A stretch of DNA of 64,000 bases from Heteronotia binoei (lineage: Eukaryota): positions 22,444,001-22,508,000 of the forward strand of contig NC_083224.1 of the NCBI RefSeq assembly GCF_032191835.1. Direction: 5' to 3'. Positions 1 through 64,000 of the stretch are shown here, piece by piece. Within the stretch, counting starts at the first letter, position 1, and each line of letters begins with the position of its first letter. The notes under the pieces were generated by a model. The model was given only the letters and a program-made list of their open reading frames with translations, did not search any database and was not told the DNA's origin. The translations under genes and the position numbers were made by a program.

Positions 1-155
1 TAGTTCACTAGACTGGAAAGAAAATCCAACCCTGGTTCTTCCCCAGTGGATATTGCAGCCATGATGGTGAAGTCAGGGATGAAGACTCTGGGTGAGGGTC
101 AGGATCCAGCCTGTTCCATTCCTTCTCTTATCCCTCTCCCTTGCTGTTGTTTCAG

Positions 156-270
156 ATGTGGGGAGGATCCATGAAGGTGGAAGCAAAGTTCTCTGAGGTA
201 GAAGGAGCTCCGTCAGAGGAAGGTCGGAGGGCGCAGGCCCAGGAGTTTGCCCAAGATGCCCTGTCAAGTG
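156..270 (+). CDS. Linker exon after SCAN ([38 protein letters not shown])
   Basis: tttcag|ATGTGG...AAGTG|gtaagg; 115 bp, phase 0 to 1. Confidence 0.8.
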
Positions 271-2410
271 GTAAGGGGGCCTCCTGACAAAGGGAATTGG
301 GACACTTCTTGGGAACAGGGTTCAGGAAAAGAGAAAAGGGAAATATTTCTACAGACCACATAGAATGGAGTTTTGGGTAACAGTGCCATGGGATGCCATG
401 ATGGTCACTCCACTTTAAGGGGAAGTGTAAAGATTCATGGAGGGCAATCCCGTTCTTATTTATATCAGTGGAAATATGCATATCTCACCTTCTTTCCATT
501 GGAAAGACTCAAGGCAGCTAAAAAAGAAAAGAAGATAAATCTGGGTGCAGCTATGAGCTAAGGTGAATCAATGGAACCTCCACGTTCCCCTGACCAGCAT
601 GGCCCAGACTAACCAAGGTCGTCAGATCGCAGAAGCTAAGAATGGTCAGCCCTGATTAGTTTTGGGATTGGGAGACCACCAAAGAAATTCCGGGTTGCTT
701 TGCAGAGGCAGGCAATGACATACCGCCTCTGAATGTCTCTTGCTTTGAAGAACTGGAGTCCCCATAAGTCAGCTGTGACTTGACAGCACGTTATAAACAC
801 ACACAGACACACACACACACCCTGTTCTGGCATAGCGAATCTCAGGAAACCCATTGCCAGAGGCCAGCAGTTTGGGCCTCTGTGTCCCAGCTTAAAGACT
901 TTTCAGGGGCATCTGGGTGGCAACACTCAGAAAGAAGGCACTAGATTAGGGAGCCCAGGCCATGGGGAAGAATGAAAATATGGGGAAGAAGGCCCAGCAA
1001 GTGAGAGAATGTCACGCTTGGGCTTTTGGTCTGATTTAGCAGGGATACTGAAACCATTTGAGTTCCAGGACTCACAAGACACTTTCAAGTTTCACAGAAG
1101 TTTGCAATGTATTGGCAGCATTTATTACCTCCCAAGGTTCATGGGTACCTGGTGCTTCTCTTCTGCCTCTCCCACAGTTTACCAATAGTTATTACCAATT
1201 TTCTTGAGTATAAAGAAGACAAGATTTCACAACTCTGGGAATTGGGATGCATAAGCAAGATTAAGAAAAGCAAAGAAAATAGGAATTAGAGGCTAAAATT
1301 CTTCCTTCCCATTTTGGCTCCCTCTCAGGCAGTGAAGAGATGTTATCGAGCCGTTTTCTTTGCAGAGAAGTGGAAACGCCTCCTCGACCTCTGGTCCAGG
1401 TAGGGGAGATGGATGGGGGATAGTCAGGGCCCTCGCTCCGTTCTTAGGGAAGGTTTTCTTCCTGCTATATGAGGAAGAGAGGCTCTGAACAGCACTGCCT
1501 CTACACCTACTAAGCTCTACATCCTGCACTCTCACAAACTACTCCGTCAAGAGTGTCAGGTCTCTGCCTGGCATGATCTGTGATGGGGGAATCTGCTTTT
1601 TTCTTTCAGTCTCCATTTTCCTTTGAGGAAGTGGCCGTGTATTTCACCGTGGCAGAGTGGGGCCTGCTGGATCTGGGCCAAAAAGATCTCTACAGGGAAG
1701 TCATGCTGGAGAACTATGAAAGTGTGGCTTTTCTGGGTAAGGATCTTTCATAGGTGCTAAAGGTGTGAATTGCTGCCATTGGAATGATGCATGAATCAAC
1801 AGCAATATATGTTTGTGAGGCCAGGGCAGTTAATTGACCACCACTGGGTGTCTCGAGAAGTTGGGGTCACCATTAATGTGATGTTCAGCATGGCCAGGTA
1901 GAGCGATACAAGCCACCCCACTGATCCAGGGGTAGCTGAGGCCAGTATTATAGCCATCACCCAAGGACAAGGCAGACTTGAGTGGCCCTCTGAAAGACTC
2001 TGGAAGGACCAGATCCTAATTTCTCAGTTGTCAGCCTTTACAACATCCCTTGTAAAGAGGCCATCCACTCTGACTGTAACCTGAAAAAGATCCATCCCCC
2101 TTAGAGTGACTAGCCTTGTGAGCTTTGACCTTGACCATGGTTCTGTCCTTCCAGAGGAAATTTGCTCTTTCTTGGATTTCTCTCCTTCCCTATATAAAAA
2201 TGATCTTTCTTCTCTTTCCCTCCCTCCCTCCCTCCCTCCCTCTTCCTCTGTCCCTCAAAGAAGCCAGGAATGTAAAAGATCCTATGTTTGAGATAGACAA
2301 GGGCCTTGCATCTGAAGAATGGCTAGAGAGTTTTTCCGGAAGATCTCAAGAGACTATTTCCTCCCAAGTGAACTGGCAGCAAGTGGGTATCCTCTACAGT
2401 TATGTCAAGG

Positions 2411-2496
<86 letters not shown>

Positions 2497-5400
2497 GATT
2501 TTATTTATATCCCGCCCTCCCCGCCTAGGCGGCTCAGGGCGGCTAACAACATTCCATACGTTAACATAGATAGGCAAAACTTTAAATTTAACAATTAAAA
2601 AATTTAAACATATAAAAACCAGTTAATTAAGTTAAAACACATAATTTAAATTACATTAAATGTATCTGGCAGCAATAAAACTGTTCTGGCGCTGGTTCTG
2701 CCAGTTTAGATAGTTCCATGGTAATATTATAGATGGCGGTTCTTTTATTCCTAGCAACTTAGCAGTCGATATCAGTATAGGCTTGTCTGAAAAGGGCGGC
2801 CTTGCAGGCCCTGCGGAACTGGTCGAGGTTCCGCAGGGCCCGCACTTCCTCCGGAAGCTGGTTCCACAGTGCAGGAGCCGCAGCTGAAATGCCCGTGCTC
2901 TGGTGTTTTGGAGTTTGACCTCTCTCGACCCAGGGATGGTCATTTTATTTTTACCCACTGACCTCAGTGCCCTCTGGGGTTCATATGGGGAGAGACGGTC
3001 CCTTAGGTAGGCTGGTCCTCGGCCATATAGGGCTTTAAAGGTAATAACCAACACTTTGTACTGGACTCGGTAGGTGATTGGCAGCCAGTGCAGTCCGCGC
3101 AACCCCGGCCGTATGTGCTCCCATTTCGAGAGCCCCAATAGTAGCCTGGCCGACGGAATGAGCAAGGAGTACCCATGGGACCTTTCCTCTTCACTTCTAA
3201 GCTGTGCTTGGTTTGGTAAAATTACCAAGTATGTTGACTGAGGAGAGAGGCCTTCTTGGGCCTGGAATCTGGAGGCTCAGAAGCTCCTTCTGGGGCTGAG
3301 CTGATTTGTGGCTATTGAGTGGCCACGCTAGCTTTAAATACTAGCTATTCCAGGGAATAGGGGGTTTACCTAAGAACAGCCGTGCTAGATGAGGCCAAAG
3401 GCACATCAGCCCTTTCCTTCATTCTTCACATGGATGCCTTCAGGCCTTCCTATGAGTTGGAGATGAGTCTGAGTGGTTTCTTTGGCGCTGTTCTACCTTT
3501 CAGGGGTGTTTGCAGCAAGTAGTCCCACCAGTTAACACTGCAACCCAGGGGGAACTGGCTTAAGTCAAACCACATAACCACCTCTGTTGTCGTGAGGTAG
3601 ATCACTCCTCTCCCCAAGAGGATGGAATTGTGTGCTAATGAAGAGATTCGATAACCCAGTTAGAAACAGGTTCTCAGTTGAAGCACAGTTGGTTGATCCA
3701 TAAAAGGATAGAGGAAATACTGTATCAACCTCCCATCTTCTTCAGCGGCAAGTAACCAACTCCTTCCCAAAGGCTAAGAAGTCCTTTCCACCCCCTTGAA
3801 GCAGGAAAGCATCTGTCATGGAAAAACACACAGACACAGAAAAGCCAGGTATACCCGTCCACTCAGCACGCCCCAATGCCTGGGTTTCTCCAAAGCCAGC
3901 CAGCACCATCTCCCCCGTCCCCAAGGAAGAGGGTTGACTACAATGACACCCCTGTACTGCTCTAAGGGTCTGCCAAACTAGCTTCCCCATGTTCACATTA
4001 CATCATCCTGGTCATGCTGAACATGCACATTTGGTGCAAGTTCCCTGCATGTTAACAGATGTTTTGGAAAGACGGAACAGGACAGACTCTTCTGAGGCCT
4101 TATCTGGACTTTTCAGCACTGCATGTTTCTCTGGGATGGGCTTCCAGAGGCTCTTACTCTACTATAACAAGTTAATGACCCTGAGACCCCATAAGCCAGT
4201 TTTCTGGCTATCTCTTGCTGAAAATAAGAGAGACCTGCTGACTTGGTGCTTCTACAAGAGGCAGAACCACCTGGATGATTCAGAAATCGCTGCACATTAG
4301 ACAATATGCCCAGCTAGCAAGTAGAGGAAGGGTGTTGAACTCATTTGTTATGAGAGTCAGATCTGACATAAATGAGACCTTGTCAGGCTGGGCCATGTGT
4401 GTCAAAAATGTAATGCTAGGTAGTGGAGACATAAACTTTTAAAAGACACAGACAAGCACAATTGAAGAATTTTTTTTAACAAAAAACACCTTTAAATAAA
4501 ACATGCTTAAAAGATTAGCACTTCTGCAATATTTTGTTTATTTAACTGTCTCTGATAGCTCACACCTGTTGCTCTGAATTATTGCATCAAAATCTGGAAA
4601 CAGTGTCTGTGCTGTAGCAATCTTGAGAATGCTGTTCAGGAGTGTGTATATAAGTCGCTGAAATCTCAGGGTAATGCTTTGTACTTAAGACCCAGGGGAA
4701 AACATTGAATGGCTGGGCATTGAGAGCTTTTATTGATAAGCCGTTTCATGTGCTGGTCACTTTTGCTCTGTAGCTCTTGTACAATTGAGCAAGCCTGGTA
4801 AAACAAACTGTGATGCATAGGAAGAAAGAGAGAGAAGCAGACTTGTTTGTGGGCCTGATAGGAGCCTTCTGGAGGCCTGATTTAGCCCCCGGGCTGCACG
4901 TTTGACACCCCTGGTAGAGTATGGCTCAGAAATCGCAAGAAAATGCTTTCGAGCTTGAGAAAGGTGGCCCTACACTGCAGGGCTGGTTTTCTCATTGGTC
5001 ATCACTTGCCCCCTTAACAAATGACATCTCTTCCAAAAACCATGGGGTCCCCCTCTGAAGTGTGGGGTTCACTTACTTAGATCATGGTTAGATCCACAAA
5101 AAACATGTATCTGGGAAGGCTGAAACCCAGCTCCTCCTGGCTCTCTTCACAAGTAGAAAGAAACTCTCAGTGTAGTCACAGTACTGCATATCATGATAAC
5201 TGCTTGTATTTAATTCTGTAGAGCAGAGAGTCACAAGAGCTGCACAGCAAGTCAACTGGGAACAGTGAGGGAATCATTCTTTGCCAGTCTCTCCCTTAAA
5301 GTATGTTTGAGGAGAGGGGGGATGGGCAGAATGTAAAAACAGCTCTATGGCAAGGTGTGACCAGTGGCTCAGTTTGGTAGGAAGGAAGATCATATAAAAG

Positions 5401-7944
5401 AAATGCAGACTCAAGAGCAAGGAGTGTCTGACTGGTGGCTTGGCTTCTTGTATGGATGCTGATTGAAACTCTTTCTTCATTCCAGCAGCGGATGTAGAGG
5501 AGACAGCGAGGGAATTCCAGAGGTTCTCCTTGGATATAGTGAAGAATGAAGATGCCAAAGAAAGTTTTGGAGATGGACCTCAGAGGCAGGAGGAAAGCCA
5601 TGCAGGTAAGAGGAAGGATAAGCCCATTCCTTCCCCAAAAGGGGGTCCTTTATAAAACCCCAGTCCATGAAGAAAGGTCAGTCGACAAATGAAGGAAAAA
5701 GGACTCAAGTGTCTCTGATGCAGGAAGCTTAATGTACTTTCAAAGTCTATAGGTATTCTTGTAGACTTCGGTGTACAACAGGAGGAGGTAGGCACTGAAA
5801 TATTTGGAGTGTGGATAAAAAATCCAGTAGCACATCATACCTCCATGTGTAGATTCTAACAGGAGATCTCTCTCTTTATTCCAGCAGGAGATAATCAGAG
5901 GAATGAGGAGGATGAGGAACTGCATCATCACTTGCCAGATGTAGTCAAGAATGAAGGTGTGAGAGGAAACGTCAGGATTCCAAGCAGACCTCAGAGAGTT
6001 AGGTGCAGGATGATGAAAAGGGTTAAATCTATTCCTTGCCAAGGTGGGGATTTTCAAGAAGTAATTCACATGTTGAAGGAAACATACAAGTGCTTGGAGT
6101 GTGGAATGAAATTCTCAGATCCAACCCAATATAATATACATTTTTCAAAGCACAGTATAATGAAGGCATGTAAATGCTTTCGGTGTGGAAAGTACTTCAG
6201 ATACAAATCACAACTCCTTGTGCACCAAAGGATCCACACAGAGGAGAAGCCCTTTGAATGCTCAGAGTGCGGGGAGAGATTCAGTCACCGTAGCAGTCTT
6301 CAACAGCATCTAAGAACCCACACAGGGGAGAAGCCTTTTGAATGCTCAGAGTGTGGGAAGAGCTTCAGTCAGAGTAGCAATCTTAAAATTCATCTAAGAA
6401 CGCACACAGGGGAGAAGCCTTTTCAATGCTCAGAGTGTGGAAGGAGATTCAGTCACAGTGGCAATCTGCAAAGTCATCTACAAACCCACACAGGTGAGAA
6501 GCCTTTTGAATGTTCTGAGTGTGGGAAGAGATTCAGTTGGATTGGCCATCTTCAACATCATCAAAGAACTCACACAGGAGAGAAGCCTTTTGAGTGCTCA
6601 GAGTGTGGGAAAAGATTTACTCACAGTGGCACTCTTCAAAAACATATAAGAACCCACATAGGAGAGAAACCTTTTGAATGCTCAGAGTGTGGGAAGAGAT
6701 TCAGCCACAATGGCCATCTTCAGAGTCATCTAAGAACTCACACAGGGGAGAAGCCTTTTGAGTGCTCAAGGTGTGGGAAGAGATTCAGTCAGAGTAGCAG
6801 TCTTCAAAGTCATCTAAGAACCCACACAGGGGAGAAGCCTTTTGAATGCTCAGAGTGTGGAAAGAAATTCAGTCACAGTGGTCATCTTCAAAGTCATCGA
6901 AGAACCCATACAGGGGAGAAGCCTTTTGAATGCTCAAAGTGTGGGAAGAGATTCAGTGAGAGTAGCAGTCTTTATGGTCATCTACGAACCCACACAGGAG
7001 AGAAGCCTTTTGAATGCTCAGAGTGTGGGAAGAGATTTTGCCGCAGTGGCAGTCTTCAACAACATCAAAGAATTCACACAGGGGAGAAGCCTTTTGAATG
7101 CTCAGAGTGTGGAAAGAAATTCAGTGACAATAGCAGTCTTCAAAGACATCTAAGAACCCACACAGGGGAAAAGCCTTTTGAATGCGCAGAGTGTGGGAAA
7201 AGATTCAGCCGCAGTTGCTATCTTCAACAACATCAAAAAACCCACACAGAGGAGAAGCCTTTTGAATGCTCAGAGTGTGGAAAGAGATTCAGTCAGAACG
7301 GCAATCTTCAAAGTCATCTACAAACCCACACAGGGGAGAAACCTTTTGAATGCTCACACTGTGGGAAGAGATTCAGTCGGAGTGGCAATCTAATACAGCA
7401 TCAAAGAACACTCAAAGGGGAGAAGCCTTTTGAATGCTCAGAGTGTGGGAAGAGATTCTGTCACAGTAGCAGTTTTCAAAGTCATCTAAGAACCCACACA
7501 AGGGAGAAGGCTTTTGAATGCTCAGAATGTGGGAAGAGATTCAGTGACAGTAGTAGTCTTCAATGTCATCTAAGGACCCACACAGGGGAAAAGCCTTTTG
7601 AGTGCTCAGAGTGTGGGAAGAGATTTAGCCGCAGTAGCCACCTTCATCAACATCAGAGAACCCACACAGGGGAGAAGCCTTTTGAATGCTCAGAGTGTGG
7701 GAAGAGATTCAGGGACAGTAGCAGTCTTCAAAAACATCTAAGAACCCATACAGGGGAGAAGCCCTTTCAATGTTCAGTGTGTGGGAAGAGATTCAGTTGG
7801 AGTGGAAATTTTCATAGTCATCTACGAACACACACAGGGGAGAAGCCTTTTGAATGCTCAGAGTGCGGGAAGAGATTCAATCACAGAAGCAGTCTTCAAA
7901 GTCATCTACGAATCCACACAGGGGAGAAGCCCTGCAGCATATGA
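156..7944 (+). CDS. SCAN-KRAB-C2H2 zinc-finger gene, copy 1, 5'-partial (exons 156-270, 1329-1399, 1610-1736, 5489-5605, 5888-7944; SCAN exon lies upstream of the window)
   Basis: Canonical AG/GT borders with compatible phases (0-1, 1-0, 0-1, 1-1, 1-stop), a KRAB-A motif and TGEKP-linked fingers. Confidence 0.88.
590..820 (+). mobile_element. 5S rRNA-derived SINE with BovB/Sauria-like tail (copies near 31182-31412 and 61770-61990)
   Basis: gtcgtcagatcgcagaagctaag..gggagaccacc resembles the 5S internal control region; ggcaatg...cataagtcag...gacttgac tail followed by (AC)n. Confidence 0.75.
1329..1399 (+). CDS. Short linker exon ([24 protein letters not shown])
   Basis: ctctcag|GCAGT...GTCCAG|gtaggg; 71 bp, phase 1 to 0, restores frame into KRAB. 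Confidence 0.78.
1610..1736 (+). CDS. KRAB-A exon ([42 protein letters not shown])
   Basis: 127-bp exon with the typical [17 protein letters not shown]...[11 protein letters not shown] motif; ctttcag / gtaagg borders. Confidence 0.95.
2412..2495. repeat. (AAT)28 microsatellite, the L2 3' tail (copy at 33004-33087)
   Basis: Perfect trinucleotide run. Confidence 0.98.
2415..3154 (-). mobile_element. 5'-truncated L2 LINE with (ATT)28 tail and GGAAT target-site duplication
   Basis: ORF2 C-terminus [30 protein letters not shown]; GGAAT at 2410-2414 and 3155-3159; empty site at 63568-63572. Confidence 0.92.
4329..4913. mobile_element. Non-autonomous hAT/Charlie-type element (copy at 34921-35505)
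   Basis: Ends agggtgttgaac...gtttgacacccctg; flanks gtagagga / gtagagta are 7/8 TSD-like; the interior matches the transposase tail near 20850-20940. Confidence 0.7.
5489..5605 (+). CDS. Acidic linker exon ([40 protein letters not shown])
   Basis: ttccagcag acceptor, GCAG|gtaaga donor, 117 bp, phase 1-1, no stop codon. Confidence 0.72.
5888..7944 (+). CDS. Terminal C2H2 zinc-finger exon A: 22 fingers (one lacking the last His), ending in RTE-derived ...KPCSI*
   Basis: ORF 5932-7944 (its 'M' is a TTG; the frame extends to acceptor ttccagcag|GA at 5888); CxxC...HxxxH-TGEKPF repeats. Confidence 0.96.
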
Positions 7945-8896
7945 CGTCCTGCTTTGCAGAGGCTGCCAAGCTATTCGGCCTAGAAGTTAGTCTGAAGAAG
8001 ACAGAAGTTCTCCACCAGCCTGCACCCCAGGAAGATTATCACCCTCCCTGCATCACTGTGGGTGAATCAGTTCTGAAGACAGTCCAGCAGTTCAGCTACC
8101 TGGGGTGCATCATCTCCTCAGATGCCAAGATCGACAAGGAGATTGACAACAGGCTGGCAAAGGCAAACCGTGCATTTGGCCGACTGCACAAAAGAGTGTG
8201 GAGCAACAAGCATCTGAAAAAAGGCACAAAGATCAATGTTTACAAAGCGGTTGTGATGACAACCCTCATCTATGGCTCCGAATCGTGGGTTTTATACCGT
8301 CATCACCTGCGACTCCTTGAGCGCTTTCATCAGCGCTGCCTTCGCACCATCCTCAACATCCACTGGAGTGACTTTGTGACCAACACTGAAGTCCTCAAGC
8401 GGGCAGAGGTTACCAGCATCGAGGCACTGCTGTTGAAGACGCAGCTGCGCTGGGCAGGGCATATTTCTAGGATGGAAAACCACCGCCTTCCCAAGATTGC
8501 CCTGTATGGCGAACTCTCCACCGGCCATCGAAATAGAGGGGCACCAAAGAAGAGGTACAAGGACTCCTTGAAGAAATCCCTTAGCACCTGTCACATCAAC
8601 CATCACCAGTGGTCTGACCTAGCCTCAGATCGCAAAGCATGGAGGCACACCATCCACCAGGCTGTCTCTTCCTTTGAGAACGCACGCATAGCTGGTCTTG
8701 AGGACAAAAGGAGATTGAGGAAGAATCGCACTGCTACAGGACCAACCCTAAATCAGACTTTTCCCTGCAGCCGCTGTGGCCGGACCTGCCTGTCCCACAT
8801 TGGTCTTGTCAGCCACCAGCGAGCCTGCAGCAAACGTGGACTATTGCACCCTTCTTAAATCTTCGTTCGCGAAGCCAAGCCGAGAGAGAGAGAGAG
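7929..8896 (+). mobile_element. 5'-truncated RTE-clade LINE (RTE-1-like, not BovB), RT C-terminal half, (GA)n tail
   Basis: Uninterrupted ORF to 8858 containing FSYLG, LRWAGHISRM and RLPKIALYGEL, with C-terminal CSRC..SHQRAC; 3' end cttcgttcgcgaagccaagcc(ga)n. Confidence 0.93.
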
Positions 8897-9654
8897 TTTG
8901 GCAGGGCCGGATTAACAATTAGGCAAATGAGGCATTTGCCTATGGGCCCCCATGCCTTTAGGGGCCCTGGGCCAGCTTCTCCCCCCCCCCCAGTTTCCCC
9001 CCCCCGTAGCTAGTTTGCCTCTTTTTCCATCGGCCCCTTCCCCTCAGCTTACCTGCCTCGCCTTTTCCCCATCACTAACCCCCACTTCACCTGCCCCCTC
9101 CCTCGTTGCTTCTCTGATCGTCAGCTTCCCTCTTCACCTGACCCCTCCCCGTTGTTTCTGTTTTTGTCCGTTTGCCCCGCCTCCTCTCCATCTGCCATCC
9201 CCGCCCCATGGGAAACCCATCTCTGGTGTGAGAGAAAACTGCTTCCGTGCTCACCGGGTTTGCAAGGCACTTTTGGCGGGGAGGAAAGGGAAGCCATTGC
9301 AAAACTCCATCTGGGCTCTAGTTGAGTGGTGGGCTGTGAGCACAGGACACTTTCCCCCCAAGCAGAAATCCAGATTGCCTACAGCAAAAAAAAGTGAGAA
9401 AGCAAGCCAGGCAAGCCGGCTCTGTTAGGTTCGCCTGCCCTTCAGCAGCTCCTCAGCATCTAGCAGCGCCAGGCCAGCCAACTCTTTAACTCCTGGGGGG
9501 AGCTGGAGGCTGCTTTTGCTGCAGGCTCAGTCCCATAGCCAGAAATTTCTGAGTGGGGGGGCCCAGGGCATAAAAGTTTGGGTGGGGGGGCCATGGAGGC
9601 TTGGCTGCTTTTTCCAGCAGCCAGCTGCCCGGCCCCAGTTCACTCGCTCTCACG

Positions 9655-10065
9655 CTCTTGAGGGTGGGAAGAGCCTGGGGGGGAGCGTCAGCAGCAAAAA
9701 TGGGGCCACGGGGAGAGTGGGGGAGGCAGGGAAGAGCCCGGGGAGAGTGGCACTGGGAAAAAAGGGGCCGCGGGGAGAGCGGAGGAGGCAGGGAAGAGCC
9801 CAGGGAGAGCAGCAGCAGAAATGGGGCCGCGGGGAAGGCAGGGAAGAGCCCGGGGAGAGCGGCAGTAGGGGAAATGGGGCCACAGGGAGAGTGGAGGAGG
9901 CAGGGGAGAGCGGCAGCGGAGAAAATGGGGCTGCGGGGAGAGTGGGAGAGGCAGGGAAGAGCCCGGAGAGAGTGGCAGCGGCAAAAATGGGGCTGCAGAG
10001 AGACCGGGGGAGGCAAAAAAGGGGTGGGAAGAGCCTGGGGAGAGCGGCGGTGCGAAAATGGGGGA
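9655..10065. repeat. G-rich degenerate minisatellite, ~40-45-bp units (copy at 40247-40657)
   Basis: Recurring ggggagag(c/t)gg..aaaatggggc..gcagggaagagcc; explains the low-complexity ORFs in several frames. Confidence 0.85.
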
Positions 10066-10101
10066 ATGCCTTTTTAGCACCGGTTCCTGCCGGCTGACAC
10101 A

Positions 10102-10304
10102 GGAGCCCCGTGGTACAGAGTGTGTACTGCAGTCCTAAATTCTGCTCACGACCTGAGTTCAATCCCCGGTGGAAGCTGGGTTTTCAGGTAGCCGGCTCAA
10201 GGTTGACTCAGCCTTCCATCCTTCCGAGGTTGGTAAAATGAGTACCCAGCTTGCTGGGGGGAAAGTGTAGATGACTGGGGAAGGCAATGGCAAACCACCC
10301 CATA
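10102..10304 (+). mobile_element. Sauria SINE, 3'-truncated (copy at 40694-40896)
   Basis: tRNA-like head followed by ggttgactcagccttccatccttccgagg..aaaatgagtacccagcttgctgggg..gaaggcaatggcaaaccac. Confidence 0.85.
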
Positions 10305-10949
10305 ACAGAAAGTTTCAGTCTCCTCTGCATGTGAAAAACAAAGAATCACATATTGAGAAGGAAAATAGTTCTGCTGTATTAACCTCATTTCTGCAGGGAG
10401 AAGAATTTTGTGAGTATATTGAAGGGGTGATAGGCAGGGTCATAAACAAAAGACTTCTTCAGTACTGTCAAGCATACAGACTTCAAGATAACCAACGGAT
10501 GATTTTGAAACAAAGTATTGGTTTATTGTAAATCCATTGTGCTCATGGTAAGACCATATTGAAAGTGATACGGTTTAACACAAGATAGCTGGCTTTAAGG
10601 GATACATCAAAGAGACACTAAAGAATGCAAGGAATTCTTGCATATACATGTGAAAAGCTACACTCACAGGCCCGGCTATCACAGGCCCGGGCAGTGACCC
10701 AGCAGGCCCGGCTATCTTTTGTGGTTCCAAACATCCTAGGTCTCAGGCTTAGGCCTGGGAATCGTCCCTGGGAGGTGTTGTCTTCAAAGCTGGTATTTCT
10801 ACATTTGTTACAGTAGGTGCTAACTTGGGAATAGTTTACATAGCTTTGATATGCAACAGTACAGTAAGATAATAAACAATATAGCTTTCTACTGAGAATA
10901 AAATGTATGCTTGACATAGTTTTGCCAAGTCCAATTCAAGAAATATCTG

Positions 10950-11330
10950 TGGACTTTGGGGGTGGAGCCAGGAGACATTGGGGCGGAGCCAGGAACAAGG
11001 GTGTGACAAGCATAATTGAACTCCAAGGGAGTTCTGGCCATCACATTTAAAGGGACCGCACACCTTTTTTAAATGCCTTCCTTAGGAATTAATGAAGGAT
11101 AGGGGCACCTTTTTTGGGGCTCATAGAATTGGACCCCATGGTCCAATCGTTTTGAAACTTGGGGGATACTTTGGGGAGGCTCACTAGATACTATACTGAA
11201 AATTTGGTGCCTCTACCTCAAAAAACAGCTCCCCCAGAGCCCCCGAAACCTCCAGATCAATTCCCCATTATACCCTATGAGAATCAATCTCCGCGTAGGG
11301 AATAACAAAGTGCTCAGCAGGCCCCACCCC
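10950..11330. mobile_element. Probable non-autonomous DNA-transposon-derived repeat of a type I recall from gecko genomes (copy at 41542-41922)
   Basis: ggtccaatc..tttgaaacttggggg..gaaaatttggtgcctctacctcaaaaaacag motif; recognised from memory only, family not assigned. Confidence 0.45.
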
Positions 11331-13149
11331 CATTTCTGGCCACTCTGAAGCGAGGGATTGGCCTCTCTACTCACGAGTTGCTGCCAACTTCTTCAAAGTA
11401 ACACAGACACACCATCGCAAGAGGAAGCTTTTCAATCAGCGACGGAAGCCTCCAGAGGTAGAAACGCACATGGTACTCTGGGGGCGGAGCTCCCCCCCGC
11501 CGCCAGCCAGACTCCACAAGGAGACGCCACCCGGCAGCCGGAGAGGACACAAGGTCTACGAGTCCCAGCATGCACCTCATGAAGGGTGGACTGGAGTGAA
11601 TAGCAGGCTGGTGGTGGGCGGGTCTTTGTGACCCGGAGGAAGGGAGAAGCCTGAAGCCTGTGAGGGAGGCAGGCAGGGAAAGAGACATGGCGCCGTTCCC
11701 CCCCCCTCGCTTCCGGATTTTTGGAGAGCGGGGGAGGAGTCTGCTAATTCGGGGGTCCCCTGGGAGGGCGGGGGGGTTGGGAAGCCTAGCTTGACACTTT
11801 GCCCTCCCACTGGATCCAGGGAGAATGCAATGCCCTAAGGCCCTGCTGAACAACTTGTAGGACAGGGATCACAGTGTGGAAAGAAATGTGTTGTTGTTAT
11901 GTTCTGAGACAACAAACTCAATATGTTTAATCTTCCTGAGCTTCATTTCCTGACTTGCTGTATTGAGACAACCTCAGTTCCAGGGTCAGAACCGGTTCCC
12001 TTGTCGATCTCAGCTCCAAGCCCTCTTGCTAAAGGCCAACCCAGTGACCCAGCAGACCTGGTGGCGGACTGAATCTAAAAATATTGGTTGCCAGGAGACA
12101 TATGCCCCCCCAACTATAAGGCTTAAGGCTATCATTTAATTTTTGTAAGCAATATTTTTTTTAAAAAAAATACATAAGTGGAAAAATGTACAATTAAAAC
12201 TTTTGCAAAATAAATATATATATTTTTAGTAATTAGTGTACATCTATTGTACATATTACTGGCAGTATACGGTAGATACTAAATGTAAATACAGATTCCA
12301 TTTTCTCCAGGGGAACTGATCTCTGCTAGCTGGAGATCAGTTGTAAAAGCGGGCGATCCCCAGGTTCCACCTGGAGGCTGGCAACCCTAAATACAACATA
12401 AATTTTAGTTGCATTACAGTAATAATACTGGAACTTCTAATATATTTTCAAGCTACTAAAAGGTCATTAACATTTTTAACATATTGTCTAATGTTTAAGG
12501 GGGCCCACTTGTCTTCGGGCAAACTGACACAATGGCCAGTCCTCCACTGGTCCTACCATCTTACTGCACTCTCAGCAGCACTAACATCTGGTCCTTTTCA
12601 GGAAAGGTGCTGTTTCAGGCAGAGGCAAGGCTTGTGATTGCCATCTCCATAGGGAACCCAAAATCAGTCTGCAAGTGGTTTTTAGAGGCAAGCTTCTCAG
12701 TTCCCTGATAGCCTTTGGAACCCTTCAAAGAAGCCAATTTAAGTGCAAAACCATCTCTTGGGAAGCCAGTAATCTCAGATACAGTTCTGTGATTAGGTTT
12801 AACATTCTACCTACCTATTCCAAATCTCTATGTGTATATCAATTCCCTTCCCTGCCAGTGTATTTAAATAAAACAAAATTTGTTTAAGTCTCTACCTGTG
12901 CCTATCGTGCCATTTTCTGAGGGAAAATTTTGATGACTGAAGCAAACAGACAAGGCGATTGTTTTAGAGGGAAGATTATGAAAGCGGTTGCTTTGTCACA
13001 CCTGCCATGAGATCTAACAGTAACAGCAGTGCCAAACTGCCTCAATCCAGCTGCCTATGAAGACCATCCTAGAGGGGAGGGGGGAATGCTGAATTTGGTA
13101 CCCCCACCCTGCTGGCACTCTAGGCAACCACCTAGTTTGCCTAGTGGGG

Positions 13150-13310
13150 GAGACTGCCCTGGTGACCCACACAGTATCCGTCTCATGGCCAGGGCAGAAA
13201 CCTGACTGGAATGGGTCCAGTGCCAGTGTGTCCTCCAGAAAGCCCTGAAGTTGTTCCATTGCCGCTCTTTCAATTACTTTACCCAGGAACACTAAGTTTT
13301 AAACTGGGCA
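13150..13310 (-). mobile_element. L2 LINE RT fragment (copy at 43742-43902)
   Basis: FLGKVIERAAMEQLQGFLEDTLALDPFQSGF resembles L2 ORF2 RT. Confidence 0.75.
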
Positions 13311-13756
13311 GTAATGCAATGGATCCAATGATGATTTTTTCAAGAGCAGTGTGGCCGCTGCTTCCTTGAAGTCCTCCAGAAATTCCCATGTTCCCATGGA
13401 CAGGTTGATAATTTCCTTCATAGGGTCCCATATCCTCATTGCTGGTCTTAACCAGCCAACAGAGACACGGGTCAAGCAAGTTCGTGGTCAGTCTAACAGC
13501 AGCCAGGACTCTGTCAACATCAGAAGAGGAGAGCAGGTTGAAAGAACTGAAAACAACTCAAAAACGGCCAAGGAGCCTCCAGTTCCGTCATGATCTTAGG
13601 CCTACTAAGGCCTATAGGTTCCAGAGAAGCCTGCCTAGGAATTACTATAGAAAGCCTACATCTCCCAGGATCCCTTCTGTCCTTCTGATTGGGTGGCAAG
13701 GTTTTGAAAGGAAACTAGCCCAGAGAGGGGTCGGACCTAGGAGGAGAACATAAAAG

Positions 13757-14331
13757 TGTTAACCGGTTTTGGGGCCACGGCCCTGAAACCCAGAACAATT
13801 TAACCAGGCAGAGACTTTTTGCTCAGAAATCCAAAGGTTTATTTATAAAAATCACATTTGCAAATGGAGAGAAAGATCTCAGGCTGAGCTGTCTCTCTGT
13901 GTGTCTTTCTTCGCTCAAGCTGTTGTTTTAAGCATTCCCGACGCAACCCCCCCCCCCCTTCTCTCTCTTCCTGTGACCAAAACAGGCCAGAGACGCAGGA
14001 CTCACAATCTGACTCCTCCCGAGCGCAAAGCAGCAACCCCCCCCCCCTTTTCCCTTATATGAAAAGAATCACATCATCTCTCCTAAGTGAAAATTCCACA
14101 CTAATTGGCTAACTCTAAGTTTCTCTTAAATTGGTGGGGCCCTCCTTTACAATCTGTCTACTAACTAGATAACGCTTCTCGTCCTGGCAAACTCTCCTCT
14201 GCATTCTGAACTTTTTACCTTTCGGTTCCCAAGGCAACTGTTTCTCCCCCTATGGCTCATGATGCAAGATGTTTTTCGTCCCCAGACCAGAGCCAAACTC
14301 CCTATAATATATACAGTGATTATGAGTAACA
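13757..14331 (-). mobile_element. Putative solo LTR, antisense (copy at 44349-44923)
   Basis: TGTTA...TAACA termini; on the minus strand, in order, CCAAT (14134-14130), CCAAT (14108-14104), TATAA (14059-14055), AATAAA (13843-13838). No TSD found. Confidence 0.55.
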
Positions 14332-14789
14332 TACACAATGGCCCTGCATCCAAGGCTTTCTTCTGAGTGAACAGGACTTTTGGCCTGAATTATGTTCAAC
14401 AAAAGGGCCAAGCGCAGACAGGGTGTGTTCTCTCTGGGAAAGGCTGCAGGAATGAAGGCAGCAGGAGTGAGTTTGGTATTAGAGTGGCAACTGTTTAGCT
14501 AAATGCATCAGGGCTTCTGTTTATTTGCACCAACCATTACTGTTTTCATATTCACTACAGCACTAAATCTTTATCAACCACTTATTATTTTTATAGTACT
14601 ACCAATGAACTTCATTTTGCTGTTCTACTGCCTGGTTTCTCACATCTCTTTGGTCACAGTTATGAGGTATTTACTAATAAGGAAAACAAGGATGGCTGGG
14701 TGCTCTGGGCCCTCCCATACAGACCCTTACCAGAGTGGTGGCAGCCAGTAGAAGGCCTTCCTGGGCCCCTGCTGTATCAAAACTGGCAG

Positions 14790-15735
14790 GTAAATCCCAG
14801 GGAAGATACTGGAGCAGATTTTAAAGGGATCAGTCTGCAAGAATCTAAAAGATAACTTAGTGGTCTGGGGAAGTCTCCATGAATTTGTCCCCAACAGGTC
14901 CTACCAGCCCAACCTTATATCCTTCTTTAATCAAGTGACAAGCTTACCGGATCGAGGGGATGCTGTTGATGTTGCTTATCTGGATTTCAGAAAAGTTTTT
15001 GACAGGGTTCCCATGATGCTCTTATGGGTAAACTAGAGGACTGTGGGCTGGACTCTAGGATAGTTAGGTGGATACGGAACTGGTTGGAGAACCATATTCA
15101 AAGAGTAGTTGTCAGTGGCATTTCATCTGAATGGAAGGAGGTATCCAATGGGGTACCACAGGGCTTGGTTCTTTTCAATGTTTTTATCAATGATCTGGAT
15201 GAGCGTGTGGAGGGGCTACTCATTAAATCCACAGATGACACCAAACTGGGAGGAGTAGTAAACACACCAGAAGATAGAGACGGAATTCAATGAGATCTGA
15301 ACATGCTGGAAGAGTGGGCAGATGTGAAGAAGATGCAATTTTAAAAGGATAAGAGCTGAGTTCTATATCTGGGTAACAAAAATTAGCAACACACATATTG
15401 GATGGGGGATATACTTCTGGGTAGCAATGATTACAAATAAGTTTGGGGTACAGGTGGACTGTAAGTTAAATAGGAGCAGTTAGTGTGATGCAGCGACAAA
15501 AAAGGCTAATGCAATCTTGGGGTGTATCAACAAAAGCATAACATCCAAATCGCATGATGTCATAGTCTGCTGTACTGCAGCAGTTCTGGAGGCCTCATTT
15601 CAAAAAGGATGTGGACAAAATGGAGGGAGTGCAGAGGAAAGCAATGAGGATGATCAGGGCCAAGAGATGAATCCCTACAAGGAGAGGCTGAGGGGAATGT
15701 TCAGGTTGGAGAAGATGAGGTTGAGGGGACATGAT
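14790..15735 (+). mobile_element. Degraded CR1 LINE RT fragment (copy at 45382-46327)
   Basis: RWIRNWL..QRVVVSG..SEWKEVSNGVPQG..LFNVFINDLD...DDTKLGG. Confidence 0.9.
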
Positions 15736-15924
15736 CAGAACCAACAACTTCCCATATACGTAGCCTTCTCTGTTGTGGCCCCGACAATAAGGAATGGCCT
15801 GCTGGAAGAAGTCAGGAAGACTCCCACTCTCTTGGCTTTCTGCAAACTGCATAATCTTGGTAAAACAGATGGACATTTATGAAATAATTAAATAATTAGG
15901 ACAGCACAAGGCAACACAGTCCCT

Positions 15925-16008
15925 GGGCCAGAGACCAGTTCTCAGGCAGTGGCCCTGGCTGAAGGTTTCCTCTTGAGTCAGGCAGAGGAGAAGAGGCAGG
16001 CACAGCAG
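15925..16008 (+). pseudogene. SCAN exon 3' stub ([28 protein letters not shown]) with its gtgagg donor
   Basis: Near-identical (2 mismatches seen) to the last 84 bp of the SCAN exon ending at 29379; the rest of SCAN is absent. Confidence 0.9.
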
Positions 16009-16189
16009 GTGAGGGGCTTTTGGTCACTCTGTCCAAGCAATCACCTTACCCTAAAGCTTCCTGCCAGATGTTTCTGTGTGTGTGAGAACTGCCATCAAGT
16101 TACTTCCAACCTTTGGCAACCCAACAAATGTCTTCTTATTAATAGTTATGCTCAAGTTTTGCAAACTAAAGGCCAGCATCTTGGCTCAG

Positions 16190-17163
16190 GCTGAGTTGGC
16201 TAAAGTTGAATCCGACGAAGACGAAGGTTCTCTATCTGAGCCGGGGTGGTCCAAGGGGAGGTGTCTAGCTGCCGGCTCTTGACGGGGTGCCATTGATACC
16301 GGCCCCTAAGGTCAAGAGCTTGGACGTGCTCCTTGAGTCCTCCCTTACAATGGAGGCCCAGGTAGCAGCCACTATTAGATCAGCCTTCTTTCATCTTCTG
16401 TGGGTGCGGTAGTTGGCTCCTTTTCTGGAGCACAATGACTTAGCAATGGTGATCCATGCTATGGTCACCTCAAAAATAGACCACTGTCATGCTCTCTACA
16501 TGGGGCTACCCTTGACATTGACTCAGAAACTACAGCTAGTGCAGAACGCTGTGGCACAGCTATTAATGAGGCTCCCCCAATGGGAGCACATTCAGCCAGT
16601 GCTGAAAGAGCTGCACTGGCTACCTGTTGTGTTCCAAGTCCGTTTCAAGGTGTTGGTATTGACCTTTAAAGCTCTTTATCGTCAGGGACCTGTTTATCTG
16701 CGGGACCCTCTTTCCCCAGAGAGCACTGCATTCAGGGACAAAAAATCTGCTATCCACCCCTGGACCAAAGGAGGCCAGGTTGCATTTGACATGAGCCAGG
16801 GCCTTCTCGGTGGTAGCACCAGAGTTATGGAATGCTCTCTCGGAGACCATAAGGGCCCTGCGGGACCTTCCTACGTTCCGCAGGGCCTGTAAGACTGAAT
16901 TGTTTCGACAGGCCTTCGAAGCTTAAACTAAGAGAGGGCTGCCACCTGACATCAGTTAGAGTATCCGGTGTCCAACCGTCTGAAAAGCAGAACCGCCAAC
17001 ATAGTAATGGTACAGCACTGTGGAATAGTTTAAATTTTAATTGTATTAATGTTTTATGGATTTTATTGACTTACTGTCTTTAAACAAATGTTGTGAGCCG
17101 CCCTGAGTCCACTTGCGAAGAGGGCGGGATAGAAATGTAATGTAAATAAATAAATAAATAAAA
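16190..17163 (+). mobile_element. L2 LINE 3' fragment with (TAAA)n tail (copy at 46782-47755)
   Basis: QKLQLVQNAVAQLL..WEHIQPVLKELHWLPV..RFKVLVLTFKAL. Confidence 0.9.
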
Positions 17164-17403
17164 CAGCCCTTACTTCACATCATTGAAGTCACACAGGTGG
17201 GGAACCATAAAAATGGTAAGAGTCCCAACCAAGTGCCTCTGATGCAGGAAGCTTACTGTACTTTCAAAGTGTATATTATTGTACCGTTCAGTGTACAGTA
17301 GGAGGAAGGCACTGAAATATTTGGAGCGTGGAAGAAAGTTCAGGAGCACATCAGACCTCCTTGTGTGGATTCTAACAAGATCTCTCTCTCTTTATTCCAG
17401 CAG

Positions 17404-19412
17404 GAGATGATCAGAGAAATGAGGAGGATGAGGAACTGGATCATCTATTGCCTGATGAAGTCAAGAAGGAAGATGTGAGAAGAAATGTCAGGATTCAAAG
17501 CAGACTAAAGAGGCAGAAAGTCGGTCACAGGGTGAAGAAGAGGGGAAAATCTGTTCCTTGCCAAGGGGGAGATTTTCAAGAAGAAATTCACATGTCAGGG
17601 AAAACATACAAGTGTTTGGAATGTGGAATGAACTTCTCAGATCAAACCCAGTATAATATACATGTTTCAAAGCACGGTATAATGAAGGCATGTAAATGCG
17701 TTCGGTGTGGAAAATACTTCAGATACAAATCACAACTCCTTGTACACCAAAGGATCCACACAGCAGAGAAACTGTTTGAATGCTCAGAGTGTGGAAAGAA
17801 ATTCAGTTATAGTTTCCTTCTCAAACAGCATCAAAGAACCCACACAGGGGAGAAGCCTTTTGAATGCTCAGAGTGTGGGAAGAGATTCAATCACAGCCAC
17901 AGTCTTCAAACTCATGTGAGAATCCACACAGGAGAGAAGCCTTTTGAATGCTCAGAGTGTGGGAAGAGCTTCCATCACAGACACAGTCTTCAAACTCATG
18001 TGAGAATCCACACAGGAGAGAAGCCTTTTGAATGCTCAGAGTGTGAGAAGAGATTTCATCACAGTAGCAGTCTTCATAGTCATCTAAGAACCCACACAGG
18101 AGAGAAGCCTTTTGAATGCTCAGAGTGTGAGAAGAGATTTCATCACAGTGGCAGTCTTCATAGTCATCTAAGAACCCACACAGGGGAGAAGCCTTTTGAA
18201 TGCTTAGAGTGTGGGAAGAGATTCAGTCAGAGCAGCAATCTTCAAAGTCATCTACGATCCCACAAAGGGGAGAAGCCTTTTGAATGCTCACAATGTGGGA
18301 AGAGATTCAGCCGGAGTGGCAATCTTCAAAGTCATCTGCAAACCCACACAGGGGAGAAGCCTTTTGAATGCTCAGAGTGTGGGAAGAGATTCAGCCACAG
18401 TAGCAATCTTCAACAACATCAGAGAATCCACACAGAGGAGAAACCTTTTGAATGCTCCAAATGTGGGAAGAGATTTAGGAACAGTAGCAGTCTTTCAAAA
18501 CATGTAAGAATCCACACAGGGAAGAAATCTTTTGAATGCTTGGAGTGTGGGAAGAGATTCAGTCAGAGTGGCTATCTTCAACAACATCAGAGAACCCACA
18601 CAAGGGAGAAGCCTTTTGAATGTTCAGAATGTGGGAAGAGATTCAGGGAGAGTAGCAGTCTTATAAAACATCTAAGAACACACAGAGGAGAGAAGCCTTT
18701 TGAATGCTCAGAATGTGGGAAGAGATTTGGTTGGAGTGGCAGTCTTCAAAGTAATCTACGAACCCACACTAGGGAGAAACCATTTGAATGCTCAGAGTGT
18801 GGGAAGAGATTTAGTCACAGTAGCACTCTTCAACAACATCAGAGAACACACACAGGAGAGAAGCCTTTTGAATGCTCAGAATGTGGGAAGAGATTTGGTT
18901 GGAGTGGCAGTCTTCAAAGTCATCTACGAACCCACACTAGGGAGAAACTTTTTGAATGCTCAGAGTGTGGGAAGAGCTTCAGTCAGAGTAGCACTCTTCA
19001 AAGTCATCTACGAACCCACACAGAAGAGAAGCCTTTTGAATGCTCAGAGTGTAGGGAGAGATTCAGTCACAGTGGCTATCTTCAAAAACATCTTAAAATC
19101 CACAGAGGGGAGACTCCTTTGTATGTTCTGCGATTCACTGAGAGTGACAGTCTTCAAAAGCGTCTAAGAACCCATACAAGGGAGAAGAGCTTTGAACTCT
19201 CAGAATGTGTGAAGAAGACTGCAGATTTATACCCCATCCTTCTCTCTGAATCAGAGACTCAGAGTGGCTTACAATCTCCTATATCTTCTCCCCCCACACA
19301 ACACACACCCTGTGAGGTGGGTGGGGCTAAGAGAGCTCCCCCAGAAGCTGCCTTTTCAAGGACAACCTCTGCGAGTGCTATGGCTAACCCAAGGCCATTC
19401 CAGCAGCTGTAA
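17404..19412 (+). CDS. Orphan C2H2 zinc-finger exon B: 18 fingers (one His-to-Asn), one degenerate finger and a SINE-derived tail; no KRAB exon of its own
   Basis: Open 654-aa ORF; acceptor tttattccagcag|GA is homologous to that of exon A and in the same phase. Confidence 0.8.
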
Positions 19413-19485
19413 GTGGAGGAGTCGGGAATCAAACCCAGTTCTCCCAGATAAGAGTCTGCACTCTTAACCACTACACCAAACTGGC
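19211..19485 (-). mobile_element. tRNA-derived SINE (Squam3-like) inserted into finger exon B (copy at 49803-50077)
   Basis: Minus strand begins gccagtttggtgtagtggttaag (A box), has ggtttgattccc (B box) and ends tataaatctgcagtcttcttc. Confidence 0.85.
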
Positions 19486-19490
19486 ACTCA

Positions 19491-19705
19491 CATTCAGTGA
19501 AAGTGGTAATCTTTAGTCAGCTGTGAACCCACACAGTTGGGAAAGCCTTTTGAATGCTCAGAGTGTGGAAACACGTTCTGTCAGAGTGCCCATCTTCAAC
19601 AGCATCAAGGAATCCATAGAGAGTAAAGTTTCAGAATAGAAAGACATTCAATCATTGTGGTAACCTTCAACAACATCTAAGAGCCCACACAAGGAAAAAG
19701 TATGT
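19491..19705 (+). pseudogene. Decayed zinc fingers cut off behind the SINE (copy at 50083-50297)
   Basis: gaaagccttttgaatgctcagagtgtgg motif; about 3 finger remnants with stop codons and frameshifts. Confidence 0.85.
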
Positions 19706-19829
19706 AAGTTCTTAGCCTAGGGGTTTTGAACTAGGTTGTTACAATGATCTGATAGAAATGTCACTTTGTTCGGTCAGGCCATGTGTGCAATACAATGTAA
19801 TGCCATGTACCAGAGATAGACTAGCCCCG

Positions 19830-20086
19830 GGGGTCAGATGTCTGCCCAAGGACTGGATCAGGCCCCCGGAGGGCTCCTTTCATGCCCATGAGCAACTCAC
19901 TGTAATCTGCTTCCTTTTCTCGCTTCCTTCTGTATCAGAGCTTGCTTTTCCAGGCTTGCTTAATCGCACAGGAGCTATAGAGCAGAGCTTCTGCCACAGG
20001 AGGTGGTGGCGGCCACAAGCATAGCCAGCTTCAAGAGGGGTTTAGATAAAAATATGGAGCAGAGGTCCATCAGTGGCTATTAGCCA

Positions 20087-20125
<39 letters not shown>

Positions 20126-20703
20126 AAAATTTGCCACTGTGTGACACAGAGTGTTGGACTGGTTGGGCCATTGGCCTGATCTAACATGGCTTCTCTTATG
20201 TTCTTCTCTTTTCTCCATTGGCTGACTAGCACATGAAGCAAATTATGTACAAAAGCTCACAATGCCCAGCCATTCCATGTTTTCCCTTCAGTCTTAGGCT
20301 CAAAGCATTGACCATGAAATTTCTGCAATGAATGTCAGTAAATCAAAGAGTAGGTTTGCAACTTATACACTCCTGAACCATGCCTGAACATCATACTCAA
20401 GATAGCTACAGCACAGACATTGTCTCCAGATTCTGATGCAGTCATTCAGAGCAACAGGTGTGAGCTCTCTGCATAAACAAAAATTGAATAAACAAAATAT
20501 TTGAATAAACAAAATATTGCAAGAGTGCTAATCTTTTAAGCATATTTTACGTTTTAATAAAATCTTAGTGTTTGTCTGTGTCCTTCATAAAGTTTATATC
20601 TCTGCTACCTGGCTTTACATTTTATGACATACATGGCCTGGCCCGAAAAGGTCTCATATATGTCAAATCCAGCCCTCATAACAAATTATTTTGACACTTC
20701 TGT
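19830..20703. mobile_element. Inverted copy of the hAT element at 4329-4913, interrupted by a CR1 3' end (19990-20206); copy at 50422-51295
   Basis: Reverse-complement similarity to 4330-4910; CR1 tail ctgccacaggaggtggtgg..(GT)n..ggcttctcttatgttctt. Confidence 0.7.
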
Positions 20704-20819
20704 TATAGACTTTAGAAAAGACATGGACAAACCCATAACTGTAATATTAACAATATTATTTTTTGTATGATACAGAAACGAAGAATGAACAGCTTTATAA
20801 TATTTCCTTTATTTATTTC

Positions 20820-21560
20820 CTTTATTCTTTGGTAACTGACCTCCCTTTCTCTGGATTATGCATCAAAAAATCTGGACTCAGTGTCTGTGCTGTAGCAATC
20901 TTGTGTGTGCTGGTTAAGTGTGTATCTGTAAACTGAGAATACACTTTTGATTGATGTAGATATATCCTGCAATAGAGCTCTTCACAGACATACGTTGTTC
21001 CAAACATATGCATAATTTTAGAAGCAAAAGTCTTAAGGTGGGGGTAATTTGGACCCAGAAAACTAATAAAGTTTATTAATGGCAACTTCGAAAAGCTTAT
21101 CCTTCCATACAGCATCACACTGCTCCCCCACCTGTCTACGTTTGATTGGTAGGTGAGGAGCAGTGTGAATGTCCCATTTCCCCAACTGTACTGATTCACA
21201 ATGTATAATGCACCTTCAGAATGTCTCCCACCTTAGAGAAACTTTTCCTGTCCATCTCCCTCCCCCCAGTCCATGGCAGATGTAGTCCTCTTCCCACTCT
21301 GAAAATACATTTCCTCACTACACTCGATCAACTTTTTTCTCCACCACCCTGATAGCATTTTTGCTTGTGAAGCAGGGTTTCTTCCCCGTTTTGAGAGGTT
21401 CACCCAAAATTGTACGCATAGATTCTTTGTGTAGAATATAATCATACGCATATATTCTATGCCATAGAATATAAACTCTCCCAAGGATCTGGAGCCACTG
21501 CCCTCGTCAATAGCTGAATCGACCACTAAATCATGAATCCTCTACAAATTCATCAGCCAA
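20820..21560 (-). mobile_element. Degraded hAT/Charlie (GTF2IRD2/SPIN-like) transposase C-terminus (copy at 51412-52152)
   Basis: YPHLKTFASKIMHMFGTTYVCEELY...TDTHLTSTHKIATAQ resembles the hAT dimerisation domain (FGSTY.CE..FS). Confidence 0.75.
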
Positions 21561-21936
21561 CTGTGAATGACCAGACCTCCTAAATCTGCCCTTTTCTCCC
21601 ACCACCTTGGTGTGATTCATCCACACTCTCCTTCAATTTCTAATCTGCAGCCATTCCTTTCCTTGCAGTTCATTCCCACCTGGAGACCTGACCTTCCACA
21701 AAGACACACATACTCCCTACGATGATTATGTTCTTGCATGGGGACTAAAAACTAGGAGACCCAGGTTCATAAATCCAACTGCCATAAAAGTTGCTGGATG
21801 ACTTTGGACCAGTCACACAGCCTAATGTACCTTGCACAGGTGTTCCGAGGGGGAAAACAGATGAGTTAAATAATAGTTGAAGAAAAGCAAGGGAGAGATG
21901 CCAAGAATATAAAACTAGCACCTTCCTTTACCCTAA

Positions 21937-22266
21937 CACGGGTGGCCAAACCTGCTTAACGTAAGAGCCATATAGAATAAACATCAGATGTTTGAGAGCC
22001 GCAAGACATGAATGTCAAATATTTGAGAGCTGGAAGGAGGGAAGGAAGGCAAATAGATGGGGGGAGGCAGAAGGGAGAGGGAGGTGGAAAGAAAGTAACT
22101 TTAAGTGCATTTGCCAAGCTGCTGGCTAGCATGGCTTGGAAAAGTTATTTAAAGACAGAAATGCCTTCTGCAAGCCAGCCAATGGGGTGGTGGGGGCTTC
22201 GAGAGCCACACAATATGTGTTAAAGAGCTACATGTGGCTCCCGAGCCACAGTTTGGCCACCCCCTG
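21937..22266. mobile_element. hAT/Charlie MITE (related copy at 25211-25520; duplicates at 52529-52858 and 55803-56112)
   Basis: TIRs cacgggtggccaaac / gtttggccaccccctg; the two copies share the gagccacacaatatgtg..gagccacagtttggcc interior. Confidence 0.8.
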
Positions 22267-23424
22267 CCCTAATGTATATTTCTCCTCCCCACCTATTGCA
22301 AATGAGTTTGATGACTAGCCCCGTAGCCAGGATTTCAAATGTTGGGGGCCATTTAAAATTCTCAGAGGGTACTTTAATTAATTTAATTCTTGCCAGGGAG
22401 CTGTGCACTGCTGCTCTATCTGTCTGACCTTTGCCAGACTGTCCTTTTCAGCAGCAAGGCGCAAGCCTTACTTTCCAAAGGGCCATCTCTCCCCTCTGGT
22501 CTCTGAACAGGGAGGACCAACCTCTCGCAGTCTGCCCATTTGCTTCCCAGGCAGAGGTAGCAAGAAGGGAAGGCTGTGAGTCGGGCCCTGAGTAATTTTC
22601 CTTGCAGCAGCCAGCAAAAAAAGGCAGGAAGAGCCTGGGAACTGAGACTCAGCCTGGGAGCTTCAAAGAGGGCTTCAAAGAGCCTTTGAAACTCCCAGGC
22701 TGAAAGAATTTCTGTCTCAGCTTCAAAGAGCCTGGGAACTGAAAGAGACTCAGCCTTAGAGTTTCAAAGGGTAAGGACAGGTGGGAGGTGGAGGGGGAAA
22801 GAGCCCTGAGGGCCTGACCAAAGCCCTGGAGGGGCAGGTTCTGGCCTGCCGGCCAGATGTTTAACATCCCTGTTCTAGAGGGTTTCAGTGAATGTGCTCC
22901 CTCATGGGATTTGGAATTTCACCTGACACCAGATGGCAAGAGACTATAATTAAGCCATGGAGAAGCAATGCTGACTCCACTATTTCGCAGGATAGATGCC
23001 CTGACTATGCCAGGCCTCATTGCAAGGAACAGCTACATAGAAAATGCTCAAGTCTCTATCTTGGACTTGGAATCTTTAAGATGGTGCCATCGAACATCAG
23101 GTATTGATGTATCAGATAGAAGTTAGCTTTCTTGTTTTAACGCTACAAAGTTATAAGGATTGTATTATCTGGTGCTATCCTGATTCTTTAACTACGGAAT
23201 AAACCTCCATTTGTTTTACCAAGGTCTGGTTTCTTGTATGCATATAGTCCTGAGGACCCATGACTCTTTAGTGCTGCCTGCTTGCCCAAGAGTTGGGGGC
23301 TCAGAGGGACTTAGGCTTGGATCCATGACAGGACCACTTTATTGAGTCCTGTATCTGATGGTCAGCCAGAGGAGTGACCATAGAGGGGGAGTAATATGTA
23401 TGGTCCATTTTTTGTTGTTGTTGC

Positions 23425-23605
23425 CATCATCACAGCTGACTTATGGTGACCCTCTAGGGTTTTCAAAGCAAGAGAAGTTCAGAGGTGGCTTGCCATTGCT
23501 TGCCTCCGTGTCAGGACCCTGGTATACCGTGGAGGTCTCCCATCCAAATAGTAGCCAGATGCAACCTTGCTTAGCATCCAAGTTCTGACGATATCAGGCT
23601 AGCCT
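23425..23605 (-). mobile_element. 5S-derived SINE (copy at 54017-54197)
   Basis: Minus strand ctaagcaagg..tatttggatgggagacctcc resembles 5S, followed by a BovB-like tail. Confidence 0.7.
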
Positions 23606-23679
23606 GAACTATTGATCTACCTTTCGATAATAGCTGAGCTATGGTATCCTGCACCAACGGGAGTTTCATAATTGATGTT

Positions 23680-23952
23680 GAAGAAGACTGCAGTTTTATA
23701 CCCCGCTCTTCTCTCTGAATCAGAGACTCAGAGCGGCTTACAATCTCCCATATCTTCTCCCCCCACAACAGACACCCTGTGAGGTGGGTGAGGCTGAGAG
23801 GGCTCTCACAGCAGCTGCCCTTTCAAGGACAACACCTACAAGAGCTATGGCTGACCCAAGGCCATTCCAGCAGGTGCAAGTGGAGGAGTGGGGAATCAAA
23901 CCTGGTTCACCCAGATAAGAGTCCGCACACTTAACCACTACACCAAACTAGC
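23680..23952 (-). mobile_element. Squam3-like SINE (copy at 54272-54544)
   Basis: Highly similar to 19211-19485. Confidence 0.85.
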
Positions 23953-24044
23953 TCACCAACAAGACTCCTGCTTAGAAGCCAAATTTGAGGGGGAGGGAAT
24001 ACAATTAGATGTCCTGTGTAGGACTGTTTTCACCTGATGGCCCA

Positions 24045-24457
24045 GAAGACTAGCCCAGTTTCAGTAGTTCTCAGAAACTAAACAGGGCCAGCCCTGGTTA
24101 GTATTTGAATGAGAGACCACCAAGGAAACCCAGGGTTGCTACAGCAGAGACAGGCAATCACAAATCAACTCTGAAAGCATCTTGCCTTGAAGAAGAAGAC
24201 TGCAGATTTATACCCCGCTCTTCTCTCTGAATCAGAGACTCAGAGTTGCTTACAATCCCCTATATCTTCTCCCCCCACAACAGACACCCTGTGAGGTGGG
24301 TGAAGCTGAGAGGGCTCTCACAGCAGCTTTCAAGGAGAACTCCTGCGAGAGCTATGGCTAACCCAAGGCCATTCCAGCAGGTGCAAGTGGAGGAGTGGGG
24401 AATCAAACCTGGTTCTCCCAGATAAGAGTGTGCACTTAACCACTACACCAAACTGAC
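24045..24457. mobile_element. 5S-derived SINE (+, 24045-24188) abutted or interrupted by a Squam3-like SINE (-, 24189-24457); copy at 54637-55049
   Basis: gccctggttagtatttgaatgagagaccacc 5S motif, then the gaagaagactgcagatttataccc SINE tail. Confidence 0.75.
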
Positions 24458-24664
24458 CTTGAGGGAAGGTCAGTGGACAGTGCATGACAGTCTTCTAGTC
24501 TGGATGTCACTGTGGCCTGGATCCAGGTGGCCAGATCAGCCATGTCAAGGTGAGGGGCCATCTTATTGGCTAGGCTGAGTTGGGAGAAGGCATTATTTGG
24601 AACTGTGTTAACTTCTCCTGCAATAATGTTGGATCTAGTCTAATCCCAAGTAAGTCAGAAAGGG

Positions 24665-24860
24665 TCAGGTAAACATCCACTGGGTCACCTTGTCCACATT
24701 TTTGTTCACCCCCTCAAAGAGCTCTAAAAGGTTAGCGAGATAAGATTTTCCCTTACGGAATCCATGCTGATTCTTCCTCAATGGCTTTTGTTCATCAGTT
24801 AGCCTAAGCAATTCTGTCTTTAATAACGGATCCTGTCAATTTAACCAGTAGCGATGTGCA
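24665..24860 (-). mobile_element. CR1 RT fragment (copy at 55257-55452)
   Basis: Minus-strand translation QHGFRKGKSYLANLLELFEGVNKNVDK. Confidence 0.75.
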
Positions 24861-25524
24861 TGTGGACTAAGGTTATGTTTAATTAGCGTTCCTGCCTGGC
24901 TCATTGGAGCCTGAAGGTCTGAGCTTGGGGACTCGGGAACAAAGGGCAGTAGGGTCCAAAACCCCTGCTCCAATCACGGGCCTCCTGCTGGTTTGAATGA
25001 TCCAATGGTGTCCTAGCGCAGGAACCCTGAACTGTATATAGTTGGCCGCGTTGCGCCTGATCCAGCCTGGGATGCGTCCCCACCTCCACCCTGCCCAGGA
25101 GCAGAGCCTTGTGCAGAGGTGCTCCTGAGCAGCCTCACTGAGCTGCATTATAATGCATCGCCGACTGCAGCGGGGCTAAATGAAGCCCAGACCCAATTTT
25201 GCACTAGACCCAGGGTGGCCAAACTTGCTTAAGGTAAGAACCACATAAAATAAATGTCAGATATTTGAGAGCCTCAAGTCATGAACATCGGACGTTTGAG
25301 AGCTGCAAGGAAGGAAGGAAAACAGATGGGGAGGGAGAAGTGGGAAAAAAGCAACTTTAAATGTGTTCTCCAAGCCACCAGCTGGCTGGGCTTGGAGAAG
25401 TGATTTAAAGAGACAAAAGCCTTCTCCAAGCTGGCCAACTGGACAGTGGGGGCTTCAAGAGCCACACAATATGTGTGAAAGAGCCACATGTGGCTCCTGA
25501 GCCACAGTTTGGCCATCCCTTTGA

Positions 25525-25659
25525 TAGACCTTTAACCCTGGTTTAGCTCCGTCTCCAAGCTGACATTCTACACTAGAATCATAGTCATAAACTTGGTTTC
25601 TATGATTCTAGTGTAGAATGCCAGTTTGGGGACAGAGTTAAACCAGGATTAAAGGTCTA
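25525..25659. mobile_element. Palindromic MITE: 60-bp arms (54/60 matched), 15-nt loop, TA at both outer ends (copy at 56117-56251)
   Basis: Arms 25525-25584 and 25600-25659 compared by hand. Confidence 0.8.
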
Positions 25660-25664
25660 GTGCG

Positions 25665-26780
25665 AAACTGGTCTCAGTCTCGCCGGGGGTGGGGGGAGGA
25701 TTTTTACAGAGAGGGCAGGGAGCTTCTTTGGGAGGGGGTGGGGGTCTGCAGCTGTGAAAGGATTAAAAGAGCCGATCTGTTTGCTAGAGAGGGCGGGTGT
25801 GTGTGTGTGTGCTTCAAACAGGCAGGAACAGCGTGGCAGCCGGAGCCTGGGAATCTTCCCTCCCCACCAAGTCCTTTCGGTCTCCGAAGACACAAATTCG
25901 GCTCTAGCGTGGTTGGGGGAGACGGGGGTGTTTGAATCCTTTGCAGACAGGGATGCTCGCCTCTGTCGGGGTTTTCCTTTCGGAGCCCCCGGGGGCGGGG
26001 GGTGGTCCCGAGGTGCTTGCGGGACAGGGTAAAAGCCGAGCGGGCATCAAACAAGTAGTCTGCCCCAAAAGACCCTGGGATGCATCACAGACACTCCAGA
26101 ACAACATTCCAGAACAAAAAGCTAGAAGGGGGTGTTAAAATGCAGCCTCCTGTCTTGGGATCGGGTCTCCGTCCCTTCCCTCCCGGATATACTGTATTGC
26201 TAAAAACTCCTAGGCACGGGGCCATCTCTGCTTGCATTTGAGGTCCGGCGCTGTCTCTCCACTGGGTCAGAGAAATCCAGCCTCCCCTGTGTGTAAAACA
26301 AACAAACAAACAAAAACCCTCAGTCTCGCGGCGGATCTTTACGGGAAGGGCAGGGAGCTTTTTTCGCACGTTTGCAGCCGTGAAAGGGTTAACAGAGAAA
26401 AGATGTTTGCTAGAGAGGCCGAGCAAGGGAGGGGCGGAAAAGGAAGAGAGGACCGGGAGCGGGTGTGTGTGTGTGTGTGGCTTCAGACATGCAAAAGGCC
26501 GGGAAGGTTCCCTCCCCAGTAAGTCTCTTCGGGATCCGGAGACACCAATGGGTTCGGGGAGAGGGGGGCGTTGAAATCCTCTTAAAACCTGCTGTTCTTC
26601 TCTGTCTGGGTTTCCCTTTGTCAGCCTGGATGGGCTCACCTTTGGGGGGGTGGGGGTCTGCAGGGCTTGCAAGGCGGCTCTTTCCCAGGCGGCCTCTGGG
26701 GGATCGGGACCAGCCGGGTAGGGGGTAGATGAGGATGGGGGCGCTCCCAGGCCTGCAGCATCCCTGCTGGAGGGTGGAAA
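25665..26780 (+). promoter_or_regulatory. CpG-rich putative promoter and first non-coding exon; two diverged modules (25665-25990 and 26318-26650), donor GTAAGT at 26519
   Basis: High CpG density about 2.2-3.3 kb upstream of the SCAN ATG; GGGCGG boxes; strong donor. Confidence 0.6.
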
Positions 26781-26874
26781 GATTTTAGCCGGGATAGATT
26801 TTATTTAACATTTTAAAAGGGTTTTTTTTTGTATCTTTTGTACTGTTTTATCAGGTATATTTTATACGCTCTAT

Positions 26875-27086
26875 GGGAGGGACGGTGGCTCAGTGGTAGA
26901 GCATCTGCTTGGTAAGTGGAAGGTCCCAGATTCAATCCCTGGCATCTCCAACTATAAAAAGGGTCCAGGCAAGTAGGCACGAAAAACCTCAACTTGAGAC
27001 CCTGGAAGAGCCGCTGCCAGTCTGAGTAGACAATACTGACTTTGATGGACCGAGGGTCTGATTCACTATAAGTCAACTTCATATGT
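26875..27086 (+). mobile_element. tRNA-derived SINE with CR1-like tail (copy at 57467-57678)
   Basis: A box tggctcagtgg, B box gattcaatccc; tail gatggaccgagggtctgattcactataag. Confidence 0.8.
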
Positions 27087-27224
27087 AAACCTGCAGTCCC
27101 GTACCAGGGAGCGGGATATAAATTTGATTAAATAAATACCCACCAAGGTATCCCAGGGGTGTTCCCAATGGAATGTCGGCTGCGGGGTGACATGATAGAG
27201 GGTTACAAGATTATGCATGGGATG

Positions 27225-27566
27225 AAGAAAGTAGAGAAATAAGTACTTTTCTCCCTTTCTCGCAATACAAGAACTCGTGAGCATTCAATGAAATTGCTGA
27301 GCAGTCAGGTTAAAACAGATAGAAGGAAGTACTTCTTCACCCAAAGGGTGATTAACATGTGGAATTCACTGCCACAGGAGGTGGTGGTGGCTACAAACAT
27401 AGCCGGCTTCAAGAGGGGGTTAGATAAAAATATGGAGCAGAGGTCCATCAGTGGCTATTAGCCACAGTGTGTGTGTGTGTGTGTGTGTGTATTTGGCCAC
27501 TGTGTGACACAGTGTTGGACTGGATGGGCCATTGGCCTGATCCGACATGGCTTCTCTTATGTTCTT
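27225..27566 (+). mobile_element. CR1 LINE 3' end with internal (GT)n (copy at 57817-58158)
   Basis: aggaagtacttcttcacccaaagggtg..tggaattcactgccacagg ORF2 tail and terminal ttctcttatgttctt. Confidence 0.88.
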
Positions 27567-27699
27567 AAGGAATCATTCGTGCTGATTGGCTGCCCAAGAG
27601 ACCCACACATTTGGGCCAATGGTCCCCCGCATAATGGGGCCAGTTTCGGGATGGGGGTGGGGCATGTTTTATTTATTTGCTTTAATTATAGAACAAAGT

Positions 27700-28015
27700 T
27701 TAAGTCAACCAGCACCTTTAAAACAAAGTTTTATTCAAGGTATAAGCTTTTGTGTGCAAGCGCAGTTCTTCAGACTAGTCCAGGTTTTTGCATTTGTGAG
27801 AACGGAAATAAATATCAGTCTGTACCTGTCCAAGTTTCTTCATAAGGCTGATGGCTAAATGTGGAGCCCTCCAGTGAAGATAGATTCAGGCAGGTACCCA
27901 TGTTTGCATATGAAAGCTCATATCTTGAATAAAAAAAAATTGTCTTAAAAGGTGCCACTGGACTCAGACTTCGTTTTGCTGCTTCAGACCAACACAGCTA
28001 TCCACCTGAATCTAC
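27700..28015. mobile_element. Two oppositely oriented Penelope-like terminal fragments (copy at 58292-58607)
   Basis: gaaagctcatatcttgaataaa..aaggtgccactggact..gcttcagaccaacac on the plus strand and a related motif on the minus strand; recognised from memory. Confidence 0.5.
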
Positions 28016-28670
28016 ATTTAATTATAGTCTGCCATTTAATGGGACTCAATGTAAATAGGATGGTATTTTCAATAAACTATGAAATAGAATTTGGGTTGTA
28101 GAAATCTGAAAAACAGTATTGAAGGAAAGCATAACTGTTTACATGACCCAATCCATAATGCAAAATTTTACATAGCGGGATTCAAATTATAGCAAACTAT
28201 ACACGCCAATATAGACTCCAGTCCCCAAGAATTCATCCAAGTACTTTGTGAAGCCTTTTCTACCGTGCTACCCTATTGCTTTGGTAGAGAAGTCCTCTTG
28301 AATGATTAAGTTTTACTTAGTTTGCCAAAAGGCAGGTGAGTGGGAGCCTTCCTGACTTTCTCAGGAATGCCAACTTCGTCTAGTAGTTAAGGAGTGGTGG
28401 ACTCTAATGGTTAACCCCTTACCAGTCTCATTGTCTCATCAGGTTACCTTGAGATATACCCACTAGACAGACTGATCCCTAGAAATCAGAAGCCAAGCTC
28501 ATAACATCCCCAACAGATTTTTTTAACAAGTAAATATTGGTGTTTTTGTTGCCTGGAGGACCAAACAACCATATCTTTAAAAGCAAGATGTGTAAAATAC
28601 CACAGTGACATTAATATTCATCAGTAAACTACAAAGACACTCTTTCTGATCCATTGAGTAATCCTTAGGT

Positions 28671-28810
28671 CAGGGGTGGGCAAGGGTAGCTCTCCAGATT
28701 TTTTTTTTTGCCTACAACTCCCATCAGCCCCAGCCATTGGCCATGCTGGCTGGGACTGATGGGAGTTGTAGGCAAAAAAACATCTGGAGAGCTACCCTTG
28801 TCCACCCCTG
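28671..28810. mobile_element. hAT MITE, 140-bp hairpin with perfect 8-bp TSD CCTTAGGT (copy at 59263-59402)
   Basis: TSD at 28663-28670 and 28811-28818; TIR caggggtgggcaaggg / cccttgtccacccctg. Confidence 0.92.
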
Positions 28811-28956
28811 CCTTAGGTGATTCTTCACCAGGGTCAGTGATGTTACTCCATTTTCTGTTCTTCCTGCCCTTTTGATATCTTTCCCGCTCCCTTTTCACAA
28901 CCAGATTAAGAATATATTTCCAGAGTCAGAGGCAACCCAAGAGGAAGGGGAAGGAG

Positions 28957-29379
28957 ATGGAAAAGAAGGACCCTGAAGGCCCTGGGACTGGCAAGGCATC
29001 AAGGAAAGGTTCCCATCCCATTCAAGCAGGGAGTGGTGCTGAATTCTGGGAAAGAGCTGTGCCAGAGATTGTGGTTAAGGATGCTGTAACCACAGTTGTA
29101 CGCAGCCGATGCTTCCGGCAGTTCTGTTACCAGGAGGCTGATGGGCCCCGAGAGGTTTGCAGCCAGCTCCATGGACTTTGTAAGGACTGGCTGGAGCCAG
29201 AGAAGCGCACCAAAAAGGAGATAGTGGACCTGGTGATTCTGGAGCAGTTCCTGGCCATTCTGCCCCAGGAAGTGCAGGGCTGGGTGAGAGGATGCGGGCC
29301 AGAGACCAGTTCCCAGGCAGTGGCCCTGGCTGAAGGTTTCCTCCTGAGTCAGGCAGAGGAGAAGAGGCAGGCACAGCAG
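28957..29379 (+). CDS. SCAN-domain exon (acceptor at 28905, ATG at 28957, donor CAGCAG|gtgagg)
   Basis: [76 protein letters not shown] is a SCAN motif. Confidence 0.95.
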
Positions 29380-32300
29380 GTGAGGAGCTTTCAGTCACTC
29401 CATTCAAGCAATTAACTTTCTTCATCATCAACCTTCAGTTTCTTTAATTCTCCACTGGTCATCATTTTTTCTTCCTGATGTTCAGCTGTAATCTTCCTTT
29501 GACACATTCTGCTTTAGCCTTCATTAGTAATTATTTAAAGTCTTCACTACTTTCTGCCAGTAACACAGTGCCATCTGCACATCTCAGATTGTTAATGTTC
29601 CTTCCACCAATTTTCACTCCACCTTCATCTAAATGTAATCCAGTTTTCCTTATTATACATCCTGCTTATAGACTGAAGAAACAAGAAGATAAAATACATC
29701 TTTGTCTGGCACCCTTCCCAATTGGAAACCATTCTATTTTTTTGTATTCTGTCCTAACAGTGGCTTCTTGCACAGAGTACAGGTTATGCATCAAAATAAT
29801 ATGTTGTAGCACACCTATTTCTTTTCAAACCAACTTTTCTTCATCCCAGTAATTAAAAGCATGGATGTAATCTATGAACCACAACCTGGTTATCTTCTGA
29901 AATTGTCTCCTATGCTCCATTAACCAATGTGAATTTGCAGTATGATCTCAAATGCCTCTTTCTTTTGTGAATCCACGTGGAATATCTGACATTTCTCTTT
30001 CGATATATGACACCAGTCCTTGTTGTAAAATGTTGAGCGTCACTTGACTTGCATGAGGAATTAAGGCAATGGCCCAATAGTTGCTACTATCATTGATGTC
30101 TACATTTTTCAGAATGGGAAAGTAAACTGAAAGTTTCCAATCTGTGGGCCATTGTTTTATCTTCTATCTTTGTTAGCAGATTCTTGTTGAGATTTTGATG
30201 GACTTCTTTTCTGTGGTTTTGATACTGCATCTACTCCTGGTGATTTTTTCCCCCTCCCCATTGTTTGCAATGCACCTTTAATTTCTAAAACTTTCTTTTT
30301 AAAAAAAAGATTTTTCTTGAAAGGAATCTGTTCTCTTTTAATTGCTTAGTAATAATGCCTCAGTGTATCGTTCCTGTCTTTTCTTAGATATTTCTACCCA
30401 GGGCTTTTTTTGTAGCACGACTCCTTTGCATATTAGACCATGCACCTCGGATGTATCCAATCCTCCAAGAGCTTACAGGGCTCTTAGTACAGGGCCTACT
30501 GTAAGCTCCAGGAGGATTGGCTACATCAAGGGTGTGTGGCCTAATATGCAAAGGAGTTCCTGCTACAGAAAAAGCCCGGCTATACCTCTAAATAGTTCAC
30601 TAGACTGGAAAGAAAATCCAACCCTGGTTCTTCCCCAGTGGATATTGCAGCCATGATGGTGAAGTCAGGGATGAAGACTCTGGGTGAGGGTCAGGATCCA
30701 GCCTGTTCCATTCCTTCTCTTATCCCTCTCCCTTGCTGTTGTTTCAGATGTGGGGAGGATCCATGAAGGTGGAAGCAAAGTTCTCTGAGGTAGAAGGAGC
30801 TCCGTCAGAGGAAGGTCGGAGGGCGCAGGCCCAGGAGTTTGCCCAAGATGCCCTGTCAAGTGGTAAGGGGGCCTCCTGACAAAGGGAATTGGGACACTTC
30901 TTGGGAACAGGGTTCAGGAAAAGAGAAAAGGGAAATATTTCTACAGACCACATAGAATGGAGTTTTGGGTAACAGTGCCATGGGATGCCATGATGGTCAC
31001 TCCACTTTAAGGGGAAGTGTAAAGATTCATGGAGGGCAATCCCGTTCTTATTTATATCAGTGGAAATATGCATATCTCACCTTCTTTCCATTGGAAAGAC
31101 TCAAGGCAGCTAAAAAAGAAAAGAAGATAAATCTGGGTGCAGCTATGAGCTAAGGTGAATCAATGGAACCTCCACGTTCCCCTGACCAGCATGGCCCAGA
31201 CTAACCAAGGTCGTCAGATCGCAGAAGCTAAGAATGGTCAGCCCTGATTAGTTTTGGGATTGGGAGACCACCAAAGAAATTCCGGGTTGCTTTGCAGAGG
31301 CAGGCAATGACATACCGCCTCTGAATGTCTCTTGCTTTGAAGAACTGGAGTCCCCATAAGTCAGCTGTGACTTGACAGCACGTTATAAACACACACAGAC
31401 ACACACACACACCCTGTTCTGGCATAGCGAATCTCAGGAAACCCATTGCCAGAGGCCAGCAGTTTGGGCCTCTGTGTCCCAGCTTAAAGACTTTTCAGGG
31501 GCATCTGGGTGGCAACACTCAGAAAGAAGGCACTAGATTAGGGAGCCCAGGCCATGGGGAAGAATGAAAATATGGGGAAGAAGGCCCAGCAAGTGAGAGA
31601 ATGTCACGCTTGGGCTTTTGGTCTGATTTAGCAGGGATACTGAAACCATTTGAGTTCCAGGACTCACAAGACACTTTCAAGTTTCACAGAAGTTTGCAAT
31701 GTATTGGCAGCATTTATTACCTCCCAAGGTTCATGGGTACCTGGTGCTTCTCTTCTGCCTCTCCCACAGTTTACCAATAGTTATTACCAATTTTCTTGAG
31801 TATAAAGAAGACAAGATTTCACAACTCTGGGAATTGGGATGCATAAGCAAGATTAAGAAAAGCAAAGAAAATAGGAATTAGAGGCTAAAATTCTTCCTTC
31901 CCATTTTGGCTCCCTCTCAGGCAGTGAAGAGATGTTATCGAGCCGTTTTCTTTGCAGAGAAGTGGAAACGCCTCCTCGACCTCTGGTCCAGGTAGGGGAG
32001 ATGGATGGGGGATAGTCAGGGCCCTCGCTCCGTTCTTAGGGAAGGTTTTCTTCCTGCTATATGAGGAAGAGAGGCTCTGAACAGCACTGCCTCTACACCT
32101 ACTAAGCTCTACATCCTGCACTCTCACAAACTACTCCGTCAAGAGTGTCAGGTCTCTGCCTGGCATGATCTGTGATGGGGGAATCTGCTTTTTTCTTTCA
32201 GTCTCCATTTTCCTTTGAGGAAGTGGCCGTGTATTTCACCGTGGCAGAGTGGGGCCTGCTGGATCTGGGCCAAAAAGATCTCTACAGGGAAGTCATGCTG

Positions 32301-33002
32301 GAGAACTATGAAAGTGTGGCTTTTCTGGGTAAGGATCTTTCATAGGTGCTAAAGGTGTGAATTGCTGCCATTGGAATGATGCATGAATCAACAGCAATAT
32401 ATGTTTGTGAGGCCAGGGCAGTTAATTGACCACCACTGGGTGTCTCGAGAAGTTGGGGTCACCATTAATGTGATGTTCAGCATGGCCAGGTAGAGCGATA
32501 CAAGCCACCCCACTGATCCAGGGGTAGCTGAGGCCAGTATTATAGCCATCACCCAAGGACAAGGCAGACTTGAGTGGCCCTCTGAAAGACTCTGGAAGGA
32601 CCAGATCCTAATTTCTCAGTTGTCAGCCTTTACAACATCCCTTGTAAAGAGGCCATCCACTCTGACTGTAACCTGAAAAAGATCCATCCCCCTTAGAGTG
32701 ACTAGCCTTGTGAGCTTTGACCTTGACCATGGTTCTGTCCTTCCAGAGGAAATTTGCTCTTTCTTGGATTTCTCTCCTTCCCTATATAAAAATGATCTTT
32801 CTTCTCTTTCCCTCCCTCCCTCCCTCCCTCCCTCTTCCTCTGTCCCTCAAAGAAGCCAGGAATGTAAAAGATCCTATGTTTGAGATAGACAAGGGCCTTG
32901 CATCTGAAGAATGGCTAGAGAGTTTTTCCGGAAGATCTCAAGAGACTATTTCCTCCCAAGTGAACTGGCAGCAAGTGGGTATCCTCTACAGTTATGTCAA
33001 GG

Positions 33003-33088
<86 letters not shown>

Positions 33089-36000
33089 GATTTTATTTAT
33101 ATCCCGCCCTCCCCGCCTAGGCGGCTCAGGGCGGCTAACAACATTCCATACGTTAACATAGATAGGCAAAACTTTAAATTTAACAATTAAAAAATTTAAA
33201 CATATAAAAACCAGTTAATTAAGTTAAAACACATAATTTAAATTACATTAAATGTATCTGGCAGCAATAAAACTGTTCTGGCGCTGGTTCTGCCAGTTTA
33301 GATAGTTCCATGGTAATATTATAGATGGCGGTTCTTTTATTCCTAGCAACTTAGCAGTCGATATCAGTATAGGCTTGTCTGAAAAGGGCGGCCTTGCAGG
33401 CCCTGCGGAACTGGTCGAGGTTCCGCAGGGCCCGCACTTCCTCCGGAAGCTGGTTCCACAGTGCAGGAGCCGCAGCTGAAATGCCCGTGCTCTGGTGTTT
33501 TGGAGTTTGACCTCTCTCGACCCAGGGATGGTCATTTTATTTTTACCCACTGACCTCAGTGCCCTCTGGGGTTCATATGGGGAGAGACGGTCCCTTAGGT
33601 AGGCTGGTCCTCGGCCATATAGGGCTTTAAAGGTAATAACCAACACTTTGTACTGGACTCGGTAGGTGATTGGCAGCCAGTGCAGTCCGCGCAACCCCGG
33701 CCGTATGTGCTCCCATTTCGAGAGCCCCAATAGTAGCCTGGCCGACGGAATGAGCAAGGAGTACCCATGGGACCTTTCCTCTTCACTTCTAAGCTGTGCT
33801 TGGTTTGGTAAAATTACCAAGTATGTTGACTGAGGAGAGAGGCCTTCTTGGGCCTGGAATCTGGAGGCTCAGAAGCTCCTTCTGGGGCTGAGCTGATTTG
33901 TGGCTATTGAGTGGCCACGCTAGCTTTAAATACTAGCTATTCCAGGGAATAGGGGGTTTACCTAAGAACAGCCGTGCTAGATGAGGCCAAAGGCACATCA
34001 GCCCTTTCCTTCATTCTTCACATGGATGCCTTCAGGCCTTCCTATGAGTTGGAGATGAGTCTGAGTGGTTTCTTTGGCGCTGTTCTACCTTTCAGGGGTG
34101 TTTGCAGCAAGTAGTCCCACCAGTTAACACTGCAACCCAGGGGGAACTGGCTTAAGTCAAACCACATAACCACCTCTGTTGTCGTGAGGTAGATCACTCC
34201 TCTCCCCAAGAGGATGGAATTGTGTGCTAATGAAGAGATTCGATAACCCAGTTAGAAACAGGTTCTCAGTTGAAGCACAGTTGGTTGATCCATAAAAGGA
34301 TAGAGGAAATACTGTATCAACCTCCCATCTTCTTCAGCGGCAAGTAACCAACTCCTTCCCAAAGGCTAAGAAGTCCTTTCCACCCCCTTGAAGCAGGAAA
34401 GCATCTGTCATGGAAAAACACACAGACACAGAAAAGCCAGGTATACCCGTCCACTCAGCACGCCCCAATGCCTGGGTTTCTCCAAAGCCAGCCAGCACCA
34501 TCTCCCCCGTCCCCAAGGAAGAGGGTTGACTACAATGACACCCCTGTACTGCTCTAAGGGTCTGCCAAACTAGCTTCCCCATGTTCACATTACATCATCC
34601 TGGTCATGCTGAACATGCACATTTGGTGCAAGTTCCCTGCATGTTAACAGATGTTTTGGAAAGACGGAACAGGACAGACTCTTCTGAGGCCTTATCTGGA
34701 CTTTTCAGCACTGCATGTTTCTCTGGGATGGGCTTCCAGAGGCTCTTACTCTACTATAACAAGTTAATGACCCTGAGACCCCATAAGCCAGTTTTCTGGC
34801 TATCTCTTGCTGAAAATAAGAGAGACCTGCTGACTTGGTGCTTCTACAAGAGGCAGAACCACCTGGATGATTCAGAAATCGCTGCACATTAGACAATATG
34901 CCCAGCTAGCAAGTAGAGGAAGGGTGTTGAACTCATTTGTTATGAGAGTCAGATCTGACATAAATGAGACCTTGTCAGGCTGGGCCATGTGTGTCAAAAA
35001 TGTAATGCTAGGTAGTGGAGACATAAACTTTTAAAAGACACAGACAAGCACAATTGAAGAATTTTTTTTAACAAAAAACACCTTTAAATAAAACATGCTT
35101 AAAAGATTAGCACTTCTGCAATATTTTGTTTATTTAACTGTCTCTGATAGCTCACACCTGTTGCTCTGAATTATTGCATCAAAATCTGGAAACAGTGTCT
35201 GTGCTGTAGCAATCTTGAGAATGCTGTTCAGGAGTGTGTATATAAGTCGCTGAAATCTCAGGGTAATGCTTTGTACTTAAGACCCAGGGGAAAACATTGA
35301 ATGGCTGGGCATTGAGAGCTTTTATTGATAAGCCGTTTCATGTGCTGGTCACTTTTGCTCTGTAGCTCTTGTACAATTGAGCAAGCCTGGTAAAACAAAC
35401 TGTGATGCATAGGAAGAAAGAGAGAGAAGCAGACTTGTTTGTGGGCCTGATAGGAGCCTTCTGGAGGCCTGATTTAGCCCCCGGGCTGCACGTTTGACAC
35501 CCCTGGTAGAGTATGGCTCAGAAATCGCAAGAAAATGCTTTCGAGCTTGAGAAAGGTGGCCCTACACTGCAGGGCTGGTTTTCTCATTGGTCATCACTTG
35601 CCCCCTTAACAAATGACATCTCTTCCAAAAACCATGGGGTCCCCCTCTGAAGTGTGGGGTTCACTTACTTAGATCATGGTTAGATCCACAAAAAACATGT
35701 ATCTGGGAAGGCTGAAACCCAGCTCCTCCTGGCTCTCTTCACAAGTAGAAAGAAACTCTCAGTGTAGTCACAGTACTGCATATCATGATAACTGCTTGTA
35801 TTTAATTCTGTAGAGCAGAGAGTCACAAGAGCTGCACAGCAAGTCAACTGGGAACAGTGAGGGAATCATTCTTTGCCAGTCTCTCCCTTAAAGTATGTTT
35901 GAGGAGAGGGGGGATGGGCAGAATGTAAAAACAGCTCTATGGCAAGGTGTGACCAGTGGCTCAGTTTGGTAGGAAGGAAGATCATATAAAAGAAATGCAG

Positions 36001-38536
36001 ACTCAAGAGCAAGGAGTGTCTGACTGGTGGCTTGGCTTCTTGTATGGATGCTGATTGAAACTCTTTCTTCATTCCAGCAGCGGATGTAGAGGAGACAGCG
36101 AGGGAATTCCAGAGGTTCTCCTTGGATATAGTGAAGAATGAAGATGCCAAAGAAAGTTTTGGAGATGGACCTCAGAGGCAGGAGGAAAGCCATGCAGGTA
36201 AGAGGAAGGATAAGCCCATTCCTTCCCCAAAAGGGGGTCCTTTATAAAACCCCAGTCCATGAAGAAAGGTCAGTCGACAAATGAAGGAAAAAGGACTCAA
36301 GTGTCTCTGATGCAGGAAGCTTAATGTACTTTCAAAGTCTATAGGTATTCTTGTAGACTTCGGTGTACAACAGGAGGAGGTAGGCACTGAAATATTTGGA
36401 GTGTGGATAAAAAATCCAGTAGCACATCATACCTCCATGTGTAGATTCTAACAGGAGATCTCTCTCTTTATTCCAGCAGGAGATAATCAGAGGAATGAGG
36501 AGGATGAGGAACTGCATCATCACTTGCCAGATGTAGTCAAGAATGAAGGTGTGAGAGGAAACGTCAGGATTCCAAGCAGACCTCAGAGAGTTAGGTGCAG
36601 GATGATGAAAAGGGTTAAATCTATTCCTTGCCAAGGTGGGGATTTTCAAGAAGTAATTCACATGTTGAAGGAAACATACAAGTGCTTGGAGTGTGGAATG
36701 AAATTCTCAGATCCAACCCAATATAATATACATTTTTCAAAGCACAGTATAATGAAGGCATGTAAATGCTTTCGGTGTGGAAAGTACTTCAGATACAAAT
36801 CACAACTCCTTGTGCACCAAAGGATCCACACAGAGGAGAAGCCCTTTGAATGCTCAGAGTGCGGGGAGAGATTCAGTCACCGTAGCAGTCTTCAACAGCA
36901 TCTAAGAACCCACACAGGGGAGAAGCCTTTTGAATGCTCAGAGTGTGGGAAGAGCTTCAGTCAGAGTAGCAATCTTAAAATTCATCTAAGAACGCACACA
37001 GGGGAGAAGCCTTTTCAATGCTCAGAGTGTGGAAGGAGATTCAGTCACAGTGGCAATCTGCAAAGTCATCTACAAACCCACACAGGTGAGAAGCCTTTTG
37101 AATGTTCTGAGTGTGGGAAGAGATTCAGTTGGATTGGCCATCTTCAACATCATCAAAGAACTCACACAGGAGAGAAGCCTTTTGAGTGCTCAGAGTGTGG
37201 GAAAAGATTTACTCACAGTGGCACTCTTCAAAAACATATAAGAACCCACATAGGAGAGAAACCTTTTGAATGCTCAGAGTGTGGGAAGAGATTCAGCCAC
37301 AATGGCCATCTTCAGAGTCATCTAAGAACTCACACAGGGGAGAAGCCTTTTGAGTGCTCAAGGTGTGGGAAGAGATTCAGTCAGAGTAGCAGTCTTCAAA
37401 GTCATCTAAGAACCCACACAGGGGAGAAGCCTTTTGAATGCTCAGAGTGTGGAAAGAAATTCAGTCACAGTGGTCATCTTCAAAGTCATCGAAGAACCCA
37501 TACAGGGGAGAAGCCTTTTGAATGCTCAAAGTGTGGGAAGAGATTCAGTGAGAGTAGCAGTCTTTATGGTCATCTACGAACCCACACAGGAGAGAAGCCT
37601 TTTGAATGCTCAGAGTGTGGGAAGAGATTTTGCCGCAGTGGCAGTCTTCAACAACATCAAAGAATTCACACAGGGGAGAAGCCTTTTGAATGCTCAGAGT
37701 GTGGAAAGAAATTCAGTGACAATAGCAGTCTTCAAAGACATCTAAGAACCCACACAGGGGAAAAGCCTTTTGAATGCGCAGAGTGTGGGAAAAGATTCAG
37801 CCGCAGTTGCTATCTTCAACAACATCAAAAAACCCACACAGAGGAGAAGCCTTTTGAATGCTCAGAGTGTGGAAAGAGATTCAGTCAGAACGGCAATCTT
37901 CAAAGTCATCTACAAACCCACACAGGGGAGAAACCTTTTGAATGCTCACACTGTGGGAAGAGATTCAGTCGGAGTGGCAATCTAATACAGCATCAAAGAA
38001 CACTCAAAGGGGAGAAGCCTTTTGAATGCTCAGAGTGTGGGAAGAGATTCTGTCACAGTAGCAGTTTTCAAAGTCATCTAAGAACCCACACAAGGGAGAA
38101 GGCTTTTGAATGCTCAGAATGTGGGAAGAGATTCAGTGACAGTAGTAGTCTTCAATGTCATCTAAGGACCCACACAGGGGAAAAGCCTTTTGAGTGCTCA
38201 GAGTGTGGGAAGAGATTTAGCCGCAGTAGCCACCTTCATCAACATCAGAGAACCCACACAGGGGAGAAGCCTTTTGAATGCTCAGAGTGTGGGAAGAGAT
38301 TCAGGGACAGTAGCAGTCTTCAAAAACATCTAAGAACCCATACAGGGGAGAAGCCCTTTCAATGTTCAGTGTGTGGGAAGAGATTCAGTTGGAGTGGAAA
38401 TTTTCATAGTCATCTACGAACACACACAGGGGAGAAGCCTTTTGAATGCTCAGAGTGCGGGAAGAGATTCAATCACAGAAGCAGTCTTCAAAGTCATCTA
38501 CGAATCCACACAGGGGAGAAGCCCTGCAGCATATGA
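28957..38536 (+). CDS. Complete SCAN-KRAB-C2H2 zinc-finger gene (exons 28957-29379, 30748-30862, 31921-31991, 32202-32328, 36081-36197, 36480-38536; 969 aa)
   Basis: Hand splicing gives 2910 nt in one open frame; strong Kozak context (gagATGG); SCAN, KRAB-A and 22 fingers. Confidence 0.88.
29412..30290 (-). mobile_element. Degraded BovB-like RTE LINE RT fragment in the intron after SCAN (diverged copy at 60004-60880)
   Basis: Minus strand [29 protein letters not shown] resembles Bov[30 protein letters not shown]. Confidence 0.82.
30400..30578. mobile_element. Hairpin hAT-type MITE (diverged copy at 60989-61167)
   Basis: cagggcttttttttgtagca..tttgcatattag / ctaatatgcaaagg..tgctacagaaaaagcccg inverted arms. 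Confidence 0.75.
32202..32328 (+). CDS. KRAB-A exon, copy 2
   Basis: Identical to 1610-1736. Confidence 0.95.
33007..33746 (-). mobile_element. L2 LINE insertion, copy 2
   Basis: Identical to 2415-3154. Confidence 0.92.
36480..38536 (+). CDS. Terminal C2H2 zinc-finger exon A, copy 2 (22 fingers)
   Basis: Identical translation to 5888-7944. Confidence 0.96.
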
Positions 38537-39488
38537 CGTCCTGCTTTGCAGAGGCTGCCAAGCTATTCGGCCTAGAAGTTAGTCTGAAGAAGACAGAAGT
38601 TCTCCACCAGCCTGCACCCCAGGAAGATTATCACCCTCCCTGCATCACTGTGGGTGAATCAGTTCTGAAGACAGTCCAGCAGTTCAGCTACCTGGGGTGC
38701 ATCATCTCCTCAGATGCCAAGATCGACAAGGAGATTGACAACAGGCTGGCAAAGGCAAACCGTGCATTTGGCCGACTGCACAAAAGAGTGTGGAGCAACA
38801 AGCATCTGAAAAAAGGCACAAAGATCAATGTTTACAAAGCGGTTGTGATGACAACCCTCATCTATGGCTCCGAATCGTGGGTTTTATACCGTCATCACCT
38901 GCGACTCCTTGAGCGCTTTCATCAGCGCTGCCTTCGCACCATCCTCAACATCCACTGGAGTGACTTTGTGACCAACACTGAAGTCCTCAAGCGGGCAGAG
39001 GTTACCAGCATCGAGGCACTGCTGTTGAAGACGCAGCTGCGCTGGGCAGGGCATATTTCTAGGATGGAAAACCACCGCCTTCCCAAGATTGCCCTGTATG
39101 GCGAACTCTCCACCGGCCATCGAAATAGAGGGGCACCAAAGAAGAGGTACAAGGACTCCTTGAAGAAATCCCTTAGCACCTGTCACATCAACCATCACCA
39201 GTGGTCTGACCTAGCCTCAGATCGCAAAGCATGGAGGCACACCATCCACCAGGCTGTCTCTTCCTTTGAGAACGCACGCATAGCTGGTCTTGAGGACAAA
39301 AGGAGATTGAGGAAGAATCGCACTGCTACAGGACCAACCCTAAATCAGACTTTTCCCTGCAGCCGCTGTGGCCGGACCTGCCTGTCCCACATTGGTCTTG
39401 TCAGCCACCAGCGAGCCTGCAGCAAACGTGGACTATTGCACCCTTCTTAAATCTTCGTTCGCGAAGCCAAGCCGAGAGAGAGAGAGAG
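38521..39488 (+). mobile_element. RTE LINE, copy 2
   Basis: Identical translation to 7929-8896. Confidence 0.93.
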
Positions 39489-42400
39489 TTTGGCAGGGCC
39501 GGATTAACAATTAGGCAAATGAGGCATTTGCCTATGGGCCCCCATGCCTTTAGGGGCCCTGGGCCAGCTTCTCCCCCCCCCCCAGTTTCCCCCCCCCGTA
39601 GCTAGTTTGCCTCTTTTTCCATCGGCCCCTTCCCCTCAGCTTACCTGCCTCGCCTTTTCCCCATCACTAACCCCCACTTCACCTGCCCCCTCCCTCGTTG
39701 CTTCTCTGATCGTCAGCTTCCCTCTTCACCTGACCCCTCCCCGTTGTTTCTGTTTTTGTCCGTTTGCCCCGCCTCCTCTCCATCTGCCATCCCCGCCCCA
39801 TGGGAAACCCATCTCTGGTGTGAGAGAAAACTGCTTCCGTGCTCACCGGGTTTGCAAGGCACTTTTGGCGGGGAGGAAAGGGAAGCCATTGCAAAACTCC
39901 ATCTGGGCTCTAGTTGAGTGGTGGGCTGTGAGCACAGGACACTTTCCCCCCAAGCAGAAATCCAGATTGCCTACAGCAAAAAAAAGTGAGAAAGCAAGCC
40001 AGGCAAGCCGGCTCTGTTAGGTTCGCCTGCCCTTCAGCAGCTCCTCAGCATCTAGCAGCGCCAGGCCAGCCAACTCTTTAACTCCTGGGGGGAGCTGGAG
40101 GCTGCTTTTGCTGCAGGCTCAGTCCCATAGCCAGAAATTTCTGAGTGGGGGGGCCCAGGGCATAAAAGTTTGGGTGGGGGGGCCATGGAGGCTTGGCTGC
40201 TTTTTCCAGCAGCCAGCTGCCCGGCCCCAGTTCACTCGCTCTCACGCTCTTGAGGGTGGGAAGAGCCTGGGGGGGAGCGTCAGCAGCAAAAATGGGGCCA
40301 CGGGGAGAGTGGGGGAGGCAGGGAAGAGCCCGGGGAGAGTGGCACTGGGAAAAAAGGGGCCGCGGGGAGAGCGGAGGAGGCAGGGAAGAGCCCAGGGAGA
40401 GCAGCAGCAGAAATGGGGCCGCGGGGAAGGCAGGGAAGAGCCCGGGGAGAGCGGCAGTAGGGGAAATGGGGCCACAGGGAGAGTGGAGGAGGCAGGGGAG
40501 AGCGGCAGCGGAGAAAATGGGGCTGCGGGGAGAGTGGGAGAGGCAGGGAAGAGCCCGGAGAGAGTGGCAGCGGCAAAAATGGGGCTGCAGAGAGACCGGG
40601 GGAGGCAAAAAAGGGGTGGGAAGAGCCTGGGGAGAGCGGCGGTGCGAAAATGGGGGAATGCCTTTTTAGCACCGGTTCCTGCCGGCTGACACAGGAGCCC
40701 CGTGGTACAGAGTGTGTACTGCAGTCCTAAATTCTGCTCACGACCTGAGTTCAATCCCCGGTGGAAGCTGGGTTTTCAGGTAGCCGGCTCAAGGTTGACT
40801 CAGCCTTCCATCCTTCCGAGGTTGGTAAAATGAGTACCCAGCTTGCTGGGGGGAAAGTGTAGATGACTGGGGAAGGCAATGGCAAACCACCCCATAACAG
40901 AAAGTTTCAGTCTCCTCTGCATGTGAAAAACAAAGAATCACATATTGAGAAGGAAAATAGTTCTGCTGTATTAACCTCATTTCTGCAGGGAGAAGAATTT
41001 TGTGAGTATATTGAAGGGGTGATAGGCAGGGTCATAAACAAAAGACTTCTTCAGTACTGTCAAGCATACAGACTTCAAGATAACCAACGGATGATTTTGA
41101 AACAAAGTATTGGTTTATTGTAAATCCATTGTGCTCATGGTAAGACCATATTGAAAGTGATACGGTTTAACACAAGATAGCTGGCTTTAAGGGATACATC
41201 AAAGAGACACTAAAGAATGCAAGGAATTCTTGCATATACATGTGAAAAGCTACACTCACAGGCCCGGCTATCACAGGCCCGGGCAGTGACCCAGCAGGCC
41301 CGGCTATCTTTTGTGGTTCCAAACATCCTAGGTCTCAGGCTTAGGCCTGGGAATCGTCCCTGGGAGGTGTTGTCTTCAAAGCTGGTATTTCTACATTTGT
41401 TACAGTAGGTGCTAACTTGGGAATAGTTTACATAGCTTTGATATGCAACAGTACAGTAAGATAATAAACAATATAGCTTTCTACTGAGAATAAAATGTAT
41501 GCTTGACATAGTTTTGCCAAGTCCAATTCAAGAAATATCTGTGGACTTTGGGGGTGGAGCCAGGAGACATTGGGGCGGAGCCAGGAACAAGGGTGTGACA
41601 AGCATAATTGAACTCCAAGGGAGTTCTGGCCATCACATTTAAAGGGACCGCACACCTTTTTTAAATGCCTTCCTTAGGAATTAATGAAGGATAGGGGCAC
41701 CTTTTTTGGGGCTCATAGAATTGGACCCCATGGTCCAATCGTTTTGAAACTTGGGGGATACTTTGGGGAGGCTCACTAGATACTATACTGAAAATTTGGT
41801 GCCTCTACCTCAAAAAACAGCTCCCCCAGAGCCCCCGAAACCTCCAGATCAATTCCCCATTATACCCTATGAGAATCAATCTCCGCGTAGGGAATAACAA
41901 AGTGCTCAGCAGGCCCCACCCCCATTTCTGGCCACTCTGAAGCGAGGGATTGGCCTCTCTACTCACGAGTTGCTGCCAACTTCTTCAAAGTAACACAGAC
42001 ACACCATCGCAAGAGGAAGCTTTTCAATCAGCGACGGAAGCCTCCAGAGGTAGAAACGCACATGGTACTCTGGGGGCGGAGCTCCCCCCCGCCGCCAGCC
42101 AGACTCCACAAGGAGACGCCACCCGGCAGCCGGAGAGGACACAAGGTCTACGAGTCCCAGCATGCACCTCATGAAGGGTGGACTGGAGTGAATAGCAGGC
42201 TGGTGGTGGGCGGGTCTTTGTGACCCGGAGGAAGGGAGAAGCCTGAAGCCTGTGAGGGAGGCAGGCAGGGAAAGAGACATGGCGCCGTTCCCCCCCCCTC
42301 GCTTCCGGATTTTTGGAGAGCGGGGGAGGAGTCTGCTAATTCGGGGGTCCCCTGGGAGGGCGGGGGGGTTGGGAAGCCTAGCTTGACACTTTGCCCTCCC

Positions 42401-45400
42401 ACTGGATCCAGGGAGAATGCAATGCCCTAAGGCCCTGCTGAACAACTTGTAGGACAGGGATCACAGTGTGGAAAGAAATGTGTTGTTGTTATGTTCTGAG
42501 ACAACAAACTCAATATGTTTAATCTTCCTGAGCTTCATTTCCTGACTTGCTGTATTGAGACAACCTCAGTTCCAGGGTCAGAACCGGTTCCCTTGTCGAT
42601 CTCAGCTCCAAGCCCTCTTGCTAAAGGCCAACCCAGTGACCCAGCAGACCTGGTGGCGGACTGAATCTAAAAATATTGGTTGCCAGGAGACATATGCCCC
42701 CCCAACTATAAGGCTTAAGGCTATCATTTAATTTTTGTAAGCAATATTTTTTTTAAAAAAAATACATAAGTGGAAAAATGTACAATTAAAACTTTTGCAA
42801 AATAAATATATATATTTTTAGTAATTAGTGTACATCTATTGTACATATTACTGGCAGTATACGGTAGATACTAAATGTAAATACAGATTCCATTTTCTCC
42901 AGGGGAACTGATCTCTGCTAGCTGGAGATCAGTTGTAAAAGCGGGCGATCCCCAGGTTCCACCTGGAGGCTGGCAACCCTAAATACAACATAAATTTTAG
43001 TTGCATTACAGTAATAATACTGGAACTTCTAATATATTTTCAAGCTACTAAAAGGTCATTAACATTTTTAACATATTGTCTAATGTTTAAGGGGGCCCAC
43101 TTGTCTTCGGGCAAACTGACACAATGGCCAGTCCTCCACTGGTCCTACCATCTTACTGCACTCTCAGCAGCACTAACATCTGGTCCTTTTCAGGAAAGGT
43201 GCTGTTTCAGGCAGAGGCAAGGCTTGTGATTGCCATCTCCATAGGGAACCCAAAATCAGTCTGCAAGTGGTTTTTAGAGGCAAGCTTCTCAGTTCCCTGA
43301 TAGCCTTTGGAACCCTTCAAAGAAGCCAATTTAAGTGCAAAACCATCTCTTGGGAAGCCAGTAATCTCAGATACAGTTCTGTGATTAGGTTTAACATTCT
43401 ACCTACCTATTCCAAATCTCTATGTGTATATCAATTCCCTTCCCTGCCAGTGTATTTAAATAAAACAAAATTTGTTTAAGTCTCTACCTGTGCCTATCGT
43501 GCCATTTTCTGAGGGAAAATTTTGATGACTGAAGCAAACAGACAAGGCGATTGTTTTAGAGGGAAGATTATGAAAGCGGTTGCTTTGTCACACCTGCCAT
43601 GAGATCTAACAGTAACAGCAGTGCCAAACTGCCTCAATCCAGCTGCCTATGAAGACCATCCTAGAGGGGAGGGGGGAATGCTGAATTTGGTACCCCCACC
43701 CTGCTGGCACTCTAGGCAACCACCTAGTTTGCCTAGTGGGGGAGACTGCCCTGGTGACCCACACAGTATCCGTCTCATGGCCAGGGCAGAAACCTGACTG
43801 GAATGGGTCCAGTGCCAGTGTGTCCTCCAGAAAGCCCTGAAGTTGTTCCATTGCCGCTCTTTCAATTACTTTACCCAGGAACACTAAGTTTTAAACTGGG
43901 CAGTAATGCAATGGATCCAATGATGATTTTTTCAAGAGCAGTGTGGCCGCTGCTTCCTTGAAGTCCTCCAGAAATTCCCATGTTCCCATGGACAGGTTGA
44001 TAATTTCCTTCATAGGGTCCCATATCCTCATTGCTGGTCTTAACCAGCCAACAGAGACACGGGTCAAGCAAGTTCGTGGTCAGTCTAACAGCAGCCAGGA
44101 CTCTGTCAACATCAGAAGAGGAGAGCAGGTTGAAAGAACTGAAAACAACTCAAAAACGGCCAAGGAGCCTCCAGTTCCGTCATGATCTTAGGCCTACTAA
44201 GGCCTATAGGTTCCAGAGAAGCCTGCCTAGGAATTACTATAGAAAGCCTACATCTCCCAGGATCCCTTCTGTCCTTCTGATTGGGTGGCAAGGTTTTGAA
44301 AGGAAACTAGCCCAGAGAGGGGTCGGACCTAGGAGGAGAACATAAAAGTGTTAACCGGTTTTGGGGCCACGGCCCTGAAACCCAGAACAATTTAACCAGG
44401 CAGAGACTTTTTGCTCAGAAATCCAAAGGTTTATTTATAAAAATCACATTTGCAAATGGAGAGAAAGATCTCAGGCTGAGCTGTCTCTCTGTGTGTCTTT
44501 CTTCGCTCAAGCTGTTGTTTTAAGCATTCCCGACGCAACCCCCCCCCCCCTTCTCTCTCTTCCTGTGACCAAAACAGGCCAGAGACGCAGGACTCACAAT
44601 CTGACTCCTCCCGAGCGCAAAGCAGCAACCCCCCCCCCCTTTTCCCTTATATGAAAAGAATCACATCATCTCTCCTAAGTGAAAATTCCACACTAATTGG
44701 CTAACTCTAAGTTTCTCTTAAATTGGTGGGGCCCTCCTTTACAATCTGTCTACTAACTAGATAACGCTTCTCGTCCTGGCAAACTCTCCTCTGCATTCTG
44801 AACTTTTTACCTTTCGGTTCCCAAGGCAACTGTTTCTCCCCCTATGGCTCATGATGCAAGATGTTTTTCGTCCCCAGACCAGAGCCAAACTCCCTATAAT
44901 ATATACAGTGATTATGAGTAACATACACAATGGCCCTGCATCCAAGGCTTTCTTCTGAGTGAACAGGACTTTTGGCCTGAATTATGTTCAACAAAAGGGC
45001 CAAGCGCAGACAGGGTGTGTTCTCTCTGGGAAAGGCTGCAGGAATGAAGGCAGCAGGAGTGAGTTTGGTATTAGAGTGGCAACTGTTTAGCTAAATGCAT
45101 CAGGGCTTCTGTTTATTTGCACCAACCATTACTGTTTTCATATTCACTACAGCACTAAATCTTTATCAACCACTTATTATTTTTATAGTACTACCAATGA
45201 ACTTCATTTTGCTGTTCTACTGCCTGGTTTCTCACATCTCTTTGGTCACAGTTATGAGGTATTTACTAATAAGGAAAACAAGGATGGCTGGGTGCTCTGG
45301 GCCCTCCCATACAGACCCTTACCAGAGTGGTGGCAGCCAGTAGAAGGCCTTCCTGGGCCCCTGCTGTATCAAAACTGGCAGGTAAATCCCAGGGAAGATA

Positions 45401-46516
45401 CTGGAGCAGATTTTAAAGGGATCAGTCTGCAAGAATCTAAAAGATAACTTAGTGGTCTGGGGAAGTCTCCATGAATTTGTCCCCAACAGGTCCTACCAGC
45501 CCAACCTTATATCCTTCTTTAATCAAGTGACAAGCTTACCGGATCGAGGGGATGCTGTTGATGTTGCTTATCTGGATTTCAGAAAAGTTTTTGACAGGGT
45601 TCCCATGATGCTCTTATGGGTAAACTAGAGGACTGTGGGCTGGACTCTAGGATAGTTAGGTGGATACGGAACTGGTTGGAGAACCATATTCAAAGAGTAG
45701 TTGTCAGTGGCATTTCATCTGAATGGAAGGAGGTATCCAATGGGGTACCACAGGGCTTGGTTCTTTTCAATGTTTTTATCAATGATCTGGATGAGCGTGT
45801 GGAGGGGCTACTCATTAAATCCACAGATGACACCAAACTGGGAGGAGTAGTAAACACACCAGAAGATAGAGACGGAATTCAATGAGATCTGAACATGCTG
45901 GAAGAGTGGGCAGATGTGAAGAAGATGCAATTTTAAAAGGATAAGAGCTGAGTTCTATATCTGGGTAACAAAAATTAGCAACACACATATTGGATGGGGG
46001 ATATACTTCTGGGTAGCAATGATTACAAATAAGTTTGGGGTACAGGTGGACTGTAAGTTAAATAGGAGCAGTTAGTGTGATGCAGCGACAAAAAAGGCTA
46101 ATGCAATCTTGGGGTGTATCAACAAAAGCATAACATCCAAATCGCATGATGTCATAGTCTGCTGTACTGCAGCAGTTCTGGAGGCCTCATTTCAAAAAGG
46201 ATGTGGACAAAATGGAGGGAGTGCAGAGGAAAGCAATGAGGATGATCAGGGCCAAGAGATGAATCCCTACAAGGAGAGGCTGAGGGGAATGTTCAGGTTG
46301 GAGAAGATGAGGTTGAGGGGACATGATCAGAACCAACAACTTCCCATATACGTAGCCTTCTCTGTTGTGGCCCCGACAATAAGGAATGGCCTGCTGGAAG
46401 AAGTCAGGAAGACTCCCACTCTCTTGGCTTTCTGCAAACTGCATAATCTTGGTAAAACAGATGGACATTTATGAAATAATTAAATAATTAGGACAGCACA
46501 AGGCAACACAGTCCCT

Positions 46517-46600
46517 GGGCCAGAGACCAGTTCTCAGGCAGTGGCCCTGGCTGAAGGTTTCCTCTTGAGTCAGGCAGAGGAGAAGAGGCAGGCACAGCAG
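46517..46600 (+). pseudogene. SCAN exon 3' stub, copy 2
   Basis: Copy of 15925-16008. Confidence 0.9.
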
Positions 46601-47995
46601 GTGAGGGGCTTTTGGTCACTCTGTCCAAGCAATCACCTTACCCTAAAGCTTCCTGCCAGATGTTTCTGTGTGTGTGAGAACTGCCATCAAGTTACTTCCA
46701 ACCTTTGGCAACCCAACAAATGTCTTCTTATTAATAGTTATGCTCAAGTTTTGCAAACTAAAGGCCAGCATCTTGGCTCAGGCTGAGTTGGCTAAAGTTG
46801 AATCCGACGAAGACGAAGGTTCTCTATCTGAGCCGGGGTGGTCCAAGGGGAGGTGTCTAGCTGCCGGCTCTTGACGGGGTGCCATTGATACCGGCCCCTA
46901 AGGTCAAGAGCTTGGACGTGCTCCTTGAGTCCTCCCTTACAATGGAGGCCCAGGTAGCAGCCACTATTAGATCAGCCTTCTTTCATCTTCTGTGGGTGCG
47001 GTAGTTGGCTCCTTTTCTGGAGCACAATGACTTAGCAATGGTGATCCATGCTATGGTCACCTCAAAAATAGACCACTGTCATGCTCTCTACATGGGGCTA
47101 CCCTTGACATTGACTCAGAAACTACAGCTAGTGCAGAACGCTGTGGCACAGCTATTAATGAGGCTCCCCCAATGGGAGCACATTCAGCCAGTGCTGAAAG
47201 AGCTGCACTGGCTACCTGTTGTGTTCCAAGTCCGTTTCAAGGTGTTGGTATTGACCTTTAAAGCTCTTTATCGTCAGGGACCTGTTTATCTGCGGGACCC
47301 TCTTTCCCCAGAGAGCACTGCATTCAGGGACAAAAAATCTGCTATCCACCCCTGGACCAAAGGAGGCCAGGTTGCATTTGACATGAGCCAGGGCCTTCTC
47401 GGTGGTAGCACCAGAGTTATGGAATGCTCTCTCGGAGACCATAAGGGCCCTGCGGGACCTTCCTACGTTCCGCAGGGCCTGTAAGACTGAATTGTTTCGA
47501 CAGGCCTTCGAAGCTTAAACTAAGAGAGGGCTGCCACCTGACATCAGTTAGAGTATCCGGTGTCCAACCGTCTGAAAAGCAGAACCGCCAACATAGTAAT
47601 GGTACAGCACTGTGGAATAGTTTAAATTTTAATTGTATTAATGTTTTATGGATTTTATTGACTTACTGTCTTTAAACAAATGTTGTGAGCCGCCCTGAGT
47701 CCACTTGCGAAGAGGGCGGGATAGAAATGTAATGTAAATAAATAAATAAATAAAACAGCCCTTACTTCACATCATTGAAGTCACACAGGTGGGGAACCAT
47801 AAAAATGGTAAGAGTCCCAACCAAGTGCCTCTGATGCAGGAAGCTTACTGTACTTTCAAAGTGTATATTATTGTACCGTTCAGTGTACAGTAGGAGGAAG
47901 GCACTGAAATATTTGGAGCGTGGAAGAAAGTTCAGGAGCACATCAGACCTCCTTGTGTGGATTCTAACAAGATCTCTCTCTCTTTATTCCAGCAG

Positions 47996-50004
47996 GAGAT
48001 GATCAGAGAAATGAGGAGGATGAGGAACTGGATCATCTATTGCCTGATGAAGTCAAGAAGGAAGATGTGAGAAGAAATGTCAGGATTCAAAGCAGACTAA
48101 AGAGGCAGAAAGTCGGTCACAGGGTGAAGAAGAGGGGAAAATCTGTTCCTTGCCAAGGGGGAGATTTTCAAGAAGAAATTCACATGTCAGGGAAAACATA
48201 CAAGTGTTTGGAATGTGGAATGAACTTCTCAGATCAAACCCAGTATAATATACATGTTTCAAAGCACGGTATAATGAAGGCATGTAAATGCGTTCGGTGT
48301 GGAAAATACTTCAGATACAAATCACAACTCCTTGTACACCAAAGGATCCACACAGCAGAGAAACTGTTTGAATGCTCAGAGTGTGGAAAGAAATTCAGTT
48401 ATAGTTTCCTTCTCAAACAGCATCAAAGAACCCACACAGGGGAGAAGCCTTTTGAATGCTCAGAGTGTGGGAAGAGATTCAATCACAGCCACAGTCTTCA
48501 AACTCATGTGAGAATCCACACAGGAGAGAAGCCTTTTGAATGCTCAGAGTGTGGGAAGAGCTTCCATCACAGACACAGTCTTCAAACTCATGTGAGAATC
48601 CACACAGGAGAGAAGCCTTTTGAATGCTCAGAGTGTGAGAAGAGATTTCATCACAGTAGCAGTCTTCATAGTCATCTAAGAACCCACACAGGAGAGAAGC
48701 CTTTTGAATGCTCAGAGTGTGAGAAGAGATTTCATCACAGTGGCAGTCTTCATAGTCATCTAAGAACCCACACAGGGGAGAAGCCTTTTGAATGCTTAGA
48801 GTGTGGGAAGAGATTCAGTCAGAGCAGCAATCTTCAAAGTCATCTACGATCCCACAAAGGGGAGAAGCCTTTTGAATGCTCACAATGTGGGAAGAGATTC
48901 AGCCGGAGTGGCAATCTTCAAAGTCATCTGCAAACCCACACAGGGGAGAAGCCTTTTGAATGCTCAGAGTGTGGGAAGAGATTCAGCCACAGTAGCAATC
49001 TTCAACAACATCAGAGAATCCACACAGAGGAGAAACCTTTTGAATGCTCCAAATGTGGGAAGAGATTTAGGAACAGTAGCAGTCTTTCAAAACATGTAAG
49101 AATCCACACAGGGAAGAAATCTTTTGAATGCTTGGAGTGTGGGAAGAGATTCAGTCAGAGTGGCTATCTTCAACAACATCAGAGAACCCACACAAGGGAG
49201 AAGCCTTTTGAATGTTCAGAATGTGGGAAGAGATTCAGGGAGAGTAGCAGTCTTATAAAACATCTAAGAACACACAGAGGAGAGAAGCCTTTTGAATGCT
49301 CAGAATGTGGGAAGAGATTTGGTTGGAGTGGCAGTCTTCAAAGTAATCTACGAACCCACACTAGGGAGAAACCATTTGAATGCTCAGAGTGTGGGAAGAG
49401 ATTTAGTCACAGTAGCACTCTTCAACAACATCAGAGAACACACACAGGAGAGAAGCCTTTTGAATGCTCAGAATGTGGGAAGAGATTTGGTTGGAGTGGC
49501 AGTCTTCAAAGTCATCTACGAACCCACACTAGGGAGAAACTTTTTGAATGCTCAGAGTGTGGGAAGAGCTTCAGTCAGAGTAGCACTCTTCAAAGTCATC
49601 TACGAACCCACACAGAAGAGAAGCCTTTTGAATGCTCAGAGTGTAGGGAGAGATTCAGTCACAGTGGCTATCTTCAAAAACATCTTAAAATCCACAGAGG
49701 GGAGACTCCTTTGTATGTTCTGCGATTCACTGAGAGTGACAGTCTTCAAAAGCGTCTAAGAACCCATACAAGGGAGAAGAGCTTTGAACTCTCAGAATGT
49801 GTGAAGAAGACTGCAGATTTATACCCCATCCTTCTCTCTGAATCAGAGACTCAGAGTGGCTTACAATCTCCTATATCTTCTCCCCCCACACAACACACAC
49901 CCTGTGAGGTGGGTGGGGCTAAGAGAGCTCCCCCAGAAGCTGCCTTTTCAAGGACAACCTCTGCGAGTGCTATGGCTAACCCAAGGCCATTCCAGCAGCT
50001 GTAA
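47996..50004 (+). CDS. Orphan C2H2 zinc-finger exon B, copy 2
   Basis: Identical translation to 17404-19412. Confidence 0.8.
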
Positions 50005-50678
50005 GTGGAGGAGTCGGGAATCAAACCCAGTTCTCCCAGATAAGAGTCTGCACTCTTAACCACTACACCAAACTGGCACTCACATTCAGTGAAAGTGGTA
50101 ATCTTTAGTCAGCTGTGAACCCACACAGTTGGGAAAGCCTTTTGAATGCTCAGAGTGTGGAAACACGTTCTGTCAGAGTGCCCATCTTCAACAGCATCAA
50201 GGAATCCATAGAGAGTAAAGTTTCAGAATAGAAAGACATTCAATCATTGTGGTAACCTTCAACAACATCTAAGAGCCCACACAAGGAAAAAGTATGTAAG
50301 TTCTTAGCCTAGGGGTTTTGAACTAGGTTGTTACAATGATCTGATAGAAATGTCACTTTGTTCGGTCAGGCCATGTGTGCAATACAATGTAATGCCATGT
50401 ACCAGAGATAGACTAGCCCCGGGGGTCAGATGTCTGCCCAAGGACTGGATCAGGCCCCCGGAGGGCTCCTTTCATGCCCATGAGCAACTCACTGTAATCT
50501 GCTTCCTTTTCTCGCTTCCTTCTGTATCAGAGCTTGCTTTTCCAGGCTTGCTTAATCGCACAGGAGCTATAGAGCAGAGCTTCTGCCACAGGAGGTGGTG
50601 GCGGCCACAAGCATAGCCAGCTTCAAGAGGGGTTTAGATAAAAATATGGAGCAGAGGTCCATCAGTGGCTATTAGCCA

Positions 50679-50717
<39 letters not shown>

Positions 50718-53700
50718 AAAATTTGCCACTGTGTGACACAGAGTGTTGGACTGGTTGGGCCATTGGCCTGATCTAACATGGCTTCTCTTATGTTCTTCTC
50801 TTTTCTCCATTGGCTGACTAGCACATGAAGCAAATTATGTACAAAAGCTCACAATGCCCAGCCATTCCATGTTTTCCCTTCAGTCTTAGGCTCAAAGCAT
50901 TGACCATGAAATTTCTGCAATGAATGTCAGTAAATCAAAGAGTAGGTTTGCAACTTATACACTCCTGAACCATGCCTGAACATCATACTCAAGATAGCTA
51001 CAGCACAGACATTGTCTCCAGATTCTGATGCAGTCATTCAGAGCAACAGGTGTGAGCTCTCTGCATAAACAAAAATTGAATAAACAAAATATTTGAATAA
51101 ACAAAATATTGCAAGAGTGCTAATCTTTTAAGCATATTTTACGTTTTAATAAAATCTTAGTGTTTGTCTGTGTCCTTCATAAAGTTTATATCTCTGCTAC
51201 CTGGCTTTACATTTTATGACATACATGGCCTGGCCCGAAAAGGTCTCATATATGTCAAATCCAGCCCTCATAACAAATTATTTTGACACTTCTGTTATAG
51301 ACTTTAGAAAAGACATGGACAAACCCATAACTGTAATATTAACAATATTATTTTTTGTATGATACAGAAACGAAGAATGAACAGCTTTATAATATTTCCT
51401 TTATTTATTTCCTTTATTCTTTGGTAACTGACCTCCCTTTCTCTGGATTATGCATCAAAAAATCTGGACTCAGTGTCTGTGCTGTAGCAATCTTGTGTGT
51501 GCTGGTTAAGTGTGTATCTGTAAACTGAGAATACACTTTTGATTGATGTAGATATATCCTGCAATAGAGCTCTTCACAGACATACGTTGTTCCAAACATA
51601 TGCATAATTTTAGAAGCAAAAGTCTTAAGGTGGGGGTAATTTGGACCCAGAAAACTAATAAAGTTTATTAATGGCAACTTCGAAAAGCTTATCCTTCCAT
51701 ACAGCATCACACTGCTCCCCCACCTGTCTACGTTTGATTGGTAGGTGAGGAGCAGTGTGAATGTCCCATTTCCCCAACTGTACTGATTCACAATGTATAA
51801 TGCACCTTCAGAATGTCTCCCACCTTAGAGAAACTTTTCCTGTCCATCTCCCTCCCCCCAGTCCATGGCAGATGTAGTCCTCTTCCCACTCTGAAAATAC
51901 ATTTCCTCACTACACTCGATCAACTTTTTTCTCCACCACCCTGATAGCATTTTTGCTTGTGAAGCAGGGTTTCTTCCCCGTTTTGAGAGGTTCACCCAAA
52001 ATTGTACGCATAGATTCTTTGTGTAGAATATAATCATACGCATATATTCTATGCCATAGAATATAAACTCTCCCAAGGATCTGGAGCCACTGCCCTCGTC
52101 AATAGCTGAATCGACCACTAAATCATGAATCCTCTACAAATTCATCAGCCAACTGTGAATGACCAGACCTCCTAAATCTGCCCTTTTCTCCCACCACCTT
52201 GGTGTGATTCATCCACACTCTCCTTCAATTTCTAATCTGCAGCCATTCCTTTCCTTGCAGTTCATTCCCACCTGGAGACCTGACCTTCCACAAAGACACA
52301 CATACTCCCTACGATGATTATGTTCTTGCATGGGGACTAAAAACTAGGAGACCCAGGTTCATAAATCCAACTGCCATAAAAGTTGCTGGATGACTTTGGA
52401 CCAGTCACACAGCCTAATGTACCTTGCACAGGTGTTCCGAGGGGGAAAACAGATGAGTTAAATAATAGTTGAAGAAAAGCAAGGGAGAGATGCCAAGAAT
52501 ATAAAACTAGCACCTTCCTTTACCCTAACACGGGTGGCCAAACCTGCTTAACGTAAGAGCCATATAGAATAAACATCAGATGTTTGAGAGCCGCAAGACA
52601 TGAATGTCAAATATTTGAGAGCTGGAAGGAGGGAAGGAAGGCAAATAGATGGGGGGAGGCAGAAGGGAGAGGGAGGTGGAAAGAAAGTAACTTTAAGTGC
52701 ATTTGCCAAGCTGCTGGCTAGCATGGCTTGGAAAAGTTATTTAAAGACAGAAATGCCTTCTGCAAGCCAGCCAATGGGGTGGTGGGGGCTTCGAGAGCCA
52801 CACAATATGTGTTAAAGAGCTACATGTGGCTCCCGAGCCACAGTTTGGCCACCCCCTGCCCTAATGTATATTTCTCCTCCCCACCTATTGCAAATGAGTT
52901 TGATGACTAGCCCCGTAGCCAGGATTTCAAATGTTGGGGGCCATTTAAAATTCTCAGAGGGTACTTTAATTAATTTAATTCTTGCCAGGGAGCTGTGCAC
53001 TGCTGCTCTATCTGTCTGACCTTTGCCAGACTGTCCTTTTCAGCAGCAAGGCGCAAGCCTTACTTTCCAAAGGGCCATCTCTCCCCTCTGGTCTCTGAAC
53101 AGGGAGGACCAACCTCTCGCAGTCTGCCCATTTGCTTCCCAGGCAGAGGTAGCAAGAAGGGAAGGCTGTGAGTCGGGCCCTGAGTAATTTTCCTTGCAGC
53201 AGCCAGCAAAAAAAGGCAGGAAGAGCCTGGGAACTGAGACTCAGCCTGGGAGCTTCAAAGAGGGCTTCAAAGAGCCTTTGAAACTCCCAGGCTGAAAGAA
53301 TTTCTGTCTCAGCTTCAAAGAGCCTGGGAACTGAAAGAGACTCAGCCTTAGAGTTTCAAAGGGTAAGGACAGGTGGGAGGTGGAGGGGGAAAGAGCCCTG
53401 AGGGCCTGACCAAAGCCCTGGAGGGGCAGGTTCTGGCCTGCCGGCCAGATGTTTAACATCCCTGTTCTAGAGGGTTTCAGTGAATGTGCTCCCTCATGGG
53501 ATTTGGAATTTCACCTGACACCAGATGGCAAGAGACTATAATTAAGCCATGGAGAAGCAATGCTGACTCCACTATTTCGCAGGATAGATGCCCTGACTAT
53601 GCCAGGCCTCATTGCAAGGAACAGCTACATAGAAAATGCTCAAGTCTCTATCTTGGACTTGGAATCTTTAAGATGGTGCCATCGAACATCAGGTATTGAT

Positions 53701-56256
53701 GTATCAGATAGAAGTTAGCTTTCTTGTTTTAACGCTACAAAGTTATAAGGATTGTATTATCTGGTGCTATCCTGATTCTTTAACTACGGAATAAACCTCC
53801 ATTTGTTTTACCAAGGTCTGGTTTCTTGTATGCATATAGTCCTGAGGACCCATGACTCTTTAGTGCTGCCTGCTTGCCCAAGAGTTGGGGGCTCAGAGGG
53901 ACTTAGGCTTGGATCCATGACAGGACCACTTTATTGAGTCCTGTATCTGATGGTCAGCCAGAGGAGTGACCATAGAGGGGGAGTAATATGTATGGTCCAT
54001 TTTTTGTTGTTGTTGCCATCATCACAGCTGACTTATGGTGACCCTCTAGGGTTTTCAAAGCAAGAGAAGTTCAGAGGTGGCTTGCCATTGCTTGCCTCCG
54101 TGTCAGGACCCTGGTATACCGTGGAGGTCTCCCATCCAAATAGTAGCCAGATGCAACCTTGCTTAGCATCCAAGTTCTGACGATATCAGGCTAGCCTGAA
54201 CTATTGATCTACCTTTCGATAATAGCTGAGCTATGGTATCCTGCACCAACGGGAGTTTCATAATTGATGTTGAAGAAGACTGCAGTTTTATACCCCGCTC
54301 TTCTCTCTGAATCAGAGACTCAGAGCGGCTTACAATCTCCCATATCTTCTCCCCCCACAACAGACACCCTGTGAGGTGGGTGAGGCTGAGAGGGCTCTCA
54401 CAGCAGCTGCCCTTTCAAGGACAACACCTACAAGAGCTATGGCTGACCCAAGGCCATTCCAGCAGGTGCAAGTGGAGGAGTGGGGAATCAAACCTGGTTC
54501 ACCCAGATAAGAGTCCGCACACTTAACCACTACACCAAACTAGCTCACCAACAAGACTCCTGCTTAGAAGCCAAATTTGAGGGGGAGGGAATACAATTAG
54601 ATGTCCTGTGTAGGACTGTTTTCACCTGATGGCCCAGAAGACTAGCCCAGTTTCAGTAGTTCTCAGAAACTAAACAGGGCCAGCCCTGGTTAGTATTTGA
54701 ATGAGAGACCACCAAGGAAACCCAGGGTTGCTACAGCAGAGACAGGCAATCACAAATCAACTCTGAAAGCATCTTGCCTTGAAGAAGAAGACTGCAGATT
54801 TATACCCCGCTCTTCTCTCTGAATCAGAGACTCAGAGTTGCTTACAATCCCCTATATCTTCTCCCCCCACAACAGACACCCTGTGAGGTGGGTGAAGCTG
54901 AGAGGGCTCTCACAGCAGCTTTCAAGGAGAACTCCTGCGAGAGCTATGGCTAACCCAAGGCCATTCCAGCAGGTGCAAGTGGAGGAGTGGGGAATCAAAC
55001 CTGGTTCTCCCAGATAAGAGTGTGCACTTAACCACTACACCAAACTGACCTTGAGGGAAGGTCAGTGGACAGTGCATGACAGTCTTCTAGTCTGGATGTC
55101 ACTGTGGCCTGGATCCAGGTGGCCAGATCAGCCATGTCAAGGTGAGGGGCCATCTTATTGGCTAGGCTGAGTTGGGAGAAGGCATTATTTGGAACTGTGT
55201 TAACTTCTCCTGCAATAATGTTGGATCTAGTCTAATCCCAAGTAAGTCAGAAAGGGTCAGGTAAACATCCACTGGGTCACCTTGTCCACATTTTTGTTCA
55301 CCCCCTCAAAGAGCTCTAAAAGGTTAGCGAGATAAGATTTTCCCTTACGGAATCCATGCTGATTCTTCCTCAATGGCTTTTGTTCATCAGTTAGCCTAAG
55401 CAATTCTGTCTTTAATAACGGATCCTGTCAATTTAACCAGTAGCGATGTGCATGTGGACTAAGGTTATGTTTAATTAGCGTTCCTGCCTGGCTCATTGGA
55501 GCCTGAAGGTCTGAGCTTGGGGACTCGGGAACAAAGGGCAGTAGGGTCCAAAACCCCTGCTCCAATCACGGGCCTCCTGCTGGTTTGAATGATCCAATGG
55601 TGTCCTAGCGCAGGAACCCTGAACTGTATATAGTTGGCCGCGTTGCGCCTGATCCAGCCTGGGATGCGTCCCCACCTCCACCCTGCCCAGGAGCAGAGCC
55701 TTGTGCAGAGGTGCTCCTGAGCAGCCTCACTGAGCTGCATTATAATGCATCGCCGACTGCAGCGGGGCTAAATGAAGCCCAGACCCAATTTTGCACTAGA
55801 CCCAGGGTGGCCAAACTTGCTTAAGGTAAGAACCACATAAAATAAATGTCAGATATTTGAGAGCCTCAAGTCATGAACATCGGACGTTTGAGAGCTGCAA
55901 GGAAGGAAGGAAAACAGATGGGGAGGGAGAAGTGGGAAAAAAGCAACTTTAAATGTGTTCTCCAAGCCACCAGCTGGCTGGGCTTGGAGAAGTGATTTAA
56001 AGAGACAAAAGCCTTCTCCAAGCTGGCCAACTGGACAGTGGGGGCTTCAAGAGCCACACAATATGTGTGAAAGAGCCACATGTGGCTCCTGAGCCACAGT
56101 TTGGCCATCCCTTTGATAGACCTTTAACCCTGGTTTAGCTCCGTCTCCAAGCTGACATTCTACACTAGAATCATAGTCATAAACTTGGTTTCTATGATTC
56201 TAGTGTAGAATGCCAGTTTGGGGACAGAGTTAAACCAGGATTAAAGGTCTAGTGCG

Positions 56257-57372
56257 AAACTGGTCTCAGTCTCGCCGGGGGTGGGGGGAGGATTTTTACA
56301 GAGAGGGCAGGGAGCTTCTTTGGGAGGGGGTGGGGGTCTGCAGCTGTGAAAGGATTAAAAGAGCCGATCTGTTTGCTAGAGAGGGCGGGTGTGTGTGTGT
56401 GTGCTTCAAACAGGCAGGAACAGCGTGGCAGCCGGAGCCTGGGAATCTTCCCTCCCCACCAAGTCCTTTCGGTCTCCGAAGACACAAATTCGGCTCTAGC
56501 GTGGTTGGGGGAGACGGGGGTGTTTGAATCCTTTGCAGACAGGGATGCTCGCCTCTGTCGGGGTTTTCCTTTCGGAGCCCCCGGGGGCGGGGGGTGGTCC
56601 CGAGGTGCTTGCGGGACAGGGTAAAAGCCGAGCGGGCATCAAACAAGTAGTCTGCCCCAAAAGACCCTGGGATGCATCACAGACACTCCAGAACAACATT
56701 CCAGAACAAAAAGCTAGAAGGGGGTGTTAAAATGCAGCCTCCTGTCTTGGGATCGGGTCTCCGTCCCTTCCCTCCCGGATATACTGTATTGCTAAAAACT
56801 CCTAGGCACGGGGCCATCTCTGCTTGCATTTGAGGTCCGGCGCTGTCTCTCCACTGGGTCAGAGAAATCCAGCCTCCCCTGTGTGTAAAACAAACAAACA
56901 AACAAAAACCCTCAGTCTCGCGGCGGATCTTTACGGGAAGGGCAGGGAGCTTTTTTCGCACGTTTGCAGCCGTGAAAGGGTTAACAGAGAAAAGATGTTT
57001 GCTAGAGAGGCCGAGCAAGGGAGGGGCGGAAAAGGAAGAGAGGACCGGGAGCGGGTGTGTGTGTGTGTGTGGCTTCAGACATGCAAAAGGCCGGGAAGGT
57101 TCCCTCCCCAGTAAGTCTCTTCGGGATCCGGAGACACCAATGGGTTCGGGGAGAGGGGGGCGTTGAAATCCTCTTAAAACCTGCTGTTCTTCTCTGTCTG
57201 GGTTTCCCTTTGTCAGCCTGGATGGGCTCACCTTTGGGGGGGTGGGGGTCTGCAGGGCTTGCAAGGCGGCTCTTTCCCAGGCGGCCTCTGGGGGATCGGG
57301 ACCAGCCGGGTAGGGGGTAGATGAGGATGGGGGCGCTCCCAGGCCTGCAGCATCCCTGCTGGAGGGTGGAAA
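56257..57372 (+). promoter_or_regulatory. CpG-rich putative promoter, copy 2
   Basis: Copy of 25665-26780. Confidence 0.6.
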
Positions 57373-59548
57373 GATTTTAGCCGGGATAGATTTTATTTAA
57401 CATTTTAAAAGGGTTTTTTTTTGTATCTTTTGTACTGTTTTATCAGGTATATTTTATACGCTCTATGGGAGGGACGGTGGCTCAGTGGTAGAGCATCTGC
57501 TTGGTAAGTGGAAGGTCCCAGATTCAATCCCTGGCATCTCCAACTATAAAAAGGGTCCAGGCAAGTAGGCACGAAAAACCTCAACTTGAGACCCTGGAAG
57601 AGCCGCTGCCAGTCTGAGTAGACAATACTGACTTTGATGGACCGAGGGTCTGATTCACTATAAGTCAACTTCATATGTAAACCTGCAGTCCCGTACCAGG
57701 GAGCGGGATATAAATTTGATTAAATAAATACCCACCAAGGTATCCCAGGGGTGTTCCCAATGGAATGTCGGCTGCGGGGTGACATGATAGAGGGTTACAA
57801 GATTATGCATGGGATGAAGAAAGTAGAGAAATAAGTACTTTTCTCCCTTTCTCGCAATACAAGAACTCGTGAGCATTCAATGAAATTGCTGAGCAGTCAG
57901 GTTAAAACAGATAGAAGGAAGTACTTCTTCACCCAAAGGGTGATTAACATGTGGAATTCACTGCCACAGGAGGTGGTGGTGGCTACAAACATAGCCGGCT
58001 TCAAGAGGGGGTTAGATAAAAATATGGAGCAGAGGTCCATCAGTGGCTATTAGCCACAGTGTGTGTGTGTGTGTGTGTGTGTATTTGGCCACTGTGTGAC
58101 ACAGTGTTGGACTGGATGGGCCATTGGCCTGATCCGACATGGCTTCTCTTATGTTCTTAAGGAATCATTCGTGCTGATTGGCTGCCCAAGAGACCCACAC
58201 ATTTGGGCCAATGGTCCCCCGCATAATGGGGCCAGTTTCGGGATGGGGGTGGGGCATGTTTTATTTATTTGCTTTAATTATAGAACAAAGTTTAAGTCAA
58301 CCAGCACCTTTAAAACAAAGTTTTATTCAAGGTATAAGCTTTTGTGTGCAAGCGCAGTTCTTCAGACTAGTCCAGGTTTTTGCATTTGTGAGAACGGAAA
58401 TAAATATCAGTCTGTACCTGTCCAAGTTTCTTCATAAGGCTGATGGCTAAATGTGGAGCCCTCCAGTGAAGATAGATTCAGGCAGGTACCCATGTTTGCA
58501 TATGAAAGCTCATATCTTGAATAAAAAAAAATTGTCTTAAAAGGTGCCACTGGACTCAGACTTCGTTTTGCTGCTTCAGACCAACACAGCTATCCACCTG
58601 AATCTACATTTAATTATAGTCTGCCATTTAATGGGACTCAATGTAAATAGGATGGTATTTTCAATAAACTATGAAATAGAATTTGGGTTGTAGAAATCTG
58701 AAAAACAGTATTGAAGGAAAGCATAACTGTTTACATGACCCAATCCATAATGCAAAATTTTACATAGCGGGATTCAAATTATAGCAAACTATACACGCCA
58801 ATATAGACTCCAGTCCCCAAGAATTCATCCAAGTACTTTGTGAAGCCTTTTCTACCGTGCTACCCTATTGCTTTGGTAGAGAAGTCCTCTTGAATGATTA
58901 AGTTTTACTTAGTTTGCCAAAAGGCAGGTGAGTGGGAGCCTTCCTGACTTTCTCAGGAATGCCAACTTCGTCTAGTAGTTAAGGAGTGGTGGACTCTAAT
59001 GGTTAACCCCTTACCAGTCTCATTGTCTCATCAGGTTACCTTGAGATATACCCACTAGACAGACTGATCCCTAGAAATCAGAAGCCAAGCTCATAACATC
59101 CCCAACAGATTTTTTTAACAAGTAAATATTGGTGTTTTTGTTGCCTGGAGGACCAAACAACCATATCTTTAAAAGCAAGATGTGTAAAATACCACAGTGA
59201 CATTAATATTCATCAGTAAACTACAAAGACACTCTTTCTGATCCATTGAGTAATCCTTAGGTCAGGGGTGGGCAAGGGTAGCTCTCCAGATTTTTTTTTT
59301 TGCCTACAACTCCCATCAGCCCCAGCCATTGGCCATGCTGGCTGGGACTGATGGGAGTTGTAGGCAAAAAAACATCTGGAGAGCTACCCTTGTCCACCCC
59401 TGCCTTAGGTGATTCTTCACCAGGGTCAGTGATGTTACTCCATTTTCTGTTCTTCCTGCCCTTTTGATATCTTTCCCGCTCCCTTTTCACAACCAGATTA
59501 AGAATATATTTCCAGAGTCAGAGGCAACCCAAGAGGAAGGGGAAGGAG

Positions 59549-59971
59549 ATGGAAAAGAAGGACCCTGAAGGCCCTGGGACTGGCAAGGCATCAAGGAAAG
59601 GTTCCCATCCCATTCAAGCAGGGAGTGGTGCTGAATTCTGGGAAAGAGCTGTGCCAGAGATTGTGGTTAAGGATGCTGTAACCACAGTTGTACGCAGCCG
59701 ATGCTTCCGGCAGTTCTGTTACCAGGAGGCTGATGGGCCCCGAGAGGTTTGCAGCCAGCTCCATGGACTTTGTAAGGACTGGCTGGAGCCAGAGAAGCGC
59801 ACCAAAAAGGAGATAGTGGACCTGGTGATTCTGGAGCAGTTCCTGGCCATTCTGCCCCAGGAAGTGCAGGGCTGGGTGAGAGGATGCGGGCCAGAGACCA
59901 GTTCCCAGGCAGTGGCCCTGGCTGAAGGTTTCCTCCTGAGTCAGGCAGAGGAGAAGAGGCAGGCACAGCAG
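59549..59971 (+). CDS. SCAN-domain exon, second copy
   Basis: Identical translation to 28957-29379. Confidence 0.95.
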
Positions 59972-62905
59972 GTGAGGAGCTTTCAGTCACTCCATTCAAG
60001 CAATTAACTTTCTTCATCATCAACCTTCAGTTTCTTTAATTCTCCACTGGTCGTCATTTTTTCTTCCTGATGTTCAGCTGTAATCTTCCTTTGACACGTT
60101 CTGCTTTAGCCTTCATTAGTAATTATTTAAAGTCTTCACTACTTTCTGCCAGTAACACAGTGCCATCTGCACATCTCAGATTGTTAATGTTCCTTCCACC
60201 AATTTTCACTCCACCTTCATCTAAATGTAACCCAGTTTTCCTTATTATACATCCTGCTTATAGACTGAAGAAACAAGAAGATAAAATACATCTTTGTCTG
60301 GCACCCTTCCCAATTGGAAACCATTCTATTTTTTTGTATTCTGTCCTAACAGTGGCTTCTTGCACAGAGTACAGGTTATGCATCAAAATAATATGTTGTA
60401 GCACACCTATTTCTTTTCAAACCAACTTTTCTTCATCCCAGTAGTTAAAAGCATGGATGTAATCTATGAATCACAACCTGGTTATCTTCTGAAATTGTCT
60501 CCTATGCTCCATTAACCAATGTGAATTTGCAGTATGATCTCAAATGCCTCTTCCTTTTGTGAATCCACGTGGAATATCTGACATTTCTCTTTCGATATAT
60601 GACACCAGTCCTTGTAAAATGTTGAGTGTCATTTGACTTGCATGAGGAATTAAGGCAATGGTCCAATAGCTGCTACTATCATTGATGTCTACATTTTTCA
60701 GAATGGGAAAGTAAACTGAAAGTTTCCAATCTGTGTGCCATTGTTTTGTCTTCTATCTTTGTTAGCAGATTCTTGTTGAGATTTTGATGGACTCCTTTTC
60801 TGTGGTTTTGATACTGCATCTACTCCTGGTGATTTTTTTCCCCTCCCCATTGTTTGCAATGCACCTTTAATTTCTAAAACTTTCTTTTTAAAAAAAAGAT
60901 TTTTCTTGAAAGGAATCTGTTCTCTTTTAATTGCTTAGTAATAATGCCTCAGTGTATCGTTCCTGTCTTTTCTTAGATATTTCTACCCAGGGCTTTTTTT
61001 GTAGCAGGACTCCTTTGCATATTAGACCATGCACCTCGGATGTATCCAATCCTCCAAGAGCTTACAGGGCTCTTAGTACAGGGCCTACTGTAAGCTCCAG
61101 GAGGATTGGCTACATCAAGGGTGGGTGGCCTAATATGCAAAGGAGTTCCTGCTACAGAAAAAGCCCGGCTATACCTCTAAATAGTTCACTAGACTGGAAA
61201 GAAAATCCAACCCTGGTTCTTCCCCAGTGGATATTGCAGCCATGATGGTGAAGTCAGGGATGAAGACTCTGGGTGAGGGTCAGGATCCAGCCTGTTCCAT
61301 TCCTTCTCTTATCCCTCTCCCTTGCTGTTGTTTCAGATGTGGGGAGGATCCATGAAGGTGGAAGCAAAGGTAGAAGGAGCTCCGTCAGAGGAAGGTCGGA
61401 GGGCGCAGGCCCAGGAGTTTGCCCAAGATGCCCTGTCAAGTGGTAAGGGGGCCTCCTGACAAAGGGAATTGGGACACTTCTTGGGAACAGGGTTCAGGAA
61501 AAGAGAAAAGGGAAATATTTCTACAGACCGCATAGAATGGAGTTTTGGGTAACAGTGCCATGGGATGCCATGATGGTCACTCCACTTTAAGGGGAAGTGT
61601 AAAGATTCATGGAGGGCAATCCCGTTCTTATTTATATCAGTGGAAATATGCATATCTCACCTTCTTTCCATTGGAAAGACTCAAGGCAGCTAAAAAAGAA
61701 AAGAAGATACATCTGGGTGCAGCTATGAGCTAAGGTGAATCAATGGAACCTCCACGTTCCCCTGACCAGCATGGCCCAGACTAACCAAGGTCGTCAGATC
61801 GCAGAAGCTAAGAATGGTCAGCCCTGATTAGTTTTGGGATTGGGAGACCACCAAAGAAATTCCGGGTTGCTTTGCAGAGGCAGGCAATGACATACCGCCT
61901 CTGAATGTCTCTTGCTTTGAAGAACTGGAGTCCCCATAAGTCAGCTGTGACTTGACATCACGTTATAAACACACACAGACACACACACACCCTGTTCTGG
62001 CATAGCGAATCTCAGGAAACCCATTGCCAGAGGCCAGCAGTTTGGGCCTCTGTGTCCCAGCTTAAAGACTTTTCAGGGGCATCTGGGTGGCAACACTCAG
62101 AAAGAAGGCACTAGATTAGGGAGCCCAGGCCATGGGGAAGAATGAAAATATGGGGAAGAAGGCCCAGCAAGTGAGAGAATGTCACGCTTGGGCTTTTGGT
62201 CTGATTTAGCAGGGATACTGAAACCATTTGAGTTCCAGGACTCACAAGACACTTTCAAGTTTCACAGAAGTTTGCAATGTATTGGCAGCATTTATTACCT
62301 CCCAAGGTTCATGGGTACCTGGTGCTTCTCTTCTGCCTCTCCCACAGTTTACCAATAGTTATTACCAATTTTCTTGAGTATAAAGAAGACAAGATTTCAC
62401 AACTCTGGGAATTGGGATGCATAAGCAAGATTAAGAAAAGCAAAGAAAATAGGAATTAGAGGCTAAAATTCTTCCTTCCCATTTTGGCTCCCTCTCAGGC
62501 AGTGAAGAGATGTTATCAAGCCGTTTTCTTTGCAGAGAAGTGGAAACGCCTCCTCGACCTCTGGTCCAGGTAGGGGAGATGGATGGGGGATAGTCAGGGC
62601 CCTCGTTCCGTTCTTAGGGACGGTTTTCCTCCTGCTATATGAGGAAGAGAGGCTCTGAACAGCACTGCCTCTACACCTACTAAGCTCTCCATCCTGCACT
62701 CTCACAAACTACTCTGTCAAGAGTGTCAGGTCTCTGCCTGGCATGATCTGTGATGGGGGAATCTGCTTTTTCTTTCAGTCTCCATTTTCCTTTGAGGAAG
62801 TGGCCGTGTATTTCACCGTGGCAGAGTGGGGCCTGCTGGATCTGGGCCAAAAAGATCTCTACAGGGAAGTCATGCTGGAGAACTATGAAAGTGTGGCTTT
62901 TCTGG
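59549..62905 (+). CDS. SCAN-KRAB zinc-finger gene, copy 3, 3'-partial (exons 59549-59971, 61337-61442, 62499-62569, 62779-62905; finger exon beyond the window)
   Basis: Splice sites preserved; exon 2 has a 9-bp in-frame deletion, exon 3 one synonymous change, and KRAB-A is identical. Confidence 0.88.
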
Positions 62906-64000
62906 GTAAGGATCTTTCATAGGTGCTAAAGGTGTGAATTGCTGCCATTGGAATGATGCATGAATCAACAGCAATATATGCTTGTGAGGCCAGGGCAGCT
63001 AATTGGCCACCACTGGGTGTCTCGAGAAGTTCGGGTTGCCATGAATGTGATGTTCAGCATGGCCAGGTAGAGCGATACAAGCCACTCCACTGATCCAGGG
63101 ATAGCTGAGGCCAGTATTATAGCCATCACCCAAGGACAAGGCAGACTTGAGCGGCCCTCTGAAAGACTCTGGCAGGACCAGATCCTAATTTCTCAGTTGT
63201 CAGCCTTTACAACATCCCTTGTAAAGAGGCCATCCACTCTGACTGTAACCTGAAAAAGATCCATCCCCCTTAGAGTGACTAGCCTTGTGGGCTTTGACCT
63301 TGACCACGGTTCTGTCTTTCCAGACGAAATTTGCTCTTTCTTGGATTTCTCTCCTTCCCTATATAAAAATGATCTATCTTCTCTTTCCTTCCCTCCCTCT
63401 TCCTCTGTCCCTCAAAGAAGCCAGGAATGTAAAAGATCCTATGTTTGGGATAGACAAGGGCCTTGCATCTGAAGAATGGCTAGAGAGTTTTTCCAGAAGA
63501 TCTCAAGAGATTATTTCCTTCCCAAGTGAACTGGCAGCAAGTGGGTATCCTCTACAGTTATGTCAAGGGAATGAGCAAGGAATATCCATGGGACCTTTCC
63601 TCTTTACTTCTAAGCTGTGCTTTGTTTGGTAAAATTACCAAGTATGTTGACTGAGGAGAGAGGCCTTCTTGGGCCTGGAATCTGGAGGCTCAGAAGCTCC
63701 TTCTGGGGCTGAGCTGATTTGTGGCTATTGAGTGGCCACGCTAGCTTTAAATACTAGCTATTCCAGGGAATGGGGGGTTTACCTAAGAACAACCCTGCTA
63801 GATGAGGCCAAAGGCACATCAGCCCTTTCCTTCATTCTTCACGTGGATGCCTTCAGGCCTTCCTATGAGTTGGAGATGGGTCTGAGTGGTTTCTTTGGAG
63901 CTGTTCTACCTTGCAGGGGTGTTTGCAGCAAGTAGTCCCACCAGTTAACACTGCAACCCAGGGGGAACTGGCTTAAGTCAAACCACACAACCACCTCTGT
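60053..64000. repeat. Diverged third copy (paralog or alternative haplotype) of the unit, homologous to 29461-34190
   Basis: Hand comparison: about 16 substitutions plus a 3-bp indel in the first ~1.13 kb, a 9-bp exonic deletion, and absence of the 745-bp L2 insertion. Confidence 0.95.
62779..62905 (+). CDS. KRAB-A exon, copy 3
   Basis: Identical 127-bp sequence with the same splice sites. Confidence 0.95.

Follow-up and report, generated by a model that had tools for sequence, protein, structure and literature searches.

The analysed window is a 64,000-nt stretch of the Heteronotia binoei genome (contig NC_083224.1 of assembly GCF_032191835.1, positions 22,444,001–22,508,000, forward strand) with a repeat period of 30.6 kb. 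It contains a complete SCAN-KRAB zinc-finger gene, which ends in zinc-finger exon A, and a second zinc-finger exon, B; all features for which a strand is given are on the forward strand. Positions 1–29460 and 30593–60052, which lie one period apart, are identical at all 29,460 bases, and the second copy carries the exact twin of exon B (47996–50004). Only 2.8 kb of a third unit lies inside the window, diverged by ~1.5% from its neighbour and with several indels. The exact copy arose either through unequal crossing-over in the very recent past or as a duplication made in the assembly. The first-pass annotation of this DNA had placed the exon B cassette in every 30.6-kb unit; two units do carry it, but they are exact copies and provide no independent support for each other, and the third is visible for 2.8 kb. 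We consider it very unlikely that the layout is partly an assembly artefact, in which the 29.46-kb duplicate would be a false tandem copy and "one cassette per unit" would overstate a single locus. The perfect identity at exactly one period, contrasted with the divergence of the next unit, fits such an error, but recent unequal sister-chromatid exchange yields exactly such a pattern, and the anatomy within a single unit would stay unchanged.

The complete gene begins with SCAN exon E1 (28957–29379; 423 nt from the ATG to a phase-0 donor), which is 85% identical to the head of the annotated H. binoei protein P0003 and overlaps a Pfam SCAN match (PF02023, E=1.3e-35, at 28876–29412). The remaining exons of the gene that starts at this E1 are located in the following unit. 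Exon E2 (115 nt, 30748–30862; twin at 156–270 in unit 1) was found by tblastn with residues 141–180 of P0003, and exon E3 (71 nt, 1329–1399) by tblastn with the same protein. The KRAB-A exon (1610–1736; Pfam PF01352, E=2e-20) has the usual 127 nt and is entered in phase 0 and left in phase 1. These four exons are bounded by AG and GT. The acidic linker exon (117 nt, 5489–5605) was read from the sequence and is matched at 80–83% in tblastn by P0003 and P0017; it ends in phase 1 when a doubtful exon at 2261–2367 is omitted. Its donor, 5605|GT, is the one from which the first-pass annotation had proposed a splice to exon B. P0003 is the closest annotated head, and tblastn with it recovers every head exon of the complete gene. 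The exon phases, added up individually and with the exons not joined, are all in frame.

Exon A (5888–7944, phase 1 like exon B) encodes 22 fingers, 21 of them canonical and one with a His to Leu change. Its reading frame is terminated by a LINE insertion at ~7936, which gives it the ending CSI* with the stop codon at 7942–7944; the LINE fragment that truncates the array extends over 7936–8855 and has an open frame of ~307 codons. No AATAAA or ATTAAA lies downstream of exon A before 10871, that is, for 2.9 kb. With a SCAN exon, a KRAB-A exon and a single large phase-1 last exon containing a tandem C2H2 array, the gene has the organization of the SCAN-KRAB family.

Exon B (17404–19412) comprises a 62-codon pre-finger linker, 18 fingers, a decayed tail, and a stop codon within a SINE. 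The acceptor reads ...ctttattccagcag|GA at 17403|17404. The reading frame stays open between 17376 and its stop codon (19410–19412), with 669 codons counted from 17406; the open reading frame listing gives a 654-aa form with a TTG start. Seventeen of the fingers are canonical C2H2 and one has its first His replaced by Asn; they are followed by ~1.5 decayed but in-frame fingers from ~19100 and then by the SINE-derived tail. An in-frame Met, calculated to be codon 63 of the exon, precedes finger 1. The arrays of A and B are collinear, and the contact residues (−1, 2, 3 and 6) differ in 16 of the 18 aligned fingers. The introns upstream of the two exons (5703–5887 and 17223–17403) are homologous, with 155 of 176 aligned bases matching and 14 gapped positions. 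Their last 20 bases are identical, and both acceptors are in phase 1, matching the donor at 5605. These observations confirm the anatomy given in the first-pass annotation, which had described an open 18-finger exon with contacts unlike those of exon A, behind a homologous intron and acceptor of the same phase and intact upstream of the SINE: there are no stops or frameshifts in ~1.7 kb (566 codons).

The claim that exon B is without KRAB and linker exons also holds, as tblastn with the P0003 head between 8 kb and 17.4 kb found only an 84-bp SCAN stub (15925–16008). The stub is preceded by purine-rich sequence without a convincing acceptor. It is identical to positions 29296–29379 at 82 of 84 bases, and both differences are synonymous. 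Because its donor, CAG|GT, is in phase 0, direct splicing from the stub to exon B would be out of frame, as had been stated. A CR1-like LINE fragment (14300–15924, ends approximate), which has a weak Pfam RVT_1 match, open stretches and repeat copies in the paralogous locus L002, adjoins the stub. Its reverse-transcriptase pieces are spread over three frames with at least three breaks in ~1.1 kb, and its tail appears to stop near 15900, leaving ~26 bases before the stub. Downstream of the stub, a leftover of the intron following the SCAN exon (16009–16175) matches the SCAN introns of L002. It is followed by a LINE fragment (16176–17165) that is truncated at its 5' end, carries an (AAAT)n tail and has one stop in a coding frame of ~650 nt; this fragment occupies the place of an expected ~6.9 kb with five head exons. 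The leftover of the last intron (17158–17403) contains the polypyrimidine tract and the acceptor and is conserved among paralogues (K = 0.12–0.20 to the introns of A and L002, against a dS of ~0.4). The acceptor and final 200 intron nucleotides of exon B are as conserved as those of intact paralogues. The SCAN stub and its flanking intron prove that exon B formerly had a head of its own, from which the SCAN exon has been cut to 84 bp and the other exons are gone.

The SINE (19205–19487) is inserted within finger 20 of exon B and provides its last ~65 codons and the stop. It is 84–89% identical to the full-length copies in the window and in the paralogous loci L001 and L002, and ARAGORN detected no intact tRNA in it. 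The region beyond it (19488–19733) consists of the remainder of finger 20, with one stop and at least two frameshifts, one intact finger, and an ancestrally degenerate finger with 3'UTR. This distal finger has a 9-nt deletion and a TAG in common with the post-stop region of the L002 paralogue and is therefore ancestral 3'UTR. The portion of the post-SINE fingers that was coding before the insertion is only ~130 nt long, and 84 nt of it still form an intact finger. The first-pass annotation had contrasted decay beyond the SINE with integrity before it; the stops and frameshifts are there, but the contrast is weaker than claimed since part of the decayed sequence is old 3'UTR. Three AATAAA signals (at 20487, 20504 and 20556; 20487–20561) lie ~1.1 kb past the stop of exon B, and the flank farther downstream shows homology to the sequence 3' of the gene in L001. 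Exon B has kept the family 3' flank and poly(A) signals, whereas exon A has no signal nearby. Each exon thus has its own stop and a predicted poly(A) signal, close by for B and first at 10871 for A.

Selection was estimated as branch dN/dS for exon B, exon A and an annotated H. binoei paralogue over fingers 1–18 and the pre-finger linker. The framework dN/dS of fingers 1–18 is 0.19 for B, 0.20 for A and 0.40 for the paralogue, and that of the contact residues on the B branch is ~1. The 62-codon linker of B has a dN/dS of 0.20 and four unique amino-acid changes, compared to seven in A and ten in the paralogue. Unique framework changes in fingers 1–18 number 25 in B, 18 in A and 28 in the paralogue. 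Neither an excess of framework change nor relaxed constraint was detected in fingers 1–18 or the linker of B relative to A and the paralogue. This supports exon B having been a selected coding exon through nearly all its sequence history, including the 62 codons before the Met. With constraint on its branch like that of intact genes, a neutral phase of B could be no longer than ~1–1.5% divergence. The disabling mutations and relaxed constraint typical of a pseudogene are absent, and decay is confined to the last 1.5 fingers beside the SINE. Nevertheless, the constraint of 0.19 may predate the loss of the head. Constraint, acceptor, phase and 3' flank do not settle how B is spliced, because an exon that lost its own head only recently would be just as likely to show them all.

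We favour, at slightly less than an even chance, the explanation that B is the recently orphaned last exon of a once-complete tandem SCAN-KRAB paralogue and has not yet decayed. An old duplication would have produced two whole genes, now at a synonymous divergence of ~0.4, each of which would have continued to function as a repressor while their finger specificities drifted apart. The head of the second gene would have been deleted much later, by rearrangements associated with transposons: the CR1-like fragment came to adjoin the shortened SCAN exon, and the 1-kb LINE probably replaced ~6.9 kb containing two small head exons, KRAB-A, a possible homologue of 2261–2367 and the linker exon. Amplification of the 30.6-kb block would have come afterwards. 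That exon B is still open would reflect a span too short for decay, at most ~1–1.5% neutral divergence. Its constraint pattern is consistent with a gene that had a head and was functional until a short time ago, its C-terminal 1.5 fingers have already decayed, adjacent units are ~1.5% apart, and it is in no annotated protein of the collection searched. The anatomy, the past constraint and the splice phase are shown directly, and from them we infer both the timing of the head loss and a lack of present function.

The neutral-decay estimate assumes that 3.95% of substitutions create stops and that 0.07–0.15 frameshifting indels occur per substitution. The probability of an intact 1.7-kb frame is then 0.2–0.4 at 0.5% divergence, which accommodates a recently orphaned exon, but 0.04–0.15 at 1%, so that, if B evolved neutrally, an intact frame would be less likely than a broken one for a head loss older than ~1%. 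Judged by their sequence, the transposon fragments now in place of the head appear to be young. Together they contain four disabling events in 2670 nt, a rate at which B should have 2.5; it has zero in 1700 nt (P ~0.08, not significant). The identity of the SCAN stub was rejected as a clock, since the same 84-nt segment is 96–98% identical in all functional paralogues. No close copies of the fragments upstream of B were found in the window and the sequence of the paralogous loci. Dating thus depends on the counts of disabling events, which are imprecise. The intron was likewise set aside as a neutral clock: its final 200 nt are conserved in all paralogues (K = 0.12–0.26), and K between the last introns of A and B is 0.13 in a pairwise alignment and 0.20 in a four-way alignment. 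The flank of the SCAN intron, with K = 0.27–0.39, agrees with the dS of ~0.4.

Several observations weigh against recent orphaning. The head was hit at least twice, by the 5' truncation of the SCAN exon and by the deletion of the middle exons, which suggests that some time has elapsed. The acceptor-proximal intron is more conserved in B than in A, and the framework of B shows no excess of changes. In addition, transcription may well continue from exon A towards B, as no canonical poly(A) signal follows A for 2.9 kb. Exon B still appears able to be spliced: its phase is that of the linker exon upstream, and it has its own predicted poly(A) signals. Mechanistically, the upstream gene could therefore be joined to it by a degree of read-through splicing.

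The model of the first-pass annotation, that the donor at 5605 is spliced to the acceptor at 17404, producing a second SCAN-KRAB repressor, and that selection for it keeps B open, is possible but doubtful. In its full form, which we hold with the same reserve, A and B would be mutually exclusive terminal cassettes, the second salvaged from a beheaded paralogue after A lost its 3' end to the LINE, and the unit was then amplified. The donor and the B acceptor share phase 1, the acceptors and polypyrimidine tracts of A and B are near-identical, and the two exons share a strand, with B located 9.5 kb past the stop of A. The retained 3' flank, the undiminished constraint on fingers 1–18 and the linker, and the different contact residues fit a second, distinct tail. 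However, the A acceptor is equally strong and, being transcribed 11.5 kb before that of B, would be expected to be used in most cases, and the constraint may all stem from the era when B had its own head.

Searches for products or parallels of the A–B arrangement were negative. Sequencing runs from several organisms were searched with positions 17404–19214, and the share of sampled words was at most 0.14 in any indexed run. Exon B had no match above 68% identity in the protein collection, from which both it and the A gene of the window are absent at 368–1170 aa, and its first 130 residues, used as a query for short fragments spanning the junction, had no match there. Residues 1–370 of P0003 revealed no second cluster sharing the head. 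An all-against-all comparison of the heads of 215 gecko and other proteins contained no pair with the same head (≥97%) and different tails, which counts against one head serving two tails. The first-pass annotation had suggested looking for the same headless layout at sister clusters; neither of the two paralogous loci, L001 and L002, contains a second finger exon lacking its head, which also counts against the two-tail model. An open reading frame at 42 kb of L002 was rejected as a candidate, as it has no fingers and by eye resembles LINE ORF1.

It is unlikely that B is transcribed in some form other than a SCAN-KRAB isoform. An upstream transposon or another promoter could drive a finger-only protein starting at Met codon 63, or B could be part of the long 3' portion of A-gene read-through transcripts and yield no protein. 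The in-frame Met ahead of finger 1, the transposon fragments immediately upstream and the lack of a nearby poly(A) signal at A are consistent with these variants. Lizards have hundreds of SCAN and SCAN-KRAB zinc-finger gene models, which expanded within the lineage, and among lizard zinc-finger gene models the finger-only class is the most numerous (Table 1, PMC3971581). In contrast, the 62 codons before the Met evolved under coding constraint, which is not expected of a 5'UTR, and the promoter search found no CpG island anywhere in the unit.

If the splice from 5605 to 17404 occurs, one promoter and one effector head would deliver two different arrays of 18–22 fingers. Clusters of KRAB and SCAN finger genes could then acquire new target specificities while adding neither a promoter nor an effector domain, and the debris of a broken duplicate would be reused as an alternative DNA-binding cassette, a vertebrate parallel to two Drosophila genes. 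The BTB zinc-finger gene lola has alternative C-terminal finger exons. In fruitless, also a BTB zinc-finger gene, a shared N-terminal part is spliced to alternative finger exons with differing specificities (PMC4197022). The proposed logic, in which alternative finger exons are attached to a common N-terminal part for effector function or dimerisation, is the same, and A and B each have a compatible phase and an intact acceptor. However, the fly isoforms are experimentally shown, whereas the junction proposed here is a prediction from sequence. The fly tails have one or two fingers in dedicated exons, against arrays of 18–22 fingers here, and unlike them exon B is visibly the remnant of a whole duplicated gene. 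Partial unprocessed pseudogenes in zinc-finger clusters arise comparably, by tandem duplication followed by loss of parts through deletion and transposon insertion. B differs from a typical one in its 1.7-kb frame without a disabling change or measurable relaxation of constraint; as a pseudogene it would demand a very recent head loss. If the splice is absent, the open 2-kb finger frame by itself would be no evidence of present function, and the locus would still show clearly, and at a time that can be dated, a finger gene in the brief span between head loss and decay.

Lacking its own head, B could become part of a SCAN-KRAB protein only by read-through. Read-through loci of human KRAB zinc-finger genes listed by RefSeq include ZNF559-ZNF177 and ZNF816-ZNF321P. 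A conjoined ZNF600-ZNF611 transcript was also detected in cell lines and normal blood cells (PMC8265495). There, as proposed here, the upstream exons of one gene are spliced to the exons of a downstream gene in the same tandem cluster and on the same strand, but the downstream gene is usually complete with its own promoter, whereas exon B is headless. Splicing between genes has already been modelled in the SCAN-KRAB finger family, which favours the proposed junction into B: the annotated model of H. binoei P0017, at a paralogous locus, splices from within a finger exon into the SCAN exon of the next gene.

The complete SCAN-KRAB gene spans the unit boundary of the tandem array, as located by tblastn with the head (the SCAN, KRAB and linker exons before the finger exon) of P0003, the annotated H. 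binoei protein with the closest head (85–88% identical). The gene lies on the plus strand and is formed by the SCAN exon (28957–29379; Pfam SCAN, 1.3e-35), two small exons (30748–30862 and 1329–1399), the 127-nt KRAB-A exon (1610–1736; Pfam KRAB, 2e-20), the 117-nt linker exon (5489–5605), the 3′ end of which reads ...GCCATGCAG, and finger exon A (5888–7944), which encodes 22 fingers, one of them with a broken ligand. All exons have AG/GT boundaries, and the summed exon lengths give phase 1 at 5605, which is compatible with the acceptors of both finger exons. A possible extra exon (2261–2367), homologous to residues 246–278 of P0003, measures 107 nt with the boundaries identified; it would break the frame if included, and this gene probably skips it or carries it as a dead exon. 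The closest protein and locus matches to the window are from H. binoei, with 80–90% identity, and none is identical.

A LINE fragment that inserted near position 7936 ends the frame of exon A, the stop (CSI*) being created at the junction. The fragment (7936–8855) is still open over about 307 codons, with no breaks in 920 nt. No finger or 3′UTR homology was found beyond this LINE, the 3′UTR of the paralogues being absent after exon A, and neither AATAAA nor ATTAAA occurs before 10871, 2.9 kb further on. The GC-rich stretch between the two finger exons contains a G-rich tandem repeat with periods of about 30, 51 and 62 nt (9696–10002) and long open frames on both strands; no CpG island was found there or elsewhere in the unit.

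Apart from two corrections, the analysis confirms the anatomy of the headless finger exon B (17404–19412) described in the first-pass annotation, including its acceptor at 17403|17404 and its open frame. Exon B encodes 18 fingers, one of them with a His-to-Asn substitution, preceded by a linker of 62 codons; about 1.5 decayed but in-frame fingers begin near 19100, and a SINE (19205–19487) provides the last 65 or so codons and the stop. Arrays A and B are collinear at the level of single fingers, B having one fewer, and 16 of the 18 aligned fingers differ at contact positions, in agreement with the reported difference in contact residues. The five head exons before exon B are gone, and the 84-bp SCAN stub is the sole other trace of the old duplication within the unit. 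Together with about 40 bp of its own intron, the stub (15925–16047) aligns to 29296–29418, and it is adjoined upstream by a CR1-like fragment. Between the SCAN intron and the terminal 245 nt of the finger intron sits a LINE fragment of 1 kb (16176–17165) that has an (AAAT)n tail, and thus about 6.9 kb carrying the five head exons has been lost. The 3′ flank of exon B matches that of the gene at the paralogous H. binoei locus L001, and three AATAAA signals lie 1.1 kb beyond the exon B stop.

Constraint on exon B was estimated with exon O, the collinear finger exon of an annotated gene at the second paralogous locus fetched, L002, as the third taxon, and Nei–Gojobori distances were split into the A, B and O branches. 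The framework codons of fingers 1–18 have branch dN/dS values of 0.20 (A), 0.19 (B) and 0.40 (O), the contact residues 0.89, 1.22 and 0.92, respectively, and the pre-finger linker of B 0.20; inter-finger exchange may raise dS without framework change, and the absolute values are perhaps somewhat low, while the comparison of branches is unaffected. The B framework value climbs to 0.27 once the decayed tail is counted. In the framework, A has 18 unique amino-acid changes, B has 25 and O has 28. The final 200 nt of the finger intron are kept in all four paralogues compared (K = 0.12–0.26 vs dS of about 0.4), the B copy being nearer to that of O than the A copy is. Branch ratios, framework changes and intron conservation together indicate no detectable relaxation of exon B. 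The intron-end conservation (5688–5887, 17204–17403; L002 19438–19637, 37834–38033) reaches well past the polypyrimidine tract.

The first-pass annotation contrasted an open frame before the SINE with decay after it. A stop and frameshifts are indeed present after the SINE; however, part of that sequence is ancestral 3′UTR, and one finger is intact. The remnants align best around and beyond the natural stop of O, with which they have in common a 9-nt deletion, a TAG and the 3′UTR that follows, and only about 130 nt of them were coding before the SINE arrived. The first 50 nt contain one stop and two or more frameshifts, the next 84 nt encode a perfect finger, and decay that is in frame by chance also directly precedes the SINE. 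This internal control is therefore weaker than claimed, and the C-terminus of exon B is locally relaxed rather than a clean before/after contrast.

Arithmetic from framework dN limits a terminal neutral phase of exon B to about 1% divergence if its baseline constraint was that of A, or about 3% with a lower baseline. As an independent estimate, with stop-creating changes at 3.95% of substitutions in the B frame, and 0.07–0.15 frameshifting indels per substitution in the available neutral alignments, the probability that a 1.7-kb frame stays intact is 0.2–0.4 at 0.5% neutral divergence, 0.04–0.15 at 1% and below 0.03 at 2%. Loss of the head within such a recent span can have occurred. The head-replacing LINE fragment has one stop in about 650 nt of coding frame, and the CR1-like fragment is broken at three or more points over about 1.1 kb. 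When these are pooled with the LINE that cuts exon A, 4 events are counted over 2670 nt of transposon sequence; at that rate 2.5 would be expected in exon B, and none is seen (P of about 0.08). The same data fit exon B as the last exon of a paralogue that lost its head no more than about 1% of divergence ago, and we consider such a recently orphaned exon a real possibility, of slightly less than even likelihood.

The identity of the stub to its counterpart (82 of 84 nt) was rejected as a date, as all functional paralogues share 96–98% identity in this segment. The final 84 nt of the SCAN exon show this nucleotide identity across six paralogous copies (29296–29379, 15925–16008, L001 and L002). 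Its conservation far exceeds that of synonymous sites in other places (dS of about 0.4), and the adjoining intron has K = 0.27–0.39 and differs by 8–39% among most of the six copies, a pattern that points to a splicing element or to gene conversion.

The proposed splice from the donor at 5605 past exon A to 17404, which would produce a second SCAN-KRAB repressor, is plausible. That exon B is a true alternative last exon of the A gene seems rather unlikely. In favour of read-through, exon B retains the paralogues' 3′ end, which exon A has lost, and is followed by AATAAA signals. Furthermore, inter-gene splicing is at least modelled among these paralogues: the model of the annotated protein P0017 (L002:10001–33334) leaves a finger exon by an internal donor at about 21313 and continues in the SCAN exon (31228–31419) of the gene that follows. 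This chimera may come from read-through splicing or be an artefact of annotation. However, the exon A acceptor is equally good and 11.5 kb closer to the donor. The index search found exon B in no indexed sequencing run, the protein collection contained no annotated protein with exon A or B and no short fragment across the 5605/17404 junction, and no pair with the same head and different tails occurs among the fetched proteins. Transcription of exon B in some other way is improbable, and the remaining explanations are more improbable still. Parallels to the alternative tails are known from fru and lola (PMC4197022), and parallels to read-through from conjoined transcripts of human KRAB-ZNF genes, ZNF600-ZNF611 among them (PMC8265495). 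Lineage-specific SCAN-KRAB expansion is documented in lizards (PMC3971581).

The array has a period of 30,592 bp. Positions 1–29460 and 30593–60052 are the same at every base over 29,460 bp, offset by exactly one period; the third unit, from 60053 onward, differs by about 1.5% and several indels. The exact duplicate may have arisen very recently by unequal crossover, or it may be a duplication made in assembly; the latter, a question separate from the status of exon B, is very unlikely. A second exon B (47996–50004) is present, as expected from the claim that the exon recurs in every unit, but as an exact copy under either origin the two count as one observation. Units 1 and 2 carry an (AAT)n microsatellite (33011–33144, about 134 nt) that is missing or much shorter in unit 3 (63585), and the units align poorly downstream of it.
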